NCBI GenBank assembly: GCA_020428645.1
Contig: JAGQMN010000002.1
Coordinates: 36 to 64,035 of the forward strand
DNA from: Patescibacteria group bacterium
Lineage (GTDB): Bacteria > Patescibacteriota > Minisyncoccia > Phycocordibacterales > UBA1006
DNA: 64,000 nt
Direction: 5' to 3'
Shown here: piece by piece, positions 1 through 64,000 of the stretch
How positions within the stretch are numbered: the first letter of the stretch is position 1
Layout: each line of letters starts with the position of its first letter
The notes under the pieces: generated by a model
What the model saw: the letters and a program-made list of their open reading frames with translations, nothing else
Database searches by the model: none
Told to the model about the DNA's origin: nothing
Position numbers and translations under genes: made by a program

Positions 1-1962
<1,962 letters not shown>

Positions 1963-1985
<23 letters not shown>

Positions 1986-3018
1986 CTTCGTGAATTAATA
2001 CTTCTTTGTAATCATCAATACGATCGAGCACCAAACCAGTTCCTACAACAACTGAATACAATGGATCATCAGCTACGTACACGGGAATATCGAGTTCGTG
2101 TTCAAGGAGTTCATCAAGACCACCAATGAGGGCTCCCCCACCAACGAGGTAGATACCCCGTTGCATGACATCGGAAACAATTTCAGGTGGTGTACGTTCG
2201 AGTACCTCTTTGACGCCATCAACGAGTGTTTCAATTGAGTGTGCAATAGCTTCACGAATGTCGTGGTTGTTCACTAAAATCTGACGTGGCAGACCAGTGA
2301 TGATATCACGTCCACGAATTTCTGATTCGAGGCGTTCGTGATCACTGATTGCACCAATTTTAATTTTGATGTCTTCTGCGGTCTTTTCACCAACGAGGAG
2401 TTTAAACTCATCACGGAGGTACGAGATGATATCTTGATTCAATCGGTCACCAGCAATTTTCAGATTCTTTGATTGCACAACACCTGCAAGCGAAATCACC
2501 GCGATATCAGTCGTACCACCACCAATATCAATAACCATTGACCCCAACGGTTCGAGTACGGGTAGCCCAAGACCTACGGCTGCAGCCATTGGTTCCTCGA
2601 TGATGTACACTTCGCGAGCTCCCGCATTGTGAGCTGCATCGTAGACGGCACGATGTTCAACATTCGTAATACCTGATGGTACTCCAACAATAACCCGTGG
2701 ACGAAAAAATTTCTTTGATTTAGATTCTGCTTTTCGGATGAGGTACGAGAGCATTTCTTCGGTAACATCAAAATCAGAAATCACTCCATCAACGAGTGGA
2801 CGCACCACCTCGATGTGCCCTGGGTTTCGACCGAGCATTTCTTTTGCCTCAGCACCAACAGCGACGACACGATTGGTTTTGGTATTCATAGCAACGACTG
2901 ATGGTTCATTGATTAAAACACCTTGCCCTTTCACGTGGACAAGCGTATTTGCCGTTCCTAAATCGATACCAATATCATTTGAAAAACGATTATACAGTTG
3001 TTGCATGAGTGTGTTCAT
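1963..3018 (-). CDS. mreB: rod shape-determining actin-like protein MreB
   Basis: DIGIDLGTANTLVHVKG, DIGGGTTD and YLVGGGA actin-fold motifs. I chose the internal ATG at 3018 (MNTLMQQLYNRF). The 58-codon extension in the track would overlap proS. Confidence 0.92.
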
Positions 3019-3043
3019 AATTTCACTAAGATAGTACGTGTGT

Positions 3044-4297
3044 TTACCCTTCGGTAAAGTACGCGATGAGACGTGCCGGGTCAACAAATTCGACATCTCC
3101 TGTGGCACGTTTGGTGATTTCAACACCACCTTTTTCAGCAGATTTTTCCGATACGACAATGCGGTATGGCATACCCATGAGGTCAGCATCATTCAACTTT
3201 TGACCAGGACCGAGGTCTCGATCATCAAACAGTACCTCAATACCCGCATTCTCTAAATCATGGTACAAGCTCTCGGCTTCGCGAAAAATATTTTCGTTGT
3301 TACCAAAGGTAAGAAGGTGGATCGTAAACGGTGCGATTTCTTCCGGCCATACAATACCCTTGTCATCAGCGAGGTTTTCAACAATGACACCCATTACACG
3401 TGTAATGCCAATACCATATGAACCAAGATACACAGGAATCTGTTTTCCTTCTTCACTGGTTACCAACAAATTCATATCCGCACATTTTTGAGTTCCAAAA
3501 TTAAAAATATTTCCTACTTCGGCAGTTGTTACTTTTTCAAGTTCACCTGCGGTAACCCCTAATTTTTTCAAGGTGTCATCGTTGTACACTTCATCATTAA
3601 TAGCAATTCCTTTTTCACGATTAATGTAAATTTCATCTTCACCGGTATCACAAATCGTTTGAAATTCATGGCTAAATTCAGTAAACGCTCCACCTCCTGC
3701 AAAGGTAATAAACGTATCATTACCGATACCTAAGCGATCGTAGCAGCGCTGGTATGCCTGAATAGTTTTTTGGTAGAAATCTTCATGGTGTTCTGCATCC
3801 AAAGAAAATGAATACATATCTTTCATGATAAATTCTCGTCCACGCATCATTCCCGCTTTTGCACGTAGTTCATTTCTAAATTTATTTTGAAACTGATACA
3901 CGTATGCGGGAAGATCTTTATATGAAGAGAGGTGGCTCTTCATCATTTCAGTAATTGGTTCTTCGTGTGACCAACCAAACCCTACCTCACCACCAGCGTT
4001 CAAAGTTGACTTAAACCATACATCTACAACATCATCATCCCAGCGTTTCGTTGCTGTCCATACATCCTTTGATTGTAGGCTCGACATAATGAATTCTTGA
4101 CCACCAATCGCATTCATTTCTTGGCGTACAATTTCTTTGATATTTTCAACAACCTTACTACCAAGTGGCAACAGATCGTACACACCAGCCATCTCCTTGT
4201 GAATATATCCAGCACGTATCAAAAGCTGTGCATTCTTTGATGTTTCATCACTCGGTGCTTCTTTACGAGTTTTGGTGAACAACTTGGACTGTTTCAT
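3044..4297 (-). CDS. proS: prolyl-tRNA synthetase, short bacterial-type form without the INS editing domain
   Basis: 417 aa with class II motifs (FRNELRAKAGMMRGREFIMKD, GSYGIGITR) and a C-terminal anticodon-binding domain. Its length leaves no room for the INS insertion. Confidence 0.88.
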   Translation of the reverse strand: MKQSKLFTKTRKEAPSDETSKNAQLLIRAGYIHKEMAGVYDLLPLGSKVVENIKEIVRQEMNAIGGQEFIMSSLQSKDVWTATKRWDDDVVDVWFKSTLNAGGEVGFGWSHEEPITEMMKSHLSSYKDLPAYVYQFQNKFRNELRAKAGMMRGREFIMKDMYSFSLDAEHHEDFYQKTIQAYQRCYDRLGIGNDTFITFAGGGAFTEFSHEFQTICDTGEDEIYINREKGIAINDEVYNDDTLKKLGVTAGELEKVTTAEVGNIFNFGTQKCADMNLLVTSEEGKQIPVYLGSYGIGITRVMGVIVENLADDKGIVWPEEIAPFTIHLLTFGNNENIFREAESLYHDLENAGIEVLFDDRDLGPGQKLNDADLMGMPYRIVVSEKSAEKGGVEITKRATGDVEFVDPARLIAYFTEG

Positions 4298-4514
4298 ATT
4301 CTGTATACTACGCGAAAGCCTGTATATTTCAATAGAACTAGGGGTTGTAAAAATAGCTATTATCAGTAATATACTTCCTGTAAAAACTTGTGGAATGAGA
4401 CCATACAGATCCCGTTGCCCGTTGTATTCCCTCGCCTTCGAATGCGAGATGAAACGGTAGCTCCATTATTCGTTATCGCTACTGTGCAAGTTTTACTAAT
4501 TAATTATTTATACA

Positions 4515-5192
4515 ATGTCAAACGTAAACGAAACACTCGTGAACGAACTCTTTGAAGCAGGTTGTTACGTTGGGTACTCAAAAACACGGCGACACCCTTC
4601 AGCACAACAATTTATTTTTGAGTCACGAAAGAAGAAAGATATCATCGACCTTGAAATGACTGCACGCCAGCTTGAGTCTGCACTCACATTTCTTAAGGAT
4701 CTTCAGGGAACTGATAAACAGGTGCTCTTTGTAGGAACAAAACCTGAGGCACGCCGACTCGTGCGCGAAGCAGCTGAACTCATTGATATGCCGTTCGTGA
4801 CTGAACGATGGCTCGGAGGAACACTTACCAACAACGCTGAAATTAAAAAGCGTGTAGAGCGACTTGCGACTCTCAGCGATCAAGCTGCGAAGGGAGAGCT
4901 CGTTGCTGCAAACAAGCGTGAAAAACTCATGCTTGAACGCGAAATTGAACGATTAGAAGTAAAATTTGGTGGTATTAAAACTATGAAGAAAACGCCAGCA
5001 GCACTCTTTATTGTTGATCCACAAAAAGAAGATATCGCGGTGACCGAAGCACGACAGATGAACATTCCAGTAATTGCACTCGCGAACACTGATTGTGATA
5101 TATCAATTCTCACCTATCCGATTGTTGCAAACGATACGAACGTGTCATCAATTGCCTTGATTACCAAGAAAGTAGCGGACGCACTTAAATAA
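4515..5192 (+). CDS. rpsB: 30S ribosomal protein S2
   Basis: 225 aa containing HFGHQTRR-like YVGYSKTRRHP, VLFVGTK and ERWLGGTLTN. Followed by tsf. Confidence 0.95.
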   Translation: MSNVNETLVNELFEAGCYVGYSKTRRHPSAQQFIFESRKKKDIIDLEMTARQLESALTFLKDLQGTDKQVLFVGTKPEARRLVREAAELIDMPFVTERWLGGTLTNNAEIKKRVERLATLSDQAAKGELVAANKREKLMLEREIERLEVKFGGIKTMKKTPAALFIVDPQKEDIAVTEARQMNIPVIALANTDCDISILTYPIVANDTNVSSIALITKKVADALK

Positions 5193-5201
5193 AATATACA
5201 T

Positions 5202-5654
5202 ATGGAAATTTCAGTAGAACAAATCAAAGCACTGCGTGAAGAAACTGGTGTATCAATTGGAAAATGTAAGGAAGCACTCACCGAGGCAAGTGGTGATATG
5301 GAAAAGGCACGAGAACTCTTGCGAGACATCTCAGCAAAAGCAGCAGCAAAAAAAGCAGATCGCGAATTGGGGGCTGGTGTTGTTGCATCGTACATTCACT
5401 CAAACAATACTATTGGCGTACTCATCAAGTTAGCGTGTGAAACCGATTATGTAGCGAAAAACGATGACTTTATGACGTTAGCAAACGATATCGCTATGCA
5501 CATTGCAGCCATGGGAACTGAATCAATTGAGGAACTTCTCGAACAACCATTTGTAAAAAATCCTGATGTTACCATTATGAAGCTCATCGAAGAGGCAACA
5601 TTGAAAATTGGTGAACGTATTGAGGTTGCTGAGTTTGTACGCTACACGGTATAA
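5202..5654 (+). CDS. tsf: elongation factor Ts, minimal 150-aa form
   Basis: N-terminal UBA-like motif (IKALREETGVSIGKCKEALTEASGDMEKA) and core motif (ASYIHSNNTIGVLIKLACETDYVAKN). In the conserved rpsB-tsf arrangement. Confidence 0.9.
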   Translation: MEISVEQIKALREETGVSIGKCKEALTEASGDMEKARELLRDISAKAAAKKADRELGAGVVASYIHSNNTIGVLIKLACETDYVAKNDDFMTLANDIAMHIAAMGTESIEELLEQPFVKNPDVTIMKLIEEATLKIGERIEVAEFVRYTV

Positions 5655-5662
5655 TCAGCACT

Positions 5663-6001
5663 ATGGTCTTTACCTACCTCTTACTCATATCAGTTATTGG
5701 ATTCGCTCTCGTCGTATTCCTCGAACATAAGAAATCAGGAAAAACATTGAGACAAGTAATACGCACCCTCGTACATTTCAATGGAACACGATACGAACAG
5801 TATATGCGTGACGCTCATGCAGTATCAAAGCGTGTTACGAACCGAGCACTCAGAACTGGTAAGAACAAGGTACACCATGTACATTCACACATGAAACAAC
5901 ACGGGAACAGTATGCGATCATTGGTACGAAAAAAATTACATCCTGAAACCGTAGCACAAGAAACGTCTCTGTTCATGAAGAGTATTAGTGATAAAGAGTA
6001 A
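5663..6001 (+). CDS. hypothetical small membrane protein, basic C-terminus
   Basis: 112-aa ORF with one N-terminal hydrophobic helix. No recognisable family. Confidence 0.4.
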   Translation: MVFTYLLLISVIGFALVVFLEHKKSGKTLRQVIRTLVHFNGTRYEQYMRDAHAVSKRVTNRALRTGKNKVHHVHSHMKQHGNSMRSLVRKKLHPETVAQETSLFMKSISDKE

Positions 6002-6011
6002 CGTTTTCTAC

Positions 6012-6080
6012 GCCACCTTAGCTCAGTTGGTAGAGGCGAGGGGTGACTGAATGTCACGCCGAGCAGTTTTGTAAACGTGC
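6012..6080 (+). pseudogene. decayed tRNA-Thr copy (5' acceptor and D arm intact, anticodon loop recognisable, no T arm)
   Basis: 6012-6035 is a perfect 24-nt copy of the first 24 nt of the tRNA at 6146. 6063-6080 keeps GTTTTGTAAAC of the anticodon loop, but the stem no longer pairs. No GTTCGA T-arm follows. Confidence 0.6.
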
Positions 6081-6145
6081 GCGAGCACAACAAAACCGTT
6101 GCCAAACTAACGAGCTAGGGTATGCTGTAGCCGTTAGGCTACAAT

Positions 6146-6221
6146 GCCACCTTAGCTCAGTTGGTAGAGCAACGGTTTTGTAAACCGTCGGTCGTCGGTT
6201 CGAGTCCGACAGGTGGCTCCA
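6146..6221 (+). tRNA. tRNA-Thr (anticodon UGU), CCA encoded
   Basis: Manual cloverleaf. Acceptor GCCACCT/AGGTGGC; D arm GCTCAGTTGGTAGAGC; anticodon stem ACGGT/ACCGT with loop TTTGTAA (TGT at 6179-6181); T arm GTCGGTTCGAGTCCGAC; 3' TCCA. Confidence 0.9.
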
Positions 6222-6232
6222 AAAAAATAACA

Positions 6233-6850
6233 TTAAGTGTTATTTTTTTCTGAAAGAAATGTCTCATCCATAACCTTCACCAAATAACGCCGTTGTTCTT
6301 TCGAGAGAGCAAGGATAAATTTAATGTGCGCCCATGGTCTTTTTTCTAATTGTTCCCTAATTTCTTGTTCACCAAAAAACAACTCCCCCAAATCAGTGAG
6401 TACTACTTCCCCATCTAATATTCCAAAGTTTTTGAGGAAATTAAAGCTTTTATCAATAAATCCCTGTTCATACAAATAATAGGTAAGGCGAGCATAATCA
6501 TCTACGAGTTCCTCAAATTTCTCTTTTGAAAGATTTTCAACATACCGATACACAGGTATCGCTCTTGATTGATAATATGCTCCCGATGATTCAATAACCG
6601 GATGAGCGAGGTATTTTGATAAGTGGATATAGTTTGCAATGACTCGCAATGATGCGAGTTGTCGCTGCTGAACAATTCTTCGCCACCGATGGAGTTTTAA
6701 GGGTTGCAATATAAGCGGAGGAAAATCTTTCAGAATTGTCATGCACACAAAAAAATAACTGGTATGTGGTTTTTTATAGACATAATGCGTACCATATTCA
6801 TACACAGCAACTTGCCATCCATGGCCGATGCGCTTCATACACTTATTCAT
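6233..6850 (-). CDS. hypothetical protein (possibly a small kinase-like fold)
   Basis: 205-aa ORF. Only weak cues such as VLTDLGELF. No confident family. Confidence 0.4.
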   Translation of the reverse strand: MNKCMKRIGHGWQVAVYEYGTHYVYKKPHTSYFFVCMTILKDFPPLILQPLKLHRWRRIVQQRQLASLRVIANYIHLSKYLAHPVIESSGAYYQSRAIPVYRYVENLSKEKFEELVDDYARLTYYLYEQGFIDKSFNFLKNFGILDGEVVLTDLGELFFGEQEIREQLEKRPWAHIKFILALSKEQRRYLVKVMDETFLSEKNNT

Positions 6851-7682
6851 CGAGTGAGAACTCGTTCGTTACTGGATCAAAGACGAGACGTAGTACCATA
6901 TCAGTATCGCTACCACTAATCGTGTAGGTGTATACTTCACTCATTACGTTTGTATTCTCAATATCCTTTGATTGCACACCATCGTACTCAGGAAGTGAGA
7001 GAATGTAGTTACGTCCTTCGTCGATACGATCCTGCAACACCTGTGCTGCGACAATCTCTGGAAGTAATGCCTCAAGATTATCCAAGGTCTGGAATGATTG
7101 GTAGACCTTGTTGTTAATAATCAAAGTTGGGTAGACTGCATCAAAATCATAGAGTCCAGCAAACGTATCAATCACCGAGAAATCAAGGTCAGTATCGAAA
7201 GAATAAATGCGAATTTCTGGGTACCGTTTTTTAAACTCAGTAAGAACGTATCCCTGTTTGATACAATCCTCACACTCAGTTGCATAAAAGTAGAGAATCG
7301 CATCAATGTGGGTACCACACTTATCAGCAATTTCCTGCATGAGGAGGTAATCCTTTACCTGAAGCAGTGAATAATATTTTTTCAACTGCTGTACATCTGG
7401 GTCATCAGCACCTTGGGATTGTGCGAATTCAAGTTTCTGCCCAAATTCACCGAGCTCACGAGAGAGCACGCTTCCTTTTTCAAGCACTTCACACGGTGCG
7501 GTTTTTAACAGGTCAAACTGTGTTTCAGTTGCAATGAGGTCAGCGGTAATACTCTGTTGGAGGTCTTCAATTGATGCAATGCGTCGATTGTTAATGGTAT
7601 TTACGAGGGTAAACACTACAAAAAACACACCCATGGTAATTAAGAGTACAACAAGGTATTTTTGATAATCAGTTCTTTTCAT
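6843..7682 (-). CDS. membrane-anchored thioredoxin-fold protein with a CxxC motif
   Basis: 279 aa with an N-terminal TM helix and a CEDC motif in the context FYATECEDCIKQGYVLTEFKKRYPEIRIYSFD. Confidence 0.5.
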   Translation of the reverse strand: MKRTDYQKYLVVLLITMGVFFVVFTLVNTINNRRIASIEDLQQSITADLIATETQFDLLKTAPCEVLEKGSVLSRELGEFGQKLEFAQSQGADDPDVQQLKKYYSLLQVKDYLLMQEIADKCGTHIDAILYFYATECEDCIKQGYVLTEFKKRYPEIRIYSFDTDLDFSVIDTFAGLYDFDAVYPTLIINNKVYQSFQTLDNLEALLPEIVAAQVLQDRIDEGRNYILSLPEYDGVQSKDIENTNVMSEVYTYTISGSDTDMVLRLVFDPVTNEFSLDE

Positions 7683-7731
7683 ATACCAACTATTCTAACC
7701 AGTCAGTGCAAAAAAACAAATGCTCGGTTCT

Positions 7732-8967
7732 CTAGCGCCATGTTCCTTTTCGCGACACTAGTGCATTGTACGTTGATTGCAACAGCCATAGTGGAGCAAT
7801 GAACGTGTACATGAAAAACATGTAGAAAATATCAATGGTAAACTTGCGTCGATCACCAACCAGTTCACGTCCGATCCAAATCGTCATGATAGATATAAAT
7901 ACTCCAACAACAGCGAGTAACTGTACCTGACTGACACCCACAAAAAACCAATCAACATTCCACGACCACGTTGGATTCCAACCTACAACAGAAACTTTTT
8001 GATACCATTTCCACAACGGAACAAACAACAACCATACAGACAAAGGGAACAAAATTACACTAATGAAAATGCGGAAAATACCTACTGGTAATACGATGAG
8101 TCCGAGGTGCTGATACCTTTTTTTGAAGAGAAGTCCACGATAATCAAACATATTCTTCAAAAATCCATACGTCCAGCGTACACGTTGTTTAATGAGCGGT
8201 TTGGTTGTTTTTGGACCAACAGTGTACACGATTGAATTATCACTGTAGGCAATTTTATACCCGTGCACCTGCATACGCAGTGCAATTTCTGCGTCTTCGG
8301 TATGATGGGCTTCTTGGTACGGTCCTAACGTATCAAAGACGTATTTCCGAAACACCGAGAATGGACCTGGGGTAATGTAGATAGAGTTCAGGTTCGCAAA
8401 GCTCTTTCGCGCAAAAAGACCAATATCGTACTCTGCCTTTTGGGCACGTCGCATAGGTGAATCGGGATCAGCAATAACCATTGATGGGATGGTTGCCATG
8501 ACTTCAGGATCGGCAAAGAACTCCATATAGTTCTTGAGTGCCTGTGGTTCAACCCACGAATCTGCATCGAGCACCCCAACCAACTCAGTGTTCACGTGAT
8601 CAAGGGCGTAATTTAATGCTGCAAACTTTGATCCCTCGTTCTGTTTTTGGTAGAGACGAATGCGCGGATCATTCACAAACTGTTGAATCACCTGCCACGT
8701 GGTATCAGTTGAACCGTCATCAATGATCATGATAATGAGTTTGTCTTTGGGATAATCGAGCGCCAAGAGTGAATTAATCGTTCGGACAACAGTGGATTCC
8801 TCGTTGTAACATGGCACAATGATCGTCGTTGTTAACAGGTCATATTCTTTTGTATCGGTATCTGATGATCCATCGACTTTCTTTTCAAAAAAACTTACGA
8901 GGAGGAAAATTTGAAAGTAGAGGCTGATAAACAGAAACACGTAAAAAACGTACTCCATAGGTATCAC
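7732..8967 (-). CDS. family 2 glycosyltransferase, membrane-integrated processive type
   Basis: IIVPCYNEE, IMIIDDGSTD, VLDADS and QRVRWTYG (the Q-x-x-RW motif), with flanking TM helices as in NodC/IcaA/PgaC-like synthases. Confidence 0.85.
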   Translation of the reverse strand: MIPMEYVFYVFLFISLYFQIFLLVSFFEKKVDGSSDTDTKEYDLLTTTIIVPCYNEESTVVRTINSLLALDYPKDKLIIMIIDDGSTDTTWQVIQQFVNDPRIRLYQKQNEGSKFAALNYALDHVNTELVGVLDADSWVEPQALKNYMEFFADPEVMATIPSMVIADPDSPMRRAQKAEYDIGLFARKSFANLNSIYITPGPFSVFRKYVFDTLGPYQEAHHTEDAEIALRMQVHGYKIAYSDNSIVYTVGPKTTKPLIKQRVRWTYGFLKNMFDYRGLLFKKRYQHLGLIVLPVGIFRIFISVILFPLSVWLLFVPLWKWYQKVSVVGWNPTWSWNVDWFFVGVSQVQLLAVVGVFISIMTIWIGRELVGDRRKFTIDIFYMFFMYTFIAPLWLLQSTYNALVSRKGTWR

Positions 8968-9009
8968 CAGCTTACCTGAGTCGGGTTTTTTTTCAAATCA
9001 TGTGTAGCT

Positions 9010-9699
9010 CTATAGGGTATTCTTTCGCGAGCTCATATATTTCATTACGAGAAGCACCAATGCGAGAACAACCAGAATACCAATCGTCAATGGAATTGAG
9101 TGAATTTTTGCACTGTAGCCTAACAATGTGACGAGTACGTTTACAAAGAAAATAGCAATCATCCACGAACGGATGTACACACGAAACGGTACTCCCGACA
9201 TACCCGCTACGTACCCGGTAAAGTTTGATGTTCCCACAGGTACCAGCCCAAGAAGAAAAATGTGAAATGGTTTCAGATACCCGCCATACTTTTCAACGAT
9301 ACGCCTGACCTTTGGAAACTTTGCCATGAGGTACTGTTTACCAAGTTTTTTTCCAATAAAGAAATTTCCCGTTCCGCCAATAAATTCACCGAGAATGTTT
9401 AAAAAAATAGCTACCAATGGATGGAACAAGTACCCGCCGATGAGTGCAATGGTTGAACTCGTAATGGGACCGAGCACCGCCACCACTACCAGTGCGAGGT
9501 ACACCAACCATGAAAACACACCTGCGCTCTTGATGAATGCCTCAATGCGTGCCTGCGAGAAGAGTGCACTGGTTTGGCGAATTTCAGCACTGAAATGGTA
9601 CAACACAAAAATAATAATTCCAAAAATAACAACATACTTTACGATGACCTGTGTTGATGGAAGGTACGTCGTCGTTTGTTTAGCATGTTTGTTGTTCAT
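9010..9699 (-). CDS. TVP38/TMEM64 (DedA-related) family membrane protein
   Basis: 229-aa multi-pass membrane protein with a family-typical central region (LIGGYLFHPLVAIFLNILGEFIGGTGNFFIGKKLGK). Confidence 0.7.
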   Translation of the reverse strand: MNNKHAKQTTTYLPSTQVIVKYVVIFGIIIFVLYHFSAEIRQTSALFSQARIEAFIKSAGVFSWLVYLALVVVAVLGPITSSTIALIGGYLFHPLVAIFLNILGEFIGGTGNFFIGKKLGKQYLMAKFPKVRRIVEKYGGYLKPFHIFLLGLVPVGTSNFTGYVAGMSGVPFRVYIRSWMIAIFFVNVLVTLLGYSAKIHSIPLTIGILVVLALVLLVMKYMSSRKNTL

Positions 9700-9728
9700 G
9701 AATGGTGTGTCTGAGAGAAAAACATCAA

Positions 9729-10178
9729 CTATTCGTTGATGAGTTTATTCACCTCTTCTTTGGCATCTTGGTGTGCCTTGCCGAGCATTGCTTCACCCTT
9801 ATCAATAGCAGCATCAATTGTGTCGTGTGCTTTGTCAGTCACCTCAGCTACTTTTTTGGCAATTTTCTTTGCATGTTTTTTGACGGCATTAGTGGTCTCA
9901 ACAATATCTTCGTCCATACGCTCTGCTTCGATGTGTTCTTCTTCAGCGAGTCTCTGCGGGAATACTCGTTTTACAATCAATACCGCAACAAAAACATAGA
10001 GGATTCCAAAGAACAGACTGCTAATAAATCCAAGTCCAATAATCCTAAGCAAGTACGCAAACACGTGCATATCGATGCCGAGAACGAGCCCAACTCCGGA
10101 GCTTGCAATATCAATCGCCACGAGTACCTTTACCCAATCAACCCAATTTTTTGTCTGTAATTCTTTCCAGTAATTCAT
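9729..10178 (-). CDS. hypothetical membrane protein
   Basis: 149 aa with two or three TM helices and an acidic/basic helical tail. Confidence 0.4.
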   Translation of the reverse strand: MNYWKELQTKNWVDWVKVLVAIDIASSGVGLVLGIDMHVFAYLLRIIGLGFISSLFFGILYVFVAVLIVKRVFPQRLAEEEHIEAERMDEDIVETTNAVKKHAKKIAKKVAEVTDKAHDTIDAAIDKGEAMLGKAHQDAKEEVNKLINE

Positions 10179-10219
10179 ACCGATATTATACCAAATAAAA
10201 TACCCTTTCGGGTACGTTG

Positions 10220-10591
10220 CTATTTTCCTCCCATGTTGTAGAAGAATTCTTCGTACACGATTTTACCATTAGCTACCTTGTAGACTGCCAATTCTGTCAT
10301 CTCTTCACGGTTACCTGATGGTTTGTGCGTGGTGTCCATGGTGATTGAAACCGAGAAGTAGTCGTCCGCGACAACGGGTTGGGACATGCTCGCGCTGTGT
10401 ACCTCGAAATTCTCGTGCCACCACTCGCCTTTTTTCATCACCTGCGCCATTCCTTCACACCGTGACATGTCATCGTTCCCTTCGTGTTCGACACTAATAA
10501 TATCCTGGCTGTACAGTTCCTCATACGGTTTTTCCATCTCCCCCGCGTTGAACATATCTACTAATTGATTTGCAATTTCTTGTGTGGTCAT
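10220..10591 (-). CDS. SnoaL-like / NTF2-fold protein
   Basis: 123 aa. Size and pattern (N-terminal helix, MDTTHKPSG...YKVANGKIVYEEFFYN) are typical of SnoaL-like domains. Confidence 0.55.
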   Translation of the reverse strand: MTTQEIANQLVDMFNAGEMEKPYEELYSQDIISVEHEGNDDMSRCEGMAQVMKKGEWWHENFEVHSASMSQPVVADDYFSVSITMDTTHKPSGNREEMTELAVYKVANGKIVYEEFFYNMGGK

Positions 10592-10720
10592 AACGGATCC
10601 ATTGTATCACACAGAGAATAATTTCAGGATTAAATTTTATAATTTGGAGGTTTTTAATTAAACATGATATAATATAAATATCCAGTTCATACTTTGTCAA
10701 ATAACTATAATAAAATCAGC

Positions 10721-11794
10721 TTAATAAAAGTAACTGTTATAAAAAACTGGGGGAAGTCTAAACCAAACCTTGTTCTTTAAATTTTTAGTAAAGCGATACT
10801 CATGTGCATGACACATCATCCCTTGGTATGAATGAAGTGATTGAAACACCTTTTCTTCACCAAGTCTACCAGATTGATACGCTTCTATACGAGCATTCAT
10901 ACAACGAATCAAGCGTTTACGTGTTTTTGTTCTTAAGATGCGGTAATGCGGCTTAACAACATAACCCAAGAAATCAATACCCTGATGTAAAGTACGTACG
11001 TTTACCTTGTGTTTATGCAACGAAAGGTGAAGTTTTTCTTGGAGAAACATTTTCACTTGTAAAAGTAATGTATCAAACTCATCTTTTGAATCAGAAAGAA
11101 TGATGAAATCATCGGTGTAACGTAAGTAGTGTTGAACCTTCAATTGATGTTTTATAAACTGGTCAAACTCATTCATATAGATATTGGCAAAAAGTTGGGA
11201 TGTTAAATTTCCAATCGGAATCCCCTGTCTGTGAAAGAGATCAGTTTGCGAAACATAGTAACTTCCGACAATATCTCGCACGAGATCCATAGTGGCAACA
11301 TCACGCACACGTTTTGTCATAATGGATAACAAAATTTGATGATCGACACTATCAAAAAATTTCTTGATATCACATTTGAGAGCAAAACATGGTTTCGTAT
11401 AGTTTTGACTCACTTTTCTCGCTAACTGTGCTAGCACTTCAACACCCTCATGATTCCCCTTCCCGATTTGGCATGAGAAAGAGGTAGCGATAAAAGTAGG
11501 TTCAAATATTGTACTCAACACACGAAACAAGGCATGATGTACAATTCGATCACGAACTGACGCTTTGGAAATGTAGCGTACTTTTGGATCACGTATATAA
11601 AAATTCGTGTACGAACCATGCTGGTAAATCTTCGCCTTTAATTCTCTATGTAATGCAAAGATATTTTCTTCAAGGTGACGTTCAAAAAACGCCACATCGG
11701 GTTTGCCACGTTTTCCTTTACTAAATTTTTCCCAAGAGAGAAAAAGGTTTTCAACCGAAATTATTTGACCATATAACTGCCTGTAAATTTTCAT
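10721..11794 (-). CDS. diversity-generating retroelement reverse transcriptase
   Basis: 357 aa with RT motifs, including the DGR-diagnostic IGNLTSQ ([I/L]GxxxSQ) and the catalytic RYTDDF. Adjacent to Avd and the TR/VR pair. Confidence 0.93.
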   Translation of the reverse strand: MKIYRQLYGQIISVENLFLSWEKFSKGKRGKPDVAFFERHLEENIFALHRELKAKIYQHGSYTNFYIRDPKVRYISKASVRDRIVHHALFRVLSTIFEPTFIATSFSCQIGKGNHEGVEVLAQLARKVSQNYTKPCFALKCDIKKFFDSVDHQILLSIMTKRVRDVATMDLVRDIVGSYYVSQTDLFHRQGIPIGNLTSQLFANIYMNEFDQFIKHQLKVQHYLRYTDDFIILSDSKDEFDTLLLQVKMFLQEKLHLSLHKHKVNVRTLHQGIDFLGYVVKPHYRILRTKTRKRLIRCMNARIEAYQSGRLGEEKVFQSLHSYQGMMCHAHEYRFTKNLKNKVWFRLPPVFYNSYFY

Positions 11795-12140
11795 GAATGA
11801 ATTCGATGTTCCTATACTTCAAAAATCGTATGACCTGTACAAACAACTTCATAGTTATCGAAGGTTGGTACCAAAACAAGATCGATACACACTCTTTGAA
11901 CGAGCTGATAATACCATGCTCGAGGTACTCTCTGGTATTTTTACAGCCAGCAATCAACCAAAAGTACAAAAATTAAAAACACTTGAAGAAGTAAGTAACA
12001 ACTTGAACCTTTTACGACTGTCAGTACGACTGATGAAAGACATAAAAGCGCTTGATAACAAGAAGTACCTCAACCTCCAATCAGACATTGAAGAAGTTGG
12101 GCGCATGCTTGGTGGTTGGATACGATCTTTAAAAGAATAA
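11793..12140 (+). CDS. avd: four-helix-bundle protein (23S rRNA IVS protein family), DGR accessory variability determinant
   Basis: 115 aa with family-typical VPKQDRYTLFERADNTMLEVL and EEVGRMLGGWIRSL. Lies between the RT and the TR but on the opposite strand. Its ATG overlaps the RT ATG (CATG at 11792-11795). Confidence 0.8.
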   Translation: MNEFDVPILQKSYDLYKQLHSYRRLVPKQDRYTLFERADNTMLEVLSGIFTASNQPKVQKLKTLEEVSNNLNLLRLSVRLMKDIKALDNKKYLNLQSDIEEVGRMLGGWIRSLKE

Positions 12141-12163
12141 AAGGGGTTACATATACGTAATAG

Positions 12164-12188
12164 AAAAGCACCATTTTGGTGCTTTTTT
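12164..12188. terminator. bidirectional intrinsic terminator between avd and the TR
   Basis: AAAAGCACC-ATTTT-GGTGCTTTTTT: a GC stem flanked by an A-run and a T-run. Confidence 0.7.
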
Positions 12189-12201
12189 AAATGGGTGGGT
12201 A

Positions 12202-12313
12202 TTTCGGAAGGAAGAACGAGGCGGAGCCATACTTCGCGTTCACATTCGAAACCGAGTTGGTGCCAGCCTTGACCTTGCCATCGTTGAAGTCCAGATACGG
12301 AGCGTGACCGAAG
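12202..12313 (-). repeat. DGR template repeat (TR)
   Basis: 112-nt repeat of 12698-12809 (offset 496). 88 of 89 non-adenine positions (minus-strand sense) are identical. All 23 minus-strand adenines sit in this copy. It contains AAC/AAT codons in the VR frame. Confidence 0.9.
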
Positions 12314-12594
12314 CCAAAAAGTTGTCCTCACCCATCTGTACCACCAGAGTACGAAAATAATCTCTACTGGAAATAGAGTACCCTCATAACCCTTGTATTT
12401 TACCTGAGAGCAGTCACGAACGTGACACCTCTACCAGATGAGGACAAGCAATACCCCTCCAAAAGACAACACGCTCTCGGAAACCGTAGTCGCCGTGATT
12501 CTGGTCGTCATTCTCTTTGAAGAGAGAGTTCGGTGACGATGATCCGTAGACAATCGTTCAGAAACCTAATCTCAAACACATTATAAAAGAAAAA

Positions 12595-12625
12595 GCCGAG
12601 TTGTCCATAATGTGAACAACTCGGC
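12595..12625 (-). terminator. intrinsic terminator of the DGR target gene
   Basis: Minus sense: GCCGAGTTGT-TCACATTATGG-ACAACTCGGC followed by TTTTTCTTTT. Confidence 0.75.
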
Positions 12626-12676
12626 AAAGATTTTCCGCTTCGCGGAAATAAAGGTTCAAGACCTCCACAGTATCAA

Positions 12677-12690
12677 GATTGCAAGCAATC
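12677..12690 (-). promoter_or_regulatory. small hairpin immediately 3' of the VR (candidate DGR target-recognition element)
   Basis: GATTG-CAAG-CAATC (5-bp stem, 4-nt loop), 7 nt beyond the VR end and overlapping the stop codon. Absent at the equivalent TR flank. Confidence 0.45.
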
Positions 12691-13642
12691 AAGATTCCTG
12701 CGGAAGGAAGAACGAGGCGGAGCCATACCCCGCGTACACAGGCGAAACCGAGAGGGTGCCAGCCAAGACCTTGCCATCGACGAAGACCAGAAACGGAGCG
12801 AGATCGAAGGACTCGTCCGATGGGGAATCTTTGAATTCATCCCCCGGGCAGTCAATCCACAGGTCATCGTAGTGTCGAAGACGATCGGCGTGCAGTAACA
12901 CTGCAACCAACGCCTCGAACCAACCCACGCCAAATTCATCAACGCGGAACACCTCACGAGCGCGACGTATCGAACGTCCAGCGTGACGAAGACCAAACTG
13001 CATCCATACGATTTTGATTTCGCCCTCCTGGGATGTTGATACTTCATCAAACATCGAGGTCGAGCGTGCGGATTTCTTCAGCTGGTCAGCTCCGAGCTGA
13101 CCAGCACGAAGGTTTTCAAACTTTCCTTTACGATCTTTGTTCAATAACTCCATGGCACGCTCTACTGCTGCACCGTAAGTGTCAGCGACCAAGTTCCATG
13201 GGACAACGAGCGTCCAACGTCCAGCAACTCCATTCGGTGGGGTTACCTCACCAGATGCGATACGTGCCAGATATTTACGGTCAACGTCCAGCTTTCTCAA
13301 TTCAGGGAAGAGCTTCTTGAGGGTTACTAATTCCTTTTCGAGGTCGGCAATGTTTTCAAACAAGGTGAAATCATCACCCTCTCGGTAACCGGAAAGGTAG
13401 CCGTACGTGGACGTTACCTCTTCAGATTCGTACTTGTTCGAGATCGTCAGGTCGGCAATGATCATCATACTGGCCTCTTCTAATCGGGTTTTAAATTCAG
13501 CCCCGTCGCCGAGGATACCAGTTTGAGTACCGTCTTTGGAGGGGCTTACCTTTCGTATTGCATTCTTCACCGCTTGCGTGGCGAGAATTACAACAGCGTC
13601 TGTTTGTTTAGACGTGATCAACGCTTCTTTTCTTGTTGTCAT
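12689..13642 (-). CDS. DGR target (variable) protein; the C-terminal ~38 aa are encoded by the VR
   Basis: 317-aa ORF whose last codons (FDLAPFLVFVDGKVLAGTLSVSPVYAGYGSASFFLPQES) overlap the VR. I could not see an N-terminal signal peptide or TM helix. Confidence 0.85.
   Translation of the reverse strand: MTTRKEALITSKQTDAVVILATQAVKNAIRKVSPSKDGTQTGILGDGAEFKTRLEEASMMIIADLTISNKYESEEVTSTYGYLSGYREGDDFTLFENIADLEKELVTLKKLFPELRKLDVDRKYLARIASGEVTPPNGVAGRWTLVVPWNLVADTYGAAVERAMELLNKDRKGKFENLRAGQLGADQLKKSARSTSMFDEVSTSQEGEIKIVWMQFGLRHAGRSIRRAREVFRVDEFGVGWFEALVAVLLHADRLRHYDDLWIDCPGDEFKDSPSDESFDLAPFLVFVDGKVLAGTLSVSPVYAGYGSASFFLPQES
12698..12809 (-). repeat. DGR variable repeat (VR) at the 3' end of the target gene
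   Basis: 16 of the 23 TR adenine positions are substituted here with mixed bases. There is one non-adenine mismatch (12804) at the 5' boundary. Confidence 0.9.
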
Positions 13643-13699
13643 CGTTTTACAAATTTAGTGAAAATTTTCCCAGACTTACTGGATGAGCAGCTGTCTCAC

Positions 13700-13754
13700 T
13701 ATGAGACGAGCTCTGTACCGTCAACACTGTTCACTCCACAGAGCTCGTCTCATA
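13700..13754 (-). promoter_or_regulatory. 16-bp perfect inverted repeat in the leader/promoter region of the DGR target gene
   Basis: TATGAGACGAGCTCTG (13700-13715) pairs with CAGAGCTCGTCTCATA (13739-13754) across a 23-nt spacer. About 58 nt upstream of the target ATG and downstream of the rpoD terminator hairpin (~13843-13862). Confidence 0.5.
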
Positions 13755-13863
13755 TCCTTGAACCTATGTATTTAAGAAAGAACCCATTGAGGTCAATATT
13801 ATCATAAATCTATATATATGTCAAATTACAACTCTTAATACAAAAACCCTATTTGGGGTTTTA

Positions 13864-15216
13864 CTAATAATCTTGGAGTTTTTTGATTTTTTCGTTCACT
13901 CTGATTTTCTCATGCACCTTCGCCTCAATCTGACGAATACGTTCACGCGTTACATCAAACTTGCGCCCCACTTCTTCTAAGGTATGTGAGATACCATCAT
14001 TTAATCCATAGCGAAGCTCAATGATCGTACGTTCCTTGTCGGTCAATTCATCGAGGATCTCTTCGAGCTGGTCTTTCAAAATTTGTTTTGATGAATCTCG
14101 ATCAGGAGACGGAATGGTTTCGTCTGCAATAAATTCACCCCGCGTTGACTTCTCTTCCCCGTCTGAACCAATCGGTTCTTCAAGTGACATAGTCGTCTGA
14201 TTGATTTTGCCAATGAGGTGAATCTTGTCGATGTCGAGTTCCATCTCTTCGGCAATTTCCTCTGGGGTTGGTTCGCGACCCATGTCCTGGCTCATGCGCT
14301 TGAACACCTGCTTGTACTTTGAAATGGTTTCAACCATGTGTACTGGAATACGGATGGTTCGTGATTGATCAGCCAATGCACGGGTAATTGACTGGCGAAT
14401 CCACCAGGTCGCGTAGGTTGAAAACTTGTACCCACGTTTCCAGTCAAACTTTTCAACCGCCTTAAAGAGTCCAATGTTCCCTTCTTGGATCAGATCAAGG
14501 AGCGTCAAATCAGGACTGCGTCCTACGTACTTTTTAGCCAGTGATACCACCAAACGGAGGTTAGCCTTCGCCAAGAGATTCTTTGCCTCTTCATCGCCTG
14601 CCTCGATGCGCTTTGCGAGCGACACCTCGTCAGCTGCCTTGATGAGTGGATACTTTCCAATTTCACGGAGGTACATTTGAATTGAGTCCTTGGTTTCTGG
14701 TTGGCGTTTGGTTGAGAAATCCTTTTCGAGGAGCTCTTCATCCGTCATATCAAGGAGTCCTCCACCACCTGCCTGCGTTCCCCCCTCAACGACCTCGACC
14801 TCAGCATCAGCGAGGCGAGCATAGAGTTCGTCGAGGAATAAGATATCATCTTCAATATCTGGGAACACTTTGAGAATCTCAGCGTAGGTCAAAAACCGGC
14901 GCTTCTTACCTTTTTCGATCAGCTCTTGGGCGAGTTTGTCGCGTGCCTCTGCTTCACGTTGTTCTTCGATGTAGGTTTTCTCTTGTGCTGGTTTTTTCTT
15001 CTTTGGAGCTTTTTTCTTTACTGAAGTTTTCGCTTTTGATATTGTTGTTTTTTTCACCGATGGTTTTTTCTTTACAACAGGTTTCTTTTTTGCTGTAGTT
15101 GAAACCTTCTTTGCAGGTGACTTTTTAGCTGGTTTTTTAGTCGCTGAAGAAGACGATTTTTTTGCCGTCGTCTTTTTCAGAGTAGTTTTCTTTGTTGAGG
15201 TTGATTTCTTTGGCAT
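13864..15216 (-). CDS. rpoD: RNA polymerase primary sigma factor with a Lys/Ala/Thr-rich N-terminal extension
   Basis: 450 aa with regions 1.2-4 ([66 protein letters not shown]). Confidence 0.95.
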
Positions 15217-15217
15217 G

Positions 15218-16951
15218 TTAGCTATCTCGTTGGGCGATTAATGTTTCAATGCGTTCTTTGGTGGTTTGGATGTCTTTAGTGATCGATCGTACGGTATCAC
15301 TGTTTCCTTCTGATTCTGCAACACGTGATGTATACAGGAGGTCGTCTACCTGCTTCTTTAATGTTGCAATGAGCGCGTCGAAGATTTTGGTAATGAGGAT
15401 GGTGTGGAGAGTTGTTGGATTGGCATCACCGTAGCGTTCTTCGTAGACGAAGAGGTGCATGTTCGTGAGCGTTTCGTCGAGCTGTTTCAGGTCATCCTCA
15501 ATCGTCGTTCCGTATGTTTCTTCGTAGCGCTGGTGTATCTGGTCACTATCAGGAATGGTATTGAGGTATCCCTTCTCAGCTAGGTACATGTAAGTAAAGA
15601 GGATATCGTCGTGAAGTGATGTTGTACGTTCGCTCGGTTTCGTATGTGCTAGTGATTCAGGACGCGCAGTAATCGTATCATCTTGATCAGGACGAAATCC
15701 TGCAAAATCGGTCCGTATTGCCTCAACACTGACACCGAGAAACAATCCAAGTTTCTGGAGAATACGATCCTGCACCATAGCACTCTTGGTATAGTACACA
15801 AAGGTGAAGAGATCATGGGTCACGAGCGATTTCCTCTGTTCAAAGGTGAGGTTCTGGTGACCAGCAAGCTCAAGGCGATAGTCAATGTAGTCTTTGGCAT
15901 CGGTCACACACACATCCCACTGTGCTTTGCTTTTTGCGATGGTATCAGCAGGATCCATACCATTCGGTAGGGTGATTACCCTGACCTGCATGTTATTACG
16001 GTAGGCGGCAAGGACACTGCGCCGCGTTGCCTTGATACCTGCCTGGTCTGAATCGAGTGCAAGAAGCACGGTGTCAGTAAAGCGTTTAATCATCGCAACG
16101 TGATCGTCAGTTAATCCCGTTCCTGAAATCGCAACCGTATTGAGGTATCCAGCCTGTTGTGCCAAGAGCACATCAAATTGTCCCTCTACGAGAATACAAT
16201 TTCCTGCTTTTGCCATGGCGTTCTTGGCAATATGATACCCATAGAGCACCTTTGATTTATCAAACAGGGGTCCTTCGGGGCTGTTGATGTACTTTGCACT
16301 TTTGACATCAGGATCATCGGTAAAGATGCGTCCTGAAAATCCAATGACGCGACCACGACTATCAAAGAGCGGGAACATGATACGTGACCGAAATCGATCG
16401 TAGTAATCACCACCATCTTTTTTCAATACTAATCCTGCAGCTACAATATCAGCATCAGTGTGTTTACGACTTTTGAGGTAACGGTATGCATCGCGCCAAT
16501 CGTCGATAGCAAACCCAATGCGGAATTGCACGATGGTGTCCTTGGTCAATCCACGTTGTGTGAGGTAGTTAACGACCTCGGTGTTTTTGCGGAGGTGTAC
16601 CTCGTACCATTTCGTAACATCATCTAAAATAGTGTAGTACCGCTTCTCTTGGGTTTGATCTTCGAGGGATATTTTCCCAAGATCAACACCAGCCTTTTCG
16701 GCAAGTATCGCAAGGGCTTCTTTAAAATCAACCCGTTCAATCTCTTCTATAAAGGTGAAGATGTCACCTCCCTTACCACTTGAAAAACAGTAGAAAAAAC
16801 CCTTCTCCGGTGAGACGAAGAACGATGGGGTTTTTTCATTCGTAAAGGGTGATGTTCCCTTGTAGGTTTTGCCTGCTTTTTCAAGCTTTACGTATGAGCC
16901 AACCACATCCAGGATATTAAGTTTATCTTTGATGATGTCGGTGCTCTTCAT
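15218..16951 (-). CDS. dnaG: DNA primase
   Basis: 577 aa with a zinc-ribbon region ([30 protein letters not shown]) and a TOPRIM domain ([19 protein letters not shown]). Confidence 0.93.
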
Positions 16952-16965
16952 AGTAGTGTACGTGG

Positions 16966-19900
16966 TTAGGCAATGGGGATATCTTCAGACAACTCGGCTT
17001 CGAGTTCTTCGAGTTCTTCCTGTCGTTGTCGCGATGGCATGGTATCGAACGGAATGAAATCCGTGCGGAAACCAGTTCCTGCTGGAATCAAGTTTCCAAC
17101 GATAACATTTTCTTTGAGACCACGGAGCTCATCTTTTTCAGCGCTCGCTGCAGCTGAAACGAGAATTCTGGTGGTGTGTTGGAATGATGCAGATGAGAGC
17201 CAACTCTTGGTTGAGAGGGCTACCTCTGAAATTCCACGAACCACAACGGTTCCTTTTGCACGTAGTTTACCTTCAGCTTCAACACGTTCATTTTCCTGAA
17301 CAAGTTCGATGTGTTCAACAACATCACCGGTCGAGAATTTGGTATCTCCTGGGTGAACAATCTTTCGTCGTGAGAACATCAGTCGCGTGATAATCTCAAT
17401 GTGCTTTTTCGCAACAGGTGCAGAGTTGAGTTCGTACACACGTGCAACTTCAGATACCACATAGGCTTGCGCACGGTCAGCTCCTGCGATTTTGAAAAGT
17501 TTATCAATAAGTGCTGAACCATCGGTCAAGAGGTCACCAACGGCAACACGATCACCTGCTTTGACGAGTGGGGTTCGGCGACGGTCAACTTCATACTCAA
17601 CAGTTTTAGTTTTTTTCTTGTTGATGAGGACTTCTGCATCTGAGAGTACTTCGATGATTTTCGTTCCATCTTTGGTAGTAACGCTCGCAACCACACCATC
17701 GGTTTTTGAAATAACTGCTGGTGACTTAATGTTTGAACGCTTTTCAAAGAGCTCTTCAATACGTGGCAGACCAGTGGTTATGTCCTGACCAGTAACTCCT
17801 CCCGCGTGGAAAGTTCGCAGAGTCAACTGGGTTCCCGGCTCCCCGATTGATTGTGATGCAATGGTTCCTACCGCTTCCCCTACCTTTACCAATTCATTAC
17901 GTCCAAGATCAAGTCCGTAACACTTTTGACAGATACCGTGAAGACTTGAACACTTGATAGGTGTTCGAATAGGTACTTCGGTAATACCAGCCGCAACAAT
18001 AGCTTTGGCATCATCACGTTCAAGGAGATCATTTCGTTTGTAGAGAATGTTTCCGTTCGCATCTTTGACCGTTTGCGCAACAACGCGACCAACGAGGTTA
18101 TCTTCGAGTGATTTAATAATACCGTCAAAGTTTTCTTCTCTCGCTATGTTGCAGTCTTTGGTACCACAATCTTCTTCGGTTACCACCACATCCTGCGCAA
18201 CATCGTGTAAGCGACGGGTAAGGTATCCTGCTGACGCAGTCTTGAGTGCCGTATCGGTCAATCCTTTACGTGAACCGTGGGTCGTAATGAAGTATTCAAT
18301 CGGAGTGAGTCCTTCCTTGAATGAATGTAAAATAGGGAAATCAATCGCTCGCCCTGATGCGTTAACAATCACCCCTTTCATTCCTGCCATCTGGAGCATG
18401 TTCGAAGTTGTTCCTCGAGCTCCTGAGGTCACCATATCGTAAATCGATTCTGATGATGAAAGATTTTCACCGATAACTTTTTCAACGTCTACCTTGACGC
18501 TCTCCCAAAGTTCAATGGTTTTTCGGTAACGCTCACCGTCAGAGATGAGTCCTTCATCGTACTGATTTTGAATTTCAAGTGATTGCTTGCGCCCTTCCTC
18601 GATAATGTCTTGTTTTGCCTCTGGCACAAGTGCATCAGAGTACGCAAACGTTGACCCTGAGAACGTAACGTACTTGAATCCAAAGTTCTTGATTTTGTCG
18701 AGTACCGGTGCGGTTTCATCAATACCATACTTTTCAATCAAACGCGCAATGATCTTTGAAATATCTTTCTTCTTGATGTCTTGGTTGAGATACCCAAAGT
18801 CCTTTGGCATGATGCTGTTGAAGAGGAGTCGTCCAACCGTCGTTTCAAATGGCTTACCATCAAATTCATGGTAACGTTCTGAATCGGTCGGCATAACGTA
18901 AATTTTTGCCCGGAAATCAACCTTCTCGAAGTCGTAGGCTGAAATCGCCTCATTTGGTGATGAGAACATCTTTCCTTCACCTTTGGCACCATCAATTGCC
19001 TTGGTCATCCAGTATACACCAAGCACCATATCCTGTGATGGTGATACAATTGGGTTTCCTGATGATGGGGAGAGGAGATTTTTTCCTGATGCCATGAGCT
19101 CCTGTGCTTCGAACTGTGCTTCTTCAGAGAGTGGCACGTGTACTGCCATTTGGTCTCCGTCGAAGTCGGCGTTAAACCCTGCACATGAGAGTGGGTGGAG
19201 TTGAATTGCCTTTCCTTCAATAAGGATTGGCTGGAAGGCACGAATTGAAAGTCGGTGCAACGTTGGTGCACGGTTTAAGAGTACGTACTTCCCTTGGATC
19301 ACTTCTTCGAGGATTTCCCAAATGTCATCGGTTGGCTGTTCGAGGAGTTTTCCTGCACCACGAACGTTGAATGCCATTTCGCGTTCAATCACCTTTGCGA
19401 TGACAAATGGACGAAAGAGTTCAAGCGCCATGTTTTTCGGAAGTCCACATTGGTTCATACCAAGTTTTGGACCAACTACGATCACCGAACGCCCTGAGTA
19501 GTCAACACGCTTTCCGAGGAGGTTTTGCCTAAAGAGTCCCTGTTTTCCTTTCAAACTATCTGAGAGTGATTTGAGGTTTCGTTTTTGTGATGATGACTTT
19601 GCAATCGTTCCTGAGTGCTTGCGAATTGAATTATCAATCAATGAGTCAACGGCTTCTTGGAGAATACGTTTTTCGTTACGTAAAATAACATCAGGAGCCC
19701 CGATTGAGAGGAGTTTCTTGAGTCGGTTGTTTCGGTTAATAACACGACGATAGAGGTCATTCACATCTGAGGTTGCGTAACGTCCACCTTCGAGCGCCAC
19801 CATAGGGCGAAGCGCTGGTGGAATAACAGGAATAACTTCGAGGAACATCCACTCTGGTTTCGTGTCTTGACGGTTCAATGAACGAATAAGTGAAAGTCGT

Positions 19901-20667
19901 TTTTCAACCTTAACGCGCTTGGCAACAGAACGTGTTGCGTGCGTTTCTTTTTCAAGTTCAGCTTCAATAGCAGTGAGGTCAAGTTTCGTAAAAATGTAGT
20001 GAATTGCCTCAGCACCAATACCTGCCTCAAAAATTGAACCAAACTTTAATGAGAAAAGGTTGTACTCGTCTTCCGAAATCACCTTGTGAAGTTCAATGTC
20101 TTGGATTTGCTTTTTGGCAGTATCAAAGAGATCTTTGAGTTTCTCTTTATCTTCTTTTGATTCCAAACTTTTCTGTTTTGCTTTGTACTCGCGCTGGAGT
20201 TCTTGCAGTACCTTCGCCTTAGCTTCTTCATCAACGTCAGTAATGATGTAGCTCGCAAAGTAGATAACTTTTTCTAATTTTGAAACAGGAATATCGAGAA
20301 TGAGTCCCATACGTGATGGAATACCACGAAGAAACCAAATGTGTGCCACCGGTGATGCAAGGTCAATGTGACCCATGCGAGATCGGCGAACAATTGAACG
20401 GGTTACCTCAACGCCACACTTTTCACACACGATGTCCCGGTAGCGAATTCCTTTATATTTACCACAGTAACACTCATAGTCTTTTTCCGGACCAAAAATA
20501 CGTTCATCAAAGAGTCCGTGTCGTTCCGAACGACCGGTTCGGTAGTTAATCGTTTCTGGTTTAGCAACTTCACCGTGTGACCATGAACGAATCGTTTCAG
20601 GTGATGCGAGGCGAATGGAAACAGATTTGTCTTGCTGTAATTGAGTTGTTGTTTCTGATGTTTGCAT
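16966..20667 (-). CDS. rpoC: DNA-directed RNA polymerase subunit beta'
   Basis: 1233 aa with NADFDGDQMAVH, the zinc motif CYCGKYKGIRYRDIVCEKCG, and bridge-helix and trigger-loop regions. Confidence 0.98.
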   Translation of the reverse strand: MQTSETTTQLQQDKSVSIRLASPETIRSWSHGEVAKPETINYRTGRSERHGLFDERIFGPEKDYECYCGKYKGIRYRDIVCEKCGVEVTRSIVRRSRMGHIDLASPVAHIWFLRGIPSRMGLILDIPVSKLEKVIYFASYIITDVDEEAKAKVLQELQREYKAKQKSLESKEDKEKLKDLFDTAKKQIQDIELHKVISEDEYNLFSLKFGSIFEAGIGAEAIHYIFTKLDLTAIEAELEKETHATRSVAKRVKVEKRLSLIRSLNRQDTKPEWMFLEVIPVIPPALRPMVALEGGRYATSDVNDLYRRVINRNNRLKKLLSIGAPDVILRNEKRILQEAVDSLIDNSIRKHSGTIAKSSSQKRNLKSLSDSLKGKQGLFRQNLLGKRVDYSGRSVIVVGPKLGMNQCGLPKNMALELFRPFVIAKVIEREMAFNVRGAGKLLEQPTDDIWEILEEVIQGKYVLLNRAPTLHRLSIRAFQPILIEGKAIQLHPLSCAGFNADFDGDQMAVHVPLSEEAQFEAQELMASGKNLLSPSSGNPIVSPSQDMVLGVYWMTKAIDGAKGEGKMFSSPNEAISAYDFEKVDFRAKIYVMPTDSERYHEFDGKPFETTVGRLLFNSIMPKDFGYLNQDIKKKDISKIIARLIEKYGIDETAPVLDKIKNFGFKYVTFSGSTFAYSDALVPEAKQDIIEEGRKQSLEIQNQYDEGLISDGERYRKTIELWESVKVDVEKVIGENLSSSESIYDMVTSGARGTTSNMLQMAGMKGVIVNASGRAIDFPILHSFKEGLTPIEYFITTHGSRKGLTDTALKTASAGYLTRRLHDVAQDVVVTEEDCGTKDCNIAREENFDGIIKSLEDNLVGRVVAQTVKDANGNILYKRNDLLERDDAKAIVAAGITEVPIRTPIKCSSLHGICQKCYGLDLGRNELVKVGEAVGTIASQSIGEPGTQLTLRTFHAGGVTGQDITTGLPRIEELFEKRSNIKSPAVISKTDGVVASVTTKDGTKIIEVLSDAEVLINKKKTKTVEYEVDRRRTPLVKAGDRVAVGDLLTDGSALIDKLFKIAGADRAQAYVVSEVARVYELNSAPVAKKHIEIITRLMFSRRKIVHPGDTKFSTGDVVEHIELVQENERVEAEGKLRAKGTVVVRGISEVALSTKSWLSSASFQHTTRILVSAAASAEKDELRGLKENVIVGNLIPAGTGFRTDFIPFDTMPSRQRQEELEELEAELSEDIPIA

Positions 20668-20671
20668 AGTT

Positions 20672-23600
20672 CTAGCGTGAATTAGCCTCGTCTCCTGTTA
20701 ATACGGGTTCAGTATCGTGCGAACCATCGAACGGATCAACATCGACGTACTCGGTATTATCGCGAATTGTTTTCAGGTCAACATCAAGCGAGAGTCCACG
20801 AAGGTAGTTGATGAGTACGTTAAACGATGCTGGGGTATTCTGTTGACCAATCTTGTGTCGTTTAATAATTGAATCAAACGCAGCTGATCGTCCCATGACG
20901 TCGTCAGATTTAATCGTGAGCATTTCACGGAGCGTGTGTGCAGCACCGTACCCTTCGAGTGCCCACACCTCCATTTCTCCAAATCGTTGTCCTCCTGATT
21001 GTGCTTTACCTCCGAGCGGTTGTTGGGTAATCAAACTGTATGGTCCAATTGAACGCGCGTGCATTTTGTCGTCGATCATGTGATGGAGTTTCAAGATGTA
21101 CATGTAGCCAACTGCAACTTGCTGATCAAATTTTTCTCCGGTTCGCCCATCGAACAGTGTTACCTTTCCTGAACCTGAGAATCCTGCTGATTCAAGTTCA
21201 GCAGCGATTTCGTCAGCGCTCGCTCCTGCAAACGACGGAACTATTGCCTGATACCCCAAGGTATTCGCAGCAAGTCCGAGGTGCATTTCGAGAATCTGTC
21301 CAAGGTTCATACGTGAAGGAATACCAAGCGGTGTCAAAATAACATCAATCGGTGTTCCGTCTTCCATGTACGGCATGTCTTCCTCTGGAAGAACAATTGA
21401 AATAACTCCTTTATTTCCGTGTCGTCCTGCAAGCTTGTCTCCCACCTTGATGTTACGGAGTTGCGCGACTTCGATGTAAACCTTTTTCAACACGCCTGAT
21501 TCGAGTTTATGTCCGGCATCACGAGAGAATACCTTCACCCCAATAACACGTCCTTTCTTTCCGTAACCGAGGCGAAGTGAAGTGTCTTTGACGTCTCGTG
21601 ATTTCTCTCCAAAGATTGAGCGGAGAAGTTTTTCTTCTGGGGTGAGTTCTGTTTCACCCTTTGGTGTTACCTTGCCAACGAGAATGTCGTTCTCACCAAC
21701 GTACGCACCAACCCGCACAACACCATCTTCATCGAGGTTTGCGAGTTTTGATTCACCAACATTTGGAATATCAGTGGTGGTTTGTTCCTCACCGAGTTTC
21801 GTATCACGAACAACACACTCGTACTCATCAATACGAATTGAGGTAAAAATTGAGTTCTTGACGAGTTTCTCTGACAGAATAATTGCATCCTCAAAGTTCT
21901 GACCATTCCAACACATGAATGCAACGAGTACGTTCTGACCAATCGCGAGCTGTCCTCCTTCGGTTGTTGACGTGTCAGCGAGTACCTGCCCTTTCTTTAC
22001 CTTTTCACCAACGGTAACAATCGTTCGCTGGTGGAAGAATGAGTTTGAGTTCGTTCGAATAAAGTTAATGAGGTTGTAGGTTTCTTTGTTCCCTTTTGCA
22101 TCTTTGACGACAATCTTTTTACCATCAGCTTCAAGAACCGTTCCTGAGCTGCGAGAAACCACCACACGACCTGTGTCGAGTGCAGCTTTTTCTTCCATAC
22201 CAGTACCCACGAGTGGTGCCTGCGGTACCACGAGTGGTACCGCCTGCTTCATCATGTTTGATCCCATGAGCGATCGGTTTGCATCGTCAGCTTCGAGGAA
22301 TGGAATGAGTGATGTCGCTACCGAGAACGCAGCGTTCGTTGCAACATCAATGTAGTCCACCTCATTGCGTGCACAAATTCCTGGTCGCGTCTTAATGCGC
22401 GCTTCCACAATATCGTTTACAAACTTTCCATTTTTATCAACAGCGTTTGATGCATGGGCGATGTTGTATCGCTCTTCATCCATAGCATTGAGGTATTCGA
22501 TTTCGTTAGTCACTTTTCCTTTAACTACCTTTGCGTACGGTGCCTCGATCATACCGAAATGGTTAATGCGCGCATACACACTCATACGAAGGATGAGTCC
22601 GATGTTCTGACCTTCTGGGGTATGGATTGGACACACACGACCGTAGTGAGATGGGTGTACGTCACGCACCTCAAACCCAGCTCGTTCACGAGTGAGTCCA
22701 CCAGGACCGAGCGCTGAGAGCGTACGGAGGTGTGAAATTTCAGAGAGTGCGTTCTCTTGATCCATATACTGTGACAACTGTGAGGTCGCAAAGAACTCTT
22801 TGATGCGAGCCTGGAATGGACGCTGATTAACAAGCGTCATTGCTGCCATAGTATCGTTATCTACGGTCGACATGCGGTCCTTGATGTTACGCTTCATCTG
22901 TGATAGTGCCTGACGAACTTTTTGTTCGAGGAGTTCCCCAACGAACCGAACACGACGTGAACCGAGGTGGTCAATATCGTCTTCTTTGGCGTGTGGATCA
23001 ACGTTCATTTCCGCAATACGCGTCATGATCGTTACGAGATCTTCTACGCTGAGAGTTTGTTCATACGCACCACCTTTCTTTGGTAGTACCTTATCAAAAC
23101 GCTTATTGAAGTGGTAGCGACCAACCTCTGACAAGTCGTACAGGGTTTCACCAAAAATTGCCTCGAAGTATTCAACGAGTGCATCTGGTGACGCCACCTC
23201 ACCGTCACGAATACGTCGGTACACATCGACGTACGCTTCTTGTTTGTTCTTTGATCCATCTTTTGCGAGCGTTTCCTTGATGTACTTGAGTGCAACATCA
23301 TTCCCCTTAAACGCAGCTTCAATTTCTTTGTTGGTTTCGAGACCGAAAATACGCAACAGTGCGGTTGCAGCAAATTTTCTCTTCTTGTCGATGCGAACGT
23401 AAATAGCACCATCTTTGTTTGATTCAAATTCAATCCATGCACCACGAGCTGGAATCACCTTGGCACCAAAGAATGGCCCCTTTGGGTGATCGTCCACGGT
23501 GAAAAAGACACCGTAGCTACGCGCGAGCTGTGGCACAATCACACGTTCAATACCATTTATAATGAACGTACCGTGCGGGGTCATGTATGGGATTTCACTC

Positions 23601-23920
23601 AAGAAAATTTCCTCTTCTTTGGTTTTGTCGAGGGTCTTGTTGTGGAGTGATACTCGTGCCTTGAGGCGTGCTTGGTAGGTTTCTTTGTTCTCACGAGCGT
23701 AGTACTCGTCAAATTCAGGATCTTCGATCTCAAACCCTAGGAATTTCAACTCGAACTTCTTCTCAGAGTAGTCTTCAATAGGTGAAAACTCCATGATGGC
23801 ACCTTGGATGCCTCCGTTAATAAATGCTTCGAATGAGGTGATTTGATTTTCAACCAAATTTGGCACTTCAATCAGCGGGTCTTTATACTTAGAAAAATAT
23901 TTTTTTTCGCGTGTAGTCAT
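20672..23920 (-). CDS. rpoB: DNA-directed RNA polymerase subunit beta
   Basis: 1082 aa with GRHGNKGVIS, SQLSQYMDQENALSEISHLRTLSALGPGGL and FGEMEVWALEGYGAAHTLREMLT. Confidence 0.98.
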   Translation of the reverse strand: MTTREKKYFSKYKDPLIEVPNLVENQITSFEAFINGGIQGAIMEFSPIEDYSEKKFELKFLGFEIEDPEFDEYYARENKETYQARLKARVSLHNKTLDKTKEEEIFLSEIPYMTPHGTFIINGIERVIVPQLARSYGVFFTVDDHPKGPFFGAKVIPARGAWIEFESNKDGAIYVRIDKKRKFAATALLRIFGLETNKEIEAAFKGNDVALKYIKETLAKDGSKNKQEAYVDVYRRIRDGEVASPDALVEYFEAIFGETLYDLSEVGRYHFNKRFDKVLPKKGGAYEQTLSVEDLVTIMTRIAEMNVDPHAKEDDIDHLGSRRVRFVGELLEQKVRQALSQMKRNIKDRMSTVDNDTMAAMTLVNQRPFQARIKEFFATSQLSQYMDQENALSEISHLRTLSALGPGGLTRERAGFEVRDVHPSHYGRVCPIHTPEGQNIGLILRMSVYARINHFGMIEAPYAKVVKGKVTNEIEYLNAMDEERYNIAHASNAVDKNGKFVNDIVEARIKTRPGICARNEVDYIDVATNAAFSVATSLIPFLEADDANRSLMGSNMMKQAVPLVVPQAPLVGTGMEEKAALDTGRVVVSRSSGTVLEADGKKIVVKDAKGNKETYNLINFIRTNSNSFFHQRTIVTVGEKVKKGQVLADTSTTEGGQLAIGQNVLVAFMCWNGQNFEDAIILSEKLVKNSIFTSIRIDEYECVVRDTKLGEEQTTTDIPNVGESKLANLDEDGVVRVGAYVGENDILVGKVTPKGETELTPEEKLLRSIFGEKSRDVKDTSLRLGYGKKGRVIGVKVFSRDAGHKLESGVLKKVYIEVAQLRNIKVGDKLAGRHGNKGVISIVLPEEDMPYMEDGTPIDVILTPLGIPSRMNLGQILEMHLGLAANTLGYQAIVPSFAGASADEIAAELESAGFSGSGKVTLFDGRTGEKFDQQVAVGYMYILKLHHMIDDKMHARSIGPYSLITQQPLGGKAQSGGQRFGEMEVWALEGYGAAHTLREMLTIKSDDVMGRSAAFDSIIKRHKIGQQNTPASFNVLINYLRGLSLDVDLKTIRDNTEYVDVDPFDGSHDTEPVLTGDEANSR

Positions 23921-24557
23921 AACAACAGTAAATAGTGATAATACGTGGATACACCAACAAACAGAAAAGCACCGGGGGCATGCTCGCCTTCGGTGTCTTT
24001 TTTATTGGTTTGTTAGGATGTGTGAATAATGGATCAACATACGTGAACAAACCCAAAACAGCAGAAACTCAATCAGATATTAGGTATCTCGTATACTACG
24101 GATATTTTGTTTTCTGTCAAAGGAAAAGCGACCATTGGATCGCTTTCTATTAAAAGTTAAATTTTTTTTACAAGTCAGTAACAAGGATAGGAGATTTTCA
24201 TCTCGAACACCCCCTTTCTATTTGGGGTTAAACAATTGGAATACACGAGTGTTTTCATAGACCTTGTTTTTTAATTAATAATTGTTGAACTTGAATCGTT
24301 TTAATTATAGCAAATTTTAACCCCACGACAAAACTAGTTTGTGTGAGGTTGGTTAGACGCTGTAAATTTAATTTCTTGTGTGTACACCCTGATGTCTATG
24401 GTTGGGTTTGTTGTAAAACTTAGGCTTAGGTGATTTAACATCTTTTTTTTCAGAGCTTTCTGTACTTGATTGAGATATTACTTTTTCGTTTGCCACGTAT
24501 AAATTAATTTTAAGGTTAAACTTAAATTACTATAACATTAAAATAAAAAAATACAAA

Positions 24558-25205
24558 CTAATGATGGTTACGCCATTCATCAATGAGCTTGTGATTTCCT
24601 GATTGCAATACATCAGGTACGGTGTACTTCTTTCCCTGGTGTTCAACTACAAGTGGTCTCGTATACATTTCATGTGATGAGATGCGTTCTTCTTCGAGAG
24701 ATTGTTTATTGCCGAGTACCCCATCAACCTGCCGACTGATTGAATCAATCATCACCATAGCCGCCAGTTCTCCGCCCGTTAGGACATAGTTTCCAATTGA
24801 TACCTCTTCTGCCTGTTTGTCGATGATTTTTTTTACCCGTGCATCGATACCCTCGTAGCGACCACAGATGAAAATAATATCAGTATATTTTTTTACCGAT
24901 TGTTTTGCGTATGCGGTCGTAAACTCAGTACCACCTGGCGAGAGAATAATCGTTTTGAATTTCTTTTTCTGACTGCGTCCGCGTGCCTTTTTCCAAGCGT
25001 CAATAATTGGCTGAACCGTCATAATCATTCCAGGACCCCCACCGTAGGGAATGTCGTCCACCTTATTATGTTTATTGGTGGTGAAATCTCGTGGATTATA
25101 GAACTTCACACTAATGTTTTTGGATGCAATAGCACGCTTCATCATTGAATCTGCAAGGTAGGATTCAAAGAGGTTTGGGAAAATGGTGATGATATGAAAT
25201 GTCAT
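24558..25205 (-). CDS. trmD: tRNA (guanine37-N1)-methyltransferase
   Basis: 215 aa: FHIITIFPNLFESYL, DDIPYGGGPGMIM, CGRYEGIDARV. Confidence 0.93.
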   Translation of the reverse strand: MTFHIITIFPNLFESYLADSMMKRAIASKNISVKFYNPRDFTTNKHNKVDDIPYGGGPGMIMTVQPIIDAWKKARGRSQKKKFKTIILSPGGTEFTTAYAKQSVKKYTDIIFICGRYEGIDARVKKIIDKQAEEVSIGNYVLTGGELAAMVMIDSISRQVDGVLGNKQSLEEERISSHEMYTRPLVVEHQGKKYTVPDVLQSGNHKLIDEWRNHH

Positions 25206-25293
25206 ACAACATAAGTCTAGTTGCTAAACATCAAAGAATCAAGGTAATAAAAAAAACCAGGTCTCGCGACCTAGTTTTTCAAAAAATGTAAAA

Positions 25294-25905
25294 TTAATAC
25301 CACTCTAATACCTCGGTCGTTTTCGAATAGGTAGGCGACCAAAGTTCAACTGTTTTGATTGCTTCTCCTTTTGGAAAATCTATCGGGTCATTAGGGGTTG
25401 ATTGCCTTTTTGCTATCACACTTTGGGAATATAACTCACCGTCTTTCCACTGACGTTTAATTTGATGCTTTTCATAAGGTCCGACATTCTTTTCTGTAAG
25501 TTCTTCGAAAGCCAGTTTCCCGTTATACCAAGATCGTCGATGATCAAATTCCAAATAAACATTCCATTCCCTTATGGATTTTAAGGAACCATCGGGGTTA
25601 AACTTTTTCTCAATTTGATTACCGTCAGAATCCATCGAATAGGTATACTTGAAACCTCCATCTAAGTAATGTTCCACACTGCTAGATACACCATTAGGTT
25701 TAAAGTATCTAGACCTGGACTTTAGTTGCCCTGTCTCATACCACTTTTCAACCATTACGACATTATGTTCACTATCATAAGTCGCACGGTCTCTTAACAT
25801 TTTATTTTCGTAAAATGTCTGCTCAGTGGTAAAACCTGAACTGCAAGAAGATGACAGTCCAAGGATTGCAATAATCACCAATAAAGATGTCAAAAAAGTT
25901 TTCAT
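25294..25905 (-). CDS. lipoprotein with MORN-variant (YwqK-like) repeats
   Basis: Signal peptide with lipobox (ILGLSSSC). Repeated W/Y-x-x-G-x-L-x motifs (WYETGQLKS, NPDGSLKS, WYNGKLAF, WKDGELYS). Confidence 0.55.
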   Translation of the reverse strand: MKTFLTSLLVIIAILGLSSSCSSGFTTEQTFYENKMLRDRATYDSEHNVVMVEKWYETGQLKSRSRYFKPNGVSSSVEHYLDGGFKYTYSMDSDGNQIEKKFNPDGSLKSIREWNVYLEFDHRRSWYNGKLAFEELTEKNVGPYEKHQIKRQWKDGELYSQSVIAKRQSTPNDPIDFPKGEAIKTVELWSPTYSKTTEVLEWY

Positions 25906-26007
25906 TGTTATTGTTTTAAAAAGTTAATATTTCAGGTAAATTTTAACAAATTATAATAAATAGTCAAATTTCTATTGAAAAAATTTTGTGAGCTGATATC
26001 TTGGGTC

Positions 26008-26641
26008 TGTCTGCATCAGGTGATCGCGCGACCCCCCACAACTTTTAATAGTATATACGTGATATATTTTAACTATGTATTACGTATACGTTCTCAAGAG
26101 TGAAAAAGATAGTAAACATTATATTGGTTACACAAACGACCTCAAGAGAAGGTTTGAAGAACATAATCAAGGTAATAATCTTTCAACAAGAAACAGAATT
26201 CCGTTTGAGTTAATATATTATGAAGCGTATACGCATAAATCACTAGCAATACGTAGAGAAAATAAATTAAAGGAGTTTAAAAATTCTTACACTCAATTAT
26301 TCAAGAGAATATATGAATAGTATTAAAAGTTGTGGGGGGAGTGAGGAAAGTCCGGACACGTACCTTTTATAGGTAAAACGGTAGCAGGTAACGCCTGCCG
26401 GGAGCAATTCTAGGGATGCGAGCAGTGACGCCCAAGCCGAGAGGCGATGGCTCCCCCACCATAGCATGGTGGGGGATGAATCCTCTGGTAACAGAGGGGT
26501 GAAACGGCAAAATTCCTACCTACGTGCAAGGTCGTACCCCCCACAATTCTTTGTGGGGGGAGTGCCGCAAAGAATCGCATGGCGACATGTGGTCAAGATA
26601 AATGATCATCCCAGACAGAATCCGGCTTATCGATGCAAACA
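26008..26641 (+). ncRNA. rnpB: RNase P RNA (bacterial type A) with a 270-nt insertion in P3
   Basis: CR-I GAGGAAAGTCCGGAC at 26343-26357, GGTAACGCCTGCC, GGGGTGAAACGGCA, and CR-V ACAGAATCCGGCTTATC at 26615-26631. P1 pairs 26008-26017 with 26632-26641. P2 pairs 26019-26025 with 26604-26610. P3 is the 19-bp helix 26032-26050 / 26321-26339. Confidence 0.88.
26075..26320 (+). CDS. GIY-YIG nuclease family protein, encoded inside the RNase P RNA P3 loop
   Basis: 81 aa: YYVYVLKSEKDSKHYIGYTNDLKRRFEEHN...R...E. GIY-YIG core with conserved Arg, Glu and Asn. The stop codon abuts the 3' arm of the P3 helix. Confidence 0.85.
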   Translation: MYYVYVLKSEKDSKHYIGYTNDLKRRFEEHNQGNNLSTRNRIPFELIYYEAYTHKSLAIRRENKLKEFKNSYTQLFKRIYE

Positions 26642-26678
26642 GTATGAAAAATCACAGGTATTCCCTGTGATTTTTTAC

Positions 26679-27170
26679 TTACCAATCAAATACACTACCG
26701 AGCGTAACACCGTAGGTATCAGCAAATCCCGCAATCGTTTCTACAACGTACAGCGCCGGCATGGATGGTTGGTACGTCTCTGGGTAATCATTTGGATCTG
26801 CATTCTGTTTCATGAAGACCACCTCTCTATCAGCATTCAACCACAACATATCGATCTGAAAATCCATATCTTTCATCCAAAAACTATAGCGACCTGGTGT
26901 ATCAAACACAAAGAGCATAGCTTGGTTTTCCTGTAGTAATGTATGTCCTGAGAGTCCACGTGCACGTTCGTTTGGCTGATCAGCAATCATTGTTTCAAGC
27001 TCAATACCATTAATTGTTAGTATGCGATCCACGTGGTGTACACCAGTGCTAGGAGGGGTTGTACGTATAGGAGAAATAACTATAAATAGACCAATAGCGA
27101 GTACCACAAGTATTGCACCAATGGTACGAAAGGTTGTTGTATCTATGCGCCTTTGGCGAATGGGTGTCAT
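26679..27170 (-). CDS. DUF192 domain protein with an N-terminal membrane anchor
   Basis: 163 aa: ADQPNERARGLSGH...MLFVF...FWMKDMDFQIDMLWLN, typical of DUF192. Confidence 0.75.
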   Translation of the reverse strand: MTPIRQRRIDTTTFRTIGAILVVLAIGLFIVISPIRTTPPSTGVHHVDRILTINGIELETMIADQPNERARGLSGHTLLQENQAMLFVFDTPGRYSFWMKDMDFQIDMLWLNADREVVFMKQNADPNDYPETYQPSMPALYVVETIAGFADTYGVTLGSVFDW

Positions 27171-27186
27171 GTGCTAAGATTGTACC

Positions 27187-27777
27187 ATGAATTCGGAATC
27201 AAATGCTCCTCAAAAAAAATCATTTGGACGCGAGGTTGTAGAACTCTTTCGCTTTGTCCTGATCGTACTGGCTATTGTCGTACCTATACGTATCTTCGTA
27301 GCACAACCATTTATTGTGAATGGTGAGTCAATGGTGCCTACTCTTGAAAATGGTGATTACCTTATTATTGATGAAATTTCGTACCGAGCACGTGATCCAC
27401 AACGTGGTGAGGTTATTGTGTTTCGAAATCCTACCAACACAACACAATTTCTGATTAAGCGTATTATCGGTCTTCCTGGTGAACAGGTACAGATTAACGG
27501 CTCAGCAATTACTATCATGCAAGCGGATGGAACGGTACTCAACCTTGATGAGTCCTACATTACAACAGATTTCTCAAGTTACGGTACATGGAACCTCAAC
27601 GAAGATGAGTACTTTGCTATGGGAGATAATCGAGGACGTAGTCTCGATTCACGAGCGTGGGGAGCTCTACCACGTGAAAACATTGTAGGAACAACCCTGC
27701 TGCGACTGTTTCCACTTTCGCACTTAGCACTCCAACCTGGTCACGTGAATGCGAGTGAAGTTGAAGTGCTCGAATAA
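27187..27777 (+). CDS. lepB: signal peptidase I
   Basis: 196 aa: NGESMVPTL (catalytic Ser), IKRIIGLPGE (Lys), GDNRGRSLDSR. Confidence 0.92.
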   Translation: MNSESNAPQKKSFGREVVELFRFVLIVLAIVVPIRIFVAQPFIVNGESMVPTLENGDYLIIDEISYRARDPQRGEVIVFRNPTNTTQFLIKRIIGLPGEQVQINGSAITIMQADGTVLNLDESYITTDFSSYGTWNLNEDEYFAMGDNRGRSLDSRAWGALPRENIVGTTLLRLFPLSHLALQPGHVNASEVEVLE

Positions 27778-27783
27778 CGTACT

Positions 27784-29049
27784 ATGTCTGAATCAAACAA
27801 ATCAAACAAAGATATCCTGCAGGCACCTCGCGGAATGCGTGATTTTTATGGTACACCATACCAACAGAAGAGTAATTTTTTTGAGTACGCACGTATGATT
27901 GCATCATCATATGGTTTTACAGGTATCGAAACGCCAATTCTTGAACATACTGAGATTTTTTTGAAAGGAATTGGAGAAGGTACCGACATCATCGATAAAG
28001 AAATGTACAACTTAACGACGCTCGGAGGTGATCGGTTAACGCTCAAACCAGAAGGTACCGCACCGATCATGCGTGCCTACATTGAACACGGTATGGGTGC
28101 ACTACCTCAACCGCAACTGTTTTATTACGAGAGTCCTTTTTTCAGACACGATAAACCACAGAAAGGTCGATATCGACAATTTTACCAATTCGGTCTTGAA
28201 ATTATGGGATCACGCGATCCATTGTATGATGCACTCACCATCGAGGTCGGATATCGAATCATTCAAAAAACTGGAAAAAAAGTGGTAGTGAAGATCAATA
28301 GCCTCGGGACACGTGACATTCGTGCATCGTACACCGAAACACTCGTCGCGTTTTATAGAGAACACCAATCAAAACTTGCCGAGGGTGACCAAGAACGTAT
28401 TGATACAAACCCATTCAGAATTCTTGATTCAAAAGAACCAGAAACCGTTACTGTTAATCAATCAGCACCGACTCTCATTGAAAGTCTAGACAAAGCATCA
28501 CGTGACCACTTTACCTCTGTCACTGATACTTTGGATGGCCTTGATATTCCATACGAAATTAATCCATTCCTTGTTCGTGGTATGGACTATTACGAACACA
28601 CCGTGTTTGAATACGTAACTTACGATAATGAGAATCAGGAATCATTTGCACTTGGCGGTGGTGGTCGCTACGACGGACTTGCAGAACTCATTGGTCACAC
28701 CACCTCAATTCCTTCAGTAGGACTTGGTCTGGGGGCTGATCGTATTATAGAAATCAGCGATGATACATTTACTACGAACCCGGGGGATAGAATACCTATG
28801 ATTGTCACCGAAAATTCATTGTATGTACATGCGTCACAACTACTCCAAAAATGTACGAATAACAAATTGTTTATGTACCCGCTCTTTACCAAGATTGGAA
28901 AGCAAATGAGCCGTATCGAAAAAGAGGGCTATACTCGTGTCTGTATTATCGGAGAAGATGAAGCGACCAACCAACAGGTTACTTACAAAGACCTCACTAC
29001 TGGCGAACAACGAACACTGTCGTATAAAGAACTCAACAACCTCTCGTAG
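27784..29049 (+). CDS. hisS: histidyl-tRNA synthetase
   Basis: 421 aa: PRGMRDF, LKPEGTAPIMRAY, FRHDKPQKGRYRQFYQFG, GGGGRYDGL. Confidence 0.95.
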   Translation: MSESNKSNKDILQAPRGMRDFYGTPYQQKSNFFEYARMIASSYGFTGIETPILEHTEIFLKGIGEGTDIIDKEMYNLTTLGGDRLTLKPEGTAPIMRAYIEHGMGALPQPQLFYYESPFFRHDKPQKGRYRQFYQFGLEIMGSRDPLYDALTIEVGYRIIQKTGKKVVVKINSLGTRDIRASYTETLVAFYREHQSKLAEGDQERIDTNPFRILDSKEPETVTVNQSAPTLIESLDKASRDHFTSVTDTLDGLDIPYEINPFLVRGMDYYEHTVFEYVTYDNENQESFALGGGGRYDGLAELIGHTTSIPSVGLGLGADRIIEISDDTFTTNPGDRIPMIVTENSLYVHASQLLQKCTNNKLFMYPLFTKIGKQMSRIEKEGYTRVCIIGEDEATNQQVTYKDLTTGEQRTLSYKELNNLS

Positions 29050-29092
29050 GTTTTTTGTTTGCAGAAACAGCAGTTTATTCTACACTGACACT

Positions 29093-29638
29093 ATGACAAC
29101 TATAGTCCAAGTAGGAAAAAAAGTGCTCCGCATGAAAGCACAAGAAGTACCAAAAGATGCTATTGCCTCGCCCGAAATACAGGGTGTGATAGCGCGTATG
29201 AACGAAGCGCTCGCCACCCAAAATGATGGGGTTGCTATTGCCGCACCACAAATTGGTGAATCCTATCGTATCTTTACGATTTCACCTGTTGTATTTGAAG
29301 AACCTGGTGATTACCATTTGGTCTACATCAATCCTGAAATAATGGAGGTGTCTAAGAAAACAAAGCTCTTGAATGAAGGGTGCCTCTCGTGTCGTTGGAA
29401 AATTGGCGATGTAGAAAGACACCTAACGGCAACGGTTCGGGCATATGACGAATATGGTAACCAATTTACTGAATCAGCTGACGGACTCCTCGCACATATT
29501 TTCCAACACGAAACCGATCACCTTGATGGTATTCTCTTTATCGACAAAGCAGAAAATCTGCGCGATATGACTGAGGAAGAAATTAATGAGGTACTCCAAG
29601 AAAATGCATCCCCACGGTACGACCAAATTAAAGACTAA
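29093..29638 (+). CDS. def: peptide deformylase
   Basis: 181 aa from the ATG at 29093: GVAIAAPQIG, EGCLS, HETDHLDG. The track ORF starting at 28937 is an upstream extension that overlaps hisS. Confidence 0.93.
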   Translation: MTTIVQVGKKVLRMKAQEVPKDAIASPEIQGVIARMNEALATQNDGVAIAAPQIGESYRIFTISPVVFEEPGDYHLVYINPEIMEVSKKTKLLNEGCLSCRWKIGDVERHLTATVRAYDEYGNQFTESADGLLAHIFQHETDHLDGILFIDKAENLRDMTEEEINEVLQENASPRYDQIKD

Positions 29639-29650
29639 CAGAAAAAAATA

Positions 29651-29679
29651 AAAACCACAGCCAAATGGCTGTGGTTTTT
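29651..29679 (+). terminator. intrinsic terminator after def
   Basis: AAAACCACAGCC-AAAT-GGCTGTGGTTTTT. Confidence 0.8.
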
Positions 29680-29752
29680 ATTGAACATGTCACAAACTAA
29701 ATTATGCTATGTGAACATATTTATACGTCATAACATAGTGGTATGAAATAAT

Positions 29753-29855
29753 TAAGAGAGGTTCTCTGTCATTCAGCGACAGATCGGGCGATGATACTTC
29801 ATCTAAGTATCATCGCCCGAATCCGGGACTGAATAGAATACCTCGTGTATCTATT
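29753..29855 (+). repeat. island end motif, copy 1 (TAAGAGAGGTTCT plus hairpins)
   Basis: TAAGAGAGGTTCTCTGTCATTCAGCGACAGATCGGG-[hairpin 29785-29819]-CCCGAATCC. Same architecture as 31119 and, inverted, 35528. Confidence 0.7.
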
Positions 29856-30019
29856 TTCTTCCTCCCCTCACTTTTACTAGACAGCAAAAGTGAGGGGATA
29901 AAAAAGTCGAATTTTACCTGACTGGATGGTATTCAACAAGACCATAACCTATTTAATTAAGATGCTCATCCCGAAGGATTCCCGAAATGGCTTTGCCATT
30001 TCGGGACCTAAACCTAGGT
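29856..30019 (-). repeat. island junction module J1
   Basis: Read on the minus strand: stop, 18-nt palindrome, hairpin 29980-30006, CCUUCGGG 29968-29979, degenerate AT hairpin, TTTTTTAT, variable hairpin 29864-29897, AGGAAGAA. Confidence 0.6.
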
Positions 30020-30415
30020 TTAGGATTTTTTTAACTTCGCTCCCCAACTATCAGCGAGGTTCTCTAGGGTTGGATCTTTTTTCTCTGATTTTTTAAAAAA
30101 ATCTTTCCCTACGGCAACCTCCTGGTCAGGACAATCTCTCTCGTTTACAAAACGAGAGGCAATCTCTTCTGCCCAGCCTAAGGGTGCAATGAGGAGTTTC
30201 CAACCCTCGCTTCCAGAACCTCCATACGTAGTAGTCTCCGATAAAATTCTAAGATTATTATCAGAATGAACAGAGAAAGCTGGCCATCTTTTTGCTCCGG
30301 ATCCCGGTCTATACTCTTGAACCAGGACAAGTTCTTGATTACAAGAACTTTTTTCATCAATTTCTCTCAAAAAGATTTTATCTTCTGAGGAAATGAAAAC
30401 ATTAGCAGCATACAC
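30020..30415 (-). CDS. hypothetical protein (island gene A)
   Basis: 131-aa ORF with a GTG start (uncertain). No recognisable family. Lies between the intact def and the displaced def 3' fragment. Confidence 0.45.
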   Translation of the reverse strand: MYAANVFISSEDKIFLREIDEKSSCNQELVLVQEYRPGSGAKRWPAFSVHSDNNLRILSETTTYGGSGSEGWKLLIAPLGWAEEIASRFVNERDCPDQEVAVGKDFFKKSEKKDPTLENLADSWGAKLKKS

Positions 30416-30453
30416 ATATCCCTCACTCTTATTGGAGGTTGCGAGATGGTTTT

Positions 30454-30546
30454 GATCACCTCGACGGTGTATTGTTCATCGACAAAGCACGTAAATTACG
30501 CGACATGACTGATGAAGAAATTAATGAGGTTTTACAGAAAAAATAG
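30454..30546 (+). pseudogene. displaced 3' fragment of a peptide deformylase gene
   Basis: Translates to DHLDGVLFIDKARKLRDMTDEEINEVLQKK*, which parallels def residues DHLDGILFIDKAENLRDMTEEEINEVLQEN (29516-29605). By eye about four fifths of nucleotides are identical. No 5' part is present. Confidence 0.85.
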
Positions 30547-30547
30547 T

Positions 30548-30995
30548 ATGGAAAAATTCAACGACAATCAAAAAAAAAGAGAAAGAGCCTGAGTTCGATG
30601 AGTTTCCAAAAGAATTTGGTAGATACTATCATGGTTCACCGCATAACGTAGAGGAATTATTAAGTCCAAAAGAAAGCGGAAATATTAGACCTGGTGAGGA
30701 AGTGAGACGATCTTTTAAGGATGTAGTATTTCTCACTAAGGATATACAACAAGCGGTACAATATGCTGGTCCTGGTGGAGTAGTCTACCATGTAGATGCT
30801 GACGCAGTCCGGTACAAAGACATTGCTGCTACATATCTCAATCCTAAAAAACTAAAATCAGTGAGCGAAAATATTTATGTTGCAAAACCTGAAGATATCG
30901 AAATGGTAGTCAAGTGGGTAAAGCAAGCAAATAGAAGAAAAAATGAACCTGAAAAGTATGTGGATTACTATGTTAAGAAATCACCTGAGCGATAG
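30548..30995 (+). pseudogene. frameshifted small gene (island gene F) with a YHGSP motif; broken or slippage-dependent at an A9 tract
   Basis: The ATG at 30548 opens a 14-codon frame that stops at 30590. The long frame (open from 30528, ending at 30995) has no ATG/GTG/TTG before 30702. Losing one A from the A9 run at 30570-30578 fuses the two into about 149 aa. Confidence 0.6.
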
Positions 30996-31052
30996 TAGAC
31001 CAACGTATTTATTGTGTCGATTTTTACTCAAAGTCATAAACAATTAACGAGG

Positions 31053-31092
31053 ACTCGTCTCCTATCAAACTTTTGTTTAAGTGGAGACGAGT
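31053..31092. terminator. hairpin between gene F and end motif copy 2
   Basis: ACTCGTCTCC-(20 nt)-GGAGACGAGT, a 10-bp stem. No clean T-run, so terminator function is tentative. Confidence 0.4.
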
Positions 31093-31118
31093 ACCAGCTA
31101 TAGTAACTAATACTTCAA

Positions 31119-31232
31119 TAAGAGAGGTTCTCTGTCATTCAATGACAGGTCGGGTGGTAATCATGATATGTAATCATGATTACCACCCGAATTTGTAATT
31201 CAATAATATTCTCACTTATATGCACAGAAACG
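31119..31232 (+). repeat. island end motif, copy 2
   Basis: TAAGAGAGGTTCTCTGTCATTCAATGACAGGTCGGG-[hairpin 31151-31189]-CCCGAATTT. The flanks are identical to copy 1, while the internal hairpin has a different sequence and is still fully paired. Confidence 0.7.
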
Positions 31233-31335
31233 TTCTTCCTCCGACACCACTTCTCTTCTTAACTTATGAAAAGAAGTGGTGTCGGATAAAAAAGGCAATT
31301 TTTTGAAGAAATTGCCAGAAAACTTTATGCACTAA
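31233..31335 (-). repeat. island junction module J2
   Basis: Minus sense: stop, AAAGTTTTCT, hairpin GGCAATTT/AAATTGCC (31294-31316), TTTTTTAT, variable hairpin 31241-31285, AGGAAGAA. Confidence 0.6.
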
Positions 31336-32382
31336 TTAAGAATTTAAAAATTTTTCCATTATAATTTCTGCTTCGTAATCATCATCCAAATTCTTGTCAC
31401 AAAAATCATATCTTTGTGTTGTTTGTAAATTACGATAAAAAAACTTTTCTCTTTCTTCTAAAGACATTTCTTTGAAGAAATTCATTATAGGATTATTTTT
31501 TAATTGCTTATAATGATCCTGCAACTTTTTTTCAAGTTTTTTCATTTCTGATAAAATTTTTTTCATTGTAACAATGTCATATTCTGAGTGTTTTACTGGT
31601 TGTTTTTTTAAACACCTCGTCACACGTTTATTGCCTGATGATTCGCGATATCCATCAGGCATCGAAGAGGGGTCAGAGACAAGAATATCTTCACTTGCTC
31701 TTAATACCCATTTATTACCTTCAAACACAGCAGCACAACCCCAAGAAATTTTGAATAGCTCTTTATTGTGGTATTTTCTAAATTTCTCAAAAACCTTTGG
31801 TTTTTGAGGTACAATTGTTGTATTGTTTAGAAACGCGCTGATGATGACCTCTGTTGGAAAATTAAACTTAAGTAGACTACTTATTTTCCGGGTGGTGAAG
31901 TCAGACGAGCAAAAACTTCTATTCAAAGATTTATATCTTTTGATAATAGCCCTTCTTGTACGAATCACATCTTTATTCGGTTTGAATTGATGGATATGTC
32001 CATATGTTAACTGTAATTCTTCTTTTTTAAGATTATTACAATAAACTTGAAAATCTATTTGTTCTTTTGATAAAGTCTTCCTTAAAGACTCTGATCTAGC
32101 ATATAGAAAATCTATGGCTTCTTTTTTGCTTATTCTTTTCAAATACACAACTGGATGCACTTTGTCTGGATACTTGATTGCTCTTTTCTCCAAATCAATA
32201 CAAGAGCTTTCAGCTCCACTTAAAATTTTATAAGCCTCCTCCACATAAGAGAGATAGTATTCTGCATATTGATAATTTTCAACTCTGTCATCTTCATTAA
32301 ATGAATAATAAGGAGTATGAATTACCTTTACATTAATTTTATTTTCCTTTCTGTGAATAAGGAATGAACTATTTTTTGACAT
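31336..32382 (-). CDS. hypothetical protein (island gene B), very AT-rich
   Basis: 348-aa ORF with no recognisable motifs. Confidence 0.55.
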   Translation of the reverse strand: MSKNSSFLIHRKENKINVKVIHTPYYSFNEDDRVENYQYAEYYLSYVEEAYKILSGAESSCIDLEKRAIKYPDKVHPVVYLKRISKKEAIDFLYARSESLRKTLSKEQIDFQVYCNNLKKEELQLTYGHIHQFKPNKDVIRTRRAIIKRYKSLNRSFCSSDFTTRKISSLLKFNFPTEVIISAFLNNTTIVPQKPKVFEKFRKYHNKELFKISWGCAAVFEGNKWVLRASEDILVSDPSSMPDGYRESSGNKRVTRCLKKQPVKHSEYDIVTMKKILSEMKKLEKKLQDHYKQLKNNPIMNFFKEMSLEEREKFFYRNLQTTQRYDFCDKNLDDDYEAEIIMEKFLNS

Positions 32383-32389
32383 AATTTAT

Positions 32390-32445
32390 ATATTTAAACG
32401 TTAGCCAAAACTTCCATCAGAAAGCCAAAGCTAACGTTTAAATAT
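32390..32445 (-). promoter_or_regulatory. start-proximal leader hairpin of gene B
   Basis: 16-bp perfect stem ATATTTAAACGTTAGC/GCTAACGTTTAAATAT with a 24-nt loop that begins TTTGG on the minus strand. Ends 7 nt before the ATG. Confidence 0.6.
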
Positions 32446-32638
32446 GATCATGAAATATTTTCTACAGGCAGGTTTTGCCGTTGGCAAAACCTGCCTGATA
32501 AAAAAGATAATGTTTTGTTTTTAGGCTCCATTATCAAAAGACCTTTATATAATATTTACTCCACACCACGTGGAAATTTTATTTCCCCGAAGGGTTAGCA
32601 TTCTTGGAAACCAATCCAAGAATGCTATTTTAGAAACA
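32446..32638 (-). repeat. island junction module J3
   Basis: Minus sense: stop, hairpin 32596-32627 (loop TTGGTT), CCCUUCGGGG 32585-32594, GATAATG/CATTATC hairpin, TTTTTTAT, variable hairpin 32465-32497, TAGAAAAT. Confidence 0.6.
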
Positions 32639-33463
32639 CTATGATTGCGTTCCACCAGCAAAACCCCGGTTCGGATTCCCGTAAGTATCCGAAATTCCGA
32701 GATCCGCAGCATTATCTAAAAATGCTTGAACGGTGGCTGCGTCACCGTTTAGCATTACCTTCTGCTCAAATCCTGGACGTGAGTCCACGTGAGCGAGAAA
32801 GCTTTTACCGGTCATGGTGCCGGCCTCTACCATAAATGGTAGAGCTCCATTTTTGCGGAAATCAGGAACCTCCTGATCCCCAACGGTAATGGTTGCCGTT
32901 GGATTTTCCAAAAGCGCTACGCACTTTTGGATTTCCTTTTTCGCTTCGTCTTCGCTTACGCGTTGACGAGCACATAGTTCGGGCAAACGAATTGCCAGAA
33001 CTTCCTCGGGCGTTACCCCAGGGCACTCGCCCTGGTACGCCGCGCCGAGGCAGTGATCAGCTGCAGCAATCACTCGCTGCTTTTGATCCAGTTGCAGACC
33101 AAGCAAGTCTGCAACCTGCCCCAGTGAGCTCCCTGCCTCAAAATCGGCAGGGGTAGCCGCAAACCCGGGGTCTCCAGGTTTGTGGTGGTCAACCACGATT
33201 TTTTCCTGCTTGATAGAATAACTATCAGCAGGGGTACACTCGATCAGAACCATCTGATCAAATGCGTCCACCTCGATTTCTTCTCCATTTTTGGAGATAA
33301 TTGAAGTGAATTTCCCGGCAGTGTCGGGGAAACACCGTTTAGTATTTCCTTCCCTGTCGGGTGCCGCGGCATAACCAACGGCAATATTTTTTTGTGCAAG
33401 CAATGCTTCTATTGCTTGCATTTCGATGTCGTTAGCACCGAGGATAAAAATTTGATTGCTCAT
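32639..33463 (-). CDS. hypothetical protein (island gene C), possible DHH-like phosphoesterase; visibly higher G+C than its neighbours
   Basis: 274 aa. VVDHHKPGDPG resembles DHH motif III, and there are N-terminal ILGANDIEM and C-terminal FAGG motifs. Assignment is weak. Confidence 0.55.
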   Translation of the reverse strand: MSNQIFILGANDIEMQAIEALLAQKNIAVGYAAAPDREGNTKRCFPDTAGKFTSIISKNGEEIEVDAFDQMVLIECTPADSYSIKQEKIVVDHHKPGDPGFAATPADFEAGSSLGQVADLLGLQLDQKQRVIAAADHCLGAAYQGECPGVTPEEVLAIRLPELCARQRVSEDEAKKEIQKCVALLENPTATITVGDQEVPDFRKNGALPFMVEAGTMTGKSFLAHVDSRPGFEQKVMLNGDAATVQAFLDNAADLGISDTYGNPNRGFAGGTQS

Positions 33464-33777
33464 ATTTTTATACTCTGCTGGGACAGAGATTCTATTTATT
33501 CCCAGAATTACTGAATTTTTTGCGGAGAATTACAGTCATGCTCCGTCTCGCTATCTGCCACGCTGGTGTCCCCACCTTTTGCAGAAATGTTATGCGTGGT
33601 ACTTGGCTGCGCCGTTCCTCGCGAGATTTTCTATGAGTTTTCTACCGAGATTGCTTTGCTTTCGCTCGCAATGACACGGTACAAAACTCAATAAAAAAGT
33701 CGATTTTTGAAAAGAATCGACAGAAACTTTTTAACCAATCTGAAACCATAGGCACCATACCTGCGGTTTCAAAAAAA
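33464..33777 (-). repeat. island junction module J4 plus a GC-rich structured leader of gene C
   Basis: Minus sense: stop, hairpin, TGGTTAAAAAGTTTCT, hairpin 33699-33721, TTTTTTATT, long hairpin 33635-33689, ATAGAAAAT, then nested helices CTCGC/GCGAG (33547-51 with 33621-25), CCACGC/GCGTGG (33558-63 with 33594-99) and GGTG-TCCC-CACC (33565-76). Confidence 0.55.
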
Positions 33778-34509
33778 CTAAGATTCCCAAATTAACTCTG
33801 GAATCAAAACTCCAGAGTGACGAATCAGAAAAATAATATCCTCTACCATTTTGAGAGGGTATTTTTTTCTTAACTCCATTTCATAATACTCCAGGGCTGT
33901 TTCCAGCCCATATTCTCTTTCAAGATTTTCAAAAAAATCTGAATTCAGAGTATCCCCCTCACCCTTACCAGAAATAAGGTCTTGGTAAGATACCCCTACT
34001 TCCTTTAATCTCTCTCGAGCCTCAAAGAAAAATAAAATAGTTTTCTTTTCTTCTTCGCTCGTTTTAAGGATCTCAAGATAATCCTCGAGATCCTTTGAAC
34101 GCCCCTCCGCTAAAAGGGCTTTTTCTTTCTTATGTCGTATTGCAAACTCACGACTGCAATACGCTGGATTTTTTTGATCAGCTTCTGGTAGCTGATCATT
34201 TACGAGAATATCAACGACCCTTTGGTCGTCTTTTCCTAATAGAAGTCCCGCGTCGAGGACCTCTGTCCATTTCATAAACCCCGAAGGACTCTCGAGGTGT
34301 TTGGTTGTGGATCCATCCTGAAAGTCCATCGTGGCTATCAGGATCTTTTTTATTTTTTCCATGTCCTTGGTCGAGGACACTATCACGTCAACGTCTCTTA
34401 TCTCCCTCGAGATAAGATTGTGTTTTTTAAGAACCATAGAACCTACGATTCTTAAATTTATTTTTTTTGAAATGTTTTCCAACATCTCAGTAATTTTGAT
34501 ATTTTTCAT
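33778..34509 (-). CDS. Pol-beta superfamily nucleotidyltransferase-domain protein (island gene D)
   Basis: 243 aa. RIVGSMVLKKHNLISREIRDVDVIV fits the hG[GS]-x(9-13)-DhD NTase signature. Helical C-terminal half. Confidence 0.6.
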   Translation of the reverse strand: MKNIKITEMLENISKKINLRIVGSMVLKKHNLISREIRDVDVIVSSTKDMEKIKKILIATMDFQDGSTTKHLESPSGFMKWTEVLDAGLLLGKDDQRVVDILVNDQLPEADQKNPAYCSREFAIRHKKEKALLAEGRSKDLEDYLEILKTSEEEKKTILFFFEARERLKEVGVSYQDLISGKGEGDTLNSDFFENLEREYGLETALEYYEMELRKKYPLKMVEDIIFLIRHSGVLIPELIWES

Positions 34510-34516
34510 GGTTTTA

Positions 34517-34567
34517 ATTTTAAAGTTACCTAAAATCTCTAACAGAGACCAAAGGTAACCTTAAAAT
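34517..34567 (-). promoter_or_regulatory. start-proximal leader hairpin of gene D
   Basis: 14-bp stem (one mismatch) ATTTTAAAGTTACC/GGTAACCTTAAAAT with a 23-nt loop that begins TTTGG on the minus strand. Ends 7 nt before the ATG. Confidence 0.6.
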
Positions 34568-34720
34568 AATACTTATGAAAATATTTCAGGTTTTCTTCCT
34601 TCGGTGGATTTTACTACATAAAACCCACCGAATAAAAAAGTCGATTTTTGAAAAGAATCGACGGAACTTTTTAACCATTCCCCGAAGGGAACCCAAGCCA
34701 GCGACCAAGCTGGCTTGGGT
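34568..34720 (-). repeat. island junction module J5
   Basis: Minus sense: stop, hairpin 34691-34720 (loop TTGGTC), CCCUUCGGGG 34680-34689, TGGTTAAAAAGTTCC, hairpin 34640-34662, TTTTTTATT, variable hairpin 34601-34631, AAGGAAGAA. 34632-34677 is near-identical to 33691-33737. Confidence 0.65.
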
Positions 34721-34957
34721 CTATTGCCAGAATTTCCATGTTTCTATGCTATTTCTAATCTGGCGTATTTCCTCTCTGGTAAGTTCCTCTACCGAGGAAC
34801 TTGTTTGAATGGATTTGATCATGTTAAAGAAGTTTTGAACTTCTTTAACTTCATCGATCAGACGACATTTCGCCTGAAAACTCTACTTCCCTTTCTCTGA
34901 AAGGGATTCCACTAGATGCTGGTTGCATCTTTCTAATTCTTGTTTTAAATTTCCCAT
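34721..34957 (-). pseudogene. small helical ORF (island gene E) interrupted by an in-frame TAG
   Basis: Own translation: MGNLKQELERCNQHLVESLSEKGK*SFQAKCRLIDEVKEVQNFFNMIKSIQTSSSVEELTREEIRQIRNSIETWKFWQ*. The amber codon at 34883-34885 is in frame with the ATG at 34957 and the stop at 34721. Confidence 0.4.
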
Positions 34958-34961
34958 TTTA

Positions 34962-35048
34962 CTTGTTTTGGTGAACTTTGGTTTCTTACTCAGATTCTGA
35001 ATCAAGTCCAGAATGATAAACCAAAAAACCAAAGTTCACCAAAACAAG
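34962..35048 (-). promoter_or_regulatory. start-proximal 23-bp perfect inverted repeat upstream of gene E
   Basis: CTTGTTTTGGTGAACTTTGGTTT (34962-34984) pairs with AAACCAAAGTTCACCAAAACAAG (35026-35048). The 41-nt loop begins TTTGG on the minus strand. Ends 4 nt before the ATG. Confidence 0.6.
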
Positions 35049-35515
35049 ATAAATATGAAAAGCTCTCTTGAAATTTCCAAATCATTTGGGATTCCAAGAG
35101 AGTGTGACGTAGTCAAATGTATGATGTTGTTTGACTACCTCCCACTCTCTTTCAAGAGTTTGTGTCCAGCGGTAGTTCATACTTCTGCTGCGCGTGTTGT
35201 TCGCCCGTCGTCAAAGTATGATCTACGTGGTATGAAATTATTAAGGTACCATCCTTTCTTCACCTCTCTTACATTAGCAACCCGAGATTCTGAAGCTGTC
35301 TGCCCTTAGGTAGGACGATGTCAGAATGACGAGCGACTTGGTAAAGAAATTTCTGGAGACGAAGGTGGTTAGTCTTCCCCGTCCAGCAGATTTCTTTATC
35401 AATCTGTCTTTATCAGATATCCACCAGTGACGAGTTCCGGTCGTGTGGTAGATTCTGAATGGAACGGTTGGTGTGCCCTCAGCGCCGTTTGCACCAACCC
35501 CGTATTGATTTGCAA
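35049..35515 (-). other. ORF-free region rich in paired segments (candidate large ncRNA or element-end structure); strand uncertain
   Basis: No ORF of 60 aa or more that I trust. There are many nested inverted repeats, e.g. CTCTCTTGAAA/TTCCAAGAGAG, GAGAGTG/CACTCTC enclosing GTAGTCAAA/TTTGACTAC, and GGTTGGTG/CACCAACC. Confidence 0.35.
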
Positions 35516-35528
35516 AGAACCTCTCTTA
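35430..35528 (-). repeat. island end motif, inverted copy
   Basis: The reverse complement reads TAAGAGAGGTTCTTTGCAAATCAATACGGGGTTGGTG...CACCAACCGTTCCATTCAGAATCTACC. Its 13-nt terminus matches 29753 and 31119, followed by the same CGGG-hairpin-CCG layout. Confidence 0.6.
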
Positions 35529-35691
35529 GTCTCGTACATATCGTAGCATGTGCTTGACATAGTGTCAATACAGTGTGACCATATTTTACAAACTATGAAT
35601 AATATTATGACATTGTATTAAAAAATATTGATTTTCAATACGATTTAGTCATGTGCTTGTGACATTTTAAATCTTTTGGTACTATACCAGT

Positions 35692-36459
35692 ATGGAAAAT
35701 ACGCAAACCATACAACAGCTAGAGACCTTAGGACTCTCTCGTGAACAATCACTGGTATACCTCTGCCTGCTCGATAACGGGTTTAGCAAGGCTGGTAGCA
35801 TACCGAAAAAGACAGGTTTGAAACGGGGTTTGGTGTATAAAGTTCTCGATCAGCTCATTGAACGCGGGCTTGCCAAAAAACACGGGGAAGATACTGCGGT
35901 TGCACGCTTTGCCCCACTCTCTCCTGAAGGATTAAAATCACTCGTGGAAGAGAAACTTCGAGCTGCTGAAGCACACCAGGAACTCTTTAAGGATCTCTAC
36001 AGCCCACTTAAATCTAAATTCAATCTGTTAACGGGACGGCCAAGTGTACGGTACTACGAGGGTCACGATGAGGTTCGAGAGATGCTTTACGACTGTCTCG
36101 AAACAACAGGCGTCATCTACACCTACGCTGATGCCGACATGGTAGCCGAACACTTTCCTGATTTAAATAAGGAACATATTGCCGAAAGGCATGAACGCGG
36201 TATCGCAAAGAGAATTCTTGTTGCAGACAGCAAACACGGTCGACAGACCAAGAAGGACTCGCTGAAAGACGATCTAACCGACATACGGATTATCGAAAAA
36301 GAATATCTCCCCTTTAGCGCCGTTGCAGAAATATACGACAATAAAGTTGCCTATATTACCTCATCAGATATTGGAATATCTGGGGTATTGATTGAAGATC
36401 GACAAATTGCCACCATGCAAAAATTTATGTTTGAAGCTCTGTGGGAGCAATCACAATAG
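35692..36459 (+). CDS. TrmB-family transcriptional regulator
   Basis: 255 aa with an N-terminal winged helix (LETLGLSREQSLVYLCLLDNGFSKAGSIPKKTGLKRGLVYKVLDQLIERGL) and a TrmB-type C-terminal domain. Confidence 0.75.
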   Translation: MENTQTIQQLETLGLSREQSLVYLCLLDNGFSKAGSIPKKTGLKRGLVYKVLDQLIERGLAKKHGEDTAVARFAPLSPEGLKSLVEEKLRAAEAHQELFKDLYSPLKSKFNLLTGRPSVRYYEGHDEVREMLYDCLETTGVIYTYADADMVAEHFPDLNKEHIAERHERGIAKRILVADSKHGRQTKKDSLKDDLTDIRIIEKEYLPFSAVAEIYDNKVAYITSSDIGISGVLIEDRQIATMQKFMFEALWEQSQ

Positions 36460-36492
36460 CAACAACATTCCCGTTTCTCAAAAAAACAAGCA

Positions 36493-39114
36493 CTATTCTG
36501 CTTGTTTTTCGTCAGGGTTAAGTTCTCGTTTATGCTCTAACACAACATAGTGCTTTCCTGTTGTATTATCAGTAAAGGAATGTGTCATAACGCCATGTTC
36601 CAATTGTGATCTATCAAAATCACGAGGATTATCGAGCACTAGAATATCAATACCTTTGGCGGTACTATATTCACCACTTCTAATTCCTTCTCGGGTAAAA
36701 CTCCGAGATAAGTAGCTGGTGTTTGCTTGATTATCCCAAACCAAATTAAGTGCATGAACACCTTCATACTTTGCAGCGGAAACAGCAACGAATCCCATGT
36801 CCAAGTATCGAGAACAAGCACTACCTGACATGTTTGCTTCAGCGTGTAGTACGTGTTCGTGAGCTTCTTTGGTTAATGCCTGAGCAATCATCGCCTCTCC
36901 TAATGCGTAGCCTTGAGATTCTTTTGCTACGTTTAACGCGCTGGCAAATTTACTTCCGTCTGGATTTGATTCAAAACGAATAAACGCATTAAGTTCATTA
37001 TTGATGCGATAAGTATAAAATTCACTATTGGTTTTGCTTTGAAAAGCTGTAGTAAATTGATTGATGAGTATGTGTCTCGTTTGGGGATCATACTGTTTAT
37101 TGTTTTCAGTATAGATCTCCAACATCTCCATCTGTTCCGGGATAGAGATGTCAGCGATATTTTTATGTTGAAACTCGGAACCCTTAATATCCTCTAACGT
37201 TAAATCAAAACCAAGTTTTCGAGCAAATTTAAAAGTAGAGAGTGTTGCTATAGCATCAGCAGAAATCTTCGATAATTCATTTTCAATAAGATGAACGGTG
37301 TCTAGTGTATCTGTTTCTTTGAGTGCATCGATGCGATTATAAAAAATATTTAATACGCTCACGCCTTTTTGTAGAATATTATCACAAACCCGGTCGATGA
37401 TTTCTGGATCATCTGCAATCTCATGAGAAAATTCTGATGTAATAAATGCCTCTATCCCCTTGGTTGCATCCACCAGTTCTGAATATTTAGTAAAAATAGC
37501 GTTTGCTGATTCTGAGGGAAGCTTTTCTGCAAGATCAAGAATTTTTTGACTCATTTCTGACCCACCAATATCAAGAGAAAGAAAAGCGCGTAAAATATTG
37601 TTACTATTCAAATCTTCATTTTTTAAGATAGTTTCAAGGGTGTTCCATTCATTTTGTTTTGTACCAGCTAGATAGTCGAGAAATTGTACCTGTTCATCAA
37701 GATACATTTCCCTCACATCAACACCAAACTCATGTTTGATTATCCATCTTACTTCAGGTGTATGCATAGATGAGATTAAACCAGCGTCTTTATTTTTAAT
37801 AACCTCGTTATACGGTGCGGGATGCACCGTAATTCTATTCTTCAATTTTTCATGAAGATATTTTTTCATGACAAAATAATCAAGTGATAATAACTCTTTC
37901 TTCTTTTTTTGAAATTGTTGAGCAATTTCTGGACTCTGATTTTTAATGTTCCAATCACAATAATCCAATCGATCACGGAGAAAAAATGAAAAATCAGTCT
38001 CATTGAGTTCATCTACATTTTTTCCTAAACCCTTACTTTCTTGCAAAAACGAGAGGAGGTCTTGATAGGTATGGTCATATACTTCGGCATTAACCCCTTC
38101 GAAAAAAACATTATTATTTTGAGTTCGGTAATCTTGAGAGACAAACAACCCAAAGGAAGATTGTAAACCATTAGAAAGGGAAAAATAATCTTTGGACACC
38201 TGTTGGATCCCTGCTGATCGATAGAAAGGGGAATTTAAATTTTCAACATAGTATCGAGTAGCGTTTTCTAAATGTTCATTATTGTTCGTGGTTATATTAT
38301 CATAATGACTATGTAAAAATTCACTTACCTCTCCGGTTTCCTCTTGTTTTTCTAAATCTTCAATGAGATGTAAATTGTAGTCAGCAAGTAAGTTTAATAA
38401 GGGTAGATTAAACTCTTCTTTGATACAGTGAATTATTTCAATACCTTTTAGATATGCATGGTGTGCACTCTCGTAACCTACACTCTGTGCATCAAGAGTA
38501 ATTCTTGCAATCGTTTTTAAAAAAATAATCTTTTTTTCATCTGAAAGAGATTGTACATAGTGTTTTATAGAATCACTAAGAGAATTTTCATATTCGAAAG
38601 ATATATTATAAACAACTTCTCCTGTGGTATGGTAGACAAGATTGTCCATACATCCAGAATTATTCATCTCCCCTAAAGCCAAAAAATAATTATTAACATC
38701 ATACGAAAGAAGTGGGGCAAGAATATTTGGACTACGCCCAAAAAAGTTTTCCTTAACAAATTGAATAAAATCATCTTTTTTTGATATTTCTATTTCTTGA
38801 GAGTAAAAAATTTCTTCTAGCTTATCTCTTAACAAGAGAACAAACTCATGGGTAAGGTCTGAGACTTCTTTTGTGACCAAATGATCTTCAGGACCACTCC
38901 CAAGTAGCGTTTTCATTTTTCGTTCAATGGGATTGGAAAAATACTTATTATCCCCATCAAGAGATCCAGACAAAAGAGTATCAAAGTAATCTTGGGTAAA
39001 TGTTCTGAATTCAGTTTTAATGTCTTCAAAATTTTCAATATGCTCTTTCACTTCAGGATTGACATTATTAAATTCTTTTTTCGTATTATCTTTTTTATAA
39101 GCCTCAGGATTCAT
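36493..39114 (-). CDS. large hypothetical protein with a probable C-terminal GNAT acetyltransferase domain
   Basis: 873 aa. The last ~170 aa carry a GNAT motif-A-like ESQGYALGEAM in a beta-alpha context. The N-terminal ~650 aa have no recognisable family. Confidence 0.5.
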   Translation of the reverse strand: MNPEAYKKDNTKKEFNNVNPEVKEHIENFEDIKTEFRTFTQDYFDTLLSGSLDGDNKYFSNPIERKMKTLLGSGPEDHLVTKEVSDLTHEFVLLLRDKLEEIFYSQEIEISKKDDFIQFVKENFFGRSPNILAPLLSYDVNNYFLALGEMNNSGCMDNLVYHTTGEVVYNISFEYENSLSDSIKHYVQSLSDEKKIIFLKTIARITLDAQSVGYESAHHAYLKGIEIIHCIKEEFNLPLLNLLADYNLHLIEDLEKQEETGEVSEFLHSHYDNITTNNNEHLENATRYYVENLNSPFYRSAGIQQVSKDYFSLSNGLQSSFGLFVSQDYRTQNNNVFFEGVNAEVYDHTYQDLLSFLQESKGLGKNVDELNETDFSFFLRDRLDYCDWNIKNQSPEIAQQFQKKKKELLSLDYFVMKKYLHEKLKNRITVHPAPYNEVIKNKDAGLISSMHTPEVRWIIKHEFGVDVREMYLDEQVQFLDYLAGTKQNEWNTLETILKNEDLNSNNILRAFLSLDIGGSEMSQKILDLAEKLPSESANAIFTKYSELVDATKGIEAFITSEFSHEIADDPEIIDRVCDNILQKGVSVLNIFYNRIDALKETDTLDTVHLIENELSKISADAIATLSTFKFARKLGFDLTLEDIKGSEFQHKNIADISIPEQMEMLEIYTENNKQYDPQTRHILINQFTTAFQSKTNSEFYTYRINNELNAFIRFESNPDGSKFASALNVAKESQGYALGEAMIAQALTKEAHEHVLHAEANMSGSACSRYLDMGFVAVSAAKYEGVHALNLVWDNQANTSYLSRSFTREGIRSGEYSTAKGIDILVLDNPRDFDRSQLEHGVMTHSFTDNTTGKHYVVLEHKRELNPDEKQAE

Positions 39115-39287
39115 TGCTGCAATGATAGCATAAATTTAAAGCAATATAAATATAAATGTGTCAAAATACGAGATAGGTGGGACAAAAAATAATTAAAAGT
39201 GGTAGTGTCTTAAGCATTAGGTGTTCGAGACAAAAATGAATAAATTAAAAGAAAACTAAAAACACACCAACGTGGTGTGTTTTTAAT

Positions 39288-39650
39288 TTATACAAAAGAC
39301 AGCACAATGAGGAGGAGTCCAATAATTGAGACATTTCCCATAAAGGTGTGCATCTCTTGAATGCGTTGCGCGGGATCAGTAACTTTCCAAAACCGATGCA
39401 TAACGAGGGTTACTAATACAAAGAATATCAGTAACAACACTGTCCCCCACCACGGATTGTACCAAGCAATGTAGGAGAGCCCTCCAAGCATTAAGAGTAT
39501 TCCCGTAACGAGTGTTGCAAGCGTTGGAAGAGGAACACCCTTGCTGCGAGCCATGTTACTCAGCTTGCTCAGTCCTGAAAAATGATTAATGCCAGCAAAG
39601 AGCATGAGTCCTCCAAAGAGTAATCGTCCAATAAGAATAACGATATCCAT
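39288..39650 (-). CDS. DoxX family membrane protein
   Basis: 120 aa with four TM helices and the typical N-terminus IGRLLFGGLMLFAGINHF. Confidence 0.75.
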   Translation of the reverse strand: MDIVILIGRLLFGGLMLFAGINHFSGLSKLSNMARSKGVPLPTLATLVTGILLMLGGLSYIAWYNPWWGTVLLLIFFVLVTLVMHRFWKVTDPAQRIQEMHTFMGNVSIIGLLLIVLSFV

Positions 39651-39659
39651 ACTTACTGA

Positions 39660-39947
39660 TTACATTGATTGGTTATTCATACCACCCCCTTGATTCACCA
39701 TTGGAGCAGTAGCACCTTTGTTACACTTACCGTGACATTTAGTACATACAACAACAGCTGAGATTCCTACCAAAAGGTACACGAGGTTTTCGAGCCATGA
39801 TACGCTTCCCAAAAGAAGGTTTACGACATTCCAATTACCAAGACCAAAGAGTCCACCAATACCAACGAGACCCCAATTGAGCGCACCAATTTTTACCAAC
39901 CAGTGTGCTAATTTTCTTGTTCCAGAACATTTTGAATTACATTTCAT
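39660..39947 (-). CDS. DUF378 domain membrane protein
   Basis: Begins at the internal ATG 39947 (MKCNSK...). IGALNWGLVGIGG...NLV..LVGISA is typical of DUF378. The upstream 25 codons in the track look spurious. Confidence 0.65.
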   Translation of the reverse strand: MKCNSKCSGTRKLAHWLVKIGALNWGLVGIGGLFGLGNWNVVNLLLGSVSWLENLVYLLVGISAVVVCTKCHGKCNKGATAPMVNQGGGMNNQSM

Positions 39948-40039
39948 ATTTTTTATTTCGTAGTAAACGAATAATGGGCATGTGAGAGCACCAGTCCACA
40001 TGTACCTACCAGTATACCACATATGGTATACTCGATGTC

Positions 40040-40873
40040 ATGAATTCACACGTTGATTTTGTATTCTTTGGAACACCTGAATTTTCAGCGATTGTGCTCG
40101 ATGAACTTAAGGTTGCCGGATACATACCCTCTCTCATCATTACTGCACCTGATCGTCCTGTTGGTAGAAAACACATTATGACACCACCTGCTGTAAAAGT
40201 GTGGGCAGACCAACATGAAATTGAGTGTTGGCAACCAGAACATCCACGAAATATTATAGAACAACTACAAGAGCGCGGTTCAAAGCTCTTTATTGTAGCC
40301 TCGTACGGATACATTGTGAATCAACAACTTCTTGATATTCCCGACCACGGTGTGTTAAATGTTCATACGTCATTGTTACCAAAATATCGTGGTGCATCAC
40401 CAATCGAATCTGCTCTCTTGGCAGGTGATACAGAAACAGGTTCAACCATTATGAAAATGACGCTTGGTATGGATGAAGGTCCTATCATCACGCAATCACG
40501 ATTTGATATTGAACCTGATATTGTAAAGCCCGATCTCTTTACTATGCTCGCTCACGATGGAGGCAAACTCCTTGCGGGTATACTCCCTGATTATATGTCA
40601 GGTACATGTACTCCCATCGAGCAAAACCACGATAAAGCAACCTACTGTGGTAAAATTGAAAAATCAGACGGTGATATCACGAATGATGATGATACAACTA
40701 GGTGGCGAAAATACCGTGCCTATTACGGATGGCCAGGTGTATTTTTGTTTGATGGAGATGTTCGATTGAAAATTACTGATGCTGCATATGTCGATGGACA
40801 ATTCATTATTAAAAAAGTTATACGCGCAGGAAAAAATGAAATGAATTACGAGCACTATCTCAATAATAAGTAA
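40040..40873 (+). CDS. fmt: methionyl-tRNA formyltransferase
   Basis: 277 aa: FFGTPEFS, PDRPVGRK, NVHTSLLPKYRGASPIESAL. Confidence 0.9.
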   Translation: MNSHVDFVFFGTPEFSAIVLDELKVAGYIPSLIITAPDRPVGRKHIMTPPAVKVWADQHEIECWQPEHPRNIIEQLQERGSKLFIVASYGYIVNQQLLDIPDHGVLNVHTSLLPKYRGASPIESALLAGDTETGSTIMKMTLGMDEGPIITQSRFDIEPDIVKPDLFTMLAHDGGKLLAGILPDYMSGTCTPIEQNHDKATYCGKIEKSDGDITNDDDTTRWRKYRAYYGWPGVFLFDGDVRLKITDAAYVDGQFIIKKVIRAGKNEMNYEHYLNNK

Positions 40874-40874
40874 T

Positions 40875-41417
40875 ATGACTTCTCTCTTTATCTGGTCACA
40901 AATACTTGCCGGTATAGCCATGTTGATATACATCATTGCTATGCAAATACGAAGTAATAAAATGTTACGAATTTTGATGTTTGTAGGAGGAGTTATCAAT
41001 GGAACACACTTTCTCTTACTGGGTGTTCCTCAAGCAACAATTATCGAGTATGTTACCGGTAGTCGCTGGATTGTCAGTATCTTTACCCACAGAAATAGTA
41101 TTAAATTATTCTTTATCGTATCCATTATGGGTATCGGATTGATACACGCAGACGGATGGGTGAGTGCCCTGCCAGTTATTGGTGGGGTTCTCGGAACGCT
41201 GGCGGCATTTACCCCGAACGACAGAAACATGCGTGTCTACCTCATCATTGCACTCATCCTATGGGTTGTTCACAATATCCTGGTCTTTTCTCCAATTGCT
41301 ATTGCATCTAGTCTATTTTTCTTGATTTCAATGATGATTGGATACGAACGGTTCTACCACCACAACCATGTGCACATCTATCCGTACCAGCCAGTGCATT
41401 TTAATACAAAAAAATAA
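40875..41417 (+). CDS. multi-pass membrane protein (YgjV-like)
   Basis: 180 aa with about five TM helices. Resemblance to the YgjV family is from memory only. Confidence 0.45.
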   Translation: MTSLFIWSQILAGIAMLIYIIAMQIRSNKMLRILMFVGGVINGTHFLLLGVPQATIIEYVTGSRWIVSIFTHRNSIKLFFIVSIMGIGLIHADGWVSALPVIGGVLGTLAAFTPNDRNMRVYLIIALILWVVHNILVFSPIAIASSLFFLISMMIGYERFYHHNHVHIYPYQPVHFNTKK

Positions 41418-41568
41418 AACGCTTTTTGCGTTTTATTTTTCCATTGGTTCCTCAATGTCTTCGGATGTAGGGTTTTCTGTTGATTCAATCATAGCACTGA
41501 GCTCCTCAGCCATTTCCTCTGATGATTTACCAGTATCAGGTAGCGATTCAAATTCAAATTTGTTCATA

Positions 41569-42255
41569 CTATTCTATCGTTATTGAATTAATAATAATTG
41601 GTTCGACAGGTCGATCGTTTGGAAACGTATCAACACCTTCGATTGCTTTTATAACTTCCATACCTGATATCACCCTTCCAAATACCGTGTGTTTGGTGTC
41701 GAGGAAATTGTTATCAGCAGTATTAATGAAGAACTGTGATCCATTCGTGTTTGGTCCAGCGTTCGCCATTGAGATAGTACCGATGACATTGTTATTTTCA
41801 GAATGAATTTCATCTTCAAATTGGTATCCTGGTCCACCAGTTCCCCAACGATCTTCCATATCGTCGTCCTTTGAAAGAGGGTCTCCTCCTTGGATCATAA
41901 ATCCAGCTATGATACGGTGAAATTTTACACCGTTATAAAATCCTTCATTTGCAAGTTTGGTAAAATTAGCAACTGTGTTTGGTGCGAGTGTATCAAAGAG
42001 TTCAATTTCAAATGATCCTTTGTTGGTTGTAAAAAGTGCTTTCATAGTCTGTTGTTCAATGTTAGATGTTTGTATAGTTTCGGTAATGGTTGTTTCAGAT
42101 TCTTGATATTCTTCACCTACCATGAGGCCCATACTATCGCTCTGAACCATCCCGTCAATGATGGGGGTATGGTGTGTCGATTGTTTGTAGGTCATAGCAG
42201 CATAGGTCAGATAACCAAGACCAATCAGTATAATAATTGCAAGTATTGTTTTCAT
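41569..42255 (-). CDS. cyclophilin-type peptidyl-prolyl cis-trans isomerase with an N-terminal membrane anchor
   Basis: 228 aa: FHRIIAGFMIQGGDP, MANAGPNTNGSQFFI, HTVFGRV. Confidence 0.92.
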   Translation of the reverse strand: MKTILAIIILIGLGYLTYAAMTYKQSTHHTPIIDGMVQSDSMGLMVGEEYQESETTITETIQTSNIEQQTMKALFTTNKGSFEIELFDTLAPNTVANFTKLANEGFYNGVKFHRIIAGFMIQGGDPLSKDDDMEDRWGTGGPGYQFEDEIHSENNNVIGTISMANAGPNTNGSQFFINTADNNFLDTKHTVFGRVISGMEVIKAIEGVDTFPNDRPVEPIIINSITIE

Positions 42256-42257
42256 AG

Positions 42258-42608
42258 TTATTTTCTTTTGAGAATGCGTTTAATGTGCGCACCTGCGCGA
42301 CGTGCAAGGTTGCGAGATTTACTACGATGAGACCGAACCACGCGGAACATATCTCCGTACGCTTCATCGAAAGCCTTTCGCACATTTTCACGATACTCTT
42401 CGGTAAAGTATTGATTCTGTGGATCATCAATTTTTATTGAAACATAGTAGAGATCTTGGCCGTGCTGACTTGAACGTGTACGCTCAATATCGATGTACGC
42501 GTGCGTATCCCACGAAAAGAATTTATTTAATCCGTACATACGGTTCGCCATCATGTTCTTTTCATACTGGGTAACCTCAAGATTCTTGGTTTGAAAGTAA
42601 ATATTCAT
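42258..42608 (-). CDS. hpf: ribosome hibernation factor (RaiA/HPF family)
   Basis: 116 aa. An MNIYFQTKNLEVT start and overall beta-alpha-beta pattern, with a basic tail. Confidence 0.7.
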   Translation of the reverse strand: MNIYFQTKNLEVTQYEKNMMANRMYGLNKFFSWDTHAYIDIERTRSSQHGQDLYYVSIKIDDPQNQYFTEEYRENVRKAFDEAYGDMFRVVRSHRSKSRNLARRAGAHIKRILKRK

Positions 42609-42621
42609 AGATATATTTTTA

Positions 42622-43425
42622 TTATGAATGACCGAATAATAACTTCAGTATACCATGAAGGCGTGTGTGTTGAGATGGTAGTTGATCGATTCGGTAGGCA
42701 TCGGTATCATGATACTCAGCAATCTTTGTTCGATATAAACTCTTGAGCGTAGCAGGATAGCCGAGACGACGACCGAGTTCTTCGCCAAGTGTTCTGATGT
42801 ATGAACCCGATGTCACCTCGACACGCACCTGCACCGCCTGACATGCCCCCGCGTGATAGGTATCGAGGAGTTGGATACTGGTAATATGCATGTCTTTCTC
42901 TGGTATGTAGGGTGGTGTGATACCTGCACGTGCGTAGGTATAGAGTGGTTTACCTTGAACTTTAATTGCTGAATATATCGGTACCGAGAGTGTATGGATA
43001 CCTATCATATTCATCACAGTATCCTCAATATCGTTTAGTTTGATATCATCTTTGTAGACTTTTTTCTCTTCAACAACTACTCCCTCAAGATCACCGGTGG
43101 TGGTGGATTTCCCAATCAAAACTTCTGCGAGATAAGTCTTTGGCAGTTTAAGGTAGGTGTTCATTTTTTTGGTTCCTGCATTAATACCTATAATCATGAG
43201 CCCTTTGGCAAGGGGATCAAGCGTCCCTGCGTGACCGATTTTTTTGGTATTGAGAATAGGTCTCAGTTTACGAATCACACCAAACGAACTAATACCAACG
43301 GGTTTATGTACGAGGAGCACATCGTCTTCGATGTAGTGTTGTTGTGGGATAATTGTATTCACAGTAGCACCATAGTAACATGCCCGTGGTTTATTGACAT
43401 ATAAAATTATGTGTAATATAAACAA
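42622..43425 (-). CDS. truB: tRNA pseudouridine(55) synthase
   Basis: LLVHKPVGISSFGVIRKL and GHAGTLDPLAKG (catalytic Asp). The true start may be the GTG at 43362. Confidence 0.9.
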   Translation of the reverse strand: MFILHIILYVNKPRACYYGATVNTIIPQQHYIEDDVLLVHKPVGISSFGVIRKLRPILNTKKIGHAGTLDPLAKGLMIIGINAGTKKMNTYLKLPKTYLAEVLIGKSTTTGDLEGVVVEEKKVYKDDIKLNDIEDTVMNMIGIHTLSVPIYSAIKVQGKPLYTYARAGITPPYIPEKDMHITSIQLLDTYHAGACQAVQVRVEVTSGSYIRTLGEELGRRLGYPATLKSLYRTKIAEYHDTDAYRIDQLPSQHTRLHGILKLLFGHS

Positions 43426-43451
43426 ATTAACACAACAAAAAAATAAATTTC

Positions 43452-43766
43452 ATGGCTACACATATTATTTCCAAAGAAGCAGCTATTGGACTCGTTAAAG
43501 CAGTTTGGTCACACACAATAGGTAAGAAAATTATTCTAAAGAAAGATTTTATTAGTGTTGCTAAATCAAAATACCCGTCAAGAAAAGATCTTGATACCTT
43601 ATATGAAATATTACAACCTTTTGTTGATCGGGTAAAAAAATTAGCAACACTGAAACCAGAAGACTTAGCGACCGAAACACAAAAAAATTCGGTAGTTCAA
43701 AAAAAAGCAGAGCAAAATTTCAAAAAGAGCTTTGGTGACTCTGTACCTTGGTACATAGAACACTAG
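43452..43766 (+). CDS. hypothetical protein
   Basis: 104-aa ORF followed by a terminator. Confidence 0.4.
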   Translation: MATHIISKEAAIGLVKAVWSHTIGKKIILKKDFISVAKSKYPSRKDLDTLYEILQPFVDRVKKLATLKPEDLATETQKNSVVQKKAEQNFKKSFGDSVPWYIEH

Positions 43767-43792
43767 AAAACCTCCCTTTCGGGAGGTTTTTT
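43767..43792. terminator. bidirectional intrinsic terminator
   Basis: AAAACCTCCC-TTTC-GGGAGGTTTTTT. Confidence 0.8.
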
Positions 43793-44408
43793 ACACCTGT
43801 ACGTTTTGATCGTTAATAATTTCCATTTGTTTCATGACCATTTTGGTGTATCCGGGACGGATATGGTCTGGGTTATACGCCTCTAGAATCTGAGTAATAT
43901 CCTTTCCCGCATAGTGCTTGGCAGTGTTCGGATTGTGTCCACCGAGGTTCATAGAAATAACGTTAATTGATTCTTCGTACGAATCAAAATTGATTTTACA
44001 CGATCCCCAACCAAAGGCTGAGTAATCAGCTGTTTTACACGCATGCTTTCCACCTGTTGATTCAATGAATCCAATAGCAGCTACTAAACGCCAATCAATG
44101 TCATAAGTTTCAGCAGCATCAACAAAGTGTTCTGCTTCGTGCTGAAGTGGTAAATCGTATCGTGCATAGTATGCGCGGATCTTAGCAATTTTTTCTTCTC
44201 GATCTTGGCGTAATTTTCGTTCGAGTGAAGCGGTATCGTTAAAGAGTGCTTCAACAATTGGCTGTCCGCCAAGAGGTGCCTCTGCATCAAGTGCAAACAC
44301 CTGTGCAGAAAACCCTATGTAGAACGAATAAACAATAATAATAGTTTTATATACATTCATGAGGAATGCATTGGTCATTACTTTTTTAGGTATGATATGT
44401 TTCGTCAT
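43791..44408 (-). CDS. secreted or membrane-anchored protein, possibly a peptidoglycan hydrolase
   Basis: 205 aa with an N-terminal hydrophobic segment. AAIGFIESTGGKH resembles a lytic-transglycosylase catalytic Glu context. Weak. Confidence 0.35.
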   Translation of the reverse strand: MTKHIIPKKVMTNAFLMNVYKTIIIVYSFYIGFSAQVFALDAEAPLGGQPIVEALFNDTASLERKLRQDREEKIAKIRAYYARYDLPLQHEAEHFVDAAETYDIDWRLVAAIGFIESTGGKHACKTADYSAFGWGSCKINFDSYEESINVISMNLGGHNPNTAKHYAGKDITQILEAYNPDHIRPGYTKMVMKQMEIINDQNVQV

Positions 44409-44563
44409 AAACTGCGGTATGTGCTCCGCAAAACTCCGTAACTAAAAAAGCTCTCCGCGAAGAGAACTTTCAGTACGATACTAGGAATATTGCACATGGT
44501 CAAGGAGTTATCCACAGTTATACAATATAAGATATAATTTGTCAAATTACCTTATAAAATAAG

Positions 44564-45442
44564 CTATTTTTCACCCCAAAATAGCTTCATACGTGCTTTT
44601 GCGGTTATTTTTACCCCCTCTTTTGCCTGTGCAAAGTAGCGGTATGGAGCTAATTGATCAGGATCACTAGCGAGGGCTTCCTCAATACCCTTTCGGTACG
44701 CAACACGTAATTCGGTGCTGATGTGTATTGCCGATACTCCTGCTTCAATTGCAGCTCGAAAATCCTCATCAGACACGCCTGAACCTCCATGGAGCACCTG
44801 TGGCACACCGGTCGCTTCTACGATTTCTTTGATACGCTGTGGATTTAGTTTAGGGTTACCGCTTTTGACCATACCATGAAGATTTCCTACTGATGGCGCA
44901 AGTGCATCAACACCTGAGATTTCAACGAACGCTTTGGCTTCATCTGGTTTCGTCATTGTTTCTTCGGAGACTCCCTCTGGGATTTCATCTTTGATACTCG
45001 ATCCACCACCAATAAATCCAAATTCTGCTTCAACGAGACATGTTGGATTAACCTCGTTCCGATACGCAACAACCTGTTGGGTATTCTTAATGTTTTCTTC
45101 GTGTGAAATCTTGGCCCCATCGTAAATCACCATATCAAACCCGGCATCGATCGCCTCACAGGTTCGTTCGACATTGTACGTATGGTCAGCATTGAGAAAA
45201 ATAGGATAATCATATTCGTTACGTAAACTCGTAATGTAATCAACAATTTGCGTCACACCAAACGCATCTCGCTCACCTTCGGTTGCACCAATGAGAACGG
45301 GAATCTTATATCCGTATTCACCTGACAATTCTTGTGCTGCCGCAAACACCGCCATGAGCATATCAGAGTTTGCGACGTTAAAGTGAGCAATAGCTCGTCC
45401 CTGTTCCCGTGTGTCCTGTAAATATTCCTTTAATGTTTTCAT
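44564..45442 (-). CDS. fba: class II fructose-bisphosphate aldolase
   Basis: 292 aa: FNVANSDM, LNADHT, VLHGGSGVSDEDF, ISTELR. Confidence 0.9.
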   Translation of the reverse strand: MKTLKEYLQDTREQGRAIAHFNVANSDMLMAVFAAAQELSGEYGYKIPVLIGATEGERDAFGVTQIVDYITSLRNEYDYPIFLNADHTYNVERTCEAIDAGFDMVIYDGAKISHEENIKNTQQVVAYRNEVNPTCLVEAEFGFIGGGSSIKDEIPEGVSEETMTKPDEAKAFVEISGVDALAPSVGNLHGMVKSGNPKLNPQRIKEIVEATGVPQVLHGGSGVSDEDFRAAIEAGVSAIHISTELRVAYRKGIEEALASDPDQLAPYRYFAQAKEGVKITAKARMKLFWGEK

Positions 45443-45482
45443 ATGAGCCGATTATAACACATTGATGTGGTATACTTTACGC

Positions 45483-46487
45483 ATGGAAAAAGAGAAACGT
45501 ATAGATTTTTTAGCATTGGGAGACATCGTTATTGATGCCTTTATCAAGTTACAAGATGCACAGGTCGAAAAACATGGTGGTACCGACATGCTCGAAATGA
45601 GATTCGGAGAAAAAATCCCCTACGAGAGTGTAAAGGTAGTAAAGGCTGTTGGAAATGCACCAAATGCGTCCGTGTCAGCAGCACGTCTTGGGCTCCGTTC
45701 TGCACTCATGACACACGTTGGTAACGATGATTTTGGTCAAGAGTGTATTGATACTCTGAAAGAAAACGGTGTTATCACCGACTATGTAACCGTGGAAAAT
45801 GGGAAGGCGACAAATTACCACTATGTACTTTCATTCAAGGCTGAGCGAACTATTCTCATTAAACATGAGGACTACACGTACAATTTAGAGAAACAAGCTG
45901 AAGGATTAGTCCCAACGTGGGTGTACTTCTCTTCAGTGGGCGAGCATTCAATAGACTACCATCATGATATTGCAAAGTGGGTTAAGGGGAACGGAATCAA
46001 AATGGCATTTCAACCTGGAACCTTCCAAATTTCACTCGGTATCGAAATGCTGAAAGACGTGTACGAAGCAACAGAAGTATTCTTCTGTAATGTTGAAGAA
46101 GCGCAGCAAATTTTGAACGAACAATCTCGTGATGTGAAGAAAATGCTTAAAGCAATACACGAACTAGGACCAAAGATTATCTGTATCACTGACGGTCCTG
46201 ATGGTGCGTATGCTTACGACTCGTATCATGACGAGTACTGGTTTCACCCTATCTATCCAGATCCACAACCACCTGTCGAACGTACTGGTGCTGGGGATTC
46301 ATTCTCGTCAACATTCACCGTAGCACTCGGTCACGGAAAGAGTGTTGCCGAAGCACTATCCTGGGGACCAATTAATTCAATGAGTGTGGTTCAATACGTT
46401 GGTGCACAGGAAGGACTCCTCACCCAGACAAAGCTTGAAGAATTCTTGAACAACGCACCAGAGCACTACAAACCTGAGAAAATATAA
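45483..46487 (+). CDS. PfkB-family carbohydrate kinase
   Basis: Starts at MEKEKRIDFLALGDIVIDAF. C-terminal TGAGDSFSSTF motif (the PfkB signature). Confidence 0.85.
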   Translation: MEKEKRIDFLALGDIVIDAFIKLQDAQVEKHGGTDMLEMRFGEKIPYESVKVVKAVGNAPNASVSAARLGLRSALMTHVGNDDFGQECIDTLKENGVITDYVTVENGKATNYHYVLSFKAERTILIKHEDYTYNLEKQAEGLVPTWVYFSSVGEHSIDYHHDIAKWVKGNGIKMAFQPGTFQISLGIEMLKDVYEATEVFFCNVEEAQQILNEQSRDVKKMLKAIHELGPKIICITDGPDGAYAYDSYHDEYWFHPIYPDPQPPVERTGAGDSFSSTFTVALGHGKSVAEALSWGPINSMSVVQYVGAQEGLLTQTKLEEFLNNAPEHYKPEKI

Positions 46488-46510
46488 GCACCTGTACGAG
46501 GTGTTTTTAC

Positions 46511-46909
46511 TTGGTATACTTTAGAAATATGGATATAGAGTCATTCAGAAAAATAGAAAATACTCCAATTACACTCAGTCAAGAAGAAAATGATCAGATT
46601 CAAGAAGGTATGCAAGAGCGCCGTTATAAACTGCGTAAAGATTTGAGTGATGAACAATTAGCATTCTTGAAAAAATTTTATACCATACTTAATAAGTTAA
46701 ATCATGAAGATAAAAAACTTGAGAATAGAGAAAGCGTGGGTATTCCAGATATGCAAAGGCGTGCACTAAAAGAAAACATTGAGGTGTTGGAGGAAGAATT
46801 TGATAACGTATATGCACTGCTCAAAGAAGACCCGGATCTCGTAGCGTATATAGAAAATGACATACAATTAAGAGAATTGGAAGAACCGGAAAATCCCCAG
46901 CTCAATTGA
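46511..46909 (+). CDS. hypothetical acidic protein
   Basis: 132-aa ORF with a TTG start. An ATG at 46529 is a possible alternative. Confidence 0.35.
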   Translation: MVYFRNMDIESFRKIENTPITLSQEENDQIQEGMQERRYKLRKDLSDEQLAFLKKFYTILNKLNHEDKKLENRESVGIPDMQRRALKENIEVLEEEFDNVYALLKEDPDLVAYIENDIQLRELEEPENPQLN

Positions 46910-46947
46910 ACGGGTGATAATAAATGAATCTGATATAATACATACTT

Positions 46948-47295
46948 GTGAATATGGACACTCAATTTAACAAAACTTTTGAACAACCAGTACCGAAAAA
47001 TCCCAAAATAGAAGGTATTGCAGATCGTTTCGATCATTACTTAAACCAATTAGAGGAGGAGGGGCAACACATGGAAGTGAGCAATGTGAACACGATACTC
47101 AACGCTAATCTAGAAATCAAAGAAAATAAACTACTCTTAGCATCATTACCAGAAAATTCTCCTAAAATCCCATGGATTCAAGAAGGTATAGATAAAGCAC
47201 GAAACATCATTGAAACAATGGAAAGTTCAATTTCGCAACAATCCCTTGATTACCTTACACTTCTTTCTGAAGAAAATAACAAAAAGCCTGAATAG
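46948..47295 (+). CDS. hypothetical protein
   Basis: 115-aa ORF followed by the AAAAAGCCTGAATAGGCTTTTT hairpin. Confidence 0.35.
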   Translation: MNMDTQFNKTFEQPVPKNPKIEGIADRFDHYLNQLEEEGQHMEVSNVNTILNANLEIKENKLLLASLPENSPKIPWIQEGIDKARNIIETMESSISQQSLDYLTLLSEENNKKPE

Positions 47296-47303
47296 GCTTT
47301 TTG

Positions 47304-47480
47304 TTATTCACTCAATTCATCATGAAAAATTGTTTCAATAATTTCCTCTTCAGAAGGTTGTATTGTTGACGTTGAATGTTCTTGTGATTGTTGCGCGACC
47401 TCTTCTGTCCACATATAGACAGCAACTCCAGCAATAATGAGAAAAAATATGAGGTACGATATTTTTCGTGCTGTGTTCAT
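47304..47480 (-). CDS. small single-pass membrane protein (58 aa)
   Basis: Own translation: MNTARKISYLIFFLIIAGVAVYMWTEEVAQQ.... Its ATG overlaps the transketolase stop (TAATG). Below the track's size cutoff. Confidence 0.35.
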   Translation of the reverse strand: MNTARKISYLIFFLIIAGVAVYMWTEEVAQQSQEHSTSTIQPSEEEIIETIFHDELSE

Positions 47481-48466
47481 TACGCGAGCTCTTCTTTAAT
47501 GCGGTTCACAATTCCCTCTTTCGTAAATCCAAAGTGTTTGAGAAGTTCATCAGGATCACCTGATTCACCATAACGATCCTGCATGCCAATAAACACCATA
47601 CGTTTTGGTTCATGTTTCGCCAATACCTCGGCAACTGCTGATCCCATACCTCCTGCTACCTGATGTTCTTCGGCGGTAACAATGATATCAACTGTGCGTG
47701 CAAAATCAGCAACAGCACTTTCATTCATTGGTTTAATGGTTGAAAGGTTCATAACTGATACCCCAACACCATCATGTTTCAATGCTTCTGCTGCAAGAAT
47801 AGATTGGTATACCAGGGATCCACAGGCGATAATACCAACCTTTGGATGTTGTCCTTGGTAGACCACCTGTGGTTTTCCAATTTCAAACGGTGTTGCTGTT
47901 GTGGTAAAGACTGGTGTCTTTGCACGAGCGAGCCTGATATACGAAGGTTTTCCATTTTCTGCAATAGCAAGGGTCGCCTTACGTGCTTCTTCACTGTCCG
48001 CCGGCACCACAACCGTCATATTTGGTAGTACACGCATGGTGGCGATATCTTCCAGTGCCTGGTGCGTCGCCCCGTCAGGACCAACAGAAACGCCTGCGTG
48101 AGCACCAACAATTTTTACTGGAACATCATTCAGGGTAATCGTTGAACGGATCTGTTCCCAATTTCGTCCTGGGGAGAAGGCTGCGTAGGACATGATAAAT
48201 GGAATTTTTCCATAGTTTGCAAGTCCTGATCCGACCGCAGCGAGATTTTGTTCAGCAACTCCTAATTCCACATACCTTTCTGGGAATTGTTCCTTGAACC
48301 AGTGAGCACGAGTAGACTCGGCAAGGTCAGCACACAACGCAACCACGTTTTCGTTCGCTTCTCCTGCTTCAACCAGCCCTTTCCCAAATCCATCACGAGT
48401 AGCTGCCTGGTCAAGCTTGTCGGTATCAAAGAGATTACTATTCAAATGTATATTCTGGTTAATCAT
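47480..48466 (-). CDS. transketolase, C-terminal (pyrimidine-binding) subunit
   Basis: 328 aa: RDGFGKGLVE, ERYVELGVAEQNL, FSPGRNWEQIR. Confidence 0.92.
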   Translation of the reverse strand: MINQNIHLNSNLFDTDKLDQAATRDGFGKGLVEAGEANENVVALCADLAESTRAHWFKEQFPERYVELGVAEQNLAAVGSGLANYGKIPFIMSYAAFSPGRNWEQIRSTITLNDVPVKIVGAHAGVSVGPDGATHQALEDIATMRVLPNMTVVVPADSEEARKATLAIAENGKPSYIRLARAKTPVFTTTATPFEIGKPQVVYQGQHPKVGIIACGSLVYQSILAAEALKHDGVGVSVMNLSTIKPMNESAVADFARTVDIIVTAEEHQVAGGMGSAVAEVLAKHEPKRMVFIGMQDRYGESGDPDELLKHFGFTKEGIVNRIKEELA

Positions 48467-48469
48467 AAC

Positions 48470-48856
48470 TTAGTTTGCAAGTGCTTGGTTTGACTCCTCA
48501 GCTCGTTCTTCGAGTGTATGCGTCAGTTTTTCGAGTAATGCTAAATTTGATTCGAGCATCTCAGCACTCTGTTGTTGCTGCAGTAACTCATGTAACTCTT
48601 TTTCAAAGATAGATACATCCGTACTCTCGTGCGCGTTTTCGATATTTGCACGTAGTTCTTGAATAAGAGCATCTTTCACAACCACATCATGTTCATACTG
48701 TTGTCCTTGCTCAACGAGTTTTTCCAATGAAGCTATTCGAGTTTGAATAGCTTCATTACTGACAACCTGAGAAACACTTTCATTAGTAGGTGTTTCATGA
48801 GAACGATCAATAACATTATGTAAGGCTTTTTCTAAAAAATTCATACTACTGTGCAT
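48470..48856 (-). CDS. coiled-coil hypothetical protein wedged between the two transketolase subunit genes
   Basis: 128-aa Gln/Glu/Leu-rich ORF. Overlaps the upstream subunit gene by 11 nt and ends 3 nt before the downstream one. Confidence 0.45.
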   Translation of the reverse strand: MHSSMNFLEKALHNVIDRSHETPTNESVSQVVSNEAIQTRIASLEKLVEQGQQYEHDVVVKDALIQELRANIENAHESTDVSIFEKELHELLQQQQSAEMLESNLALLEKLTHTLEERAEESNQALAN

Positions 48857-49700
48857 GTGACGCTTCGATTTTACCTCGTAAGGTTCGGAGCTCCTTCAGG
48901 AAACGCTGTTCTTCTTCGGCCCCAGGTGGTTTTCCGTGCCATTCAAACTCGTTCTCAATTTCCTTGATTCCCTTTCCTGGAATCGTGTGCGCAATGATAC
49001 ACGTTGGTTTTTCTTGGATTGCGTGTGCTTGGTGTACCGCATCAACAAAGGATTCTATGTTATGTCCATCAACTTCGATCACGTGCCAACCAAACGATTC
49101 CCACTTGCCACGTAAATCACCGAGCGACATCACATTTTCAGTGAACCCGTTAATTTGAATATTGTTTCGATCAACAACCGCAGTCAAATGAGATAGTTTG
49201 TGGTGACCAGCAAACATCGCTGATTCCCAGATGTTTCCGCAGTCGAGCTCCCCATCGCCGGTCAAACAGTAGACGCGATTCTTTTTACCATCCATGCGAA
49301 GGCCGAGCGCCATTCCAGCAGCCTGACCGAGCCCAGTTCCAAGTGGTCCTGAGGTATTTTCTACCCCTGGTAATTTATGTCGTTCAGGGTGCCCCTGTAA
49401 TCGGCTGCCAAATTTTCGCAAGGTTGTTAATTCTTCCAACGGGAAATATCCTGCATGTGCCATAGTTGCATAACGAACGGGAACAATGTGTCCGTTTGAT
49501 AAAATTAATCGGTCACGCTCGTCCCAATCTGGATTCTGTGGATCATGATTGAGGAGTTCAAAGTAAAAAGCCGTAAAGATGTCAGTCATGCCAAGTGGTC
49601 CTGCCGTGTGCCCGCTCCCCGCGTCTTCGAGCATATCAATAATCGACATGCGGATATCGTTTGCCTTGAGCTCTAATTCCTTAATTCGTTCGTCTGTCAT
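48846..49700 (-). CDS. transketolase, N-terminal (thiamine diphosphate-binding) subunit
   Basis: Starts at the internal ATG 49700 (MTDERIKELE...). SGHTAGPLG, LSNGH, GDGELDCGNIWE. Confidence 0.92.
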   Translation of the reverse strand: MTDERIKELELKANDIRMSIIDMLEDAGSGHTAGPLGMTDIFTAFYFELLNHDPQNPDWDERDRLILSNGHIVPVRYATMAHAGYFPLEELTTLRKFGSRLQGHPERHKLPGVENTSGPLGTGLGQAAGMALGLRMDGKKNRVYCLTGDGELDCGNIWESAMFAGHHKLSHLTAVVDRNNIQINGFTENVMSLGDLRGKWESFGWHVIEVDGHNIESFVDAVHQAHAIQEKPTCIIAHTIPGKGIKEIENEFEWHGKPPGAEEEQRFLKELRTLRGKIEASHAQ

Positions 49701-49776
49701 AGGAATAGTATAACAAAATGGGGCTGTATAAGCTAAATTTGTTGAAAAATTCAATTCTTTAGCTAGGATATAGAAT

Positions 49777-50853
49777 ATGAAAAACGTTACTAAAAAACGT
49801 ACCTATGGACTGACCAAAGAACAAGCTATGGCGAAACTTGATGCTGAGAATTTCAACCGTACAACAGTATCTCTCTACAAATACGTAAAAATTAGCGATC
49901 CACAGGGTATGCGGGAACGACTCTTTGAAATATGGGAACGGCTTGGATGTCTTGGTCGCATTTACATTGCACATGAGGGTATCAACGCACAAATGTCAGT
50001 GCCTGAACACAACTGGGATCAATTCGTCAATGAACTGTACGCCATTCCTGAATTCACGAACGTACCCTTGAAAATTGGTATCCACCACGATACTTCGTTC
50101 TATAAATTACAAGTAAAGGTGAAAAAACAGATTGTTGCTGACGGGCTCACGATGGATGACTACGATATTGAAAACGTAGGAAACCATTTGACCGCACGAG
50201 AATTCAACGAGGCAATGACAGACACAAATACCATTGTTGTCGATATGCGAAACCACTACGAATCAGAAATTGGTCATTTTGATGGAGCAATCACTCCAGA
50301 GGTTGATACCTTTCGAGAAGAGTTGCCGAGCGTTGTACAACAGTTACGAGGTAACGAGGATAAAAAGGTACTCCTCTACTGTACGGGTGGTATCCGCTGC
50401 GAAAAAGCATCAGCCTATCTGAAACATCAAGGATTCAAAGATGTAAGCCAACTACACGGGGGAATCATTGACTATAAACATCAAATTGAACGTGAAGGAC
50501 TCGATAATAAGTTTCTCGGATCAAACTACGTATTTGACGAGCGCGGTCGCGAGCAAATTGGATGCCAGGTTATCTCAAACTGTCACCAATGCGGAAATAC
50601 CTGTGACCGACACGTGAACTGCCAAAACCTTGCGTGTAACCTACTCTTTCTCCAGTGTGATACCTGCGAGTCGAGGATGCAGATGACCTGTTCCAAGCAC
50701 TGTAAACGCGTGGTGAACATGTCTGTAGAGAAACGAAAACAGTACTACAAAAAACACGGTGGAAATACCAATCGATTTTCAAAATCACGCCGAGCGCGAG
50801 ACATACGTGGTCAACAATCACCGTGGTACACACTTAAAAAAATCTTCATGTAG
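49777..50853 (+). CDS. trhO: rhodanese-domain tRNA uridine(34) hydroxylase (UPF0176/YceA family)
   Basis: 358 aa: GRIYIAHEGINAQMSVP, rhodanese loop YCTGGIRCEKA, Cys-rich C-terminus. Confidence 0.8.
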   Translation: MKNVTKKRTYGLTKEQAMAKLDAENFNRTTVSLYKYVKISDPQGMRERLFEIWERLGCLGRIYIAHEGINAQMSVPEHNWDQFVNELYAIPEFTNVPLKIGIHHDTSFYKLQVKVKKQIVADGLTMDDYDIENVGNHLTAREFNEAMTDTNTIVVDMRNHYESEIGHFDGAITPEVDTFREELPSVVQQLRGNEDKKVLLYCTGGIRCEKASAYLKHQGFKDVSQLHGGIIDYKHQIEREGLDNKFLGSNYVFDERGREQIGCQVISNCHQCGNTCDRHVNCQNLACNLLFLQCDTCESRMQMTCSKHCKRVVNMSVEKRKQYYKKHGGNTNRFSKSRRARDIRGQQSPWYTLKKIFM

Positions 50854-50877
50854 AAGATTTTTTTAATAAAAAGAACC

Positions 50878-51264
50878 CTAAACTATAGCGTTAGGGTCTT
50901 TAAAGAATAGATACAGTGCATACATCCACCCTATAAGTGGTATGGATACAATAAGGCTATTCCAAAAATGTTTTGTTATCTTCATGAGAAGTGGAAATTT
51001 AATAACAAAAGCACAAGAACCAGTAATACCCATTAACTTTACACTATCCACACCAATACCTACATAGTTACAGATAATGAGATCAATAATAAATACGATG
51101 AGGTTAATACCTATGTACCATTTTTGTTCGATACTTTTTCTATTCCACCAATGTTTCTTCACTTGAAGATAGTGTGTTGGTTCTTTGGTCATCATGGTGA
51201 TATCAGCCACAATGATCAAAACGATGTTATGAACTTTTTTCATTGCGTACTGATTGATTTCCAC
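50878..51264 (-). CDS. hypothetical membrane protein
   Basis: 128 aa with three or four TM helices. Confidence 0.4.
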   Translation of the reverse strand: MEINQYAMKKVHNIVLIIVADITMMTKEPTHYLQVKKHWWNRKSIEQKWYIGINLIVFIIDLIICNYVGIGVDSVKLMGITGSCAFVIKFPLLMKITKHFWNSLIVSIPLIGWMYALYLFFKDPNAIV

Positions 51265-51325
51265 CTTAGCCTACCAATCTACTCAAATTACGCAAGAAAA
51301 AACCTCACAAGATGACAACGAGATA

Positions 51326-52036
51326 CTAAGCAATCTCTGCTACAAGATCATGAATGTTTTCTTCAATAATACCACCACCATACACTCCAGAACCTGAAAC
51401 GAATCGATCAACCCCAGCATCGTATAACTTGCTAATCGTATCGAGTGAAACACCTCCATCTACACTTATAAGTATGTGGGGAAATTGATTCTTGAGTGTC
51501 GCAATGATACCTAAACAGCGCTCTTCAAATGGTTCACCCTGATACCCAATGTGGGCAATACCCATTATTTGAATAAAGTCGAATATACCTTCCTCAATCA
51601 AGGTACACACATCATCAAGATTATCATGTACCGTTACCGCACAACCAATGTTGGTAAAATTCCGGGTAACCGCATCAATAGCACGAATACCATCCCAATC
51701 TTTGACGGATGCATAATGGAACACTATGCGTGCCGCTCCGAGGTGAAGCCAGGTATCGAGGTCTTGTTCAGGACGTTCAATCATGAGATCAATTTCATAG
51801 TCAAGATCATCCCAAAAGGGCAAACTCTCGTCTTCGCTTAACAGGTGAGTCAGTTCTGCTTCACCTCCGCGTACAAATGGCCACGTTGTTTCAGGTACGT
51901 ACTTTCCATCCATGAGATCGAGTTGAACGGTTGTTGCATGGTGTACAACAGGTCCAGCCATAGCTGCAATCTCATCAAGACTTTCAGGCATGATCGCTGG
52001 AATAATATATGGGTTCATGCTATGAGTATACCCCAA
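51326..52036 (-). CDS. rpe: ribulose-phosphate 3-epimerase family protein
   Basis: TIM-barrel pattern: IIPAIM, VQLDLMDG, IDLMI, VDGGV, FVSGS. The start may be the ATG at 52018. Confidence 0.8.
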   Translation of the reverse strand: MGYTHSMNPYIIPAIMPESLDEIAAMAGPVVHHATTVQLDLMDGKYVPETTWPFVRGGEAELTHLLSEDESLPFWDDLDYEIDLMIERPEQDLDTWLHLGAARIVFHYASVKDWDGIRAIDAVTRNFTNIGCAVTVHDNLDDVCTLIEEGIFDFIQIMGIAHIGYQGEPFEERCLGIIATLKNQFPHILISVDGGVSLDTISKLYDAGVDRFVSGSGVYGGGIIEENIHDLVAEIA

Positions 52037-52068
52037 AAATACCTCTTCCTCTATGGTATACTAGCTCT

Positions 52069-52524
52069 ATGGAACACCAACAGGCAGTGCAATTTACTAC
52101 CACCGATCAACACGGCAATACGATTACCCTCGAACAGTATAGAGGTAAAAAAGTAGTACTGTACTTCTATCCAAAAGACATGACGCCTGGGTGTACTACC
52201 GAGGCGCTCGGTTTTCAGGATCTCTATAACACATTCAAGAAACACAATACCGAAATACTGGCAGTATCAAAAGACAATCAAGCGTCACATCAAAAATTTT
52301 GTGACAAACACGGACTTGAATTCCCTCTTCTCGTTGACGAAGATGGAACACTGGTACAAGCGTACGGTGTGTGGAAAGAAAAATCTATGTATGGTAAAAC
52401 ATACATGGGTATTTCACGTGAATCATTTCTGATTGATGAGCATGGTGTCATGGTAAAACACTGGGATAACGTAAAACCTGCTACCCATCCACAAGAAGTC
52501 CTCGACTATATTACGAATATGTAA
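52069..52524 (+). CDS. bcp: thioredoxin-dependent peroxiredoxin (Bcp type)
   Basis: From the internal ATG 52069: LYFYPKDMTPGCTTEA with downstream conservation. The 20 upstream codons in the track overlap rpe. Confidence 0.88.
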   Translation: MEHQQAVQFTTTDQHGNTITLEQYRGKKVVLYFYPKDMTPGCTTEALGFQDLYNTFKKHNTEILAVSKDNQASHQKFCDKHGLEFPLLVDEDGTLVQAYGVWKEKSMYGKTYMGISRESFLIDEHGVMVKHWDNVKPATHPQEVLDYITNM

Positions 52525-52551
52525 AAAACCACCGTCACTGAGGTGGATTTT

Positions 52552-53019
52552 TTATTCATCTTCATCAAAACCAGCAAGTTCAATTTTTTCAATACGACGG
52601 AGATGACGTTCCTCATCAGAAAACGGAATTTCAAGCCAAAATAGTACAGATTCAAGAACTTCTTCGTTCGACAAAAACCGTGAACCAATAGACAACATAT
52701 TCGCATTATTGTCTTCACGTGAGAGTTTAATGATTTCAGGATCAAAGTGATAGTATGCTGTTGCTCGTACATTTGGATACCGGTTAGCTGCCATGGCTTC
52801 ACCTTGTCCTGATCCACCAAATATTACTGCCCGATCCTCAGGATTTTGCGAAATTTCGCTAGCCGCAAGACCAATAAAATCCGGATAATCATCACCTTCT
52901 TCGTACTCAAAAGCACCATAATCGATAATAGTGTAACCGAGTTCTTCAAGTGCTGACTTGATAAATTCTTTCATTTCAAAACCAGCATGGTCAGTTGCCA
53001 GGTGAATCGTAAAATCCAT
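52552..53019 (-). CDS. rpiB: ribose-5-phosphate isomerase B
   Basis: 155 aa: ATDHAGFEMK, GGSGQGEAMAANR. Confidence 0.9.
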   Translation of the reverse strand: MDFTIHLATDHAGFEMKEFIKSALEELGYTIIDYGAFEYEEGDDYPDFIGLAASEISQNPEDRAVIFGGSGQGEAMAANRYPNVRATAYYHFDPEIIKLSREDNNANMLSIGSRFLSNEEVLESVLFWLEIPFSDEERHLRRIEKIELAGFDEDE

Positions 53020-53085
53020 ACACCTGCATTATACCAGCAAGTGTAAAGAAAAAAATAGCCTGACACCGACAAAAAGTACAGTAAT

Positions 53086-53619
53086 CTAGGCTATTTGTTC
53101 GTAACTAATCCTCATTTTTTTGGCAATGAATTCTCGCTCTTTTCTCACAGCATTCAGATAAAAAAGTGTGCTCTTGGTTAACCATCCTGTTTTTCTCATT
53201 TTCTGTAATTCTTCCCAAGAAAACCAAGCCACATTCATATGTTCACGAGAAATCGTAATACTATTGAGCGAAAATGAACTATGAAGAATGACTTGAAAAA
53301 AGTGATGGCTATAATTAGTATACTTATTAGCATCAGTTCTCACTGATTCCAATTTCTTACACTTGCGTACAAACATAAGAATCTTCTTACCAAGTTCCTC
53401 TGCTAATTCTCTTTTCAAAGCGCTTTTATCGCTTCGATCACCTTTATCTCTTTTACCACCAGGTAATTCCCAACGACCAACTTCATTACCGCGTTTCAGT
53501 TTCTGAATCAACAGAATCTCCTCCCTATCGTTGATACATACACCCTTAATGGTTCTTCGATACTCGAGAAAATATCTTCCAAACATACGAGCAATTAGCT
53601 TTTTAATTTTCGTTCCCAT
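53086..53619 (-). CDS. NUDIX hydrolase
   Basis: Nudix box GGKRDKGDRSDKSALKRELAEELG. Confidence 0.8.
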   Translation of the reverse strand: MGTKIKKLIARMFGRYFLEYRRTIKGVCINDREEILLIQKLKRGNEVGRWELPGGKRDKGDRSDKSALKRELAEELGKKILMFVRKCKKLESVRTDANKYTNYSHHFFQVILHSSFSLNSITISREHMNVAWFSWEELQKMRKTGWLTKSTLFYLNAVRKEREFIAKKMRISYEQIA

Positions 53620-53678
53620 AATAACGGTTTTCTTTTATTAAATCATATTTAGATAAAAAGACAATACTTAAGTACTGT

Positions 53679-54086
53679 TCACAATAGCGACAACGTGGCA
53701 TCTTGAATATGTTTAAAACGATCGCCCTCAAGTTTTATACCGCCGTACCAACGTGTTACACATACGATGGTGTTCATCATCTGTTGTTTTTGAAGGATCC
53801 TCAGAATCACCTGCCCTGCCCCGGTTTCACCATCATCATTTTTTGATTCATAAATGACACCATCATGGCTGATGCGTACGGCAAAACTATGGTGGGTTGC
53901 CTTGTCGTGGTTTTTTAAACGTTTTGTACGTTCTAGGAATTTTTTTATATCATCCCTATTCGTGACACGTCCCATACTCACGGAGTATACCGAACGACGA
54001 TCAGTAATAATTTTTTCATGATGAACAAAAGGTACATGTGGTTCACGATATCCACCCATATCCATTTGTTGCGTTGTGGCACTCAT
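53679..54086 (-). CDS. IMPACT/YigZ N-terminal domain (UPF0029) protein
   Basis: 135 aa: ATHHSFAVRI, DDGETGAGQVIL, VTRWYGGIKLG-like. Confidence 0.75.
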   Translation of the reverse strand: MSATTQQMDMGGYREPHVPFVHHEKIITDRRSVYSVSMGRVTNRDDIKKFLERTKRLKNHDKATHHSFAVRISHDGVIYESKNDDGETGAGQVILRILQKQQMMNTIVCVTRWYGGIKLEGDRFKHIQDATLSLL

Positions 54087-54088
54087 AA

Positions 54089-54943
54089 TTATGTTAGGAA
54101 TTTATGTTGCACCTCATTAGTTGGTACCATACAGGTGTTTTGTTTTCCAAACCAACGATATCGATTGCGTGCAATAATATCGTATATCCCATCACGAATA
54201 AACACAGGAAGTATCCAAAAAATATTAACCAGTGACCACAGACCACCCATACTACGTGCAAGAGAAAAAATGGCACTGCTTTTTACTGTGTAAGTTGTGT
54301 AGGTATCAATAACAATCACTGAACGGATACCTAAGATGTTGATGTTGTATTCGGCTTGTATTGCTCTACCAACCTCAGATTGGAGTGGTGCAAAGCGAAA
54401 CGTATCATGTGGATCATTGCGAATCAGGAACCGCACCCACCAATTACAGAGATTACACACACCGTCGAAGAGAACAATTTTTTTATGGTTAGCGAGGTAT
54501 GTGTTTAATGAATGCTCTAAAAATAATTCATCACGAATTTCCATAAGAATGTGCCCCATATTATTTTTTCCTTGACCAGTTATTATATTAACACCCCAAA
54601 ATGTATCACCCCAAGTATTCCCTTCTTGCAAATATTGATTACCTGTATTTATTAGTTGTGTACGCAAAAAATTATTTTGATATTTAATCCTAGTAAGTTC
54701 TTTCATAATATGAATTTTTACATCATTCCAATCTGACCGAAGCGTTAATGTTTGACCATAAGCCTTAGCTTCAGATGGATCATTGTTTTGAGTAAACCAA
54801 TCTCTTTCACTAAGACTAGATGTTTTCTGAGCTTGATACGCATGTTCAACGGTAGGATAGACTCTATCTTCGTACAAAATAGTCACCGGCCAAAAATTTG
54901 ATAACCAACGATATTTCCCCTGAAATTCTCTAATCATAGCCAA
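54089..54943 (-). CDS. fusion protein: NADAR (YbiA-like) domain plus DCC1-like thiol-disulfide oxidoreductase (DUF393)
   Basis: N-terminal YRWLSNFWP...YPTVEHAYQAQK...GDTFWG (NADAR). C-terminal VLFDGVCNLCNWWVRFLIRNDP...FRFAPLQS (DCC family). Confidence 0.7.
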   Translation of the reverse strand: MAMIREFQGKYRWLSNFWPVTILYEDRVYPTVEHAYQAQKTSSLSERDWFTQNNDPSEAKAYGQTLTLRSDWNDVKIHIMKELTRIKYQNNFLRTQLINTGNQYLQEGNTWGDTFWGVNIITGQGKNNMGHILMEIRDELFLEHSLNTYLANHKKIVLFDGVCNLCNWWVRFLIRNDPHDTFRFAPLQSEVGRAIQAEYNINILGIRSVIVIDTYTTYTVKSSAIFSLARSMGGLWSLVNIFWILPVFIRDGIYDIIARNRYRWFGKQNTCMVPTNEVQHKFLT

Positions 54944-54997
54944 AGTATAACAAAGTCACAAGATAAAAAGCAGTCTACTATTCTGTAGAATACTTTT

Positions 54998-55984
54998 TTA
55001 TGATTGAATTTCTGAAGAGAGTCTACGATAGGTATCAACCATTGATTGATCTAGCCTGCCTGCATCAATAGCCTCCTTTACAGCACACTGCGGTTCAGTG
55101 TCATGCTGGCAATCGTTGAATTTACACCCTCTAGCGATATCTTCAATGTCAGCAAATTGTTCTCGTAATACATCCTGATCATCAACGGTTAAACCAAACT
55201 CGCGGGTACCTGGAGTATCAATAACAATAACGCCGTTATCGAGGAGAAAGAGTTTTCGTGCAGTGGTCGTATGCTTCCCTTTACCACTATACGTAGAGAC
55301 CTCGCCTGTTTTCTGCTGTTCTTCAATATCGAGCATGGTATTAATAATTGACGATTTTCCAACTCCCGAAGAACCAATGAATACAACCGTCTCACCAAGG
55401 TTTAAGAGACCTTGCAAATCAGCAAGTCCATGTTCGGTAATAAACGAACTATAGACCACTGGAATATTAGGATTGATAGCTTCCATTTGTTTTTGAAATG
55501 AAGTTATTTCATCAACAAGGTCGAGTTTGTTCAAAACAATAGTCGGTTCAATACCCGCATCGGCAAGCTGAACAAGGTTTCGTTCGAGTCGGCGTACACT
55601 AAAATCTTGGGCGAGTGATTGTACAATAACCGCTCGATCAACGTTTGATGCAATAATTTGTACCTCATCATCGCTGTTCACCTTGCGACGTTCGAGGATG
55701 GTGTTTCTAGGTAGAATTTCTCGAATGATATTTGCATTATAACGTTCACCGAGCTCAACCAATACCCAATCACCTACAACTGGTTTGGTGTAGGGGTTGT
55801 TGTCTTTGAGACGGTTTCCGGTAATTTCACACACAATTTCATCATTCTCAATCGCGACATTGTAGTTGGTTCGATGAACGCCCGTTACTCGACCAGGAAT
55901 GACGGTCGAGGTTTCGGAGTGAAATTTTTGATAAGCATCCTGAAAAAAATCATTCCAACCATATTTTTGTAGGTGAGTGAGCAT
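54998..55984 (-). CDS. rsgA: ribosome small subunit-dependent GTPase A
   Basis: 328 aa: circularly permuted GTPase motifs NKLDLV and GSSGVGKSSIIN, plus the zinc knuckle CKFNDCQHDTEPQCAV. Confidence 0.92.
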   Translation of the reverse strand: MLTHLQKYGWNDFFQDAYQKFHSETSTVIPGRVTGVHRTNYNVAIENDEIVCEITGNRLKDNNPYTKPVVGDWVLVELGERYNANIIREILPRNTILERRKVNSDDEVQIIASNVDRAVIVQSLAQDFSVRRLERNLVQLADAGIEPTIVLNKLDLVDEITSFQKQMEAINPNIPVVYSSFITEHGLADLQGLLNLGETVVFIGSSGVGKSSIINTMLDIEEQQKTGEVSTYSGKGKHTTTARKLFLLDNGVIVIDTPGTREFGLTVDDQDVLREQFADIEDIARGCKFNDCQHDTEPQCAVKEAIDAGRLDQSMVDTYRRLSSEIQS

Positions 55985-56073
55985 AAGTTATTTAAAGTAT
56001 AACTTTAAGCATGTTTATTGACAAAACGTATAAAAATAATATAAAATACATTTAAATTCAAAAACCAAATAAA

Positions 56074-56550
56074 ATGAATAAAGAAATAAATGTACTTATT
56101 CCTTATGATCTTCTGGCAAGAGATCTTGCACAAAAAGTTTTATCATCTGGATTTCACAAGGAGGATTTATTTGACTCTACTATAGTAAAAATTGGTCCAA
56201 TTCTTAAATTAAATGATATCAGTAATGATCATTTAATTGATTCTTTAAATCATTATCTTGATCGGTATGATGATTTCAAAATGCTTACCAAATTTTCAGT
56301 AGGTGATAAATTCGATTATATCGTAATTGATGCATCCTCTGTTGAGAAGTATGGTATTAATAATTTCCCTACAGAAGACGAGGTCAAAAAAATCATGAAA
56401 GAAAACGCTGAAATAATTATCGATACATGTCGTGCATGTTCAAGATGTGATAATTATGTAAAAGCCAGGTATTCTAATCTTAATTTAAAACTCATACATC
56501 AAAAAGAAAAGATTACTAAGTATATTTTGTCTAAAGCGTTAGCAAATTAA
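56074..56550 (+). CDS. hypothetical protein, AT-rich
   Basis: 158-aa ORF with no recognisable family. Confidence 0.4.
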   Translation: MNKEINVLIPYDLLARDLAQKVLSSGFHKEDLFDSTIVKIGPILKLNDISNDHLIDSLNHYLDRYDDFKMLTKFSVGDKFDYIVIDASSVEKYGINNFPTEDEVKKIMKENAEIIIDTCRACSRCDNYVKARYSNLNLKLIHQKEKITKYILSKALAN

Positions 56551-56592
56551 AACAATAAAAGGGTACCTTTAAGGTGCTCTTTAAAATTTTAG

Positions 56593-56696
56593 AAACGAGA
56601 TAAAGTTCGAGGAAGTTCGGCGCGAGTGTGCCGGAGCCGCAGTTTACCTGCGGTGACAAACCGAGCGCCGAGACTGACAAAGAAATTCGCTCGTTT
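56593..56696. repeat. structured repeat unit 1 downstream of gap
   Basis: AAACGAG...CTCGTTT termini pair. Inner helices are TCGGCGC/GCGCCGA and CCGCAG-TTTAC-CTGCGG. The termini are homologous to unit 2. Confidence 0.5.
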
Positions 56697-56716
56697 ATAA
56701 ATTTTAACAAGCTATA

Positions 56717-56818
56717 AAACGAAATGAATATCGAGGAGGCGAGAAAAAAGAGCGCGAGGCGTATTCTACATACGGTGAGCGTTCTTTTTTCGTAGACGAC
56801 AAAGATAGTCGTTCGTTT
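56717..56818. repeat. structured repeat unit 2 downstream of gap
   Basis: AAACGAA...TTCGTTT termini pair, with an inner A/T-run helix around GCGAGAAAAAAGAGCGC / GAGCGTTCTTTTTTCGT. The unit abuts the gap stop codon. Confidence 0.5.
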
Positions 56819-57867
56819 TAGAGTTTGCTCCCCGTTTCAATAACGTGGCGGACGAGCGTATTGGTATACCCCATCTCGTTGTCATACCACGCCATAACCT
56901 TCACGAGGTTCCCATCAACCACGCGGGTCATTGGTAGATCAGCAATCGATGCGTGGGTGTTACCAATAATGTCAGACGATACGATTGGTTCTTCGGTCAC
57001 CATAAAGATACCTTCCCATCGTGGGTCTTTGGCTGCGTCTTTGAGAATTTGGTTTACTTCTTCGACGCTGGTATCACGTTTTGCGAGGAAGGTCACATCG
57101 GCAATTGATCCTGATACGACCGGCACGCGGCAAGCAATACCGTCAAATTTCCCTTCAAGGGCCGGAATCGCCTGGGTCACCGCAACCGCAGCACCCGTCG
57201 ATGATGGAATGATGTTTTGCGCGGCTGCGCGGCCTGCGCGGTAATCCTTGCCTCCCTTGGCAGGACTATCAACAATGGCCTGGGTGGCAGTGTAGGCATG
57301 AGTGGTGTTTAAGAGGGCCTTCTCAATACCAATCGCATCGTTCAAGATTGAAACCACTGGTGCGCTGGCGTTCGTCGTACATGAACCATTTGAGGAAATC
57401 TGACAAGTTCCCACAGTGTCGTTATTGACGCCTAGGAGCGCCGTCCCTGAACTGACCCCTTCGCGTGGTTCGCCCTTTCCAGGTGCTGAAATCACCACGC
57501 GTTTAGCCCCAGCATCGAGGTGTAATGCAGCCTGGTCATATTTCGTAAAGAATCCTGTTGATTCAATGACGACATCAATATCCATCTCACCCCACGGTAG
57601 GTTTTGTGGTTCTCTTTCCTGAAGAATACGTACATCGTTTCCATTTACAAAGAGGTGTGTTCTTCCGTCATCAGAGCTTGATACCTCAAGACCACTCTTT
57701 CCCTGTGCTGTGTCATAGCGTAATAGGTATGCAAGGTTGTTAATGTCTCCTAAATCGTTAATAGCAACAATATCGATGTTTGGATACTGTGCCTGAGCAA
57801 GACGGAAAAATGCACGTCCAATCCGTCCAAAGCCATTAATGGCTACTTTAATCTTTTTCTCTGTCAT
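56818..57867 (-). CDS. gap: glyceraldehyde-3-phosphate dehydrogenase
   Basis: 349 aa: INGFGRIGR, SNGSCTTN (catalytic Cys), WYDNEMGY. Confidence 0.95.
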   Translation of the reverse strand: MTEKKIKVAINGFGRIGRAFFRLAQAQYPNIDIVAINDLGDINNLAYLLRYDTAQGKSGLEVSSSDDGRTHLFVNGNDVRILQEREPQNLPWGEMDIDVVIESTGFFTKYDQAALHLDAGAKRVVISAPGKGEPREGVSSGTALLGVNNDTVGTCQISSNGSCTTNASAPVVSILNDAIGIEKALLNTTHAYTATQAIVDSPAKGGKDYRAGRAAAQNIIPSSTGAAVAVTQAIPALEGKFDGIACRVPVVSGSIADVTFLAKRDTSVEEVNQILKDAAKDPRWEGIFMVTEEPIVSSDIIGNTHASIADLPMTRVVDGNLVKVMAWYDNEMGYTNTLVRHVIETGSKL

Positions 57868-57922
57868 AATGGGTACAGTATACCAGGTTGTGGTGAGAAA
57901 ATAAAAAACTGACCGTTTCAGA

Positions 57923-58528
57923 TCAGTTTTTCAAAGGTTGTGTGTATGTTCCACCTATACTTATGAGTAATCCAACAACAAACTCATTGTTAGATAAGTA
58001 CGTACTGGATAATCTAATGTTGTTCCACCGTTTACCTCCGGTAAACCTCAGTTCAAGTTGAGGTCCAATATGTTCATTATTACTGGAGATACCACCTCGA
58101 ATAAAGTGTCCCATGATGTTAAAAACAATACTGGTACTGACACCATGGCTCGTCAGATTTGTTGAGCCATAGTTAAACCGAGCGATGCCTTCTGTAAAAG
58201 GTACGCGAATTTCACAACGAATTAATTCGTCAAAATTATCTGAGATTGGGTCATATCGTACACCGATACTTGGTACGATAAACGCTCGCTCACCAATAAA
58301 CATGATATAGCCGATAAACACTTCTCCAGTTTCAAAATCTCGAATCCGAAACATGGTCTGAAAATCAAAACCACCAATTGTTTGTCGGTACCGTACGGTG
58401 TGTACATTGTTAGTGTTAGCAAGTATATCAACACGCGATATAATTTTTTCGTGAGCTGGTTTCTCTTGAGAAAAACCAATAAACGAAATACACAACAGCA
58501 ATAGTAGAAAAGTTTTTCTCATAACCAA
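57923..58528 (-). CDS. secreted beta-rich hypothetical protein
   Basis: 201 aa with a signal peptide MRKTFLLLLLCISFIGFSQ and alternating beta-strand-like composition. Confidence 0.35.
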   Translation of the reverse strand: MVMRKTFLLLLLCISFIGFSQEKPAHEKIISRVDILANTNNVHTVRYRQTIGGFDFQTMFRIRDFETGEVFIGYIMFIGERAFIVPSIGVRYDPISDNFDELIRCEIRVPFTEGIARFNYGSTNLTSHGVSTSIVFNIMGHFIRGGISSNNEHIGPQLELRFTGGKRWNNIRLSSTYLSNNEFVVGLLISIGGTYTQPLKN

Positions 58529-58602
58529 AAAATTTTAGAGTTGTATTAGTTTTTTGTATTAAACCATATTTAAGAAAAAATAACATACCCTCGTTGGATA
58601 TG

Positions 58603-59115
58603 TTATTTTTGTGAGTGTATGAGTTTATCTCGTAACTCTTCTAATTCATTTTCTTGTGCTCTCGGTCCACCACCTGAAGAAATCCACCCTTCGTAGGTAT
58701 CAAACCAGAATTCTTTACCTGAGAGGTGCTGTTTCCACTCTCCTCTCTTGAGGTGTTCAGTACCATGCATCGGAAACAGTTTAATATGGGCGTGATCAAT
58801 GCCCGTTCCCTCCATCATGACACCGACGCGACCAACATCATCAAAATAATTTTCTAGTATCCGTGTTACCTTTTTTGAAGCAATAATGAAATCCCGAAGT
58901 ACATCATCTGGCATCTTCATTACGTCACTGCCAAAGTGTTTTTTGGGTATAACACAACTAAATCCTTTAGTATTAGGATCAATCGACAAAAATGCCATAA
59001 AGTGATCATCCTCCCAAAAAATTCCAGGGGTTTTTAATCGCCTAGTCACAATTTCACAGAATGGGCATGCATGTTCTTTTGTTGTTGGTTCGTAGTGTGT
59101 CATATTATTTTTCAA
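58603..59115 (-). CDS. HIT family hydrolase
   Basis: 170 aa: CPFCEI and the histidine triad context GIDHAHIKLFPMHG. Confidence 0.75.
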   Translation of the reverse strand: MKNNMTHYEPTTKEHACPFCEIVTRRLKTPGIFWEDDHFMAFLSIDPNTKGFSCVIPKKHFGSDVMKMPDDVLRDFIIASKKVTRILENYFDDVGRVGVMMEGTGIDHAHIKLFPMHGTEHLKRGEWKQHLSGKEFWFDTYEGWISSGGGPRAQENELEELRDKLIHSQK

Positions 59116-62100
59116 ATAAATTCAATTGCTCCTTGGTTCGAGGTCCACGCAACACCTCCAAAAATTCCAAAAGCTCACGATTTGTCGAATCTTTATATAC
59201 ATCTCCGTCTAAGAGTGTTCCATCGAGTACCCGTTCGGCGAGTTCGTTAATTAACACACGTACCTCGTCCACATCCGATTGATCAATTTCAAATCGTGCT
59301 TGTTCATACTCACCCTTGGTATTTGGTTCAATAAAATCAAACACTGCAGTGTGGAAATTATATTTACCATCGAATGCCTGCTGAAGCAGAAGTTTATAGA
59401 ATGCTGCCTGGCGTTTTGTTTTTGCCTTGCGATCTTTATCCATGTCTGAATACGTTTTTCCTGTTTTGTAATCCCAAACGATAATTTCACCCTTATCGTT
59501 CATGGTAATTTTATCAACGACTCCGGTGAGCTTGATCGTGATTCCGTTATCGAGTTCGAACGGTATTACCGGAATACGTTTTTCAGTGTATGTAGGCACA
59601 ACAAAATCTGTGTGCTGATTATCAAAATAATTACTGAGTACACCCCATGCACGTTCACGATACTCTTCATAGGTGTGGTTTCTCGAGAGTACCAATGCAA
59701 ACGAAGACTCAAGTACATCTTTTCCTTGAATCGCATGCGCATCAATACAGGTGTTAAAGTAGTGTTCCAATGTTTCATGCACTACGTTTCCAAATTCTAA
59801 AAACGGAGAACGAGCTTCAGGGAGGTGGACTAAATTTCTGAAAAAGTATTTAAGTGGTGATTCAACGTAATTATTCAACGCTGATACCGAGAGTGTATTG
59901 CTTAGAAACTGCTCGCGTACATAATCAGGATCAATGAGCGACACGATGTGTTCCTGTGATTGACCAAAGAAATCTGCTACGTTTTCAGTATGTTCTTTCT
60001 CCCAGGATGACATATCAATGTGGGATACTGATTCCATCTCGTTAATATGAAGTGATCGGTTTTTCTCACGACCTTCCTCGTCATACACATAACTACTGAC
60101 AAAACAATTTTTGCGAGTACGGGTAAGTGCCACGTAAAAGAGACGGCGTTCGTCTTCAATATCCCCATCACTAAATTCATCAAACGGCAGGGTAATATCG
60201 CGCGCTACTTTTTTCTTTGCGAGTGCTTTGACAACATAGACAGTGTCGAATTCGAGCCCTTTTGAACCGTGAAAGGTTAGGAGATTCACTCCATCAGAGA
60301 GCGTGTTCGTAATATTCATCGTAATACCATGCTGTTTCATAGTATTGAGATATGTAATCAGATCATCAAGGACAAAACTTTCTCGTCCACTTGTTTCCTT
60401 TTTGATTTCATCAAAAAGTTTTTCAAGTTTGTGAATAGCGAGTACTGATTGCTGTTGTGACAATAGGTAGGTCAAACAACCACTCTCCCGAACAAAATCA
60501 GAGAAAAAACCAAGTGCGTCAGTTGCCTCTGATTGTTGCTTTTGATTTTTGATCATATCCACAAATTCGGCGTACCGAGGTAAGCGTTCCTCGAGAATAC
60601 CCGCCTCCTGTAGTTTCTCAGGGGTTTCGAGAATCGTCATAATCGCACTATGGTAGTCACCACGAGCGTTACGTGATTTTTGAAGGATACGCTCTACATC
60701 AAACACATCAAACCCAAGAAAATCAATAAACAATGTTTTTGCGAGGGCTTCGTTATCAGACGGATCATGAACTGTACGCAAGAGGTAAAACAACTTTTGA
60801 AGGTCGGAATCCTTAAGAATATTTTTCTTCGAGAAATCTTTGTAACGAATACTATAGACATCAAAAATTCTGCGGATGTCTTCAGCATCAGCATTGTTTC
60901 GATAGAGGACGGCAATTTCGTTTGGATTCTCGCCATTTTCTATACGTGATTTAATATCCTGTGCAAGCCACAGTACCTCCATTTTGTGATCATTAAATTC
61001 TCGGTACTCAACGACACCGTTATGATCAAAAAATGCTTTGAGCAGTGCCTCATCACTATGGTGTGGTGATGAGGTAATGACCTCATGTGCGTGCTCAAGA
61101 ACCTCTTGATGTGATCGATAGTTCTCGGTCAGGTTAATAATCACAGGATCAGAGACAAGACCTAACAGTCGGGTGTAGGATTCTTCGCTCGCACCGGCAA
61201 ATCGAAAAATTGCCTGTTTTCTATCACCCACTACAAAGAGATTTGGTTTGCCTTCTGATACCGGATTATCAATCAAGTGTTGGATAATCGTATTCTGTGC
61301 ATCGTTGGTATCCTGGTGTTCATCAACGAGAATATACTGAAACTGTTCTTGGAGTTCGGCTTTCAAAACTGAATCTGGTTTTCCAAGTTCGTGTACAAAA
61401 CGAATAATCACATCATCAAAATCGTATAATCCCTGTGATCGTAATTGTTGTTGGTACTCTTCGTAGATATCTGCGAGTTCAAGGTTTTTATTCTTGCGCT
61501 CTTCGAGTTTGCGTTGTTCACCTGGTTTAATGTCGCCCGCCTTAAATTCCTTGTACACGCGTTTGTAACGAATATCATCACTCGCCATATCTCGTTCAAA
61601 GGTTTCTATTGTGTGTGTCCGGAACTCGTCCGGTGTCATTCCCTCTTCTTTGATTTTTCCAAGAGCAAAGACGATCGAACGTAGAGTACTCTCTCGCCGT
61701 TTAAATACAGAAAAATAGTGTGTACCGTGACTGTCAGCAATGGTTTCAATGAGTTCAATCTGTTCAACGGGTGAAATCAGTCGTGACCCAAACGGAGTAT
61801 CAAAGAGATCCTGGTACCGTTTCATCATATCCTCGGCAAAGGCATGGAAGGTACTGATGTATACACGGTGAGCTGCCTCGGGACCTGTAATGGTCGCAAG
61901 GCGTTCACGCATGTTGTAGGCAGCAGTATTCGTAAAGGTGAGCGCAAGAATATTTTCCGGCTCTACGTCAGTTTGCTTGAGAATGTTGGCGATACGAAGC
62001 GTGAGAATTTGGGTTTTTCCAGTTCCAGGACCTGCCATAACAAAGACTGGTCCATCGATGGTGTCGACAGCCTGTTTCTGTTGCGGATTGAGTCGATCGT

Positions 62101-62122
62101 AGAGTTCCTGGAAGGATTGCAT
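59105..62122 (-). CDS. UvrD/PcrA/AddA-type DNA helicase with a C-terminal PD-(D/E)XK nuclease-like domain
   Basis: 1005 aa: Walker A AGPGTGKT, DEHQDTN, VGDRKQAIFRFAGA, FHGSKGLEFD. C-terminal GVVDKI...VWDYKTGK nuclease motif. Confidence 0.88.
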   Translation of the reverse strand: MQSFQELYDRLNPQQKQAVDTIDGPVFVMAGPGTGKTQILTLRIANILKQTDVEPENILALTFTNTAAYNMRERLATITGPEAAHRVYISTFHAFAEDMMKRYQDLFDTPFGSRLISPVEQIELIETIADSHGTHYFSVFKRRESTLRSIVFALGKIKEEGMTPDEFRTHTIETFERDMASDDIRYKRVYKEFKAGDIKPGEQRKLEERKNKNLELADIYEEYQQQLRSQGLYDFDDVIIRFVHELGKPDSVLKAELQEQFQYILVDEHQDTNDAQNTIIQHLIDNPVSEGKPNLFVVGDRKQAIFRFAGASEESYTRLLGLVSDPVIINLTENYRSHQEVLEHAHEVITSSPHHSDEALLKAFFDHNGVVEYREFNDHKMEVLWLAQDIKSRIENGENPNEIAVLYRNNADAEDIRRIFDVYSIRYKDFSKKNILKDSDLQKLFYLLRTVHDPSDNEALAKTLFIDFLGFDVFDVERILQKSRNARGDYHSAIMTILETPEKLQEAGILEERLPRYAEFVDMIKNQKQQSEATDALGFFSDFVRESGCLTYLLSQQQSVLAIHKLEKLFDEIKKETSGRESFVLDDLITYLNTMKQHGITMNITNTLSDGVNLLTFHGSKGLEFDTVYVVKALAKKKVARDITLPFDEFSDGDIEDERRLFYVALTRTRKNCFVSSYVYDEEGREKNRSLHINEMESVSHIDMSSWEKEHTENVADFFGQSQEHIVSLIDPDYVREQFLSNTLSVSALNNYVESPLKYFFRNLVHLPEARSPFLEFGNVVHETLEHYFNTCIDAHAIQGKDVLESSFALVLSRNHTYEEYRERAWGVLSNYFDNQHTDFVVPTYTEKRIPVIPFELDNGITIKLTGVVDKITMNDKGEIIVWDYKTGKTYSDMDKDRKAKTKRQAAFYKLLLQQAFDGKYNFHTAVFDFIEPNTKGEYEQARFEIDQSDVDEVRVLINELAERVLDGTLLDGDVYKDSTNRELLEFLEVLRGPRTKEQLNLFEK

Positions 62123-62236
62123 AGTAAAATTATACCATTCATTAATATAATAGATAGCTTGTTTTTTTTAAAAAAAAGATTACAATAGTACTGAGTAAGA
62201 CTCGTTACGAAGTACTGACATACTTCTTTTAAATTG

Positions 62237-62381
62237 AAAGCCACATAATACTTACGTTTTTAATCTAAACTACCCTGTTTTTATATAGAGGGGATATTGT
62301 AGACGCACTTTATCAAGTGACTCACCCGAAACAAGCGGAAAAAGACTCTTGTTGTTAAAAACGTAAGTATTATGTGGCTTT
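62237..62381. repeat. 27-bp perfect inverted repeat with a 91-nt spacer
   Basis: AAAGCCACATAATACTTACGTTTTTAA (62237-62263) pairs with TTAAAAACGTAAGTATTATGTGGCTTT (62355-62381). Confidence 0.8.
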
Positions 62382-62394
62382 TTCTTATTATAAC

Positions 62395-62994
62395 ATGAGT
62401 ATTAGAGATAGAAAGTTATATTTTGCAAAATTCGCAAAATTCGCAAAATTAGATACCATGGTTTTAAAATATTCACTAACTTTTAAAACGACAACTATGT
62501 GTAGAGGAGCTCTTCAGATGACCCCAAAAGAGGTGATCGCCGAAAACATTTCTATTGATTCGATTCAATTTCCAGGTCCAACTATCAAAAAAGATTTTAT
62601 AACTCGAGTGTATAAATATCTTAATGACACACTACCAAAAGTAAAAACTGAGGTAGAACGTTTGGAAATTATGAACTACGTTTCTGAAAATATAGATCAC
62701 TTTGATTTACGGAATACAGTAATATCTCAAGCTCAATTAAAAAACGCTCGAAACATAATTCAATCAAAGAGAAATCGTTTTGCCGGAAAAGCGAAACAAA
62801 TTCTTACATTTCCTGAACCCCCAAATGAAAGCCAAGAACATGTTATTGGTGCATTCATTGCTGACATTCAAAAAAATGTAGCGGTAGCAGGAATTGCTGA
62901 TCTTGGTTTGTGCGAACGCGATCACCTACGGCTCAATTTGATTATTCAAAATCATTTGATGCGACAAATCCAGCAACAAAAAATTGCTAGTTAA
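62395..62994 (+). CDS. hypothetical protein (start uncertain)
   Basis: The track start (GTG 62374) lies inside the inverted-repeat arm. ATGs at 62395 or 62458 are more plausible. No recognisable family. Confidence 0.4.
   Translation: MSIRDRKLYFAKFAKFAKLDTMVLKYSLTFKTTTMCRGALQMTPKEVIAENISIDSIQFPGPTIKKDFITRVYKYLNDTLPKVKTEVERLEIMNYVSENIDHFDLRNTVISQAQLKNARNIIQSKRNRFAGKAKQILTFPEPPNESQEHVIGAFIADIQKNVAVAGIADLGLCERDHLRLNLIIQNHLMRQIQQQKIAS
62422..62448 (+). repeat. three tandem 9-mers
   Basis: TTTGCAAAA TTCGCAAAA TTCGCAAAA. Read as FAKFAKFAK in the track ORF. Confidence 0.7.
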
Positions 62995-63012
62995 AAAAAT
63001 ATAAAAACAGAG

Positions 63013-63828
63013 TTACCGCAAGGTAACCCTGTTTTTTGTTTGTTGTACAAACCCTTCTTTCTCCATGTGGTCTATAATTGTTTGATAGCGTTTGGTTGCG
63101 CGACCTAATTGTTTAAACAACACATCTTTTGCAACTGTTTGTTTCTCAAGGAGGAGTGCTAATATCTGCCCACGCAGTTGTCGATCAGAACCTTTGAATG
63201 TTGATTGTTTGGTGTAGTGACGGCTTTTTGTATTTGGATTGTGTCGCACAATTTTTGGAAGTGTTGATCCGTAATCCATCAAAGCTGCATACCATTCACG
63301 TGGATTTTCTATGATGCCTATATCATCTATGACACTCAAAATCTCTGTGTCTGTTACCTCATGAGCATCCTTAAAAAAATAGTGAATAAAAATTCGCCTA
63401 ATATTTGTTTCAATAATTGGAATATATTCATTGTACGCAAAGGCGCACACGGCTCCTGCGGTATAGGGTCCAATACCTGGTAATGTCACCAATTGATCAT
63501 AGGTTTTTGGTAATTTCCCCTTATATTCCTTGGTAATGAGCTGGGCAAGTTTTTGGAGTCGCAGTGCGCGAGAATTGTAGCCGAGCCCCTTCCAAACGCG
63601 GAGTACCTTAGATTGCGGTGCGTCGGCGAGTGCTCGCCACGATGGAAACTGTTTCATCCATGCGTTGAATAATGGGATCACCCGATCGACCTGTGTTTGT
63701 TGAAGCATAATTTCTGAAACAACGACACGGTACGGTGTAATCTGTTTTCTCCACGGTAAATGGTGTCGTCCATGTTCATGATAGTGATTCATAACATTAT
63801 CGTACATTTTTTTGTAGCGTGTCTTCAC
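63013..63828 (-). CDS. HhH-GPD base-excision DNA glycosylase (MutY/Nth family), no Fe-S Cys cluster seen
   Basis: 271 aa: PYRVVVSEIMLQQTQV, GLGYNSRA, LPGIGPYTAGAV. The C-terminus looks like a winged helix, and the Cx6Cx2Cx5C motif was not found. Confidence 0.75.
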   Translation of the reverse strand: MKTRYKKMYDNVMNHYHEHGRHHLPWRKQITPYRVVVSEIMLQQTQVDRVIPLFNAWMKQFPSWRALADAPQSKVLRVWKGLGYNSRALRLQKLAQLITKEYKGKLPKTYDQLVTLPGIGPYTAGAVCAFAYNEYIPIIETNIRRIFIHYFFKDAHEVTDTEILSVIDDIGIIENPREWYAALMDYGSTLPKIVRHNPNTKSRHYTKQSTFKGSDRQLRGQILALLLEKQTVAKDVLFKQLGRATKRYQTIIDHMEKEGFVQQTKNRVTLR

Positions 63829-63951
63829 GAGAAAAGTATACCAACAAAAAAAATTTCTGAAAAAAATAAAAAATACTATTGCAGAAAAAAAATAAGTGAT
63901 ATACTTTTAGTAACTAGTCGAGGTCGAGCTAGCCAATCTTTATCCATAACT

Positions 63952-64000
63952 ATGATCATCCAAACTATGGCGACAAAAAAGAAACCTGCTGCTAAAAAGA
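63952..64000 (+). CDS. start of an unidentified Lys/Ala-rich protein; runs off the window
   Basis: ATG at 63952: MIIQTMATKKKPAAKK.... Only 16 codons are visible. Confidence 0.25.
   Translation, partial: MIIQTMATKKKPAAKK

Follow-up and report, generated by a model that had tools for sequence, protein, structure and literature searches.

Positions 26008–26641 of the window, the 64-kb stretch of DNA analysed here, are supported as a single type A RNase P RNA gene (rnpB), in which the 5' strands of helices P1 and P2 lie upstream of an intact GIY-YIG nuclease ORF carried on the same strand within helix P3. We hold with good confidence the fuller reading, in which P3 of this one gene is a mobile mini-element of about 308 bp whose repeats would fold as a helix in the RNA, whose ORF would be translated and whose nuclease would drive its spread. 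The features on which the argument draws are as follows.

25975–26002, plus strand: promoter-like site (TTGAAA, 16-nt spacer, TATCTT, with TG ahead of the second hexamer), ending about 6 nt before P1
26008–26641, plus strand: complete type A RNase P RNA gene, 634 nt long with the element in place and 364 nt once 26051–26320 are removed
26008–26017, plus strand: P1 5' strand, TGTCTGCATC; partner 26632–26641, 9 of 10 pairs with one C-A mismatch
26019–26025, plus strand: P2 5' strand, GGTGATC; partner 26604–26610, 7 bp including one G-U
26032–26339, plus strand: palindrome-ended GIY-YIG mini-element, 308 bp (left repeat, ORF and right repeat)
26032–26054, plus strand: left terminal inverted repeat, the P3 5' strand, CCCCCCACAACTTTTAATAGTAT (family consensus CCCCCCACcAcTTtTat)
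26060–26068, plus strand: extended -10-like motif, TGATATATT, with 6 nt between its end and the ATG
26075–26320, plus strand: stand-alone 81-aa GIY-YIG nuclease ORF of the UPF0213/Slx1-like type
26317–26339, plus strand: right terminal inverted repeat, the P3 3' strand, holding the TAG stop codon
26343–26357, plus strand: CR-I, the P4 5' strand, GAGGAAAGTCCGGAC
26452–26476, plus strand: ORF-less repeat-like hairpin in the P12 region, TCCCCCACCAT-AGC-ATGGTGGGGGA, also present in the close relative L001
26537–26560, plus strand: ORF-less hairpin at the P15-17 site, CCCCCCACAA-TTCT-TTGTGGGGGG, its 10-bp stem identical to the outer P3 stem
26604–26610, plus strand: P2 3' strand, GATCATC; partner 26019–26025
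26615–26631, plus strand: CR-V, the P4 3' strand, ACAGAATCCGGCTTATC
26632–26641, plus strand: P1 3' strand, GATGCAAACA; partner 26008–26017
26647–26675, between the convergent rnpB and DUF192 genes: terminator-like hairpin, its 12-bp stem between a run of A and a run of T

Architecture of the interrupted gene

The gene has the class A layout, with P1 and P2 as closing helices and P3 between P2 and CR-I. The universal CR-I (GAGGAAAGUCCGG, 26343–26355) and CR-V (ACAGAAnCCGGCUUA, 26615–26629) are matched exactly and form P4, confirming the assignment to type A that an earlier, sequence-only reading of this DNA had based on the conserved blocks. The same reading had placed the partners of the P1 and P2 3' strands upstream of the ORF. 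Those pairings hold, and MFE folds of the full RNA and of the RNA deleted for 26051–26320 both recover P1, P2 and P3 as proposed; the deletion leaves 364 nt, as had been calculated. The perfect 19-bp helix formed by 26032–26050 and 26321–26339 is also found at the P3 position; carried on to 23 nt, its arms are 96% complementary. The insert has a G+C content of 28%, against 52% for the remainder of rnpB and 41% for the window.

The origin of this helix had been read differently, as an insert with its own 9-bp inverted termini seated on a native 10-bp P3. That view is not sustained, since the whole 19–23 bp stem is conserved in copies of the element elsewhere; by this comparison the entire stem is the terminal inverted repeat of the element, and not native P3 plus an insert terminus. 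The family has the consensus ends CCCCCCACCACTTTTAT...ATAAAAGTGGTGGGGGG and a median length of 293 bp. Its stems are typically at least 18 bp long with compensatory variation, the inner positions being variable yet 83–95% Watson-Crick paired. Copies within rRNA genes, next to tRNA genes and between genes conserve the inverted repeat, C-run included, and it is recovered around ORFs picked by protein similarity alone. Little of the element is non-coding (about 62 of 308 nt), and across the family the left repeat is separated from the ATG by a median of 2.5 nt, which in most copies is too short a space to hold a separate promoter. The GIY-YIG domain is the sole protein encoded, no recognised transposase being found in the element. 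Fixed-length target-site duplications were sought and none was seen at rnpB sites, with 4–11 nt or the tRNA 5' half at tRNA sites; insertion is therefore unlike that of a classical transposase.

The ORF in the P3 loop, with its stop codon inside the 3' arm, does encode an 81-aa GIY-YIG protein as had been proposed (Pfam PF01541, E=1e-16, 61.4 bits against a cut-off of 22.6). The catalytic residues Y5, Y16, R26, H30 and E62 are invariant across 32 homologues, and an AlphaFold2 model (pLDDT 92.8) reproduces the GIY-YIG fold with its three-stranded sheet and its helices. The best Foldseek matches are UPF0213 protein BH0048 and Slx1 (TM 0.64–0.70), with I-TevI lower at 0.49; a profile search against the BH0048 structure 1zg2 gave E=6e-12, and identity to Slx1 is 25–28%. 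Whilst the identification as a GIY-YIG nuclease stands, its framing as a homing endonuclease does not: the protein reaches 20 bits against NCBIfam TIGR01453 (I-TevI type), for which the cut-off is 56, its fold is closer to Slx1/UPF0213, and neither a linker nor a C-terminal DNA-binding module was found in it, the whole chain being catalytic domain. By sequence and modelled fold it is a bare UPF0213/Slx1-type catalytic domain, and not a classical homing endonuclease of the I-TevI type. Ratios of dN/dS of 0.05–0.08, obtained for the pairs L002–L003, window–L003 and a few others, most pairs being saturated, indicate that the ORF is under strong purifying selection. The viral collection searched yielded only seven weak relatives, and thus no sign of phage carriage.

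Distribution and probable mobility of the family

The element family is found mainly in Patescibacteria. Within RNase P RNA its members occupy the terminal loops of P3, P9 and P15-17, and others are found in 16S and 23S rRNA genes; all of these run in the same direction as the host gene. P3 copies are widespread over Patescibacteria classes. All four of the closest homologues that were looked up are inside rnpB. In L017 the Rfam match spans the ORF at 250.8 bits, with a 291-nt insert in the P9 loop; the matches in L013 (134.9 bits), L018 and L005 span an ORF at the P15-17 site. Homologues in the 16S genes L025 and L060 and the 23S genes L033 and L064, 49–59% identical to the window protein, have the same kind of inverted repeat. 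The same repeat also flanks intergenic and tRNA-adjacent copies; those just 5' of tRNA genes are on the same strand as the tRNA in 19 cases and on the opposite strand in 2, and one tandem duplication occurs among the non-rnpB copies.

A pattern that presupposes the repeat (CCCCCAC-N265-295-GTGGGGG-N0-5-GGAAAGTCC) retrieved 61 metagenome contigs, 55 of them with a GIY-YIG ORF on the rnpB strand. Many P3 copies could have descended vertically from a few old insertions, so that co-orientation in 55/55 does not amount to 55 independent events.

Between the window and L001 the element tract is 98.7–100% identical, with flanking genes at 88–96% and the S-domain at about 65%, at most an indirect hint of spread by double-strand-break repair. 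There is one full copy of the element within the 64-kb window, and an Rfam search of the hairpin-rich region 29550–30750 gave nothing credible. The rnpB gene itself holds the two ORF-less hairpins listed above. The hairpin at 26537–26560 shares 14/14 nt (TTGTGGGGGGAGTG) with the 3' arm of P3. Its identity of stem with P3 was correctly noted at the outset; its interpretation as an uninterrupted version of the target was not upheld, for L002, L003, L005, L013 and L018 have a full element at this site. Because the site is filled in these five relatives and empty in L001 (which has no P15-17 hairpin and carries a repeat-like hairpin at another site), and because a mini-copy exists in L003, the hairpin is probably a solo remnant of an element, a better reading than that of a naive target. 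The mini-copy, L003:430–493, is internally deleted and matches the ends of the window element at 13/13 and 27/30 positions, the last ORF codons included. In principle, each solo hairpin might instead be a native helix with one C-rich and one G-rich strand, as the 5' strand of P3 in the Rfam consensus is C-rich too. A search for insert-free rnpB alleles among relatives, which the first reading had called for, found short, element-free P3 helices; among relatives, element-free, solo-hairpin and internally deleted states are all represented at element sites. Repeats conserved across contexts, the mini-copy in L003 and the solo hairpins of the window are together the traits of a terminal-inverted-repeat element.

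The alternative that survives best, which we nonetheless consider unlikely, is that P3 is a long-domesticated, vertically inherited and immobile expansion, whose nuclease serves the host, for instance in DNA repair, and borrows the strong promoter of rnpB. Such a history would suit an ORF that is intact in 48/55 P3 copies and under strong purifying selection, the broad occupancy of P3 across Patescibacteria classes, and the status of UPF0213 proteins as ordinary chromosomal genes in many bacteria. It is opposed by the 7/55 P3 copies that are pseudogenised, by the solo and internally deleted copies and the differences in presence and absence between close strains, and by the recurrence of one repeat around copies within rRNA genes, adjacent to tRNA genes and in intergenic DNA, a tandem duplication among them. 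The window protein, moreover, is nearest to copies at a different rnpB site, P15 (78% identity in L002, 75% in L003), other P3 copies reaching at most 70%. The weak congruence between host and element also tells against strictly vertical descent: host rnpB and protein distances correlate weakly (Spearman rho 0.12, Mantel p ~0.05, borderline), which is compatible with mobility and no proof of it, and part of the weakness may come from saturation in an 85-aa protein.

Transcription and continuity of the gene

A -10-like box lies 3–10 nt upstream of the P1 5' strand in 35/41 related P3-type rnpB genes, against a background of 15%. Since the promoter-like site of the window is likewise upstream of P1, we infer that the element is part of the primary transcript of the ribozyme, and place the transcript ends from the flanking signals. 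The scan called the terminator at 26647–26675 on the minus strand only; on our own reading it may also be usable on the plus strand.

It is very improbable that the locus comprises two separate genes, with the GIY-YIG gene as its own upstream unit, rnpB starting after it and the P1 and P2 pairings coincidental. The GenBank annotation, which gives the ORF as a plain CDS, would agree with two genes, as would the extent of the Rfam RF00010 match, limited to 26331–26645 (79.2 bits, E=2.9e-24). This match is visible only in lenient mode, the gathering score being 100 bits, and in gathering mode no rnpB match was returned; the score falls short because the 308-bp element sets the 5' strands of P1–P3 apart from the rest. 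The alignment itself speaks for one gene. It deletes P3 and forces the P1 and P2 5' positions onto GGGGGGAGUG with non-canonical pairs, from which it follows that there is no alternative complete P1–P3 downstream of the ORF; such a set of helices, beyond 26320, was the outcome that the sequence-only reading had named as fatal to itself. MFE folding finds the upstream P1 and P2, and P1 covaries, with at least 11 pairs in 42/49 unique contigs; in P3-type contigs its mean complementarity is 13.5 pairs in cis, against 7.5 in trans (permutation test). The -10 box is placed ahead of P1, homology between the window and L001 begins at 26009, at the P1 5' end, and the ORF sits mid-way in the full-length Rfam matches of L017, L013, L018 and L005.

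The extended -10-like motif at 26060–26068 could also drive a separate leaderless mRNA. This box was found solely through comparison with the host's own gene starts, which lack a Shine-Dalgarno signal and often have -10 boxes 4–10 nt before the ATG. A box of this kind is present in only 11/42 P3 elements, and a sigma-70 scan found no two-hexamer promoter within the element. It may serve, in this sublineage only, as an internal promoter from which a leaderless mRNA starts.

A self-splicing group I or II intron with a classical homing endonuclease, removed to give a continuous 364-nt RNA, has a similarly slight probability. Genes for homing endonucleases are common in introns of CPR rRNA and tRNA genes (PMC11270868; PMC8172020), and the protein has weak similarity to TIGR01453 and I-TevI. 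We rejected the intron reading: a search of intron families against 25950–26700 gave no match at E up to 10, and a ribozyme core cannot fit in the ~62 non-coding nt, for both of which reasons splicing of the element appears very unlikely. The TIGR01453 score and the size of the protein, 81 aa with no DNA-binding domain, oppose it too, and the published GIY-YIG-encoding insertions of CPR rRNA genes are likewise not intron-like (PMC11270868). An assembly chimera or artefact, which the origin of the contig in a MAG and the low G+C of the insert might suggest, has next to no likelihood, as the same junctions recur in independent ENA, JGI, Logan and GenBank assemblies and L001 is 98.7% identical over the element and both junctions.

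Proposed mechanism and related systems

In the RNA, both repeats of the mini-element would pair into a long helix acting as P3, so that the ribozyme core (P1, P2, P4, CR-I and CR-V) could still assemble. The nuclease may be translated off the rnpB transcript during the ~270 nt that precede synthesis of the 3' arm. Initiation would be leaderless and free of a Shine-Dalgarno signal, as is the habit of the host, and in this sublineage the internal extended -10 box may add to it. Once formed, the stem would occlude the region just 5' of the start codon. The loop might then be kept, giving a 634-nt RNA, or be clipped at the long duplex in the style of RNase III, as in rRNA intervening sequences, leaving a ribozyme in two pieces that P1, P2 and P3 would keep joined. 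In the DNA, the palindromic ends are probably the substrate on which the Slx1-like, structure-specific nuclease starts recombination or gene conversion, which would copy the element among hairpin-encoding sites and leave behind ORF-less hairpins such as those at 26452–26476 and 26537–26560.

A broader proposal may be advanced tentatively, with somewhat less than an even chance of being right. The family would be an unrecognised class of autonomous element of ~290 bp, comprising one stand-alone Slx1-like nuclease gene and palindromic ends. The helix that these ends form would be able to stand in for a peripheral one, and for that reason the element would colonise genes for stable RNAs. The RNase P precursor would then be both ribozyme and mRNA, the folding of P3 would close translation, and the mature ribozyme would perhaps be a natural two-piece enzyme.

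GIY-YIG-type insertions in the rRNA genes of CPR bacteria were reportedly first noted by Brown et al. in 2015. The 16S and 23S rRNA genes of these organisms contain GIY-YIG-encoding, non-intron insertion sequences (Tsurumaki et al. 2024, PMC11270868), which resemble the window element in protein family and in being a non-intron insert at a helix tip of a stable RNA gene. They differ in host gene, rRNA there and rnpB here. Their description regards the GIY-YIG inserts as sparse and outside a homing context, and its text contains none of the terms 'RNase P', 'inverted repeat', 'hairpin' or 'tRNA' (PMC11270868).

The window insert also resembles the intervening sequences (IVSs) of 23S rRNA, as extra DNA with long complementary ends forming an extended stem in the terminal loop of a peripheral helix; it has that terminal-loop position and a 19–23 bp duplex of about two helical turns. 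In Salmonella, Leptospira and others, 23S rRNA IVSs are excised by RNase III without religation, and the RNA functions as fragments. Some of these IVSs hold a small ORF, of the S23p four-helix-bundle type and not a nuclease; the ORF of the window element, by contrast, encodes a GIY-YIG nuclease. We know of no IVS in rnpB.

With the I-TevI and Seg homing endonucleases the nuclease shares the GIY-YIG catalytic fold and residues, and the habit of selfish genes lodged in essential genes. It departs from them as an 81-aa catalytic domain with no linker or DNA-binding domain, in the lack of an intron, and in belonging to an element with conserved inverted repeats of its own. Its best matches in sequence and structure are UPF0213/COG2827 (BH0048, 1zg2; EF2693, 1ywl) and the Slx1 domain. 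Accounts of the UPF0213 proteins treat them as ordinary genes of the cell; Slx1 depends on Slx4 and has a RING domain. To our knowledge, neither has a described association with inverted repeats or RNA genes. REP/RAYT systems and MITEs offer a parallel in their hairpin-forming repeats and in the coexistence of an autonomous, protein-encoding form with ORF-less derivatives. The enzyme here is a GIY-YIG nuclease, however, and not a tyrosine (HUH) or DDE transposase, and the autonomous unit is only ~290 bp and makes no fixed-length target duplication.

Short tandem repeats inside helix P12 of cyanobacterial RNase P RNA are said to have been described by Vioque in 1997, a likeness in that peripheral helices of RNase P RNA tolerate repeats. 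The study of Lui, Nielsen and Arkin 2021 (PMC8172020) reports that default Rfam thresholds gave no rnpB match in 10/35 complete CPR genomes and describes 'large extensions of helices' in CPR RNase P RNAs, such as an extended P15; the sections consulted make no mention of an ORF, nuclease or mobile element inside these helices. The match in the window is likewise below the gathering score, and insertion of the element offers a cause for some of the missing or diverged cases in that survey. A literature search on rnpB or RNase P RNA with GIY-YIG or intervening sequences returned only fungal mitochondrial, CPR rRNA-insertion and diverged-RNase P papers. The impression that no GIY-YIG ORF had been described in P3 of rnpB is borne out by this search, which found no rnpB case; whilst the CPR rRNA insertions are known, no report was found of a GIY-YIG insertion in rnpB or of its repeat architecture.

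As a ribozyme, RNase P RNA is both universal and essential, and we found no report of a bacterial rnpB with a protein gene inside one of its helices. Nor is the arrangement a one-off: 55 or more metagenome contigs have it, as do several GTDB genomes, and three different helices are involved. It provides a concrete cause for rnpB being 'missing' or sub-threshold in complete CPR genomes, and insertion-tolerant RNase P RNA models are suggested for annotation pipelines. One family with a defined repeat unites the GIY-YIG inserts of CPR rRNA genes, the small GIY-YIG genes adjacent to tRNAs and the rnpB inserts. The locus thereby offers natural test cases for the function of RNase P RNA as two pieces or with a 270-nt loop, for the translation of an ORF inside a structural RNA, and for the recognition and movement of a palindromic element by a bare GIY-YIG domain.

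The rnpB locus and its P3 helix

The type-A RNase P RNA gene of the window (rnpB, 26008-26641) very probably constitutes a single gene in which a mobile GIY-YIG hairpin element stands as helix P3. Its features, whose coordinates in the sequence-only reading were all correct when checked against the sequence, are as follows.

Features of the rnpB locus in the window
5' of P1, ending about 6 nt from it: promoter-like site, TTGAAA, 16 nt, TATCTT, with TG
26008-26017 with 26632-26641: P1, 9/10 pairs
26019-26025 with 26604-26610: P2, 7 bp, one G-U
26032-26054 / 26317-26339: terminal inverted repeat between P2 and CR-I, perfect over 19 bp, 96% complementary over 23 nt
26075-26320: GIY-YIG ORF, 81 aa, inside the loop of the inverted repeat
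26343-26357: CR-I, conserved block
26615-26631: CR-V, conserved block
3' of P1: terminator-like hairpin, 12-bp stem

The ORF product scores 61.4 bits (E=1e-16) with the Pfam GIY-YIG family, whose cut-off is 22.6, and is entered in GenBank as an ordinary CDS, MCA9351892.1, in the 'Patescibacteria group bacterium' MAG that contains the window. The proposal that the 5' strands of P1 and P2 lie upstream of the ORF, and that P3 encloses it, is borne out by the pairings and by MFE folding, which recovers all three helices both in the full 634-nt RNA and in a 364-nt RNA lacking 26051-26320. Rfam detects no rnpB in the window at gathering score; in lenient mode RF00010 matches 26331-26645 (79.2 bits, E=2.9e-24). 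This alignment deletes P3 and forces the 5' positions of P1 and P2 onto GGGGGGAGUG in non-canonical pairs, and so places no complete P1-P3 3' of 26320. The main interpretation of the sequence-only reading is supported, but needs correcting in where the element ends, what a second hairpin represents and which type of nuclease is encoded. The composite mechanism, leaving apart the fate of the RNA and the means of DNA mobility, is considered likely.

Between trmD and rnpB lies a 203-aa ORF (25294-25905, minus strand) with a signal-peptide-like N-terminus and no match in NCBIfam. It is missing in L001, a locus very close to the window, where trmD directly adjoins rnpB; the break in homology between the two contigs falls precisely where P1 begins.

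A repeat-bounded element in rnpB genes

Inverted repeats were sought in the flanks of ORFs chosen by protein similarity alone. A repeat with the consensus CCCCCCACcAcTTtTat brackets 84 of 131 non-redundant ORFs, 79 of the 84 having CCC..CAC, and is unchanged in rnpB, in rRNA genes, beside tRNA genes and in intergenic DNA. At its outer 7-8 positions the sequence is conserved; further in it varies, yet Watson-Crick pairing persists at 83-95% as far as position 18, and all four pair types occur. The elements have a median length of 293 bp, a median gap of 2.5 nt between left arm and ATG, and a stop codon within the right arm. The earlier view of the stem as a native 10-bp P3 extended by a 9-bp insert terminus finds no support in this family comparison: L002, a related rnpB locus with no element in P3, has only ...CCGCGCTACGG ahead of CR-I, where the window reads GCGCGA-[element]-AG. 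To judge from these sequences, the whole P3 of the window is supplied by the element.

A search of the metagenome collection with the pattern CCCCCAC-N265-295-GTGGGGG-N0-5-GGAAAGTCC, which leaves ORF orientation unconstrained, returned 61 contigs. A GIY-YIG ORF fills the gap in 55, always on the rnpB strand (48 intact, 7 frameshifted or truncated). In the 49 unique cases with CR-V, the sequence 5' of the left repeat pairs with that just after CR-V: within a locus (in cis) P1 has 13.5 pairs on average, in mismatched combinations of loci 7.5, and 42 of the 49 reach at least 11. Since these P1 sequences differ widely and still pair, P1 is covarying. A -10-like hexamer ends 3-10 nt 5' of P1 in 35/41 cases, against a background of 15%, 19 of them with a TGn extension, and the P3 locus L009 has a canonical TTGACA-N17-TATAAT upstream of P1. 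The -10-like boxes argue for a transcription start upstream of the element, which would then be part of the rnpB primary transcript.

Homologues of the window protein number more than 1,300 at E up to 1e-5, those with names being almost all from Patescibacteria. The contigs of four among the five closest were looked up, and each of these homologues lies inside rnpB. The element is in P3 in L001 (96% protein identity) and L004 (68%), as in the window, but in the P15-17 hairpin in L002 (78-79%) and L003 (75-76%), whose P3 has no ORF; L003 shares the neighbourhood DUF192 - rnpB - trmD with the window. Of 80 loci collected from GTDB genomes with a protein profile, four have an Rfam hit that runs across the ORF. 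In L017 (250.8 bits) the insert, 291 nt long, occupies the P9 loop; in L013 (134.9 bits), L018 and L005 it lies at the P15-17 site. The P3 arrangement recurs in L007 and L009. Insert-free alleles, which the sequence-only reading proposed to look for, were found as P3 helices of 4-10 bp in L002, L005, L013, L017 and L035. The L007 gene also carries an AT-rich insert of ~170 nt (L007:3140-3306) between the 3' strand of P2 and CR-V.

The nuclease, its expression and the fate of the RNA

In a set of 32 homologues the catalytic residues Tyr5, Tyr16, Arg26, His30 and Glu62 never vary, and dN/dS is 0.076 between L002 and L003 and 0.053 between the window and L003. A sequence profile search of the PDB placed the UPF0213 proteins BH0048 (E=6e-12) and EF2693 first, followed by SLX1, with I-TevI at E=7e-3. 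The AlphaFold2 model (pLDDT 92.8) superimposes on UPF0213 and the Slx1 nuclease domain with TM 0.64-0.70 and rmsd 2.4-3.6 A, better than on I-TevI (TM 0.49-0.50), and with the NCBIfam group I intron endonuclease model the protein scores 20 bits against a cut-off of 56. On this evidence it consists of a catalytic domain alone, akin to structure-specific nucleases, and is not a homing endonuclease of the classical kind, which has a DNA-binding module. An intact GIY-YIG ORF within P3 stands as first described.

Gene starts of the host carry no Shine-Dalgarno signal, such sequences preceding 4 of 51 long ORFs in the window, equal to background. A TAnnnT box ending 4-10 nt 5' of the ATG is found at 28 of 64 long ORFs, against 13% background, 14 of the boxes having a TGn extension, which suggests widespread leaderless mRNAs from extended -10 promoters in the host. 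The GIY-YIG ORF of the window has TGATATATT ending 6 nt 5' of its ATG; L002 and L003 have motifs like it, and an internal promoter may therefore operate in this sublineage. Such a box is present in only 11 of 42 P3 elements, and in most the ATG directly follows the left arm, which argues that the general route of nuclease synthesis would have to be translation from the rnpB transcript. The stretch immediately preceding the start codon is covered by the 5' arm, so initiation would have to take place ahead of transcription of the 3' arm; afterwards the stem would close and P3 form, leaving a kinetic window for translation.

Three fates of the RNA can be envisaged. The loop may be kept, giving a 634-nt RNA, or it may be clipped at the 19-23 bp duplex to give a two-piece ribozyme joined by P1, P2 and P3; intervening sequences of 23S rRNA are clipped by RNase III. 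Splicing, the third, is very unlikely, as the insert has 62 non-coding nt and no Rfam intron match. The sites occupied by the element or by ORF-less hairpins of its type (P3, P9, P12 and P15-17) are all peripheral. According to Lui et al. (PMC8172020), the L15 UGG motif is missing from two-thirds of CPR RNase P RNAs, suggesting that P15 is relaxed in these bacteria.

Probable movement and decay, and wider distribution

L001 apart, the window protein is nearer to the P15-site copies of L002 and L003 than to any other P3 copy (at most 70%). Just after CR-I, L003 has a 64-nt mini-copy (430-493) whose ends match the window element at 13/13 and 27/30 positions, the last ORF codons included; internal deletion therefore produces ORF-less hairpins. 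This gene holds three element states, with a full copy in P15-17 (ORF 690-938), the mini-copy, and a P3 (375-406) that has the appearance of a decayed solo repeat, CCCCACACCACTTTCTTACGAAAGTAGTGTGAGGG. The window rnpB has two ORF-less repeat-type hairpins (26452-26476 and 26537-26560). The second, its stem identical to the outer P3 stem, had been taken for an uninterrupted target, a reading now revised in favour of a probable ORF-less remnant: L002 and L003 have the full element at that site, and L001, otherwise very close to the window, lacks the hairpin and has a repeat-like one elsewhere.

Window and L001 are 100% identical in P1-P2, 98.7% in the element, ~65% in the S-domain (26361-26564), 97% in the 3' part of rnpB, 95.9% in the DUF192 gene and 88% in trmD. 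Divergence is concentrated in a block that starts ~20 nt 3' of the P3 element and reaches the P15 hairpin; recombination stimulated at the repeats may be the origin of this mosaic. Distances between proteins and between host rnpB genes correlate weakly (rho 0.12, Mantel p ~0.05; nearest neighbours agree in 14/40), which is compatible with horizontal movement and could partly be saturation. Elsewhere in the window, an ORF-poor stretch of ~1 kb (29640-30700) is crowded with strong hairpins, one of which (29864-29897) resembles the repeat, CCCCTCACTTTTACTAGACAGCAAAAGTGAGGGG. Neither a tRNA nor a tmRNA lies in it, and its best Rfam matches (E 0.035-0.064) are not credible; it may represent a structured RNA that has escaped recognition, or an accumulation of decayed elements.

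Other copies lie inside 16S (L025, L060) and 23S rRNA genes (L033, L064), on the rRNA strand by Rfam, or immediately 5' of a tRNA gene (ARAGORN; ~19 on the same strand against 2 opposite). In several of the latter the G-run of the right repeat forms the first bases of the tRNA, and in several a 4-11-nt copy of the tRNA 5' end lies left of the element. L022:1832-2426 has two tandem copies (ORFs 1852-2121 and 2154-2423) directly upstream of tRNA-Ala, separated by the 9-nt repeat GCCAGTAGT, also the start of that tRNA. A repeat-less subfamily (L014, L023, L026, L056, L069, L071; about 2400-2840 in each) has a duplicated tRNA 5' part, two small G+C-rich hairpins, the GIY-YIG gene and a complete tRNA gene (Trp, Glu, Tyr or Ser). 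In most of them the duplication comprises the 5' half as far as the anticodon loop, a layout resembling single-crossover integration within that half.

At L044:2501-3271, in a MAG labelled Bdellovibrionales, a homologue lies ~120 nt upstream of a co-oriented tmRNA gene, which may be another stable-RNA neighbour of the family. L011 (Omnitrophota MAG) and L055 (Planctomycetia MAG), both at 2455-2800, share similar, mutually complementary flanks, GCCGAAyTT ... TyAATTCG, hinting at another conserved hairpin as host site, possibly in an RNA not yet recognised. The protein family also extends beyond CPR bacteria: close homologues (50-56% identity), often beside tRNA genes, occur in Melioribacter isolates (L038, L053), Scalindua (L040) and Bacteroidales (L070). 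Of these, L040 has a repeat of 11 nt, CCCCACACTTT; L038, L053 and L070 showed no repeat of the element type. The family is rare in IMG/VR.

The closest published systems are the CPR rRNA genes with GIY-YIG ORFs in inserts that are not introns (PMC11270868, a text in which 'RNase P', 'inverted repeat', 'hairpin' and 'tRNA' are absent), RNase III-processed intervening sequences, and the 'diverged' RNase P RNAs, below threshold and having large extensions of their helices, that PMC8172020 describes in 10 of 35 complete CPR genomes. Full-text literature, within its incomplete coverage, yielded no bacterial rnpB interrupted by a protein-coding element, nor this repeat architecture. Stable-RNA genes interrupted by an element with an ORF are of a known kind; what is new is rnpB as host gene, a defined repeat doubling as an RNA helix, and a distribution much wider than described. 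It is tentatively suggested, at somewhat less than even chances, that the element represents a new class of minimal autonomous element, the ribozyme precursor doubling as an mRNA and the RNase P RNA perhaps being naturally split.

Follow-up and report, generated by a model that had tools for sequence, protein, structure and literature searches.

An orphan copy of the peptide deformylase gene 3' end at the border of a strain-variable island in a Patescibacteria genome

In the stretch of DNA analysed here (64,000 nt of a Patescibacteria group bacterium, contig JAGQMN010000002.1, hereafter the window), the last 30 codons of the peptide deformylase gene def recur downstream of the gene as an orphan copy that ends in a stop codon of its own and lacks the 5' part. 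The first-pass annotation of the locus described this repeat and took it for the mark of an element that integrates into the 3' end of def and supplies a replacement end. The question raised by the locus is how a second def end came to lie there, and whether a mobile element, a decayed second gene, a local duplication or recombination with foreign DNA accounts for it best.

The repeated def 3' end and the adjoining island

The def gene is intact and its product is identical to NCBI protein MCA9351896.1. The orphan (copy B) sits ~0.8 kb past def in the same orientation, with a copy-to-copy interval of 938 bp (Table 1). The repeat search (family D4) pairs 29516-29604 with 30454-30542 over 89 nt at 78% identity, and a direct count gives 67/87 identical nucleotides and 25/30 identical residues between the translation of copy A, DHLDGILFIDKAENLRDMTEEEINEVLQEN, and that of copy B, DHLDGVLFIDKARKLRDMTDEEINEVLQKK, which is followed by TAG at 30544-30546; the repeat noticed in the first pass is thus borne out. 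When the 89-mer was slid along both strands of the window it matched at 69 of 89 positions at the orphan and at 45 of 89 at the runner-up position, so the repeat is not a chance resemblance. The alignment of the 100 nt 5' of each copy scores 14.0, no higher than what shuffled sequences give on average (14.2), and the left edge is therefore sharp at 29516/30454. Both copies are present in contigs of four samples (L001, L003, L004, L005; 99.8-99.96% identity to the window), and these independent assemblies rule out an assembly artefact. A third def fragment, including a native one at the far end of the island, was found nowhere in the whole window by tblastn with five C-terminal peptides or by short-word blastn.

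Table 1 Features of the def locus and of the adjoining variable island, with positions in the window
Feature	Position	Strand	Evidence
Peptide deformylase gene def, 181 aa, intact	29093-29638	+	Pfam Pep_deformylase E = 2.8e-43, residues 2-157
Copy A, 3' module of the working def, codons 142-171; the unusually long tail behind it runs to 29638	29516-29605	+	Repeat D4
17-nt block GAAGAAATTAATGAGGT, identical in both copies; candidate crossover point	29576-29592; second 30514-30530	+	Mismatch map
Hairpin terminator after def, 16-bp stem, T-runs on both sides	29647-29682		Terminator scan
Structured repeat copy 1: TAAGAGAGGTTCTCTG, two hairpins, TTCTTCCTCC, third hairpin, GATAAAAAAG	29753-29910	+	Repeat D9
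Gene A, 131-aa ORF, 5'-truncated member of a 156-198-aa family without assigned function	30020-30415	-	Homologs P0129-P0135
Breakpoint: truncated gene A (-) abuts def codon 142 (+)	30453-30454		No def similarity upstream of 30454; gene A truncation
Copy B, orphan def 3' end, 30 codons + TAG, first 74 nt xenologous	30454-30546	+	72/74 nt to P0007 def 3' end
Gene X, small accessory gene, frameshifted in A9 run 30570-30578	30548-30995	+	Homologs P0123, P0125-P0127
Structured repeat copy 2, placed relative to copy B as copy 1 to copy A	31119-31300	+	Repeat search, alignment, fold
Remaining island: three genes (348, 274, 243 aa), repeated hairpin/terminator modules, 0.8 kb without ORFs	31336-35528	-	
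TrmB-family regulator	35692-36459	+	Pfam TrmB E = 6.7e-10
873-aa protein gene	36493-39114	-	
DoxX, conserved synteny resumes	39288-39650	-	Gene order in L012, L022

The two copies differ at 20 of 87 nucleotides, 13 of them in third codon positions. Synonymous sites are saturated (pS 0.70), pN is 0.12 and dN/dS is 0.07; such strong purifying selection implies that both copies were working def ends until recently. If the def 3' end had been duplicated locally in tandem and had then diverged in place, the shared orientation and close spacing would agree with this, yet a non-functional local copy could not have evolved in this manner, and another species has a working def end with 97% identity to the orphan (see below). 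This origin, like an artefact, with which the four concurring assemblies also conflict, is effectively refuted. The longest identical stretch in the repeat is the 17-nt block; runs of at least 17 nt occur in 10.7% of codon-position-preserving permutations (p ~0.11), and the remaining repeat is 75% identical.

The first-pass annotation had placed the def terminator, the first copy of an end motif and gene A between the copies, and all three are located there. The two copies of the structured repeat that contains the motif are 86% identical over 43 nt (D9), reach a local alignment score of 57 against a shuffle mean of 17, and fold alike, with 3 compensatory pairs; the motif occurs a third time, inverted, at 35504-35528 (inverted repeat I11). 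In metagenome and viral contigs the motif pattern TAAGAGAGGTTCTYTGNNNWTCA matched only this organism's own contigs, the motif is absent at the def loci of relatives, and Rfam searches of 29500-35800 at gathering and E-value thresholds returned spurious hairpin matches only. Gene A is without the conserved N-terminal 40-55 residues found in all of its homologs P0129-P0135, the loss falling right at the junction with the orphan. Elsewhere its homologs are the second gene of an overlapping two-gene operon, the upstream partner of which is missing here. Since gene A is truncated at the junction, the 938 bp represent a fragment and not an intact element.

On the other side of the orphan, the ATG of gene X lies 1 nt past the orphan stop codon. 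Its homologs have 143-148 aa and agree with a repaired reading of 148 aa, and the A9 run responsible for the frameshift is seen in four assemblies. Gene X was considered as a natural neighbour of def and rejected as such, its homologs adjoining aspS, cca and other genes, never def, with no common flanks. Pfam, NCBIfam and PHROG searches gave no families for the 348-, 274- and 243-aa proteins, and no useful assignment was obtained; PADLOC shows a weak DHH-like resemblance of the 274-aa protein, and an exhaustive search with the 348-aa protein found no homolog among 1.84 billion representatives, matching only itself. The GC content of this part of the island (31336-35528) swings from 30% to 53%. 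The TrmB-family regulator and the 873-aa protein are both missing from relatives at this position.

The island is absent from relatives. In L012, L015 and L022, DoxX or fmt follows def within ~40 nt, where the window has 9.65 kb of non-syntenic DNA; these loci provide the uninterrupted arrangement for which the first pass had proposed to look. The locus also varies among strains, as 5 of 10 contigs end at 29636-29772 and L006 diverges at ~30106, just past def. Clustered mismatches (20 within 121 nt of hisS in L001 and 13 within 145 nt in L009) indicate recombination with diverged DNA at the locus. Import of the entire island together with its right flank was ruled out by the ordinary divergence of DoxX, fmt and YgjV from those of relatives (61-76% aa identity).

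Source of the orphan

The first 74 nt of the orphan are xenologous and derive from the def 3' end of another co-occurring species, of the P0007 lineage. They are identical to the P0007 def 3' end at 72 of 74 positions, a match with a probability of 1e-5 (for at least 72/74) at 80% expected identity; the orphan matches the def of P0005, of the same clade, at 53/60 positions and copy A at 45/60. The 5' part of the P0007 def is only 68% identical to the def of the window (289/423), and the P0007 sequence was assembled twice independently (L121, L122). The identity of the orphan to P0007 stops inside the 17-nt block. The P0007 lineage is known from 0.8-kb contigs alone, which are too short to show an island. 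Window-type and P0005-type contigs share samples ERZ27309266 and ERZ27309317.

A comparable swap is seen in the P0005/P0007 lineage. The def genes of P0005 and P0007 have only 2 differing sites over nt 175-428, 7 over nt 429-483, and are wholly different past nt 497; downstream lies fmt in P0005 and an unrelated small ORF in P0007. The def 3' module and the downstream DNA have therefore been swapped there too, with a left boundary at codon 142-146. A further contig (L011/P0001) joins a window-type def 5' part to an L012-type 3' end, the switch falling inside a 23-nt identical stretch, and was set aside as evidence for module swaps because it stops 16 nt past the stop codon and may be an assembly chimera. 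A protein-level screen for module swaps among 120 def homologs was uninformative, the C-terminal module being too conserved and indels distorting the ungapped comparison.

With regard to restoration of the target gene, the evidence is mixed. The gene is intact, and copy A looks native, since over its first 60 nt it shares 73-75% identity with the P0005/P0007 def, as do the adjoining native 150 nt; the first 60 nt of the orphan look foreign. The present tail, on the other hand, gives def 181 aa, the longest among those examined, while the orphan tail would give it a typical size of 171 aa.

The orphan could also be what is left of a full second def, a xenolog that arrived with gene X in the island and lost codons 1-141 in a deletion that also took the 5' end of gene A and its partner gene. 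The two truncated genes facing each other across the joint would fit such a deletion, as would the loss of the overlapping partner that gene A has in other genomes, the coding-like pattern and stop codon retained by the orphan, and the frameshift already present in the ATG-coupled gene X. Against this, none of ~90 genomes has two def genes within 10 kb, nor does any related def locus show the tandem full-length paralog that the first-pass annotation had named as the case that would speak against integration. The deletion would have had to end by chance at codon 142, the module boundary of P0005/P0007, and gene X homologs are not found beside def. We regard this origin as unlikely. An orphan def end was likewise not found in 80 genome loci and about a dozen metagenome loci of relatives; a C-terminal HMM run against six-frame translations of 108 sources gave matches only from the window's own lineage.

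Tests for a mobile element at def

The most serious competitor of the explanation we prefer is a genuine integrative element that targets def, single or as a tandem pair; we judge it to be possible and clearly the less probable. Its recombinase would recognise the DHLDG-coding block (codon 142) or the GAAGAAATTAATGA block, the def 3' module would restore the gene, and the remnant would be non-autonomous or internally deleted, its recombinase lost or acting in trans. Direct repeats of a gene 3' end around foreign DNA are the classic attL/attR signature. Moreover, a 97%-identical 3' module occurs in two backgrounds, as the working end before non-syntenic DNA in P0007 and as the orphan in the window, and the junctions of the window, of P0005/P0007 and of L011 are clustered at codon 142-150. 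A replacement end borne by an element would be under purifying selection, as both modules are, the atypically long present tail and the typical 171 aa given by the orphan tail are consistent with replacement, and the structured repeat with its compensatory changes is common to both units.

Several observations count against such an element. No recombinase, integrase, resolvase or transposase was detected in the scanned ORFs of 29.6-39.3 kb (Pfam, NCBIfam, PHROGs, PADLOC), in a six-frame Pfam search of the ORF-free 34680-35600, or, for recombinases, in ten further ORFs elsewhere in the window, and the 348-aa ORF is without any homologs; a recombinase may still be encoded in another part of the genome. 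The repeats enclose an interval of 938 bp, at the edge of which lies a truncated gene. A tandem model predicts the third, native def fragment that the window does not contain, and the native-looking first 60 nt of copy A argue against a crossover at codon 142. Recurrence is also wanting: an orphan is absent from all of the ~90 other def loci, viral contigs yielded no def 3' fragment of the orphan type, and the structured motif is confined to this organism's own contigs. An excised or empty-site form was not found in the protein collection, in which the 90% cluster of the window def has two members, neither with the orphan tail. A full-text literature search returned no paper linking peptide deformylase as attB or 'integration site' with an integrase. 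Phage origin was rejected, with no blastn matches in 50,697 phage records and negligible PHROG matches.

There is thus no sign of an active mobile element at def. The proposal of a 3'-end-integrating element that supplies a replacement end holds in so far as foreign DNA was inserted and the def tail was possibly replaced; a def-targeting element finds no support in a recombinase, a significant core or recurrence. One hint of recurrence is P0007, with its swapped def 3' module followed by different DNA. A bolder variant would make the block coding for the conserved DHLDG metal-binding motif and/or GAAGAAATTAATGA the attachment site of a family of Patescibacteria mobile modules that are poor in recombinases and have so far gone unrecognised. 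A replacement def 3' end and a structured 'TAAGAGAGG' end element would then be carried by each module, cassettes would stack behind def by analogy with integrons, and a single system would have produced the 3'-module swaps of the window, of P0007 and possibly of L011; we consider this improbable.

A probable recombination scar and its relation to known systems

The def 3' end is the left border of a strain-variable island, and the scar at this border is best read as an old, one-off insertion of foreign def-flanking DNA. On balance we favour, with some reserve, the explanation that the orphan is a recombination scar, in which a short piece of def-downstream DNA from a different, co-occurring species of the P0005/P0007 clade was joined at the def 3' end. 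The DNA would have entered by uptake and been fixed by short-homology or illegitimate joining, probably not by a dedicated recombinase. Two versions of the event, the direction and crossover position of which we infer, fit equally well. In a Campbell-type version (a), a circularised fragment of ~0.94 kb, bearing the def end from codon 142 onwards with its stop codon, the terminator, the structured repeat and a portion of gene A, would have recombined by a crossover within the short run of identity close to the def end (29576-29592); the present 14-codon def tail would then be foreign, the native tail LQKK* would remain joined to gene X, and the orphan would be a hybrid. In version (b), a foreign fragment starting in codon 142 of the donor def and bearing gene X would have entered gene A of the island already present by illegitimate joining, and the entire working def would be native. 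Either version would leave def intact and make the joint 30453|30454 an illegitimate breakpoint at which two truncated genes meet.

Some points speak against a scar of this kind. The donor layouts that it calls for (def, terminator, structured repeat and gene A, or def followed by gene X) were seen nowhere, and P0005 strains run def straight into fmt without the structured repeat. RecA-type recombination at 25-30% divergence is very inefficient, and the sole perfect identity on offer is the 17 nt, which is statistically not separable from chance. Junctions near codon 142 recur in up to three comparisons (the orphan edge, P0005/P0007 and L011, the last a possible chimera), a pattern that a sequence-specific recombinase explains more readily than illegitimate joining at random. 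Each unit runs from a def 3' end through 0.1-0.6 kb to a structured repeat, and this parallel arrangement is accounted for only if donor and recipient have the architecture in common.

Islands that integrate into the 3' ends of protein-coding housekeeping genes include GIsul2 at guaA and streptococcal ICEs and IMEs at rpsI, rplL and similar genes. Another is SGI1 at trmE (PMC8409611). The def locus resembles these in having foreign DNA between direct repeats of the target 3' end, in the intact state of the target gene, and in the target being a conserved housekeeping gene on the island border. Such elements, however, have a tyrosine or serine integrase beside one att site, an identical attL/attR core and same-site recurrence in many genomes; at def no recombinase, significant core or recurrence was found, and the bracketed 938 bp contain a truncated gene.

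A second comparison is with the homology-facilitated or short-homology type of illegitimate recombination that follows DNA uptake and has been described in Acinetobacter and Streptococcus pneumoniae. It is similar in involving DNA of a diverged relative, one short homologous anchor and one illegitimate end, in leaving truncated genes, and in needing no recombinase. It differs in that such events usually replace recipient DNA, whereas a tandem repeat of the anchor is left at def, and in that their anchors exceed in length and similarity the 17-90 nt at 77% identity that def offers. The locus also resembles flexible genomic islands, exchanged through flanking core genes, in its strain-variable content between conserved def and DoxX/fmt, in the mosaic divergence of the flanking hisS and def, and in contigs that break at the island border. 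A double crossover of the flexible-island type leaves no orphan flank, so the orphan requires an additional illegitimate or Campbell-type step.

The general importance of the locus is modest, as it concerns a scar in a single lineage for which a mechanism is only proposed. Patescibacteria have tiny genomes with few recognisable mobile elements, and to our knowledge little has been established about the turnover of their variable islands. The orphan is a tangible record that DNA has passed between separate species of Patescibacteria that occur together (74 nt at 97% identity against a background of ~70%), and it adjoins an essential gene on the border of a strain-variable island. If a recombinase was involved, def would be a new kind of attachment site. 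The locus suggests that recombination in these organisms is anchored in coding motifs that are conserved in the core genes on the flanks.

A repeated def 3' end and its junction

In this genome of the Patescibacteria (Paceibacteria-type), the def gene follows hisS, and its codons 142-171 (29516-29605, the working copy) are present again at 30454-30543, where they are followed by a TAG stop (the orphan). The two copies are identical at 67 of 87 nucleotides and 25 of 30 amino acids. When the 89-mer was placed across the whole window, the runner-up after the orphan matched at 45/89 positions, and no third def fragment was found within the window. The orphan starts sharply at def codon 142, because similarity 5' of both copies falls to the level of shuffled sequence. 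The duplicated 3' end described in the first-pass annotation, with its own stop and without a 5' part, is thus borne out, as is the interval of about 0.85 kb said to hold the def terminator, a first motif copy and gene A: the copies are separated by 848 nt comprising an 11-codon extension of the def tail, the terminator, a structured repeat and gene A. The present tail occurs in every strain contig and gives def a length of 181 aa, the longest among those examined; with the orphan's tail the length is 171 aa, usual among the top homologs.

Both copies occur in four assemblies from different samples, which rules out an assembly artefact. The differences between the copies fall at third codon positions in 13 of 20 cases (pS 0.70, pN 0.12, dN/dS 0.07), and this bias together with the low dN/dS indicates that nearly all divergence arose inside working def genes, so that a local duplication of the def end, like an artefact, is effectively excluded.

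Members of the gene A family are 156-198 aa long, and the 40-55 conserved N-terminal residues found in all of them are missing from the window copy. The junction 30453|30454 therefore joins a 5'-truncated gene to a 5'-truncated def fragment, and is not a tidy element end. Elsewhere, gene A homologs are the second of an overlapping gene pair in islands whose genes are small and uncharacterised; one such island, in another genome (L119), adjoins a divergent TrmB regulator gene and has 140-nt repeated upstream elements. On the other side, a single nucleotide separates the orphan's stop from the start of gene X, whose reading frame is shifted by +1 within nine consecutive A (30570-30578), as shown by intact homologs of 143-148 aa. 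Four independent assemblies agree on the A run; gene X would be a pseudogene unless slippage allows it to be read. Among the homolog loci checked, gene X homologs were never next to def.

Origin of the orphan and exchange between lineages

The orphan was compared with every def locus collected. Of its first 74 nt, 72 are identical to the 3' end of the working def gene of P0007, a protein of another co-occurring species clade whose sequence was recovered by separate assemblies of two samples (L121, L122); beyond nt 74 the two are unrelated. The probability of 72/74 at an expected identity of 80% is ~1e-5, and the 5' part of the P0007 gene is identical to the window's def at 289/423 positions (68%). 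The orphan stretch matches P0005, from a sister strain of P0007, at 53/60 positions but the window's working copy at only 45/60. The first 60 nt of the working copy are 73-75% identical to this clade, which equals the divergence of the adjoining upstream 150 nt. By this sequence criterion the working copy behaves as native, and the first 74 nt of the orphan are xenologous. P0005-type and window-type contigs co-occur in the same samples, and the lineages therefore had the opportunity for DNA exchange.

P0005 and P0007 differ at two sites across def nt 175-428, at seven across nt 429-483 and completely after nt 497; P0005 is followed by fmt, the conserved arrangement, and P0007 by an unrelated small ORF. 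This pattern indicates that the def 3' module and its downstream DNA were exchanged there too; the left boundary falls at codon 142-146, where the orphan also begins. Contig L011 (JGI 3300025847) matches the window at 100% through hisS and the 5' part of def and then carries a def 3' end 100% identical to that of the relative L012, with the switch inside a 23-nt stretch common to both types (window 29522-29544), and stops 16 nt past the stop codon. The contig could be a genuine recombinant between species or a chimera created during assembly; because of the latter possibility it was left out of the module-swap cases. Dense SNP tracts are also found 1.3 kb upstream, in hisS (28083-28275), in two contigs of the window's lineage that are otherwise ~100% identical to it (L001, 20 mismatches/121 nt; L009, 13/145 nt); the tracts share sites, differ in their ends and represent mosaic recombination from a diverged lineage.

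The variable island downstream of def

The gene order DUF192, lepB, hisS, def is common to the window and three relatives, L012, L015 and L022 (def identity 68%, 73% and 76%). The uninterrupted arrangement sought in related def loci was seen in all three, where DoxX/DUF378/fmt follow within ~40 nt of def, or fmt directly. In the window DoxX begins only at 39288, and the 9.65 kb in between, missing from these relatives, hold gene A, the orphan and the frameshifted gene X, together with three minus-strand genes to which no informative family could be assigned, 0.8 kb free of ORFs, a regulator of the TrmB type and an 873-aa protein, with a GC content that varies from 30% to 53%. The 348-aa ORF had no homologs in 1.84 billion protein cluster representatives. 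Among the contigs carrying the window's def, 5/10 stop <140 nt past def, three more stop at 30925, and L006 departs from the window inside gene A; since contigs end or diverge there, the data suggest that the population is heterogeneous just after def. Import of the island together with its right flank is ruled out by the ordinary divergence of the right-flank genes from relatives.

Features of the window
Feature	Position	Strand	Remarks
Reverse transcriptase gene	10721-11794	-	Pfam RVT_1, E = 2e-23
Template repeat	12205-12313	-	diversity-generating retroelement
Variable repeat	12701-12809	-	3' end of 317-aa ORF (12689-13642)
GIY-YIG nuclease ORF, free-standing	26075-26320		just upstream of RNase P RNA
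RNase P RNA, bacterial class A	26331-26645	+	79 bits, E = 3.7e-24
def	29093-29638	+	Pfam Pep_deformylase, E = 2.8e-43
Hairpin terminator	29647-29682		strong; between the def copies
Structured repeat copy 1	starts 29753		between the def copies
Gene A	30020-30415	-	131-aa ORF
Gene X	30548-30995	+	
348-aa ORF	31336-32382	-	30% GC
274-aa ORF	32639-33463	-	~50% GC; weak match to DHH-family hydrolase models (defence-system libraries)
243-aa ORF	33778-34509	-	putative nucleotidyltransferase-like; GS...DxD pattern by eye
Intergenic hairpin module	31233-31330, 32455-32510, 33640-33740, 34590-34680, also 29857-29905		

Exactly four copies of the 10-mer TAAGAGAGGT are present in the window, each of them inside the island (29753-29910, 31119-31300, 35262-35271 and, inverted, 35504-35528); in the metagenome and viral contigs searched, the repeat motif was confined to the window's organism. 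Structured repeat copies 1 and 2 share a fold of two hairpins closed by a GAGG/CCTC helix, followed by a third hairpin and GATAAAAAAG, with three compensatory pairs in the long hairpin and no match in Rfam. Each minus-strand island gene is followed by an intergenic module, a hairpin terminator ending CTTTTTTAT and then a hairpin of variable sequence (between 33690-33740 and 34631-34680 the identity is 94% across 51 nt). The top-ranking promoter-like sequence in this region (35540-35568, minus strand; TTGACA, 17-nt spacer, TACGAT, upstream TG) is located 11 nt upstream of the inverted copy of the motif; it is directed into the island and diverges from the gene for the TrmB regulator (35692). 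Elsewhere, the window carries a diversity-generating retroelement (10721-13642, minus strand), in which 14 of 15 mismatches between the repeats are adenine in the template copy, and an RNase P RNA absent from the default scan because its score lies below the Rfam gathering score of 100.

Insertion or integrating element

The sole perfect identity between the copies is a run of 17 nt (29576-29592 / 30514-30530), and the orphan's identity to P0007 ends at this block, which makes it a tempting candidate crossover point. On balance we favor a one-off event in which a short segment of the def-downstream region of a related species was inserted at the island border. The segment may have entered through a Campbell-type crossover within that short block of identity, or as a fragment that started inside the donor's def and was inserted illegitimately.

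The clustering of module boundaries at a coding motif of high conservation, and the inefficiency of short-homology recombination across 25-30% divergence, would fit a true integrating element that targets def and is either degraded or mobilised in trans. We nevertheless consider such an element doubtful: the island ORFs scanned gave no match to recombinase, phage or transposase families, no orphan def end recurred in ~90 other def loci or in viral contigs, and the candidate shared core is the 17-nt run, of a length seen in ~11% of permutations preserving the codon-position distribution of mismatches. No empty-site variant occurs in the protein collection, and no report of def as an attachment site was found in the literature searched. 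Of the integration at the def 3' end proposed earlier, an insertion there thus stands as the favored reading, and a dedicated def-targeting element does not. A second def gene, since deleted, is improbable and ranks third, behind the integrating element and the best-supported insertion.

The layout resembles that of islands that use the 3' ends of housekeeping genes for integration; SGI1, for example, is described as integrating at that end of trmE (PMC8409611). The window's case cannot be classified as such an island. We rate it a fresh instance of an already known type of event, and its interest would rise above modest only if mobility emerged from read-level data.

Follow-up and report, generated by a model that had tools for sequence, protein, structure and literature searches.

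Why are unrelated genes of mixed base composition, lying side by side in an ultrasmall Patescibacteria genome, separated by one and the same structured sequence? The question is raised by the interval between def and a divergent TrmB-family regulator gene in a 64,000-nucleotide stretch of DNA (the window; Table 1). The reading that we favour, and hold to be reasonably probable as a whole, is that this interval is an expression locus, at once conserved and hypervariable, composed of single-gene modules that are mostly orphans together with a recurrent DHH-like phosphoesterase.

Table 1. Positions in the window of the array features and their constant flanks.
Feature	Positions	Strand	Evidence or remarks
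TrmB-family regulator gene	35692-36459	+	Pfam PF01978, E = 6.7e-10
Main promoter-like site (TTGACA and TG-extended TACGAT, 17 nt apart)	35540-35568	-	best sigma-70-like match of region, 10/12 positions
Conserved structured leader RNA	35165-35532	-	9-species alignment, consensus hairpin with compensatory pairs
First slot: long leader hairpin (35060-34950), small ORF E (34957-34721)	34721-35060	-	translation; in-frame TAG at 34885-34883
Junction J_E	34590-34720	-	covariance model, 53.8 bits
Cassette D: leader hairpin (34567-34517), gene D, 243 aa (34509-33778)	33778-34569	-	
Junction J_D	33623-33775	-	covariance model, 40.4 bits
Cassette C: conserved 160 nt leader (33622-33464), gene C, 274 aa	32639-33622	-	PADLOC DHH_CorA, E = 8.6e-9
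Junction J_C	32454-32627	-	covariance model, 49.3 bits; strict scanner match
Cassette B: leader hairpin (32443-32392), gene B, 348 aa	31336-32443	-	leader hairpin covariation
Junction J_B	31325-31230	-	covariance model, 50.1 bits
Terminal RNA unit B, directly 3' of J_B	31119-31229	-	long hairpin 31190-31150; 3' box 31148-31119
Gene X, inside island, interrupted by A9 run	30551-30995	+	translation
def C-terminal remnant	30442-30545	+	33 codons, own stop; repeat D1, 78% identical to 29516-29604; translation
Gene A, 131 aa	30415-30020	-	
Junction J_A	30006-29853	-	covariance model, 53.1 bits; repeat D5
Terminal RNA unit A, 3' of J_A, with second 3' box	29753-29852	-	
def gene (constant flank), shared bidirectional terminator (29647-29682)	29093-29682	+	Pfam PF01327; terminator scan

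Structure of the junctions

Five collinear junctions on the minus strand share a weak terminator hairpin, the sequence CUUUUUUAUY, a variable hairpin that is always paired and a purine block. A preliminary description had proposed that every gap repeats a longer, fixed order of elements; the collinear core stands, but the C(UUCG)G mini-hairpin is present in 3/5 junctions and only two match the spacer TGGTTAAAAAGTTYC exactly, a third having it in degenerate form and two lacking it. Post-stop hairpins lie at 34720-34691, 32627-32596 and 30006-29980. The mini-hairpin sequence CCTTCGGG occurs five times in the window (4/5 in the island; 0.83 expected) and CTTTTTTATY eight times (0.86 expected), the junctions accounting for five of the eight. 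By scanning strictly for a T-run, ATY, a perfect hairpin of at least 8 bp and a purine 8-mer we obtained four sites, all on the minus strand within the island, compared to 0 or 1 in 30 shuffles, so that the recurring junction is real. The near identity noted earlier for two of the cores is confirmed: those of J_D (33690-33737) and J_E (34631-34677) are one substitution and one indel apart (46/47 identical). A small palindrome is inserted in the variable hairpin of J_D.

J_E runs from the post-stop hairpin and UUCG mini-hairpin through TGGTTAAAAAGTTCC, the terminator hairpin (34662-34640) and CUUUUUUAUU to the variable hairpin and AAGGAAGAA. All of these elements are visible in the minimum-free-energy fold of this E-to-D junction RNA (folding z-score -10), where the purine block pairs with the U-run. 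Using 14 junctions from five species, we find that 11/11 stem positions of the variable hairpin have changed on both sides with 98% of cells paired, a result equalled by 0/500 shuffles, which bears out the compensating stem changes noted in the preliminary description; the U-run and purine block pair in 82% of cells. Among mismatches G·U is tolerated and A·C is not (28:1 in the junctions; the ratio is 24:1 in the leader hairpin), and each junction carries a predicted weak intrinsic-terminator hairpin with its U-run, as had been described. Since both features point to a role on the sense strand, we conclude that the joints are elements of the sense RNA.

A covariance model of the junctions, proposed earlier as a check, found 13 of them at 40–54 bits, all in def–TrmB arrays and from four of the five species used for training the model. 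Of this genome we searched the 64 kb window, together with some 100 kb from relatives and 0.89 Mb of viral DNA; outside the arrays there was no match in the first two sets (164 kb together) and none in the viral DNA. Nor was the motif found in the remaining 58 kb of the window or the flanks of related loci, which argues against the generic intergenic design that had been raised as a possibility.

Predicted promoter, leader RNA and array boundaries

By sigma-70-like scoring, which is to be read with the proviso that Patescibacterial promoters are poorly known and weak ones inside the joints are possible, the region holds a single good promoter-like site. It is overlapped by a palindrome, TTGACAyTATGTCAA, which six relatives (L023, L024, L029, L030, L046 and L049) also have upstream of the 5' box and which is probably an operator, promoter and operator function being predicted here from sequence. 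The regulator gene is the constant anchor of the locus across all relatives, and TrmB homologues of 34–68% identity adjoin the same leader RNA in L023, L024, L027-L029, L043, L046 and L049.

Across relatives the leader RNA measures roughly 400–500 nt. It contains a 5' box, TAAGAGAGGTTCTTTGCAAATCAAT (35528-35500), a conserved hairpin (35402-35338) with an invariant CUAACCA loop, a second GAGAGAGGTGAAGAAA box and a GACGACGGGCGAA...GCGCAGCAGAA motif. Its 5' hairpin has a G·U:A·C ratio of 14:3, its folding z-score is -2.8, and no Rfam family matches it even at E up to 5. Its GGTTCTTTGCAAA we take, by resemblance to rRNA leaders, to be boxA-like. The leader RNA makes up about 370 nt of a non-coding stretch (34957-35532; size given as ~900 nt) that was missed in the preliminary description, as were small ORF E and the def remnant with its neighbouring plus-strand gene. 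The latter two form a second copy of the array's 'def end' boundary.

It had been suggested that each junction is followed by a leader hairpin and an ATG. This fails after genes A and B, where a terminal RNA unit of ~100 nt takes the place of a gene. The 3' box of unit B, ending ...CTGTCATTGAATGACAGAGAACCTCTCTTA, is complementary to the 5' box (inverted repeat I4), with a duplex energy of -32.4 kcal/mol compared to a shuffled mean of -10.6; the 3' box of unit A gives -28.9 kcal/mol. Every array is bracketed by such a covarying 5'/3' complementarity of 25–30 nt (-19 to -32 kcal/mol over species, against about -9 to -11 for shuffles), with arms that are compensatory between species (TAAGAGAGG/CCTCTCTTA, TTTGAGAGAGG/CCTCTCTCAAA, TAGAGAGAGG/CCTCTCTCTA). 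The bracket of L028 surrounds about 510 nt of RNA with no gene in it. Array boundaries are set by this long-range 5'/3' complementarity, which the preliminary description had missed.

Inverted repeats I4 and I8, which bracket 31119-35528 and 29753-35528, could instead be the 25–30 bp termini of a mobile or invertible element, such as a cargo-carrying non-autonomous transposon or prophage remnant, and the co-changing arms and the gene-free minimal form of L028 would fit such an element too. We regard this as very unlikely, since every species examined has the array in the same position, beside TrmB and, where the far flank is known, facing def (as also in L046 and L049), with no additional copies in the 64 kb window and no evident target-site duplication at the ends. 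Arm mismatches are G·U on the sense strand, the inverted arrangement occurs in no contig, no transposase is annotated in the surrounding ~10 kb or in related arrays, and no cargo protein matches a PHROG.

Gene content among species and strains

The modules are strikingly mixed. Gene B, AT-rich as first described (29.9% GC, window 41.2%), is a strict orphan with no homologue in 1.84 billion representative proteins, while the GC-richer gene C (50.2%) encodes a DHH-like phosphoesterase with >1000 homologues. Ahead of gene C lies a conserved 160 nt leader rather than the short hairpin originally drawn, and this leader is kept in L023, L024 and L046, though the L046 protein is only 29% identical. 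Gene D has a single homologue in 5.8 billion proteins (52% identity), which occupies the first slot of another species and retains the same 3' hairpin and junction core. In L023 gene D's leader hairpin is followed by a different gene, of 161 aa, and the first-slot type of leader hairpin has different first genes behind it in L029, L043 and L050.

Relatives retain def, TrmB, promoter, leader RNA and junctions, and differ in the genes between the junctions, which are mostly orphans: five lie between def and TrmB in the window, three in L046 and two in L049, all unrelated. What had been seen as an island interrupting housekeeping synteny is instead a conserved hypervariable def–TrmB locus with a conserved promoter and structured RNA.

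Closer comparisons place the differences at the joints. Gene D is flanked by a 47 nt near-identical junction repeat, and a 507-aa gene of L046 by a 129 nt repeat (97.7% identical). Variation between strains, which the preliminary description had advised looking for, was found at joints in two cases. In the first, the metagenome contig L006, D is missing precisely from between its repeats, with the crossover within a 32 nt stretch identical in both; this evidence for loss within the species is one short-read contig spanning a 32 nt exact repeat. Logan contigs of a D-containing sample instead break off at D's repeats. In the other, L024 and L025 are 99.8% identical over 1542 nt and diverge right past GAGGAAGAAA. 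Eight further contigs of this species, from several samples, are 99.8–100% identical to the window across the array, suggesting that it is mostly stable at strain level.

Such stability, the same locus position in all species and the RNA nature of the structures would also be expected of an ordinary vertically inherited operon, its joints being lineage-typical UTRs from old tandem duplications and its species differing by gene loss and fast divergence. We consider this unlikely: cargo proteins are unrelated among species whose TrmB proteins are 52–68% identical, adjacent genes span 30% to 50% GC, the D homologue sits in another slot, and near-identical repeats surround single genes while other joints of the same genome have diverged. 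The strain differences at joints and the second def end within the island speak against it too.

Duplicated joints around single genes, the precise absence of D in L006 and the parting of two strains exactly at a joint end could suggest an integron-like system, in which joints are folded recombination sites and the cassettes are moved site-specifically by a recombinase of the tyrosine, serine or HUH type whose gene lies elsewhere in the genome; orphan cargo of mixed composition and one upstream promoter before apparently promoterless cassettes agree with it. However, the GTTRRRY/RYYYAAC core is absent, and integrase and transposase domains are missing from the genes annotated in the surrounding ~10 kb and in every related array, both as the preliminary description had observed for the window. 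The 28:1 bias and the U-run with its terminator-like hairpin indicate a sense-strand RNA role, and breakpoints lack one fixed position, lying variously within the 32 nt that both D repeats share exactly, past the purine block and at the leader hairpin. We therefore rejected the junctions as attC-like recombination sites and judge the integron-like scheme quite improbable. Of the cassette array as first conceived, the kept flanks around differing genes, the duplicated joints and the L006 and L024/L025 cases survive; the recombination-site behaviour of the junctions does not.

The account we prefer, with somewhat better than even confidence, is of one TrmB-controlled transcription unit on an RNA scaffold, in which homologous recombination at the conserved joints swaps the cassettes. 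A strong promoter beside the divergent regulator gene would feed into the leader RNA, and the string of modules would close in a terminal RNA unit whose last 25–30 nt are complementary to the leader's first 25–30 nt. Each module ends in stabilising hairpins past the stop codon and a weak intrinsic-terminator hairpin with U-run, followed by a long hairpin that is free in sequence and is lengthened at its base by U-run/purine-block pairing. Because selection on the RNA would keep the joints alike, they may double as portable homology, through which genes would be gained, lost or replaced. This could proceed within a genome, either by deletion or through a circle that forms and re-inserts, duplicating a joint; alternatively, the recombination could be with DNA taken up from relatives. 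More tentatively, the array may be read as a single TrmB-controlled, terminator-resistant transcript that is later cut at the long hairpins.

Comparison with known systems

Phage morons and flexible or replacement genomic islands likewise consist of self-contained gene units, each flanked by regulatory hairpins of its own, placed between conserved genes and atypical in base composition; the def–TrmB units differ in having one homologous joint in common and a single conserved, RNA-anchored locus instead of scattered sites. The likeness to integrons (IntI, attI, attC, Pc) extends to single genes that mostly lack promoters, have no assigned function and vary in composition, separating sites of conserved structure and variable sequence, an array downstream of a single promoter, and relatives that differ in cassette content. 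Here, in contrast, intI, attI and the attC core (RYYYAAC / GTTRRRY) are lacking, the joint pairs as RNA on the sense strand, terminator included, and breakpoints are unfixed.

The transcript model, with its boxA-like leader and leader–trailer helix, would bear some resemblance to an rRNA operon. The conserved promoter-proximal leader with its boxA-like GGUUCUUU(A/G) motif is one point of likeness. Others are a leader–trailer helix of >17 bp with the trailer kilobases downstream, which would be a natural RNase III substrate (PMC10250234), and internal terminator-like structures that would require read-through. The def–TrmB unit differs in enclosing protein genes and RNA of unknown kind rather than rRNA, and its boxA, like any dependence on Nus factors, is putative.

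The closest analogue is the PeSL (promoter-early stem-loop) motif, found in regulatory cassettes of the hyperplastic regions of T4-type phages (PMC2839356, PMC4122927). There too, short composite regulatory motifs with a terminator stem-loop lie between small, mostly orphan genes, and the breakpoints of insertions, deletions and replacements among close relatives fall in the motif. Homologous recombination between motif copies can release a gene and one motif as a circle, whose insertion duplicates the motif. The def–TrmB array differs in being chromosomal, at one fixed site in a Patescibacteria cell, with cargo that matches no phage family. Its joint shows no visible sigma-70 promoter and has an additional long hairpin sequestering the U-run, and the whole array lies within a conserved structured RNA with 5'/3' closing complementarity. 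Chromosomal gene-cassette shuffling at an RNA-structured joint, in an array housed in a conserved structured RNA beside a regulator gene, would be a novel form.

Gene content of the island

The island has a chromosomal context, with hisS, def, the signal peptidase gene and fmt nearby; the source genome is a Patescibacteria metagenome-assembled genome (NCBI tags KC866_00715 to 00725). Its cassettes differ in base composition, and the contrast reported in the preliminary description between an AT-rich gene B and a GC-richer gene C holds (29.9% and 50.2% GC, against 41.2% for the window). Gene C is the sole cassette gene with a family match. It matches the PADLOC model DHH_CorA (E = 8.6e-9), has more than 1000 homologues and, judged from this match, encodes a DHH-like hydrolase/phosphoesterase, while a PDB profile search with its family returned no match. 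Genes A, B and D gave no match in Pfam, PHROGs or NCBIfam, nor did the cargo genes of the relatives. With one homologue of D among 5.8 billion proteins and none of B among 1.84 billion representative proteins, both are orphans by sequence comparison.

The in-frame TAG of ORF E is the same in every contig of the species, and E is either a pseudogene or a read-through gene. Gene X, on the opposite strand, is broken by a run of nine A; with eight, an ORF of about 147 aa is restored. Contigs of three assemblies stop at 30925-30932, within gene X, and a short scaffold (L015) leaves the window sequence at 30106, being too short to separate a variant from a chimera. Heterogeneous strains or chimeric contigs at the island's def-proximal end could account for this. 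On the other side, the 873-aa neighbour of TrmB is syntenic in relatives, where it measures 881, 929 and 678 aa.

Positions of genes, RNA elements and sequence motifs of the locus (L023, L024, L027, L028 and L046 are related loci; all other positions are those of the window)
Feature	Position	Strand	Remarks
Gene A	30415-30020	minus	131 aa
Gene B	32382-31336	minus	348 aa
Gene C	33463-32639	minus	274 aa
Gene D	34509-33778	minus	243 aa
Small ORF E	34957-34721	minus	single in-frame TAG at 34885-34883
def C-terminal remnant and gene X	30442-30995	plus	remnant of 33 codons with its own stop; 78% nucleotide identity to 29516-29604
873-aa protein	36493-39114	minus	weak GNAT-like domain; adjoins TrmB
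Most similar joint cores	33690-33737; 34631-34677		one substitution and one indel apart
Joint spacer UGGUUA	34663-34677; 33723-33737
AACCAUG at the start of gene D	34507-34515
Palindrome GTCATTGCGAGCG...GCAATC	~33640-33675; L024 2170-2215, 2535-2560; L027 ~120-190		tips of variable hairpins
Gene C leader	33464-33622; L046 ~3340-3440; L023 4440-4600; L024 2880-3030	minus (window)	160 nt
RNA-like element	L024 4204-4328; L028 1781-1907		77% identical
Leader RNA	35165-35532	minus
Invariant loop CUAACCA of leader RNA	35360-35370
First ~30 nt of leader RNA	35528-35500
Last ~30 nt of terminal units	31148-31119; 29782-29753
19-nt direct repeat	29738-29756; 35227-35245		18/19 identical; directly after 3' box A and in leader RNA
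Sigma-70-like site	35568-35540
TrmB-RNA intergenic region	35540-35690

The structured joint and its confinement to the locus

Five joints, the structured junctions between cassettes, lie within the 6 kb of the island, and a repeat search of the window placed their cores in three repeat families (D2, D3 and D4). Several lines of evidence bear out the earlier claim of a repeated structured junction, including two almost identical cores. Where 0.86 copies of the motif CTTTTTTATY would be expected in 64 kb, there are 8, and five of them are joints; CCTTCGGG occurs 5 times against 0.83 expected, in four cases inside the island. A strict scanner (T-run plus ATY, a mismatch-free hairpin of 8 bp or more, and next at least 7 purines in 8) found four sites in the window, all within the island and on the minus strand, where 30 shuffles gave none or one. 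When folded, the RNA that runs from E's stop codon to D's ATG shows precisely the series of hairpins described, with a z-score of -10. The statement that every gap repeats the same elements survives only in part: the joints are collinear, but some elements are missing from some copies. The spacer TGGTTAAAAAGTTYC is exact in only two joints and the mini-hairpin is present in three of the five. Nor does each joint lead to a gene, since those after A and after B lead to a terminal RNA unit.

An alignment was made of 14 joints, drawn from five species, with the conserved T-run and the purine block as anchors; the joint ends read CTTTTTTATY and RAGGAAGAA or ATAGAAAAT. In the hairpin between these anchors, described earlier as different in each copy yet always paired, each of the 11 basal positions shows changes in both arms, and pairing holds in 98% of cells, a percentage that is partly built in because the arms were picked for pairing; the anchoring on the flanks and the sequence diversity of the joints are unaffected by this choice. 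In 82% of cells the U-run is base-paired to the purine block, the first pair covarying (U-A in seven copies, C-G in six). These pairing and covariation values were reached by none of 500 shuffles and by none of the slid controls. Mismatches that RNA tolerates predominate, with 28 G·U to 1 A·C in the joint, 24 to 1 in the leader hairpin before start codons and 14 to 3 in the conserved hairpin of the leader RNA. From this asymmetry we conclude that selection acts on the structures in the gene-strand RNA, and not as repeats of double-stranded DNA. The first joint hairpin, which is terminator-like, looks together with its U-run like a weak intrinsic terminator. The second, extended beyond 20 bp by the pairing of U-run and purine block, may act as a processing or stabilising stem.

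Two smaller features of the joints were also seen. In several species the variable hairpins carry the palindrome GTCATTGCGAGCG...GCAATC at their tips, where it resembles a very small mobile hairpin insertion. Between the joint spacer UGGUUA and the leader RNA's invariant loop there is complementarity; in the joint after E the spacer is also complementary to AACCAUG at the start of gene D, and the minimum-free-energy fold pairs the spacer with AACCAUG. With only 6 nt involved, these complementarities may be due to chance.

We searched a covariance model of the joint (R1) against the window and related loci, including the flanks of five of them (L011, L027, L028, L033 and L043), 164 kb together. 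Thirteen sites scored 40-54 bits, five in the window and eight in the related arrays L023, L046 and L049; all are training joints and lie within def-TrmB arrays. The fourteenth training joint, that of L024/L025 with its 82-nt hairpin, was missed, and the next-best matches (31 bits or less) are reverse-strand echoes. The rest of the window (58 kb) and the five flanks gave nothing further. The generic intergenic design put forward in the preliminary description as an alternative is thus not what the searched DNA contains. In 0.89 Mb of unrelated viral contigs the top score was 19.6 bits, with nothing significant, and no cargo protein had a PHROG match. When viral DNA was scanned for two conserved stretches of the leader RNA, a 17-mer and a 16-mer, 107 loci were obtained, with no contig carrying both motifs; these appear chance-like, and of the 100 run through the joint model none was significant.

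Variable cargo and probable exchange at joints

Eight contigs from several samples are 99.8-100% identical to the window. The array is mostly stable at strain level, as would be the case for a plain vertically inherited operon. Distant relatives, found via homologues of gene C and TrmB, differ more widely. Scanning contigs with a single TrmB sequence gave no relatives, an alignment-based TrmB scan two loci and a metagenome scan seven. Common to all relatives are a divergently transcribed gene of the TrmB family, a conserved promoter that includes the palindrome TTGACAyTATGTCAA, the 5' box (T)TGAGAGAGGTTCTTTAA and the structured leader RNA. L046 (TrmB 61% identical) runs from def through a terminal unit and genes of 507, 306 and 413 aa to leader RNA and TrmB, the 306-aa protein being of the gene C family (29% identical). 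In L049 (52%) the same frame holds genes of 242 and 180 aa; L023 (56%) has an unrelated 161-aa gene followed by the C orthologue, L024 and L025 (53%) have C alone, and in L029 (68%) the first gene differs. In an all-against-all BLASTP of the cargo proteins, the C family was the only one common to different species. Membership of this family was ruled out by hhalign for the first gene of the related locus L033 (probability 0.2%).

Several observations place the changes at the joints. D is flanked by near-identical cores of 47 nt and the 507-aa gene of L046 by a 129-nt repeat of 97.7% identity, whereas the remaining joints of both genomes have diverged. The 161-aa gene of L023 is preceded by the same joint and leader hairpin as D in the window (77% nucleotide identity). 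In a same-species contig from run SRR7638748 (L006), 34631 is joined straight to 33737 onward, leaving out D, and the switch point lies within a 32-nt stretch identical between both repeats. Contigs of the same assembler from SRR5007144, in which D is present, break at the repeats flanking D, L037 being exactly 33690-34660, and no D-encoding contig is on record for SRR7638748. A real D-less variant is therefore likely, and an assembly jump less so. Over 1542 nt L024 and L025 share 99.8% identity; they diverge completely directly after the GAGGAAGAAA of the joint, beyond which L025 continues into a terminal unit and L024 into another RNA-like module, also found in L028. A homologue of D in the related locus L050 (52% identical) lies behind a leader hairpin of the first-slot type, together with D's own post-stop hairpin and joint core. 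Finally, the island contains a second array end, terminal unit B followed by convergent gene X and the def remnant, an arrangement to be expected after the import or duplication of an array end.

The RNA-like element shared by L024 and L028, two distant species, has no Rfam match; it stands after a joint in the former, and in the latter it separates the closed RNA from the following gene.

A fixed operon, the other alternative named at the outset, is contradicted by the D-less contig, the L024/L025 split, the flanking repeats, the slot of the D homologue and the second array end. Despite the stability at strain level, plain vertical inheritance of an operon is unlikely, given that the cargo is unrelated, the composition mixed, single genes are flanked by repeats and strains differ. 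In the DNA searched, the joints are conserved RNA structures that occur at this locus alone; the cargo varies among relatives and the breakpoints fall within joints. Of the cassette array first proposed, the logic is largely right; the mechanism and the framing were wrong.

The leader RNA and its predicted closing helix

The leader RNA begins with ~30 nt that are the complement of the final ~30 nt of each of the two terminal units. This complementarity of 5' and 3' boxes corresponds to inverted repeats I4 and I8 and spans 25-30 nt. The predicted duplexes have -32.4 and -28.9 kcal/mol in the window and -19 to -24 in four other species, against -9 to -11 for shuffles, and across the five species the outer duplex positions carry compensatory changes. 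Inverted ends are also what would bound a mobile or invertible element (a TIR transposon or MITE). However, the flanks differ (AAATAAT and GTCTCGT), so that there is no target-site duplication, the locus is the same in all species, the window holds neither further copies nor a transposase, and no contig has the opposite orientation; we regard such an element as very improbable. In L028, a locus of Paceibacterota with a TrmB 44% identical, only about 510 nt separate the boxes, and this stretch has no ORF. This gene-free bracket suggests that the ancestral object was probably a structured RNA closed by a terminal helix, with the genes lying inside.

Rfam 15 at gathering score found only tRNAs in the window and five related loci, and at E up to 5 only generic hairpin look-alikes (miRNA precursors, Phe_leader) in the island. 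We found no description of the leader RNA in the literature, and it is an undescribed structured RNA family. It adjoins TrmB genes across Paceibacterota and comprises a hairpin with the invariant loop, two to three GAGAGAGG boxes and a GACGACGGGCGAA...GCGCAGCAGAA motif, its hairpin block being recognisable even beside TrmB homologues only 34-35% identical (L034, L035). The leader motif GGTTCTTT(G/A)(C/A)AA, also written GGUUCUUU(G/A) or GGTTCTTTRMAA, is conserved; it may resemble rRNA boxA, a likeness that serves as a lead only. A likeness to RNase P (3' box to CR-V, AGGAAGAA to CR-I) was dropped, there being no Rfam match and the spacing being wrong. The 19-nt direct repeat and the duplicated def 3' end are unlikely to be att sites, because there is no integrase and the 19-mer lies within a leader-RNA block conserved in relatives.

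Gene C has a leader of its own, conserved by eye at about 80% of nucleotides even in L046 with its 29% identical protein. It contains small covarying stems, UUCUGCAAAAGG..GGGA..CCAGCGUGGCAGAUAGCGAGACGGAGCAUGA, has no Rfam match and is a candidate cis-regulatory RNA or riboswitch.

One strong sigma-70-like site was found in the region, Patescibacterial promoters themselves not being well defined, and no consensus promoter was found within the joints. In the TrmB-RNA intergenic region, the palindrome TTGACAyTATGTCAA covers the -35 hexamer and (T)GTCACA boxes are repeated, both kept in all relatives; this region is probably the operator of the TrmB-like regulator.

Proposed mechanism and comparison with known systems

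We infer that the cassettes are shuffled by homologous recombination between joints, either within one genome or with DNA taken up from relatives. Patescibacteria depend on DNA uptake and have tiny genomes in which few mobile elements are known. More cautiously, expression of the array may start with a single precursor transcript under TrmB control, in which the joint terminators are read through and the long hairpins are cleaved. We propose a single precursor because there is only one good promoter-like site and because a 3' box would make no sense unless it shared an RNA with the 5' box. As a tentative synthesis, the locus could be an undescribed large, TrmB-controlled structured RNA gene whose closing helix opens to take in ever more foreign orphan genes as an array; promoter, read-through of terminators and processing would all come from the RNA, and the joints would double as recombination substrate, giving an RNA-scaffolded, recombinase-free counterpart of the integron. 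A fixed chromosomal site at which orphan genes change places through conserved RNA joints, governed by a single regulator, would amount to a simple platform for gene capture and expression that needs no dedicated recombinase. The locus also adds three new conserved RNA elements, namely the ~400-500 nt leader RNA beside TrmB, the joint and the 160-nt leader of the DHH-like gene, and an orphan gene set likely relevant to the episymbiotic lifestyle or to phage conflict.

Integron-like site-specific recombination at the joints is quite unlikely. As already noted from the sequence, there are no attC cores at the joint ends and no recombinase is visible: no intI tyrosine recombinase adjoins the array, and no integrase or transposase appears in the Pfam lists of all genes within ~10 kb on either side, or in the related arrays. 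The R''/L''...L'/R' organisation and GTTRRRY core of attC are absent, and the pairing is of the RNA type (28 G·U against 1 A·C). In an integron, one upstream promoter serves promoterless cassettes; here one strong sigma-70-like site was seen, in a lineage whose promoters are poorly defined, and it might play a comparable part.

The nearest documented analogue is the modular shuffling mediated by PeSLs in T4-type phages (PMC2839356, PMC4122927). As there, the motif stands between orphan genes in a hyperplastic region (here five joints in 6 kb, with B and D orphans), and breakpoints of indels and replacements between close relatives fall in the motif (L006, L024/L025, the L046 repeat and the L023 replacement gene). 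A PeSL combines a strong sigma-70-like promoter with a terminator stem-loop; in the joints a terminator-like hairpin with a U-run is present, and no consensus promoter was found. In contrast to T4-type phage genomes and encapsidated mini-circles, the context here is chromosomal, and neither PHROG nor viral joint matches were found. The long-range helix of the array recalls the leader-trailer helix of rRNA operons (PMC10250234), a lead only: in both, a long leader-trailer-type complementarity encloses the unit, here predicted, of 25-30 nt and compensatory across five species. We conclude that the locus is a chromosomal, RNA-anchored variant of gene shuffling mediated by regulatory motifs, together with an undescribed structured RNA family.
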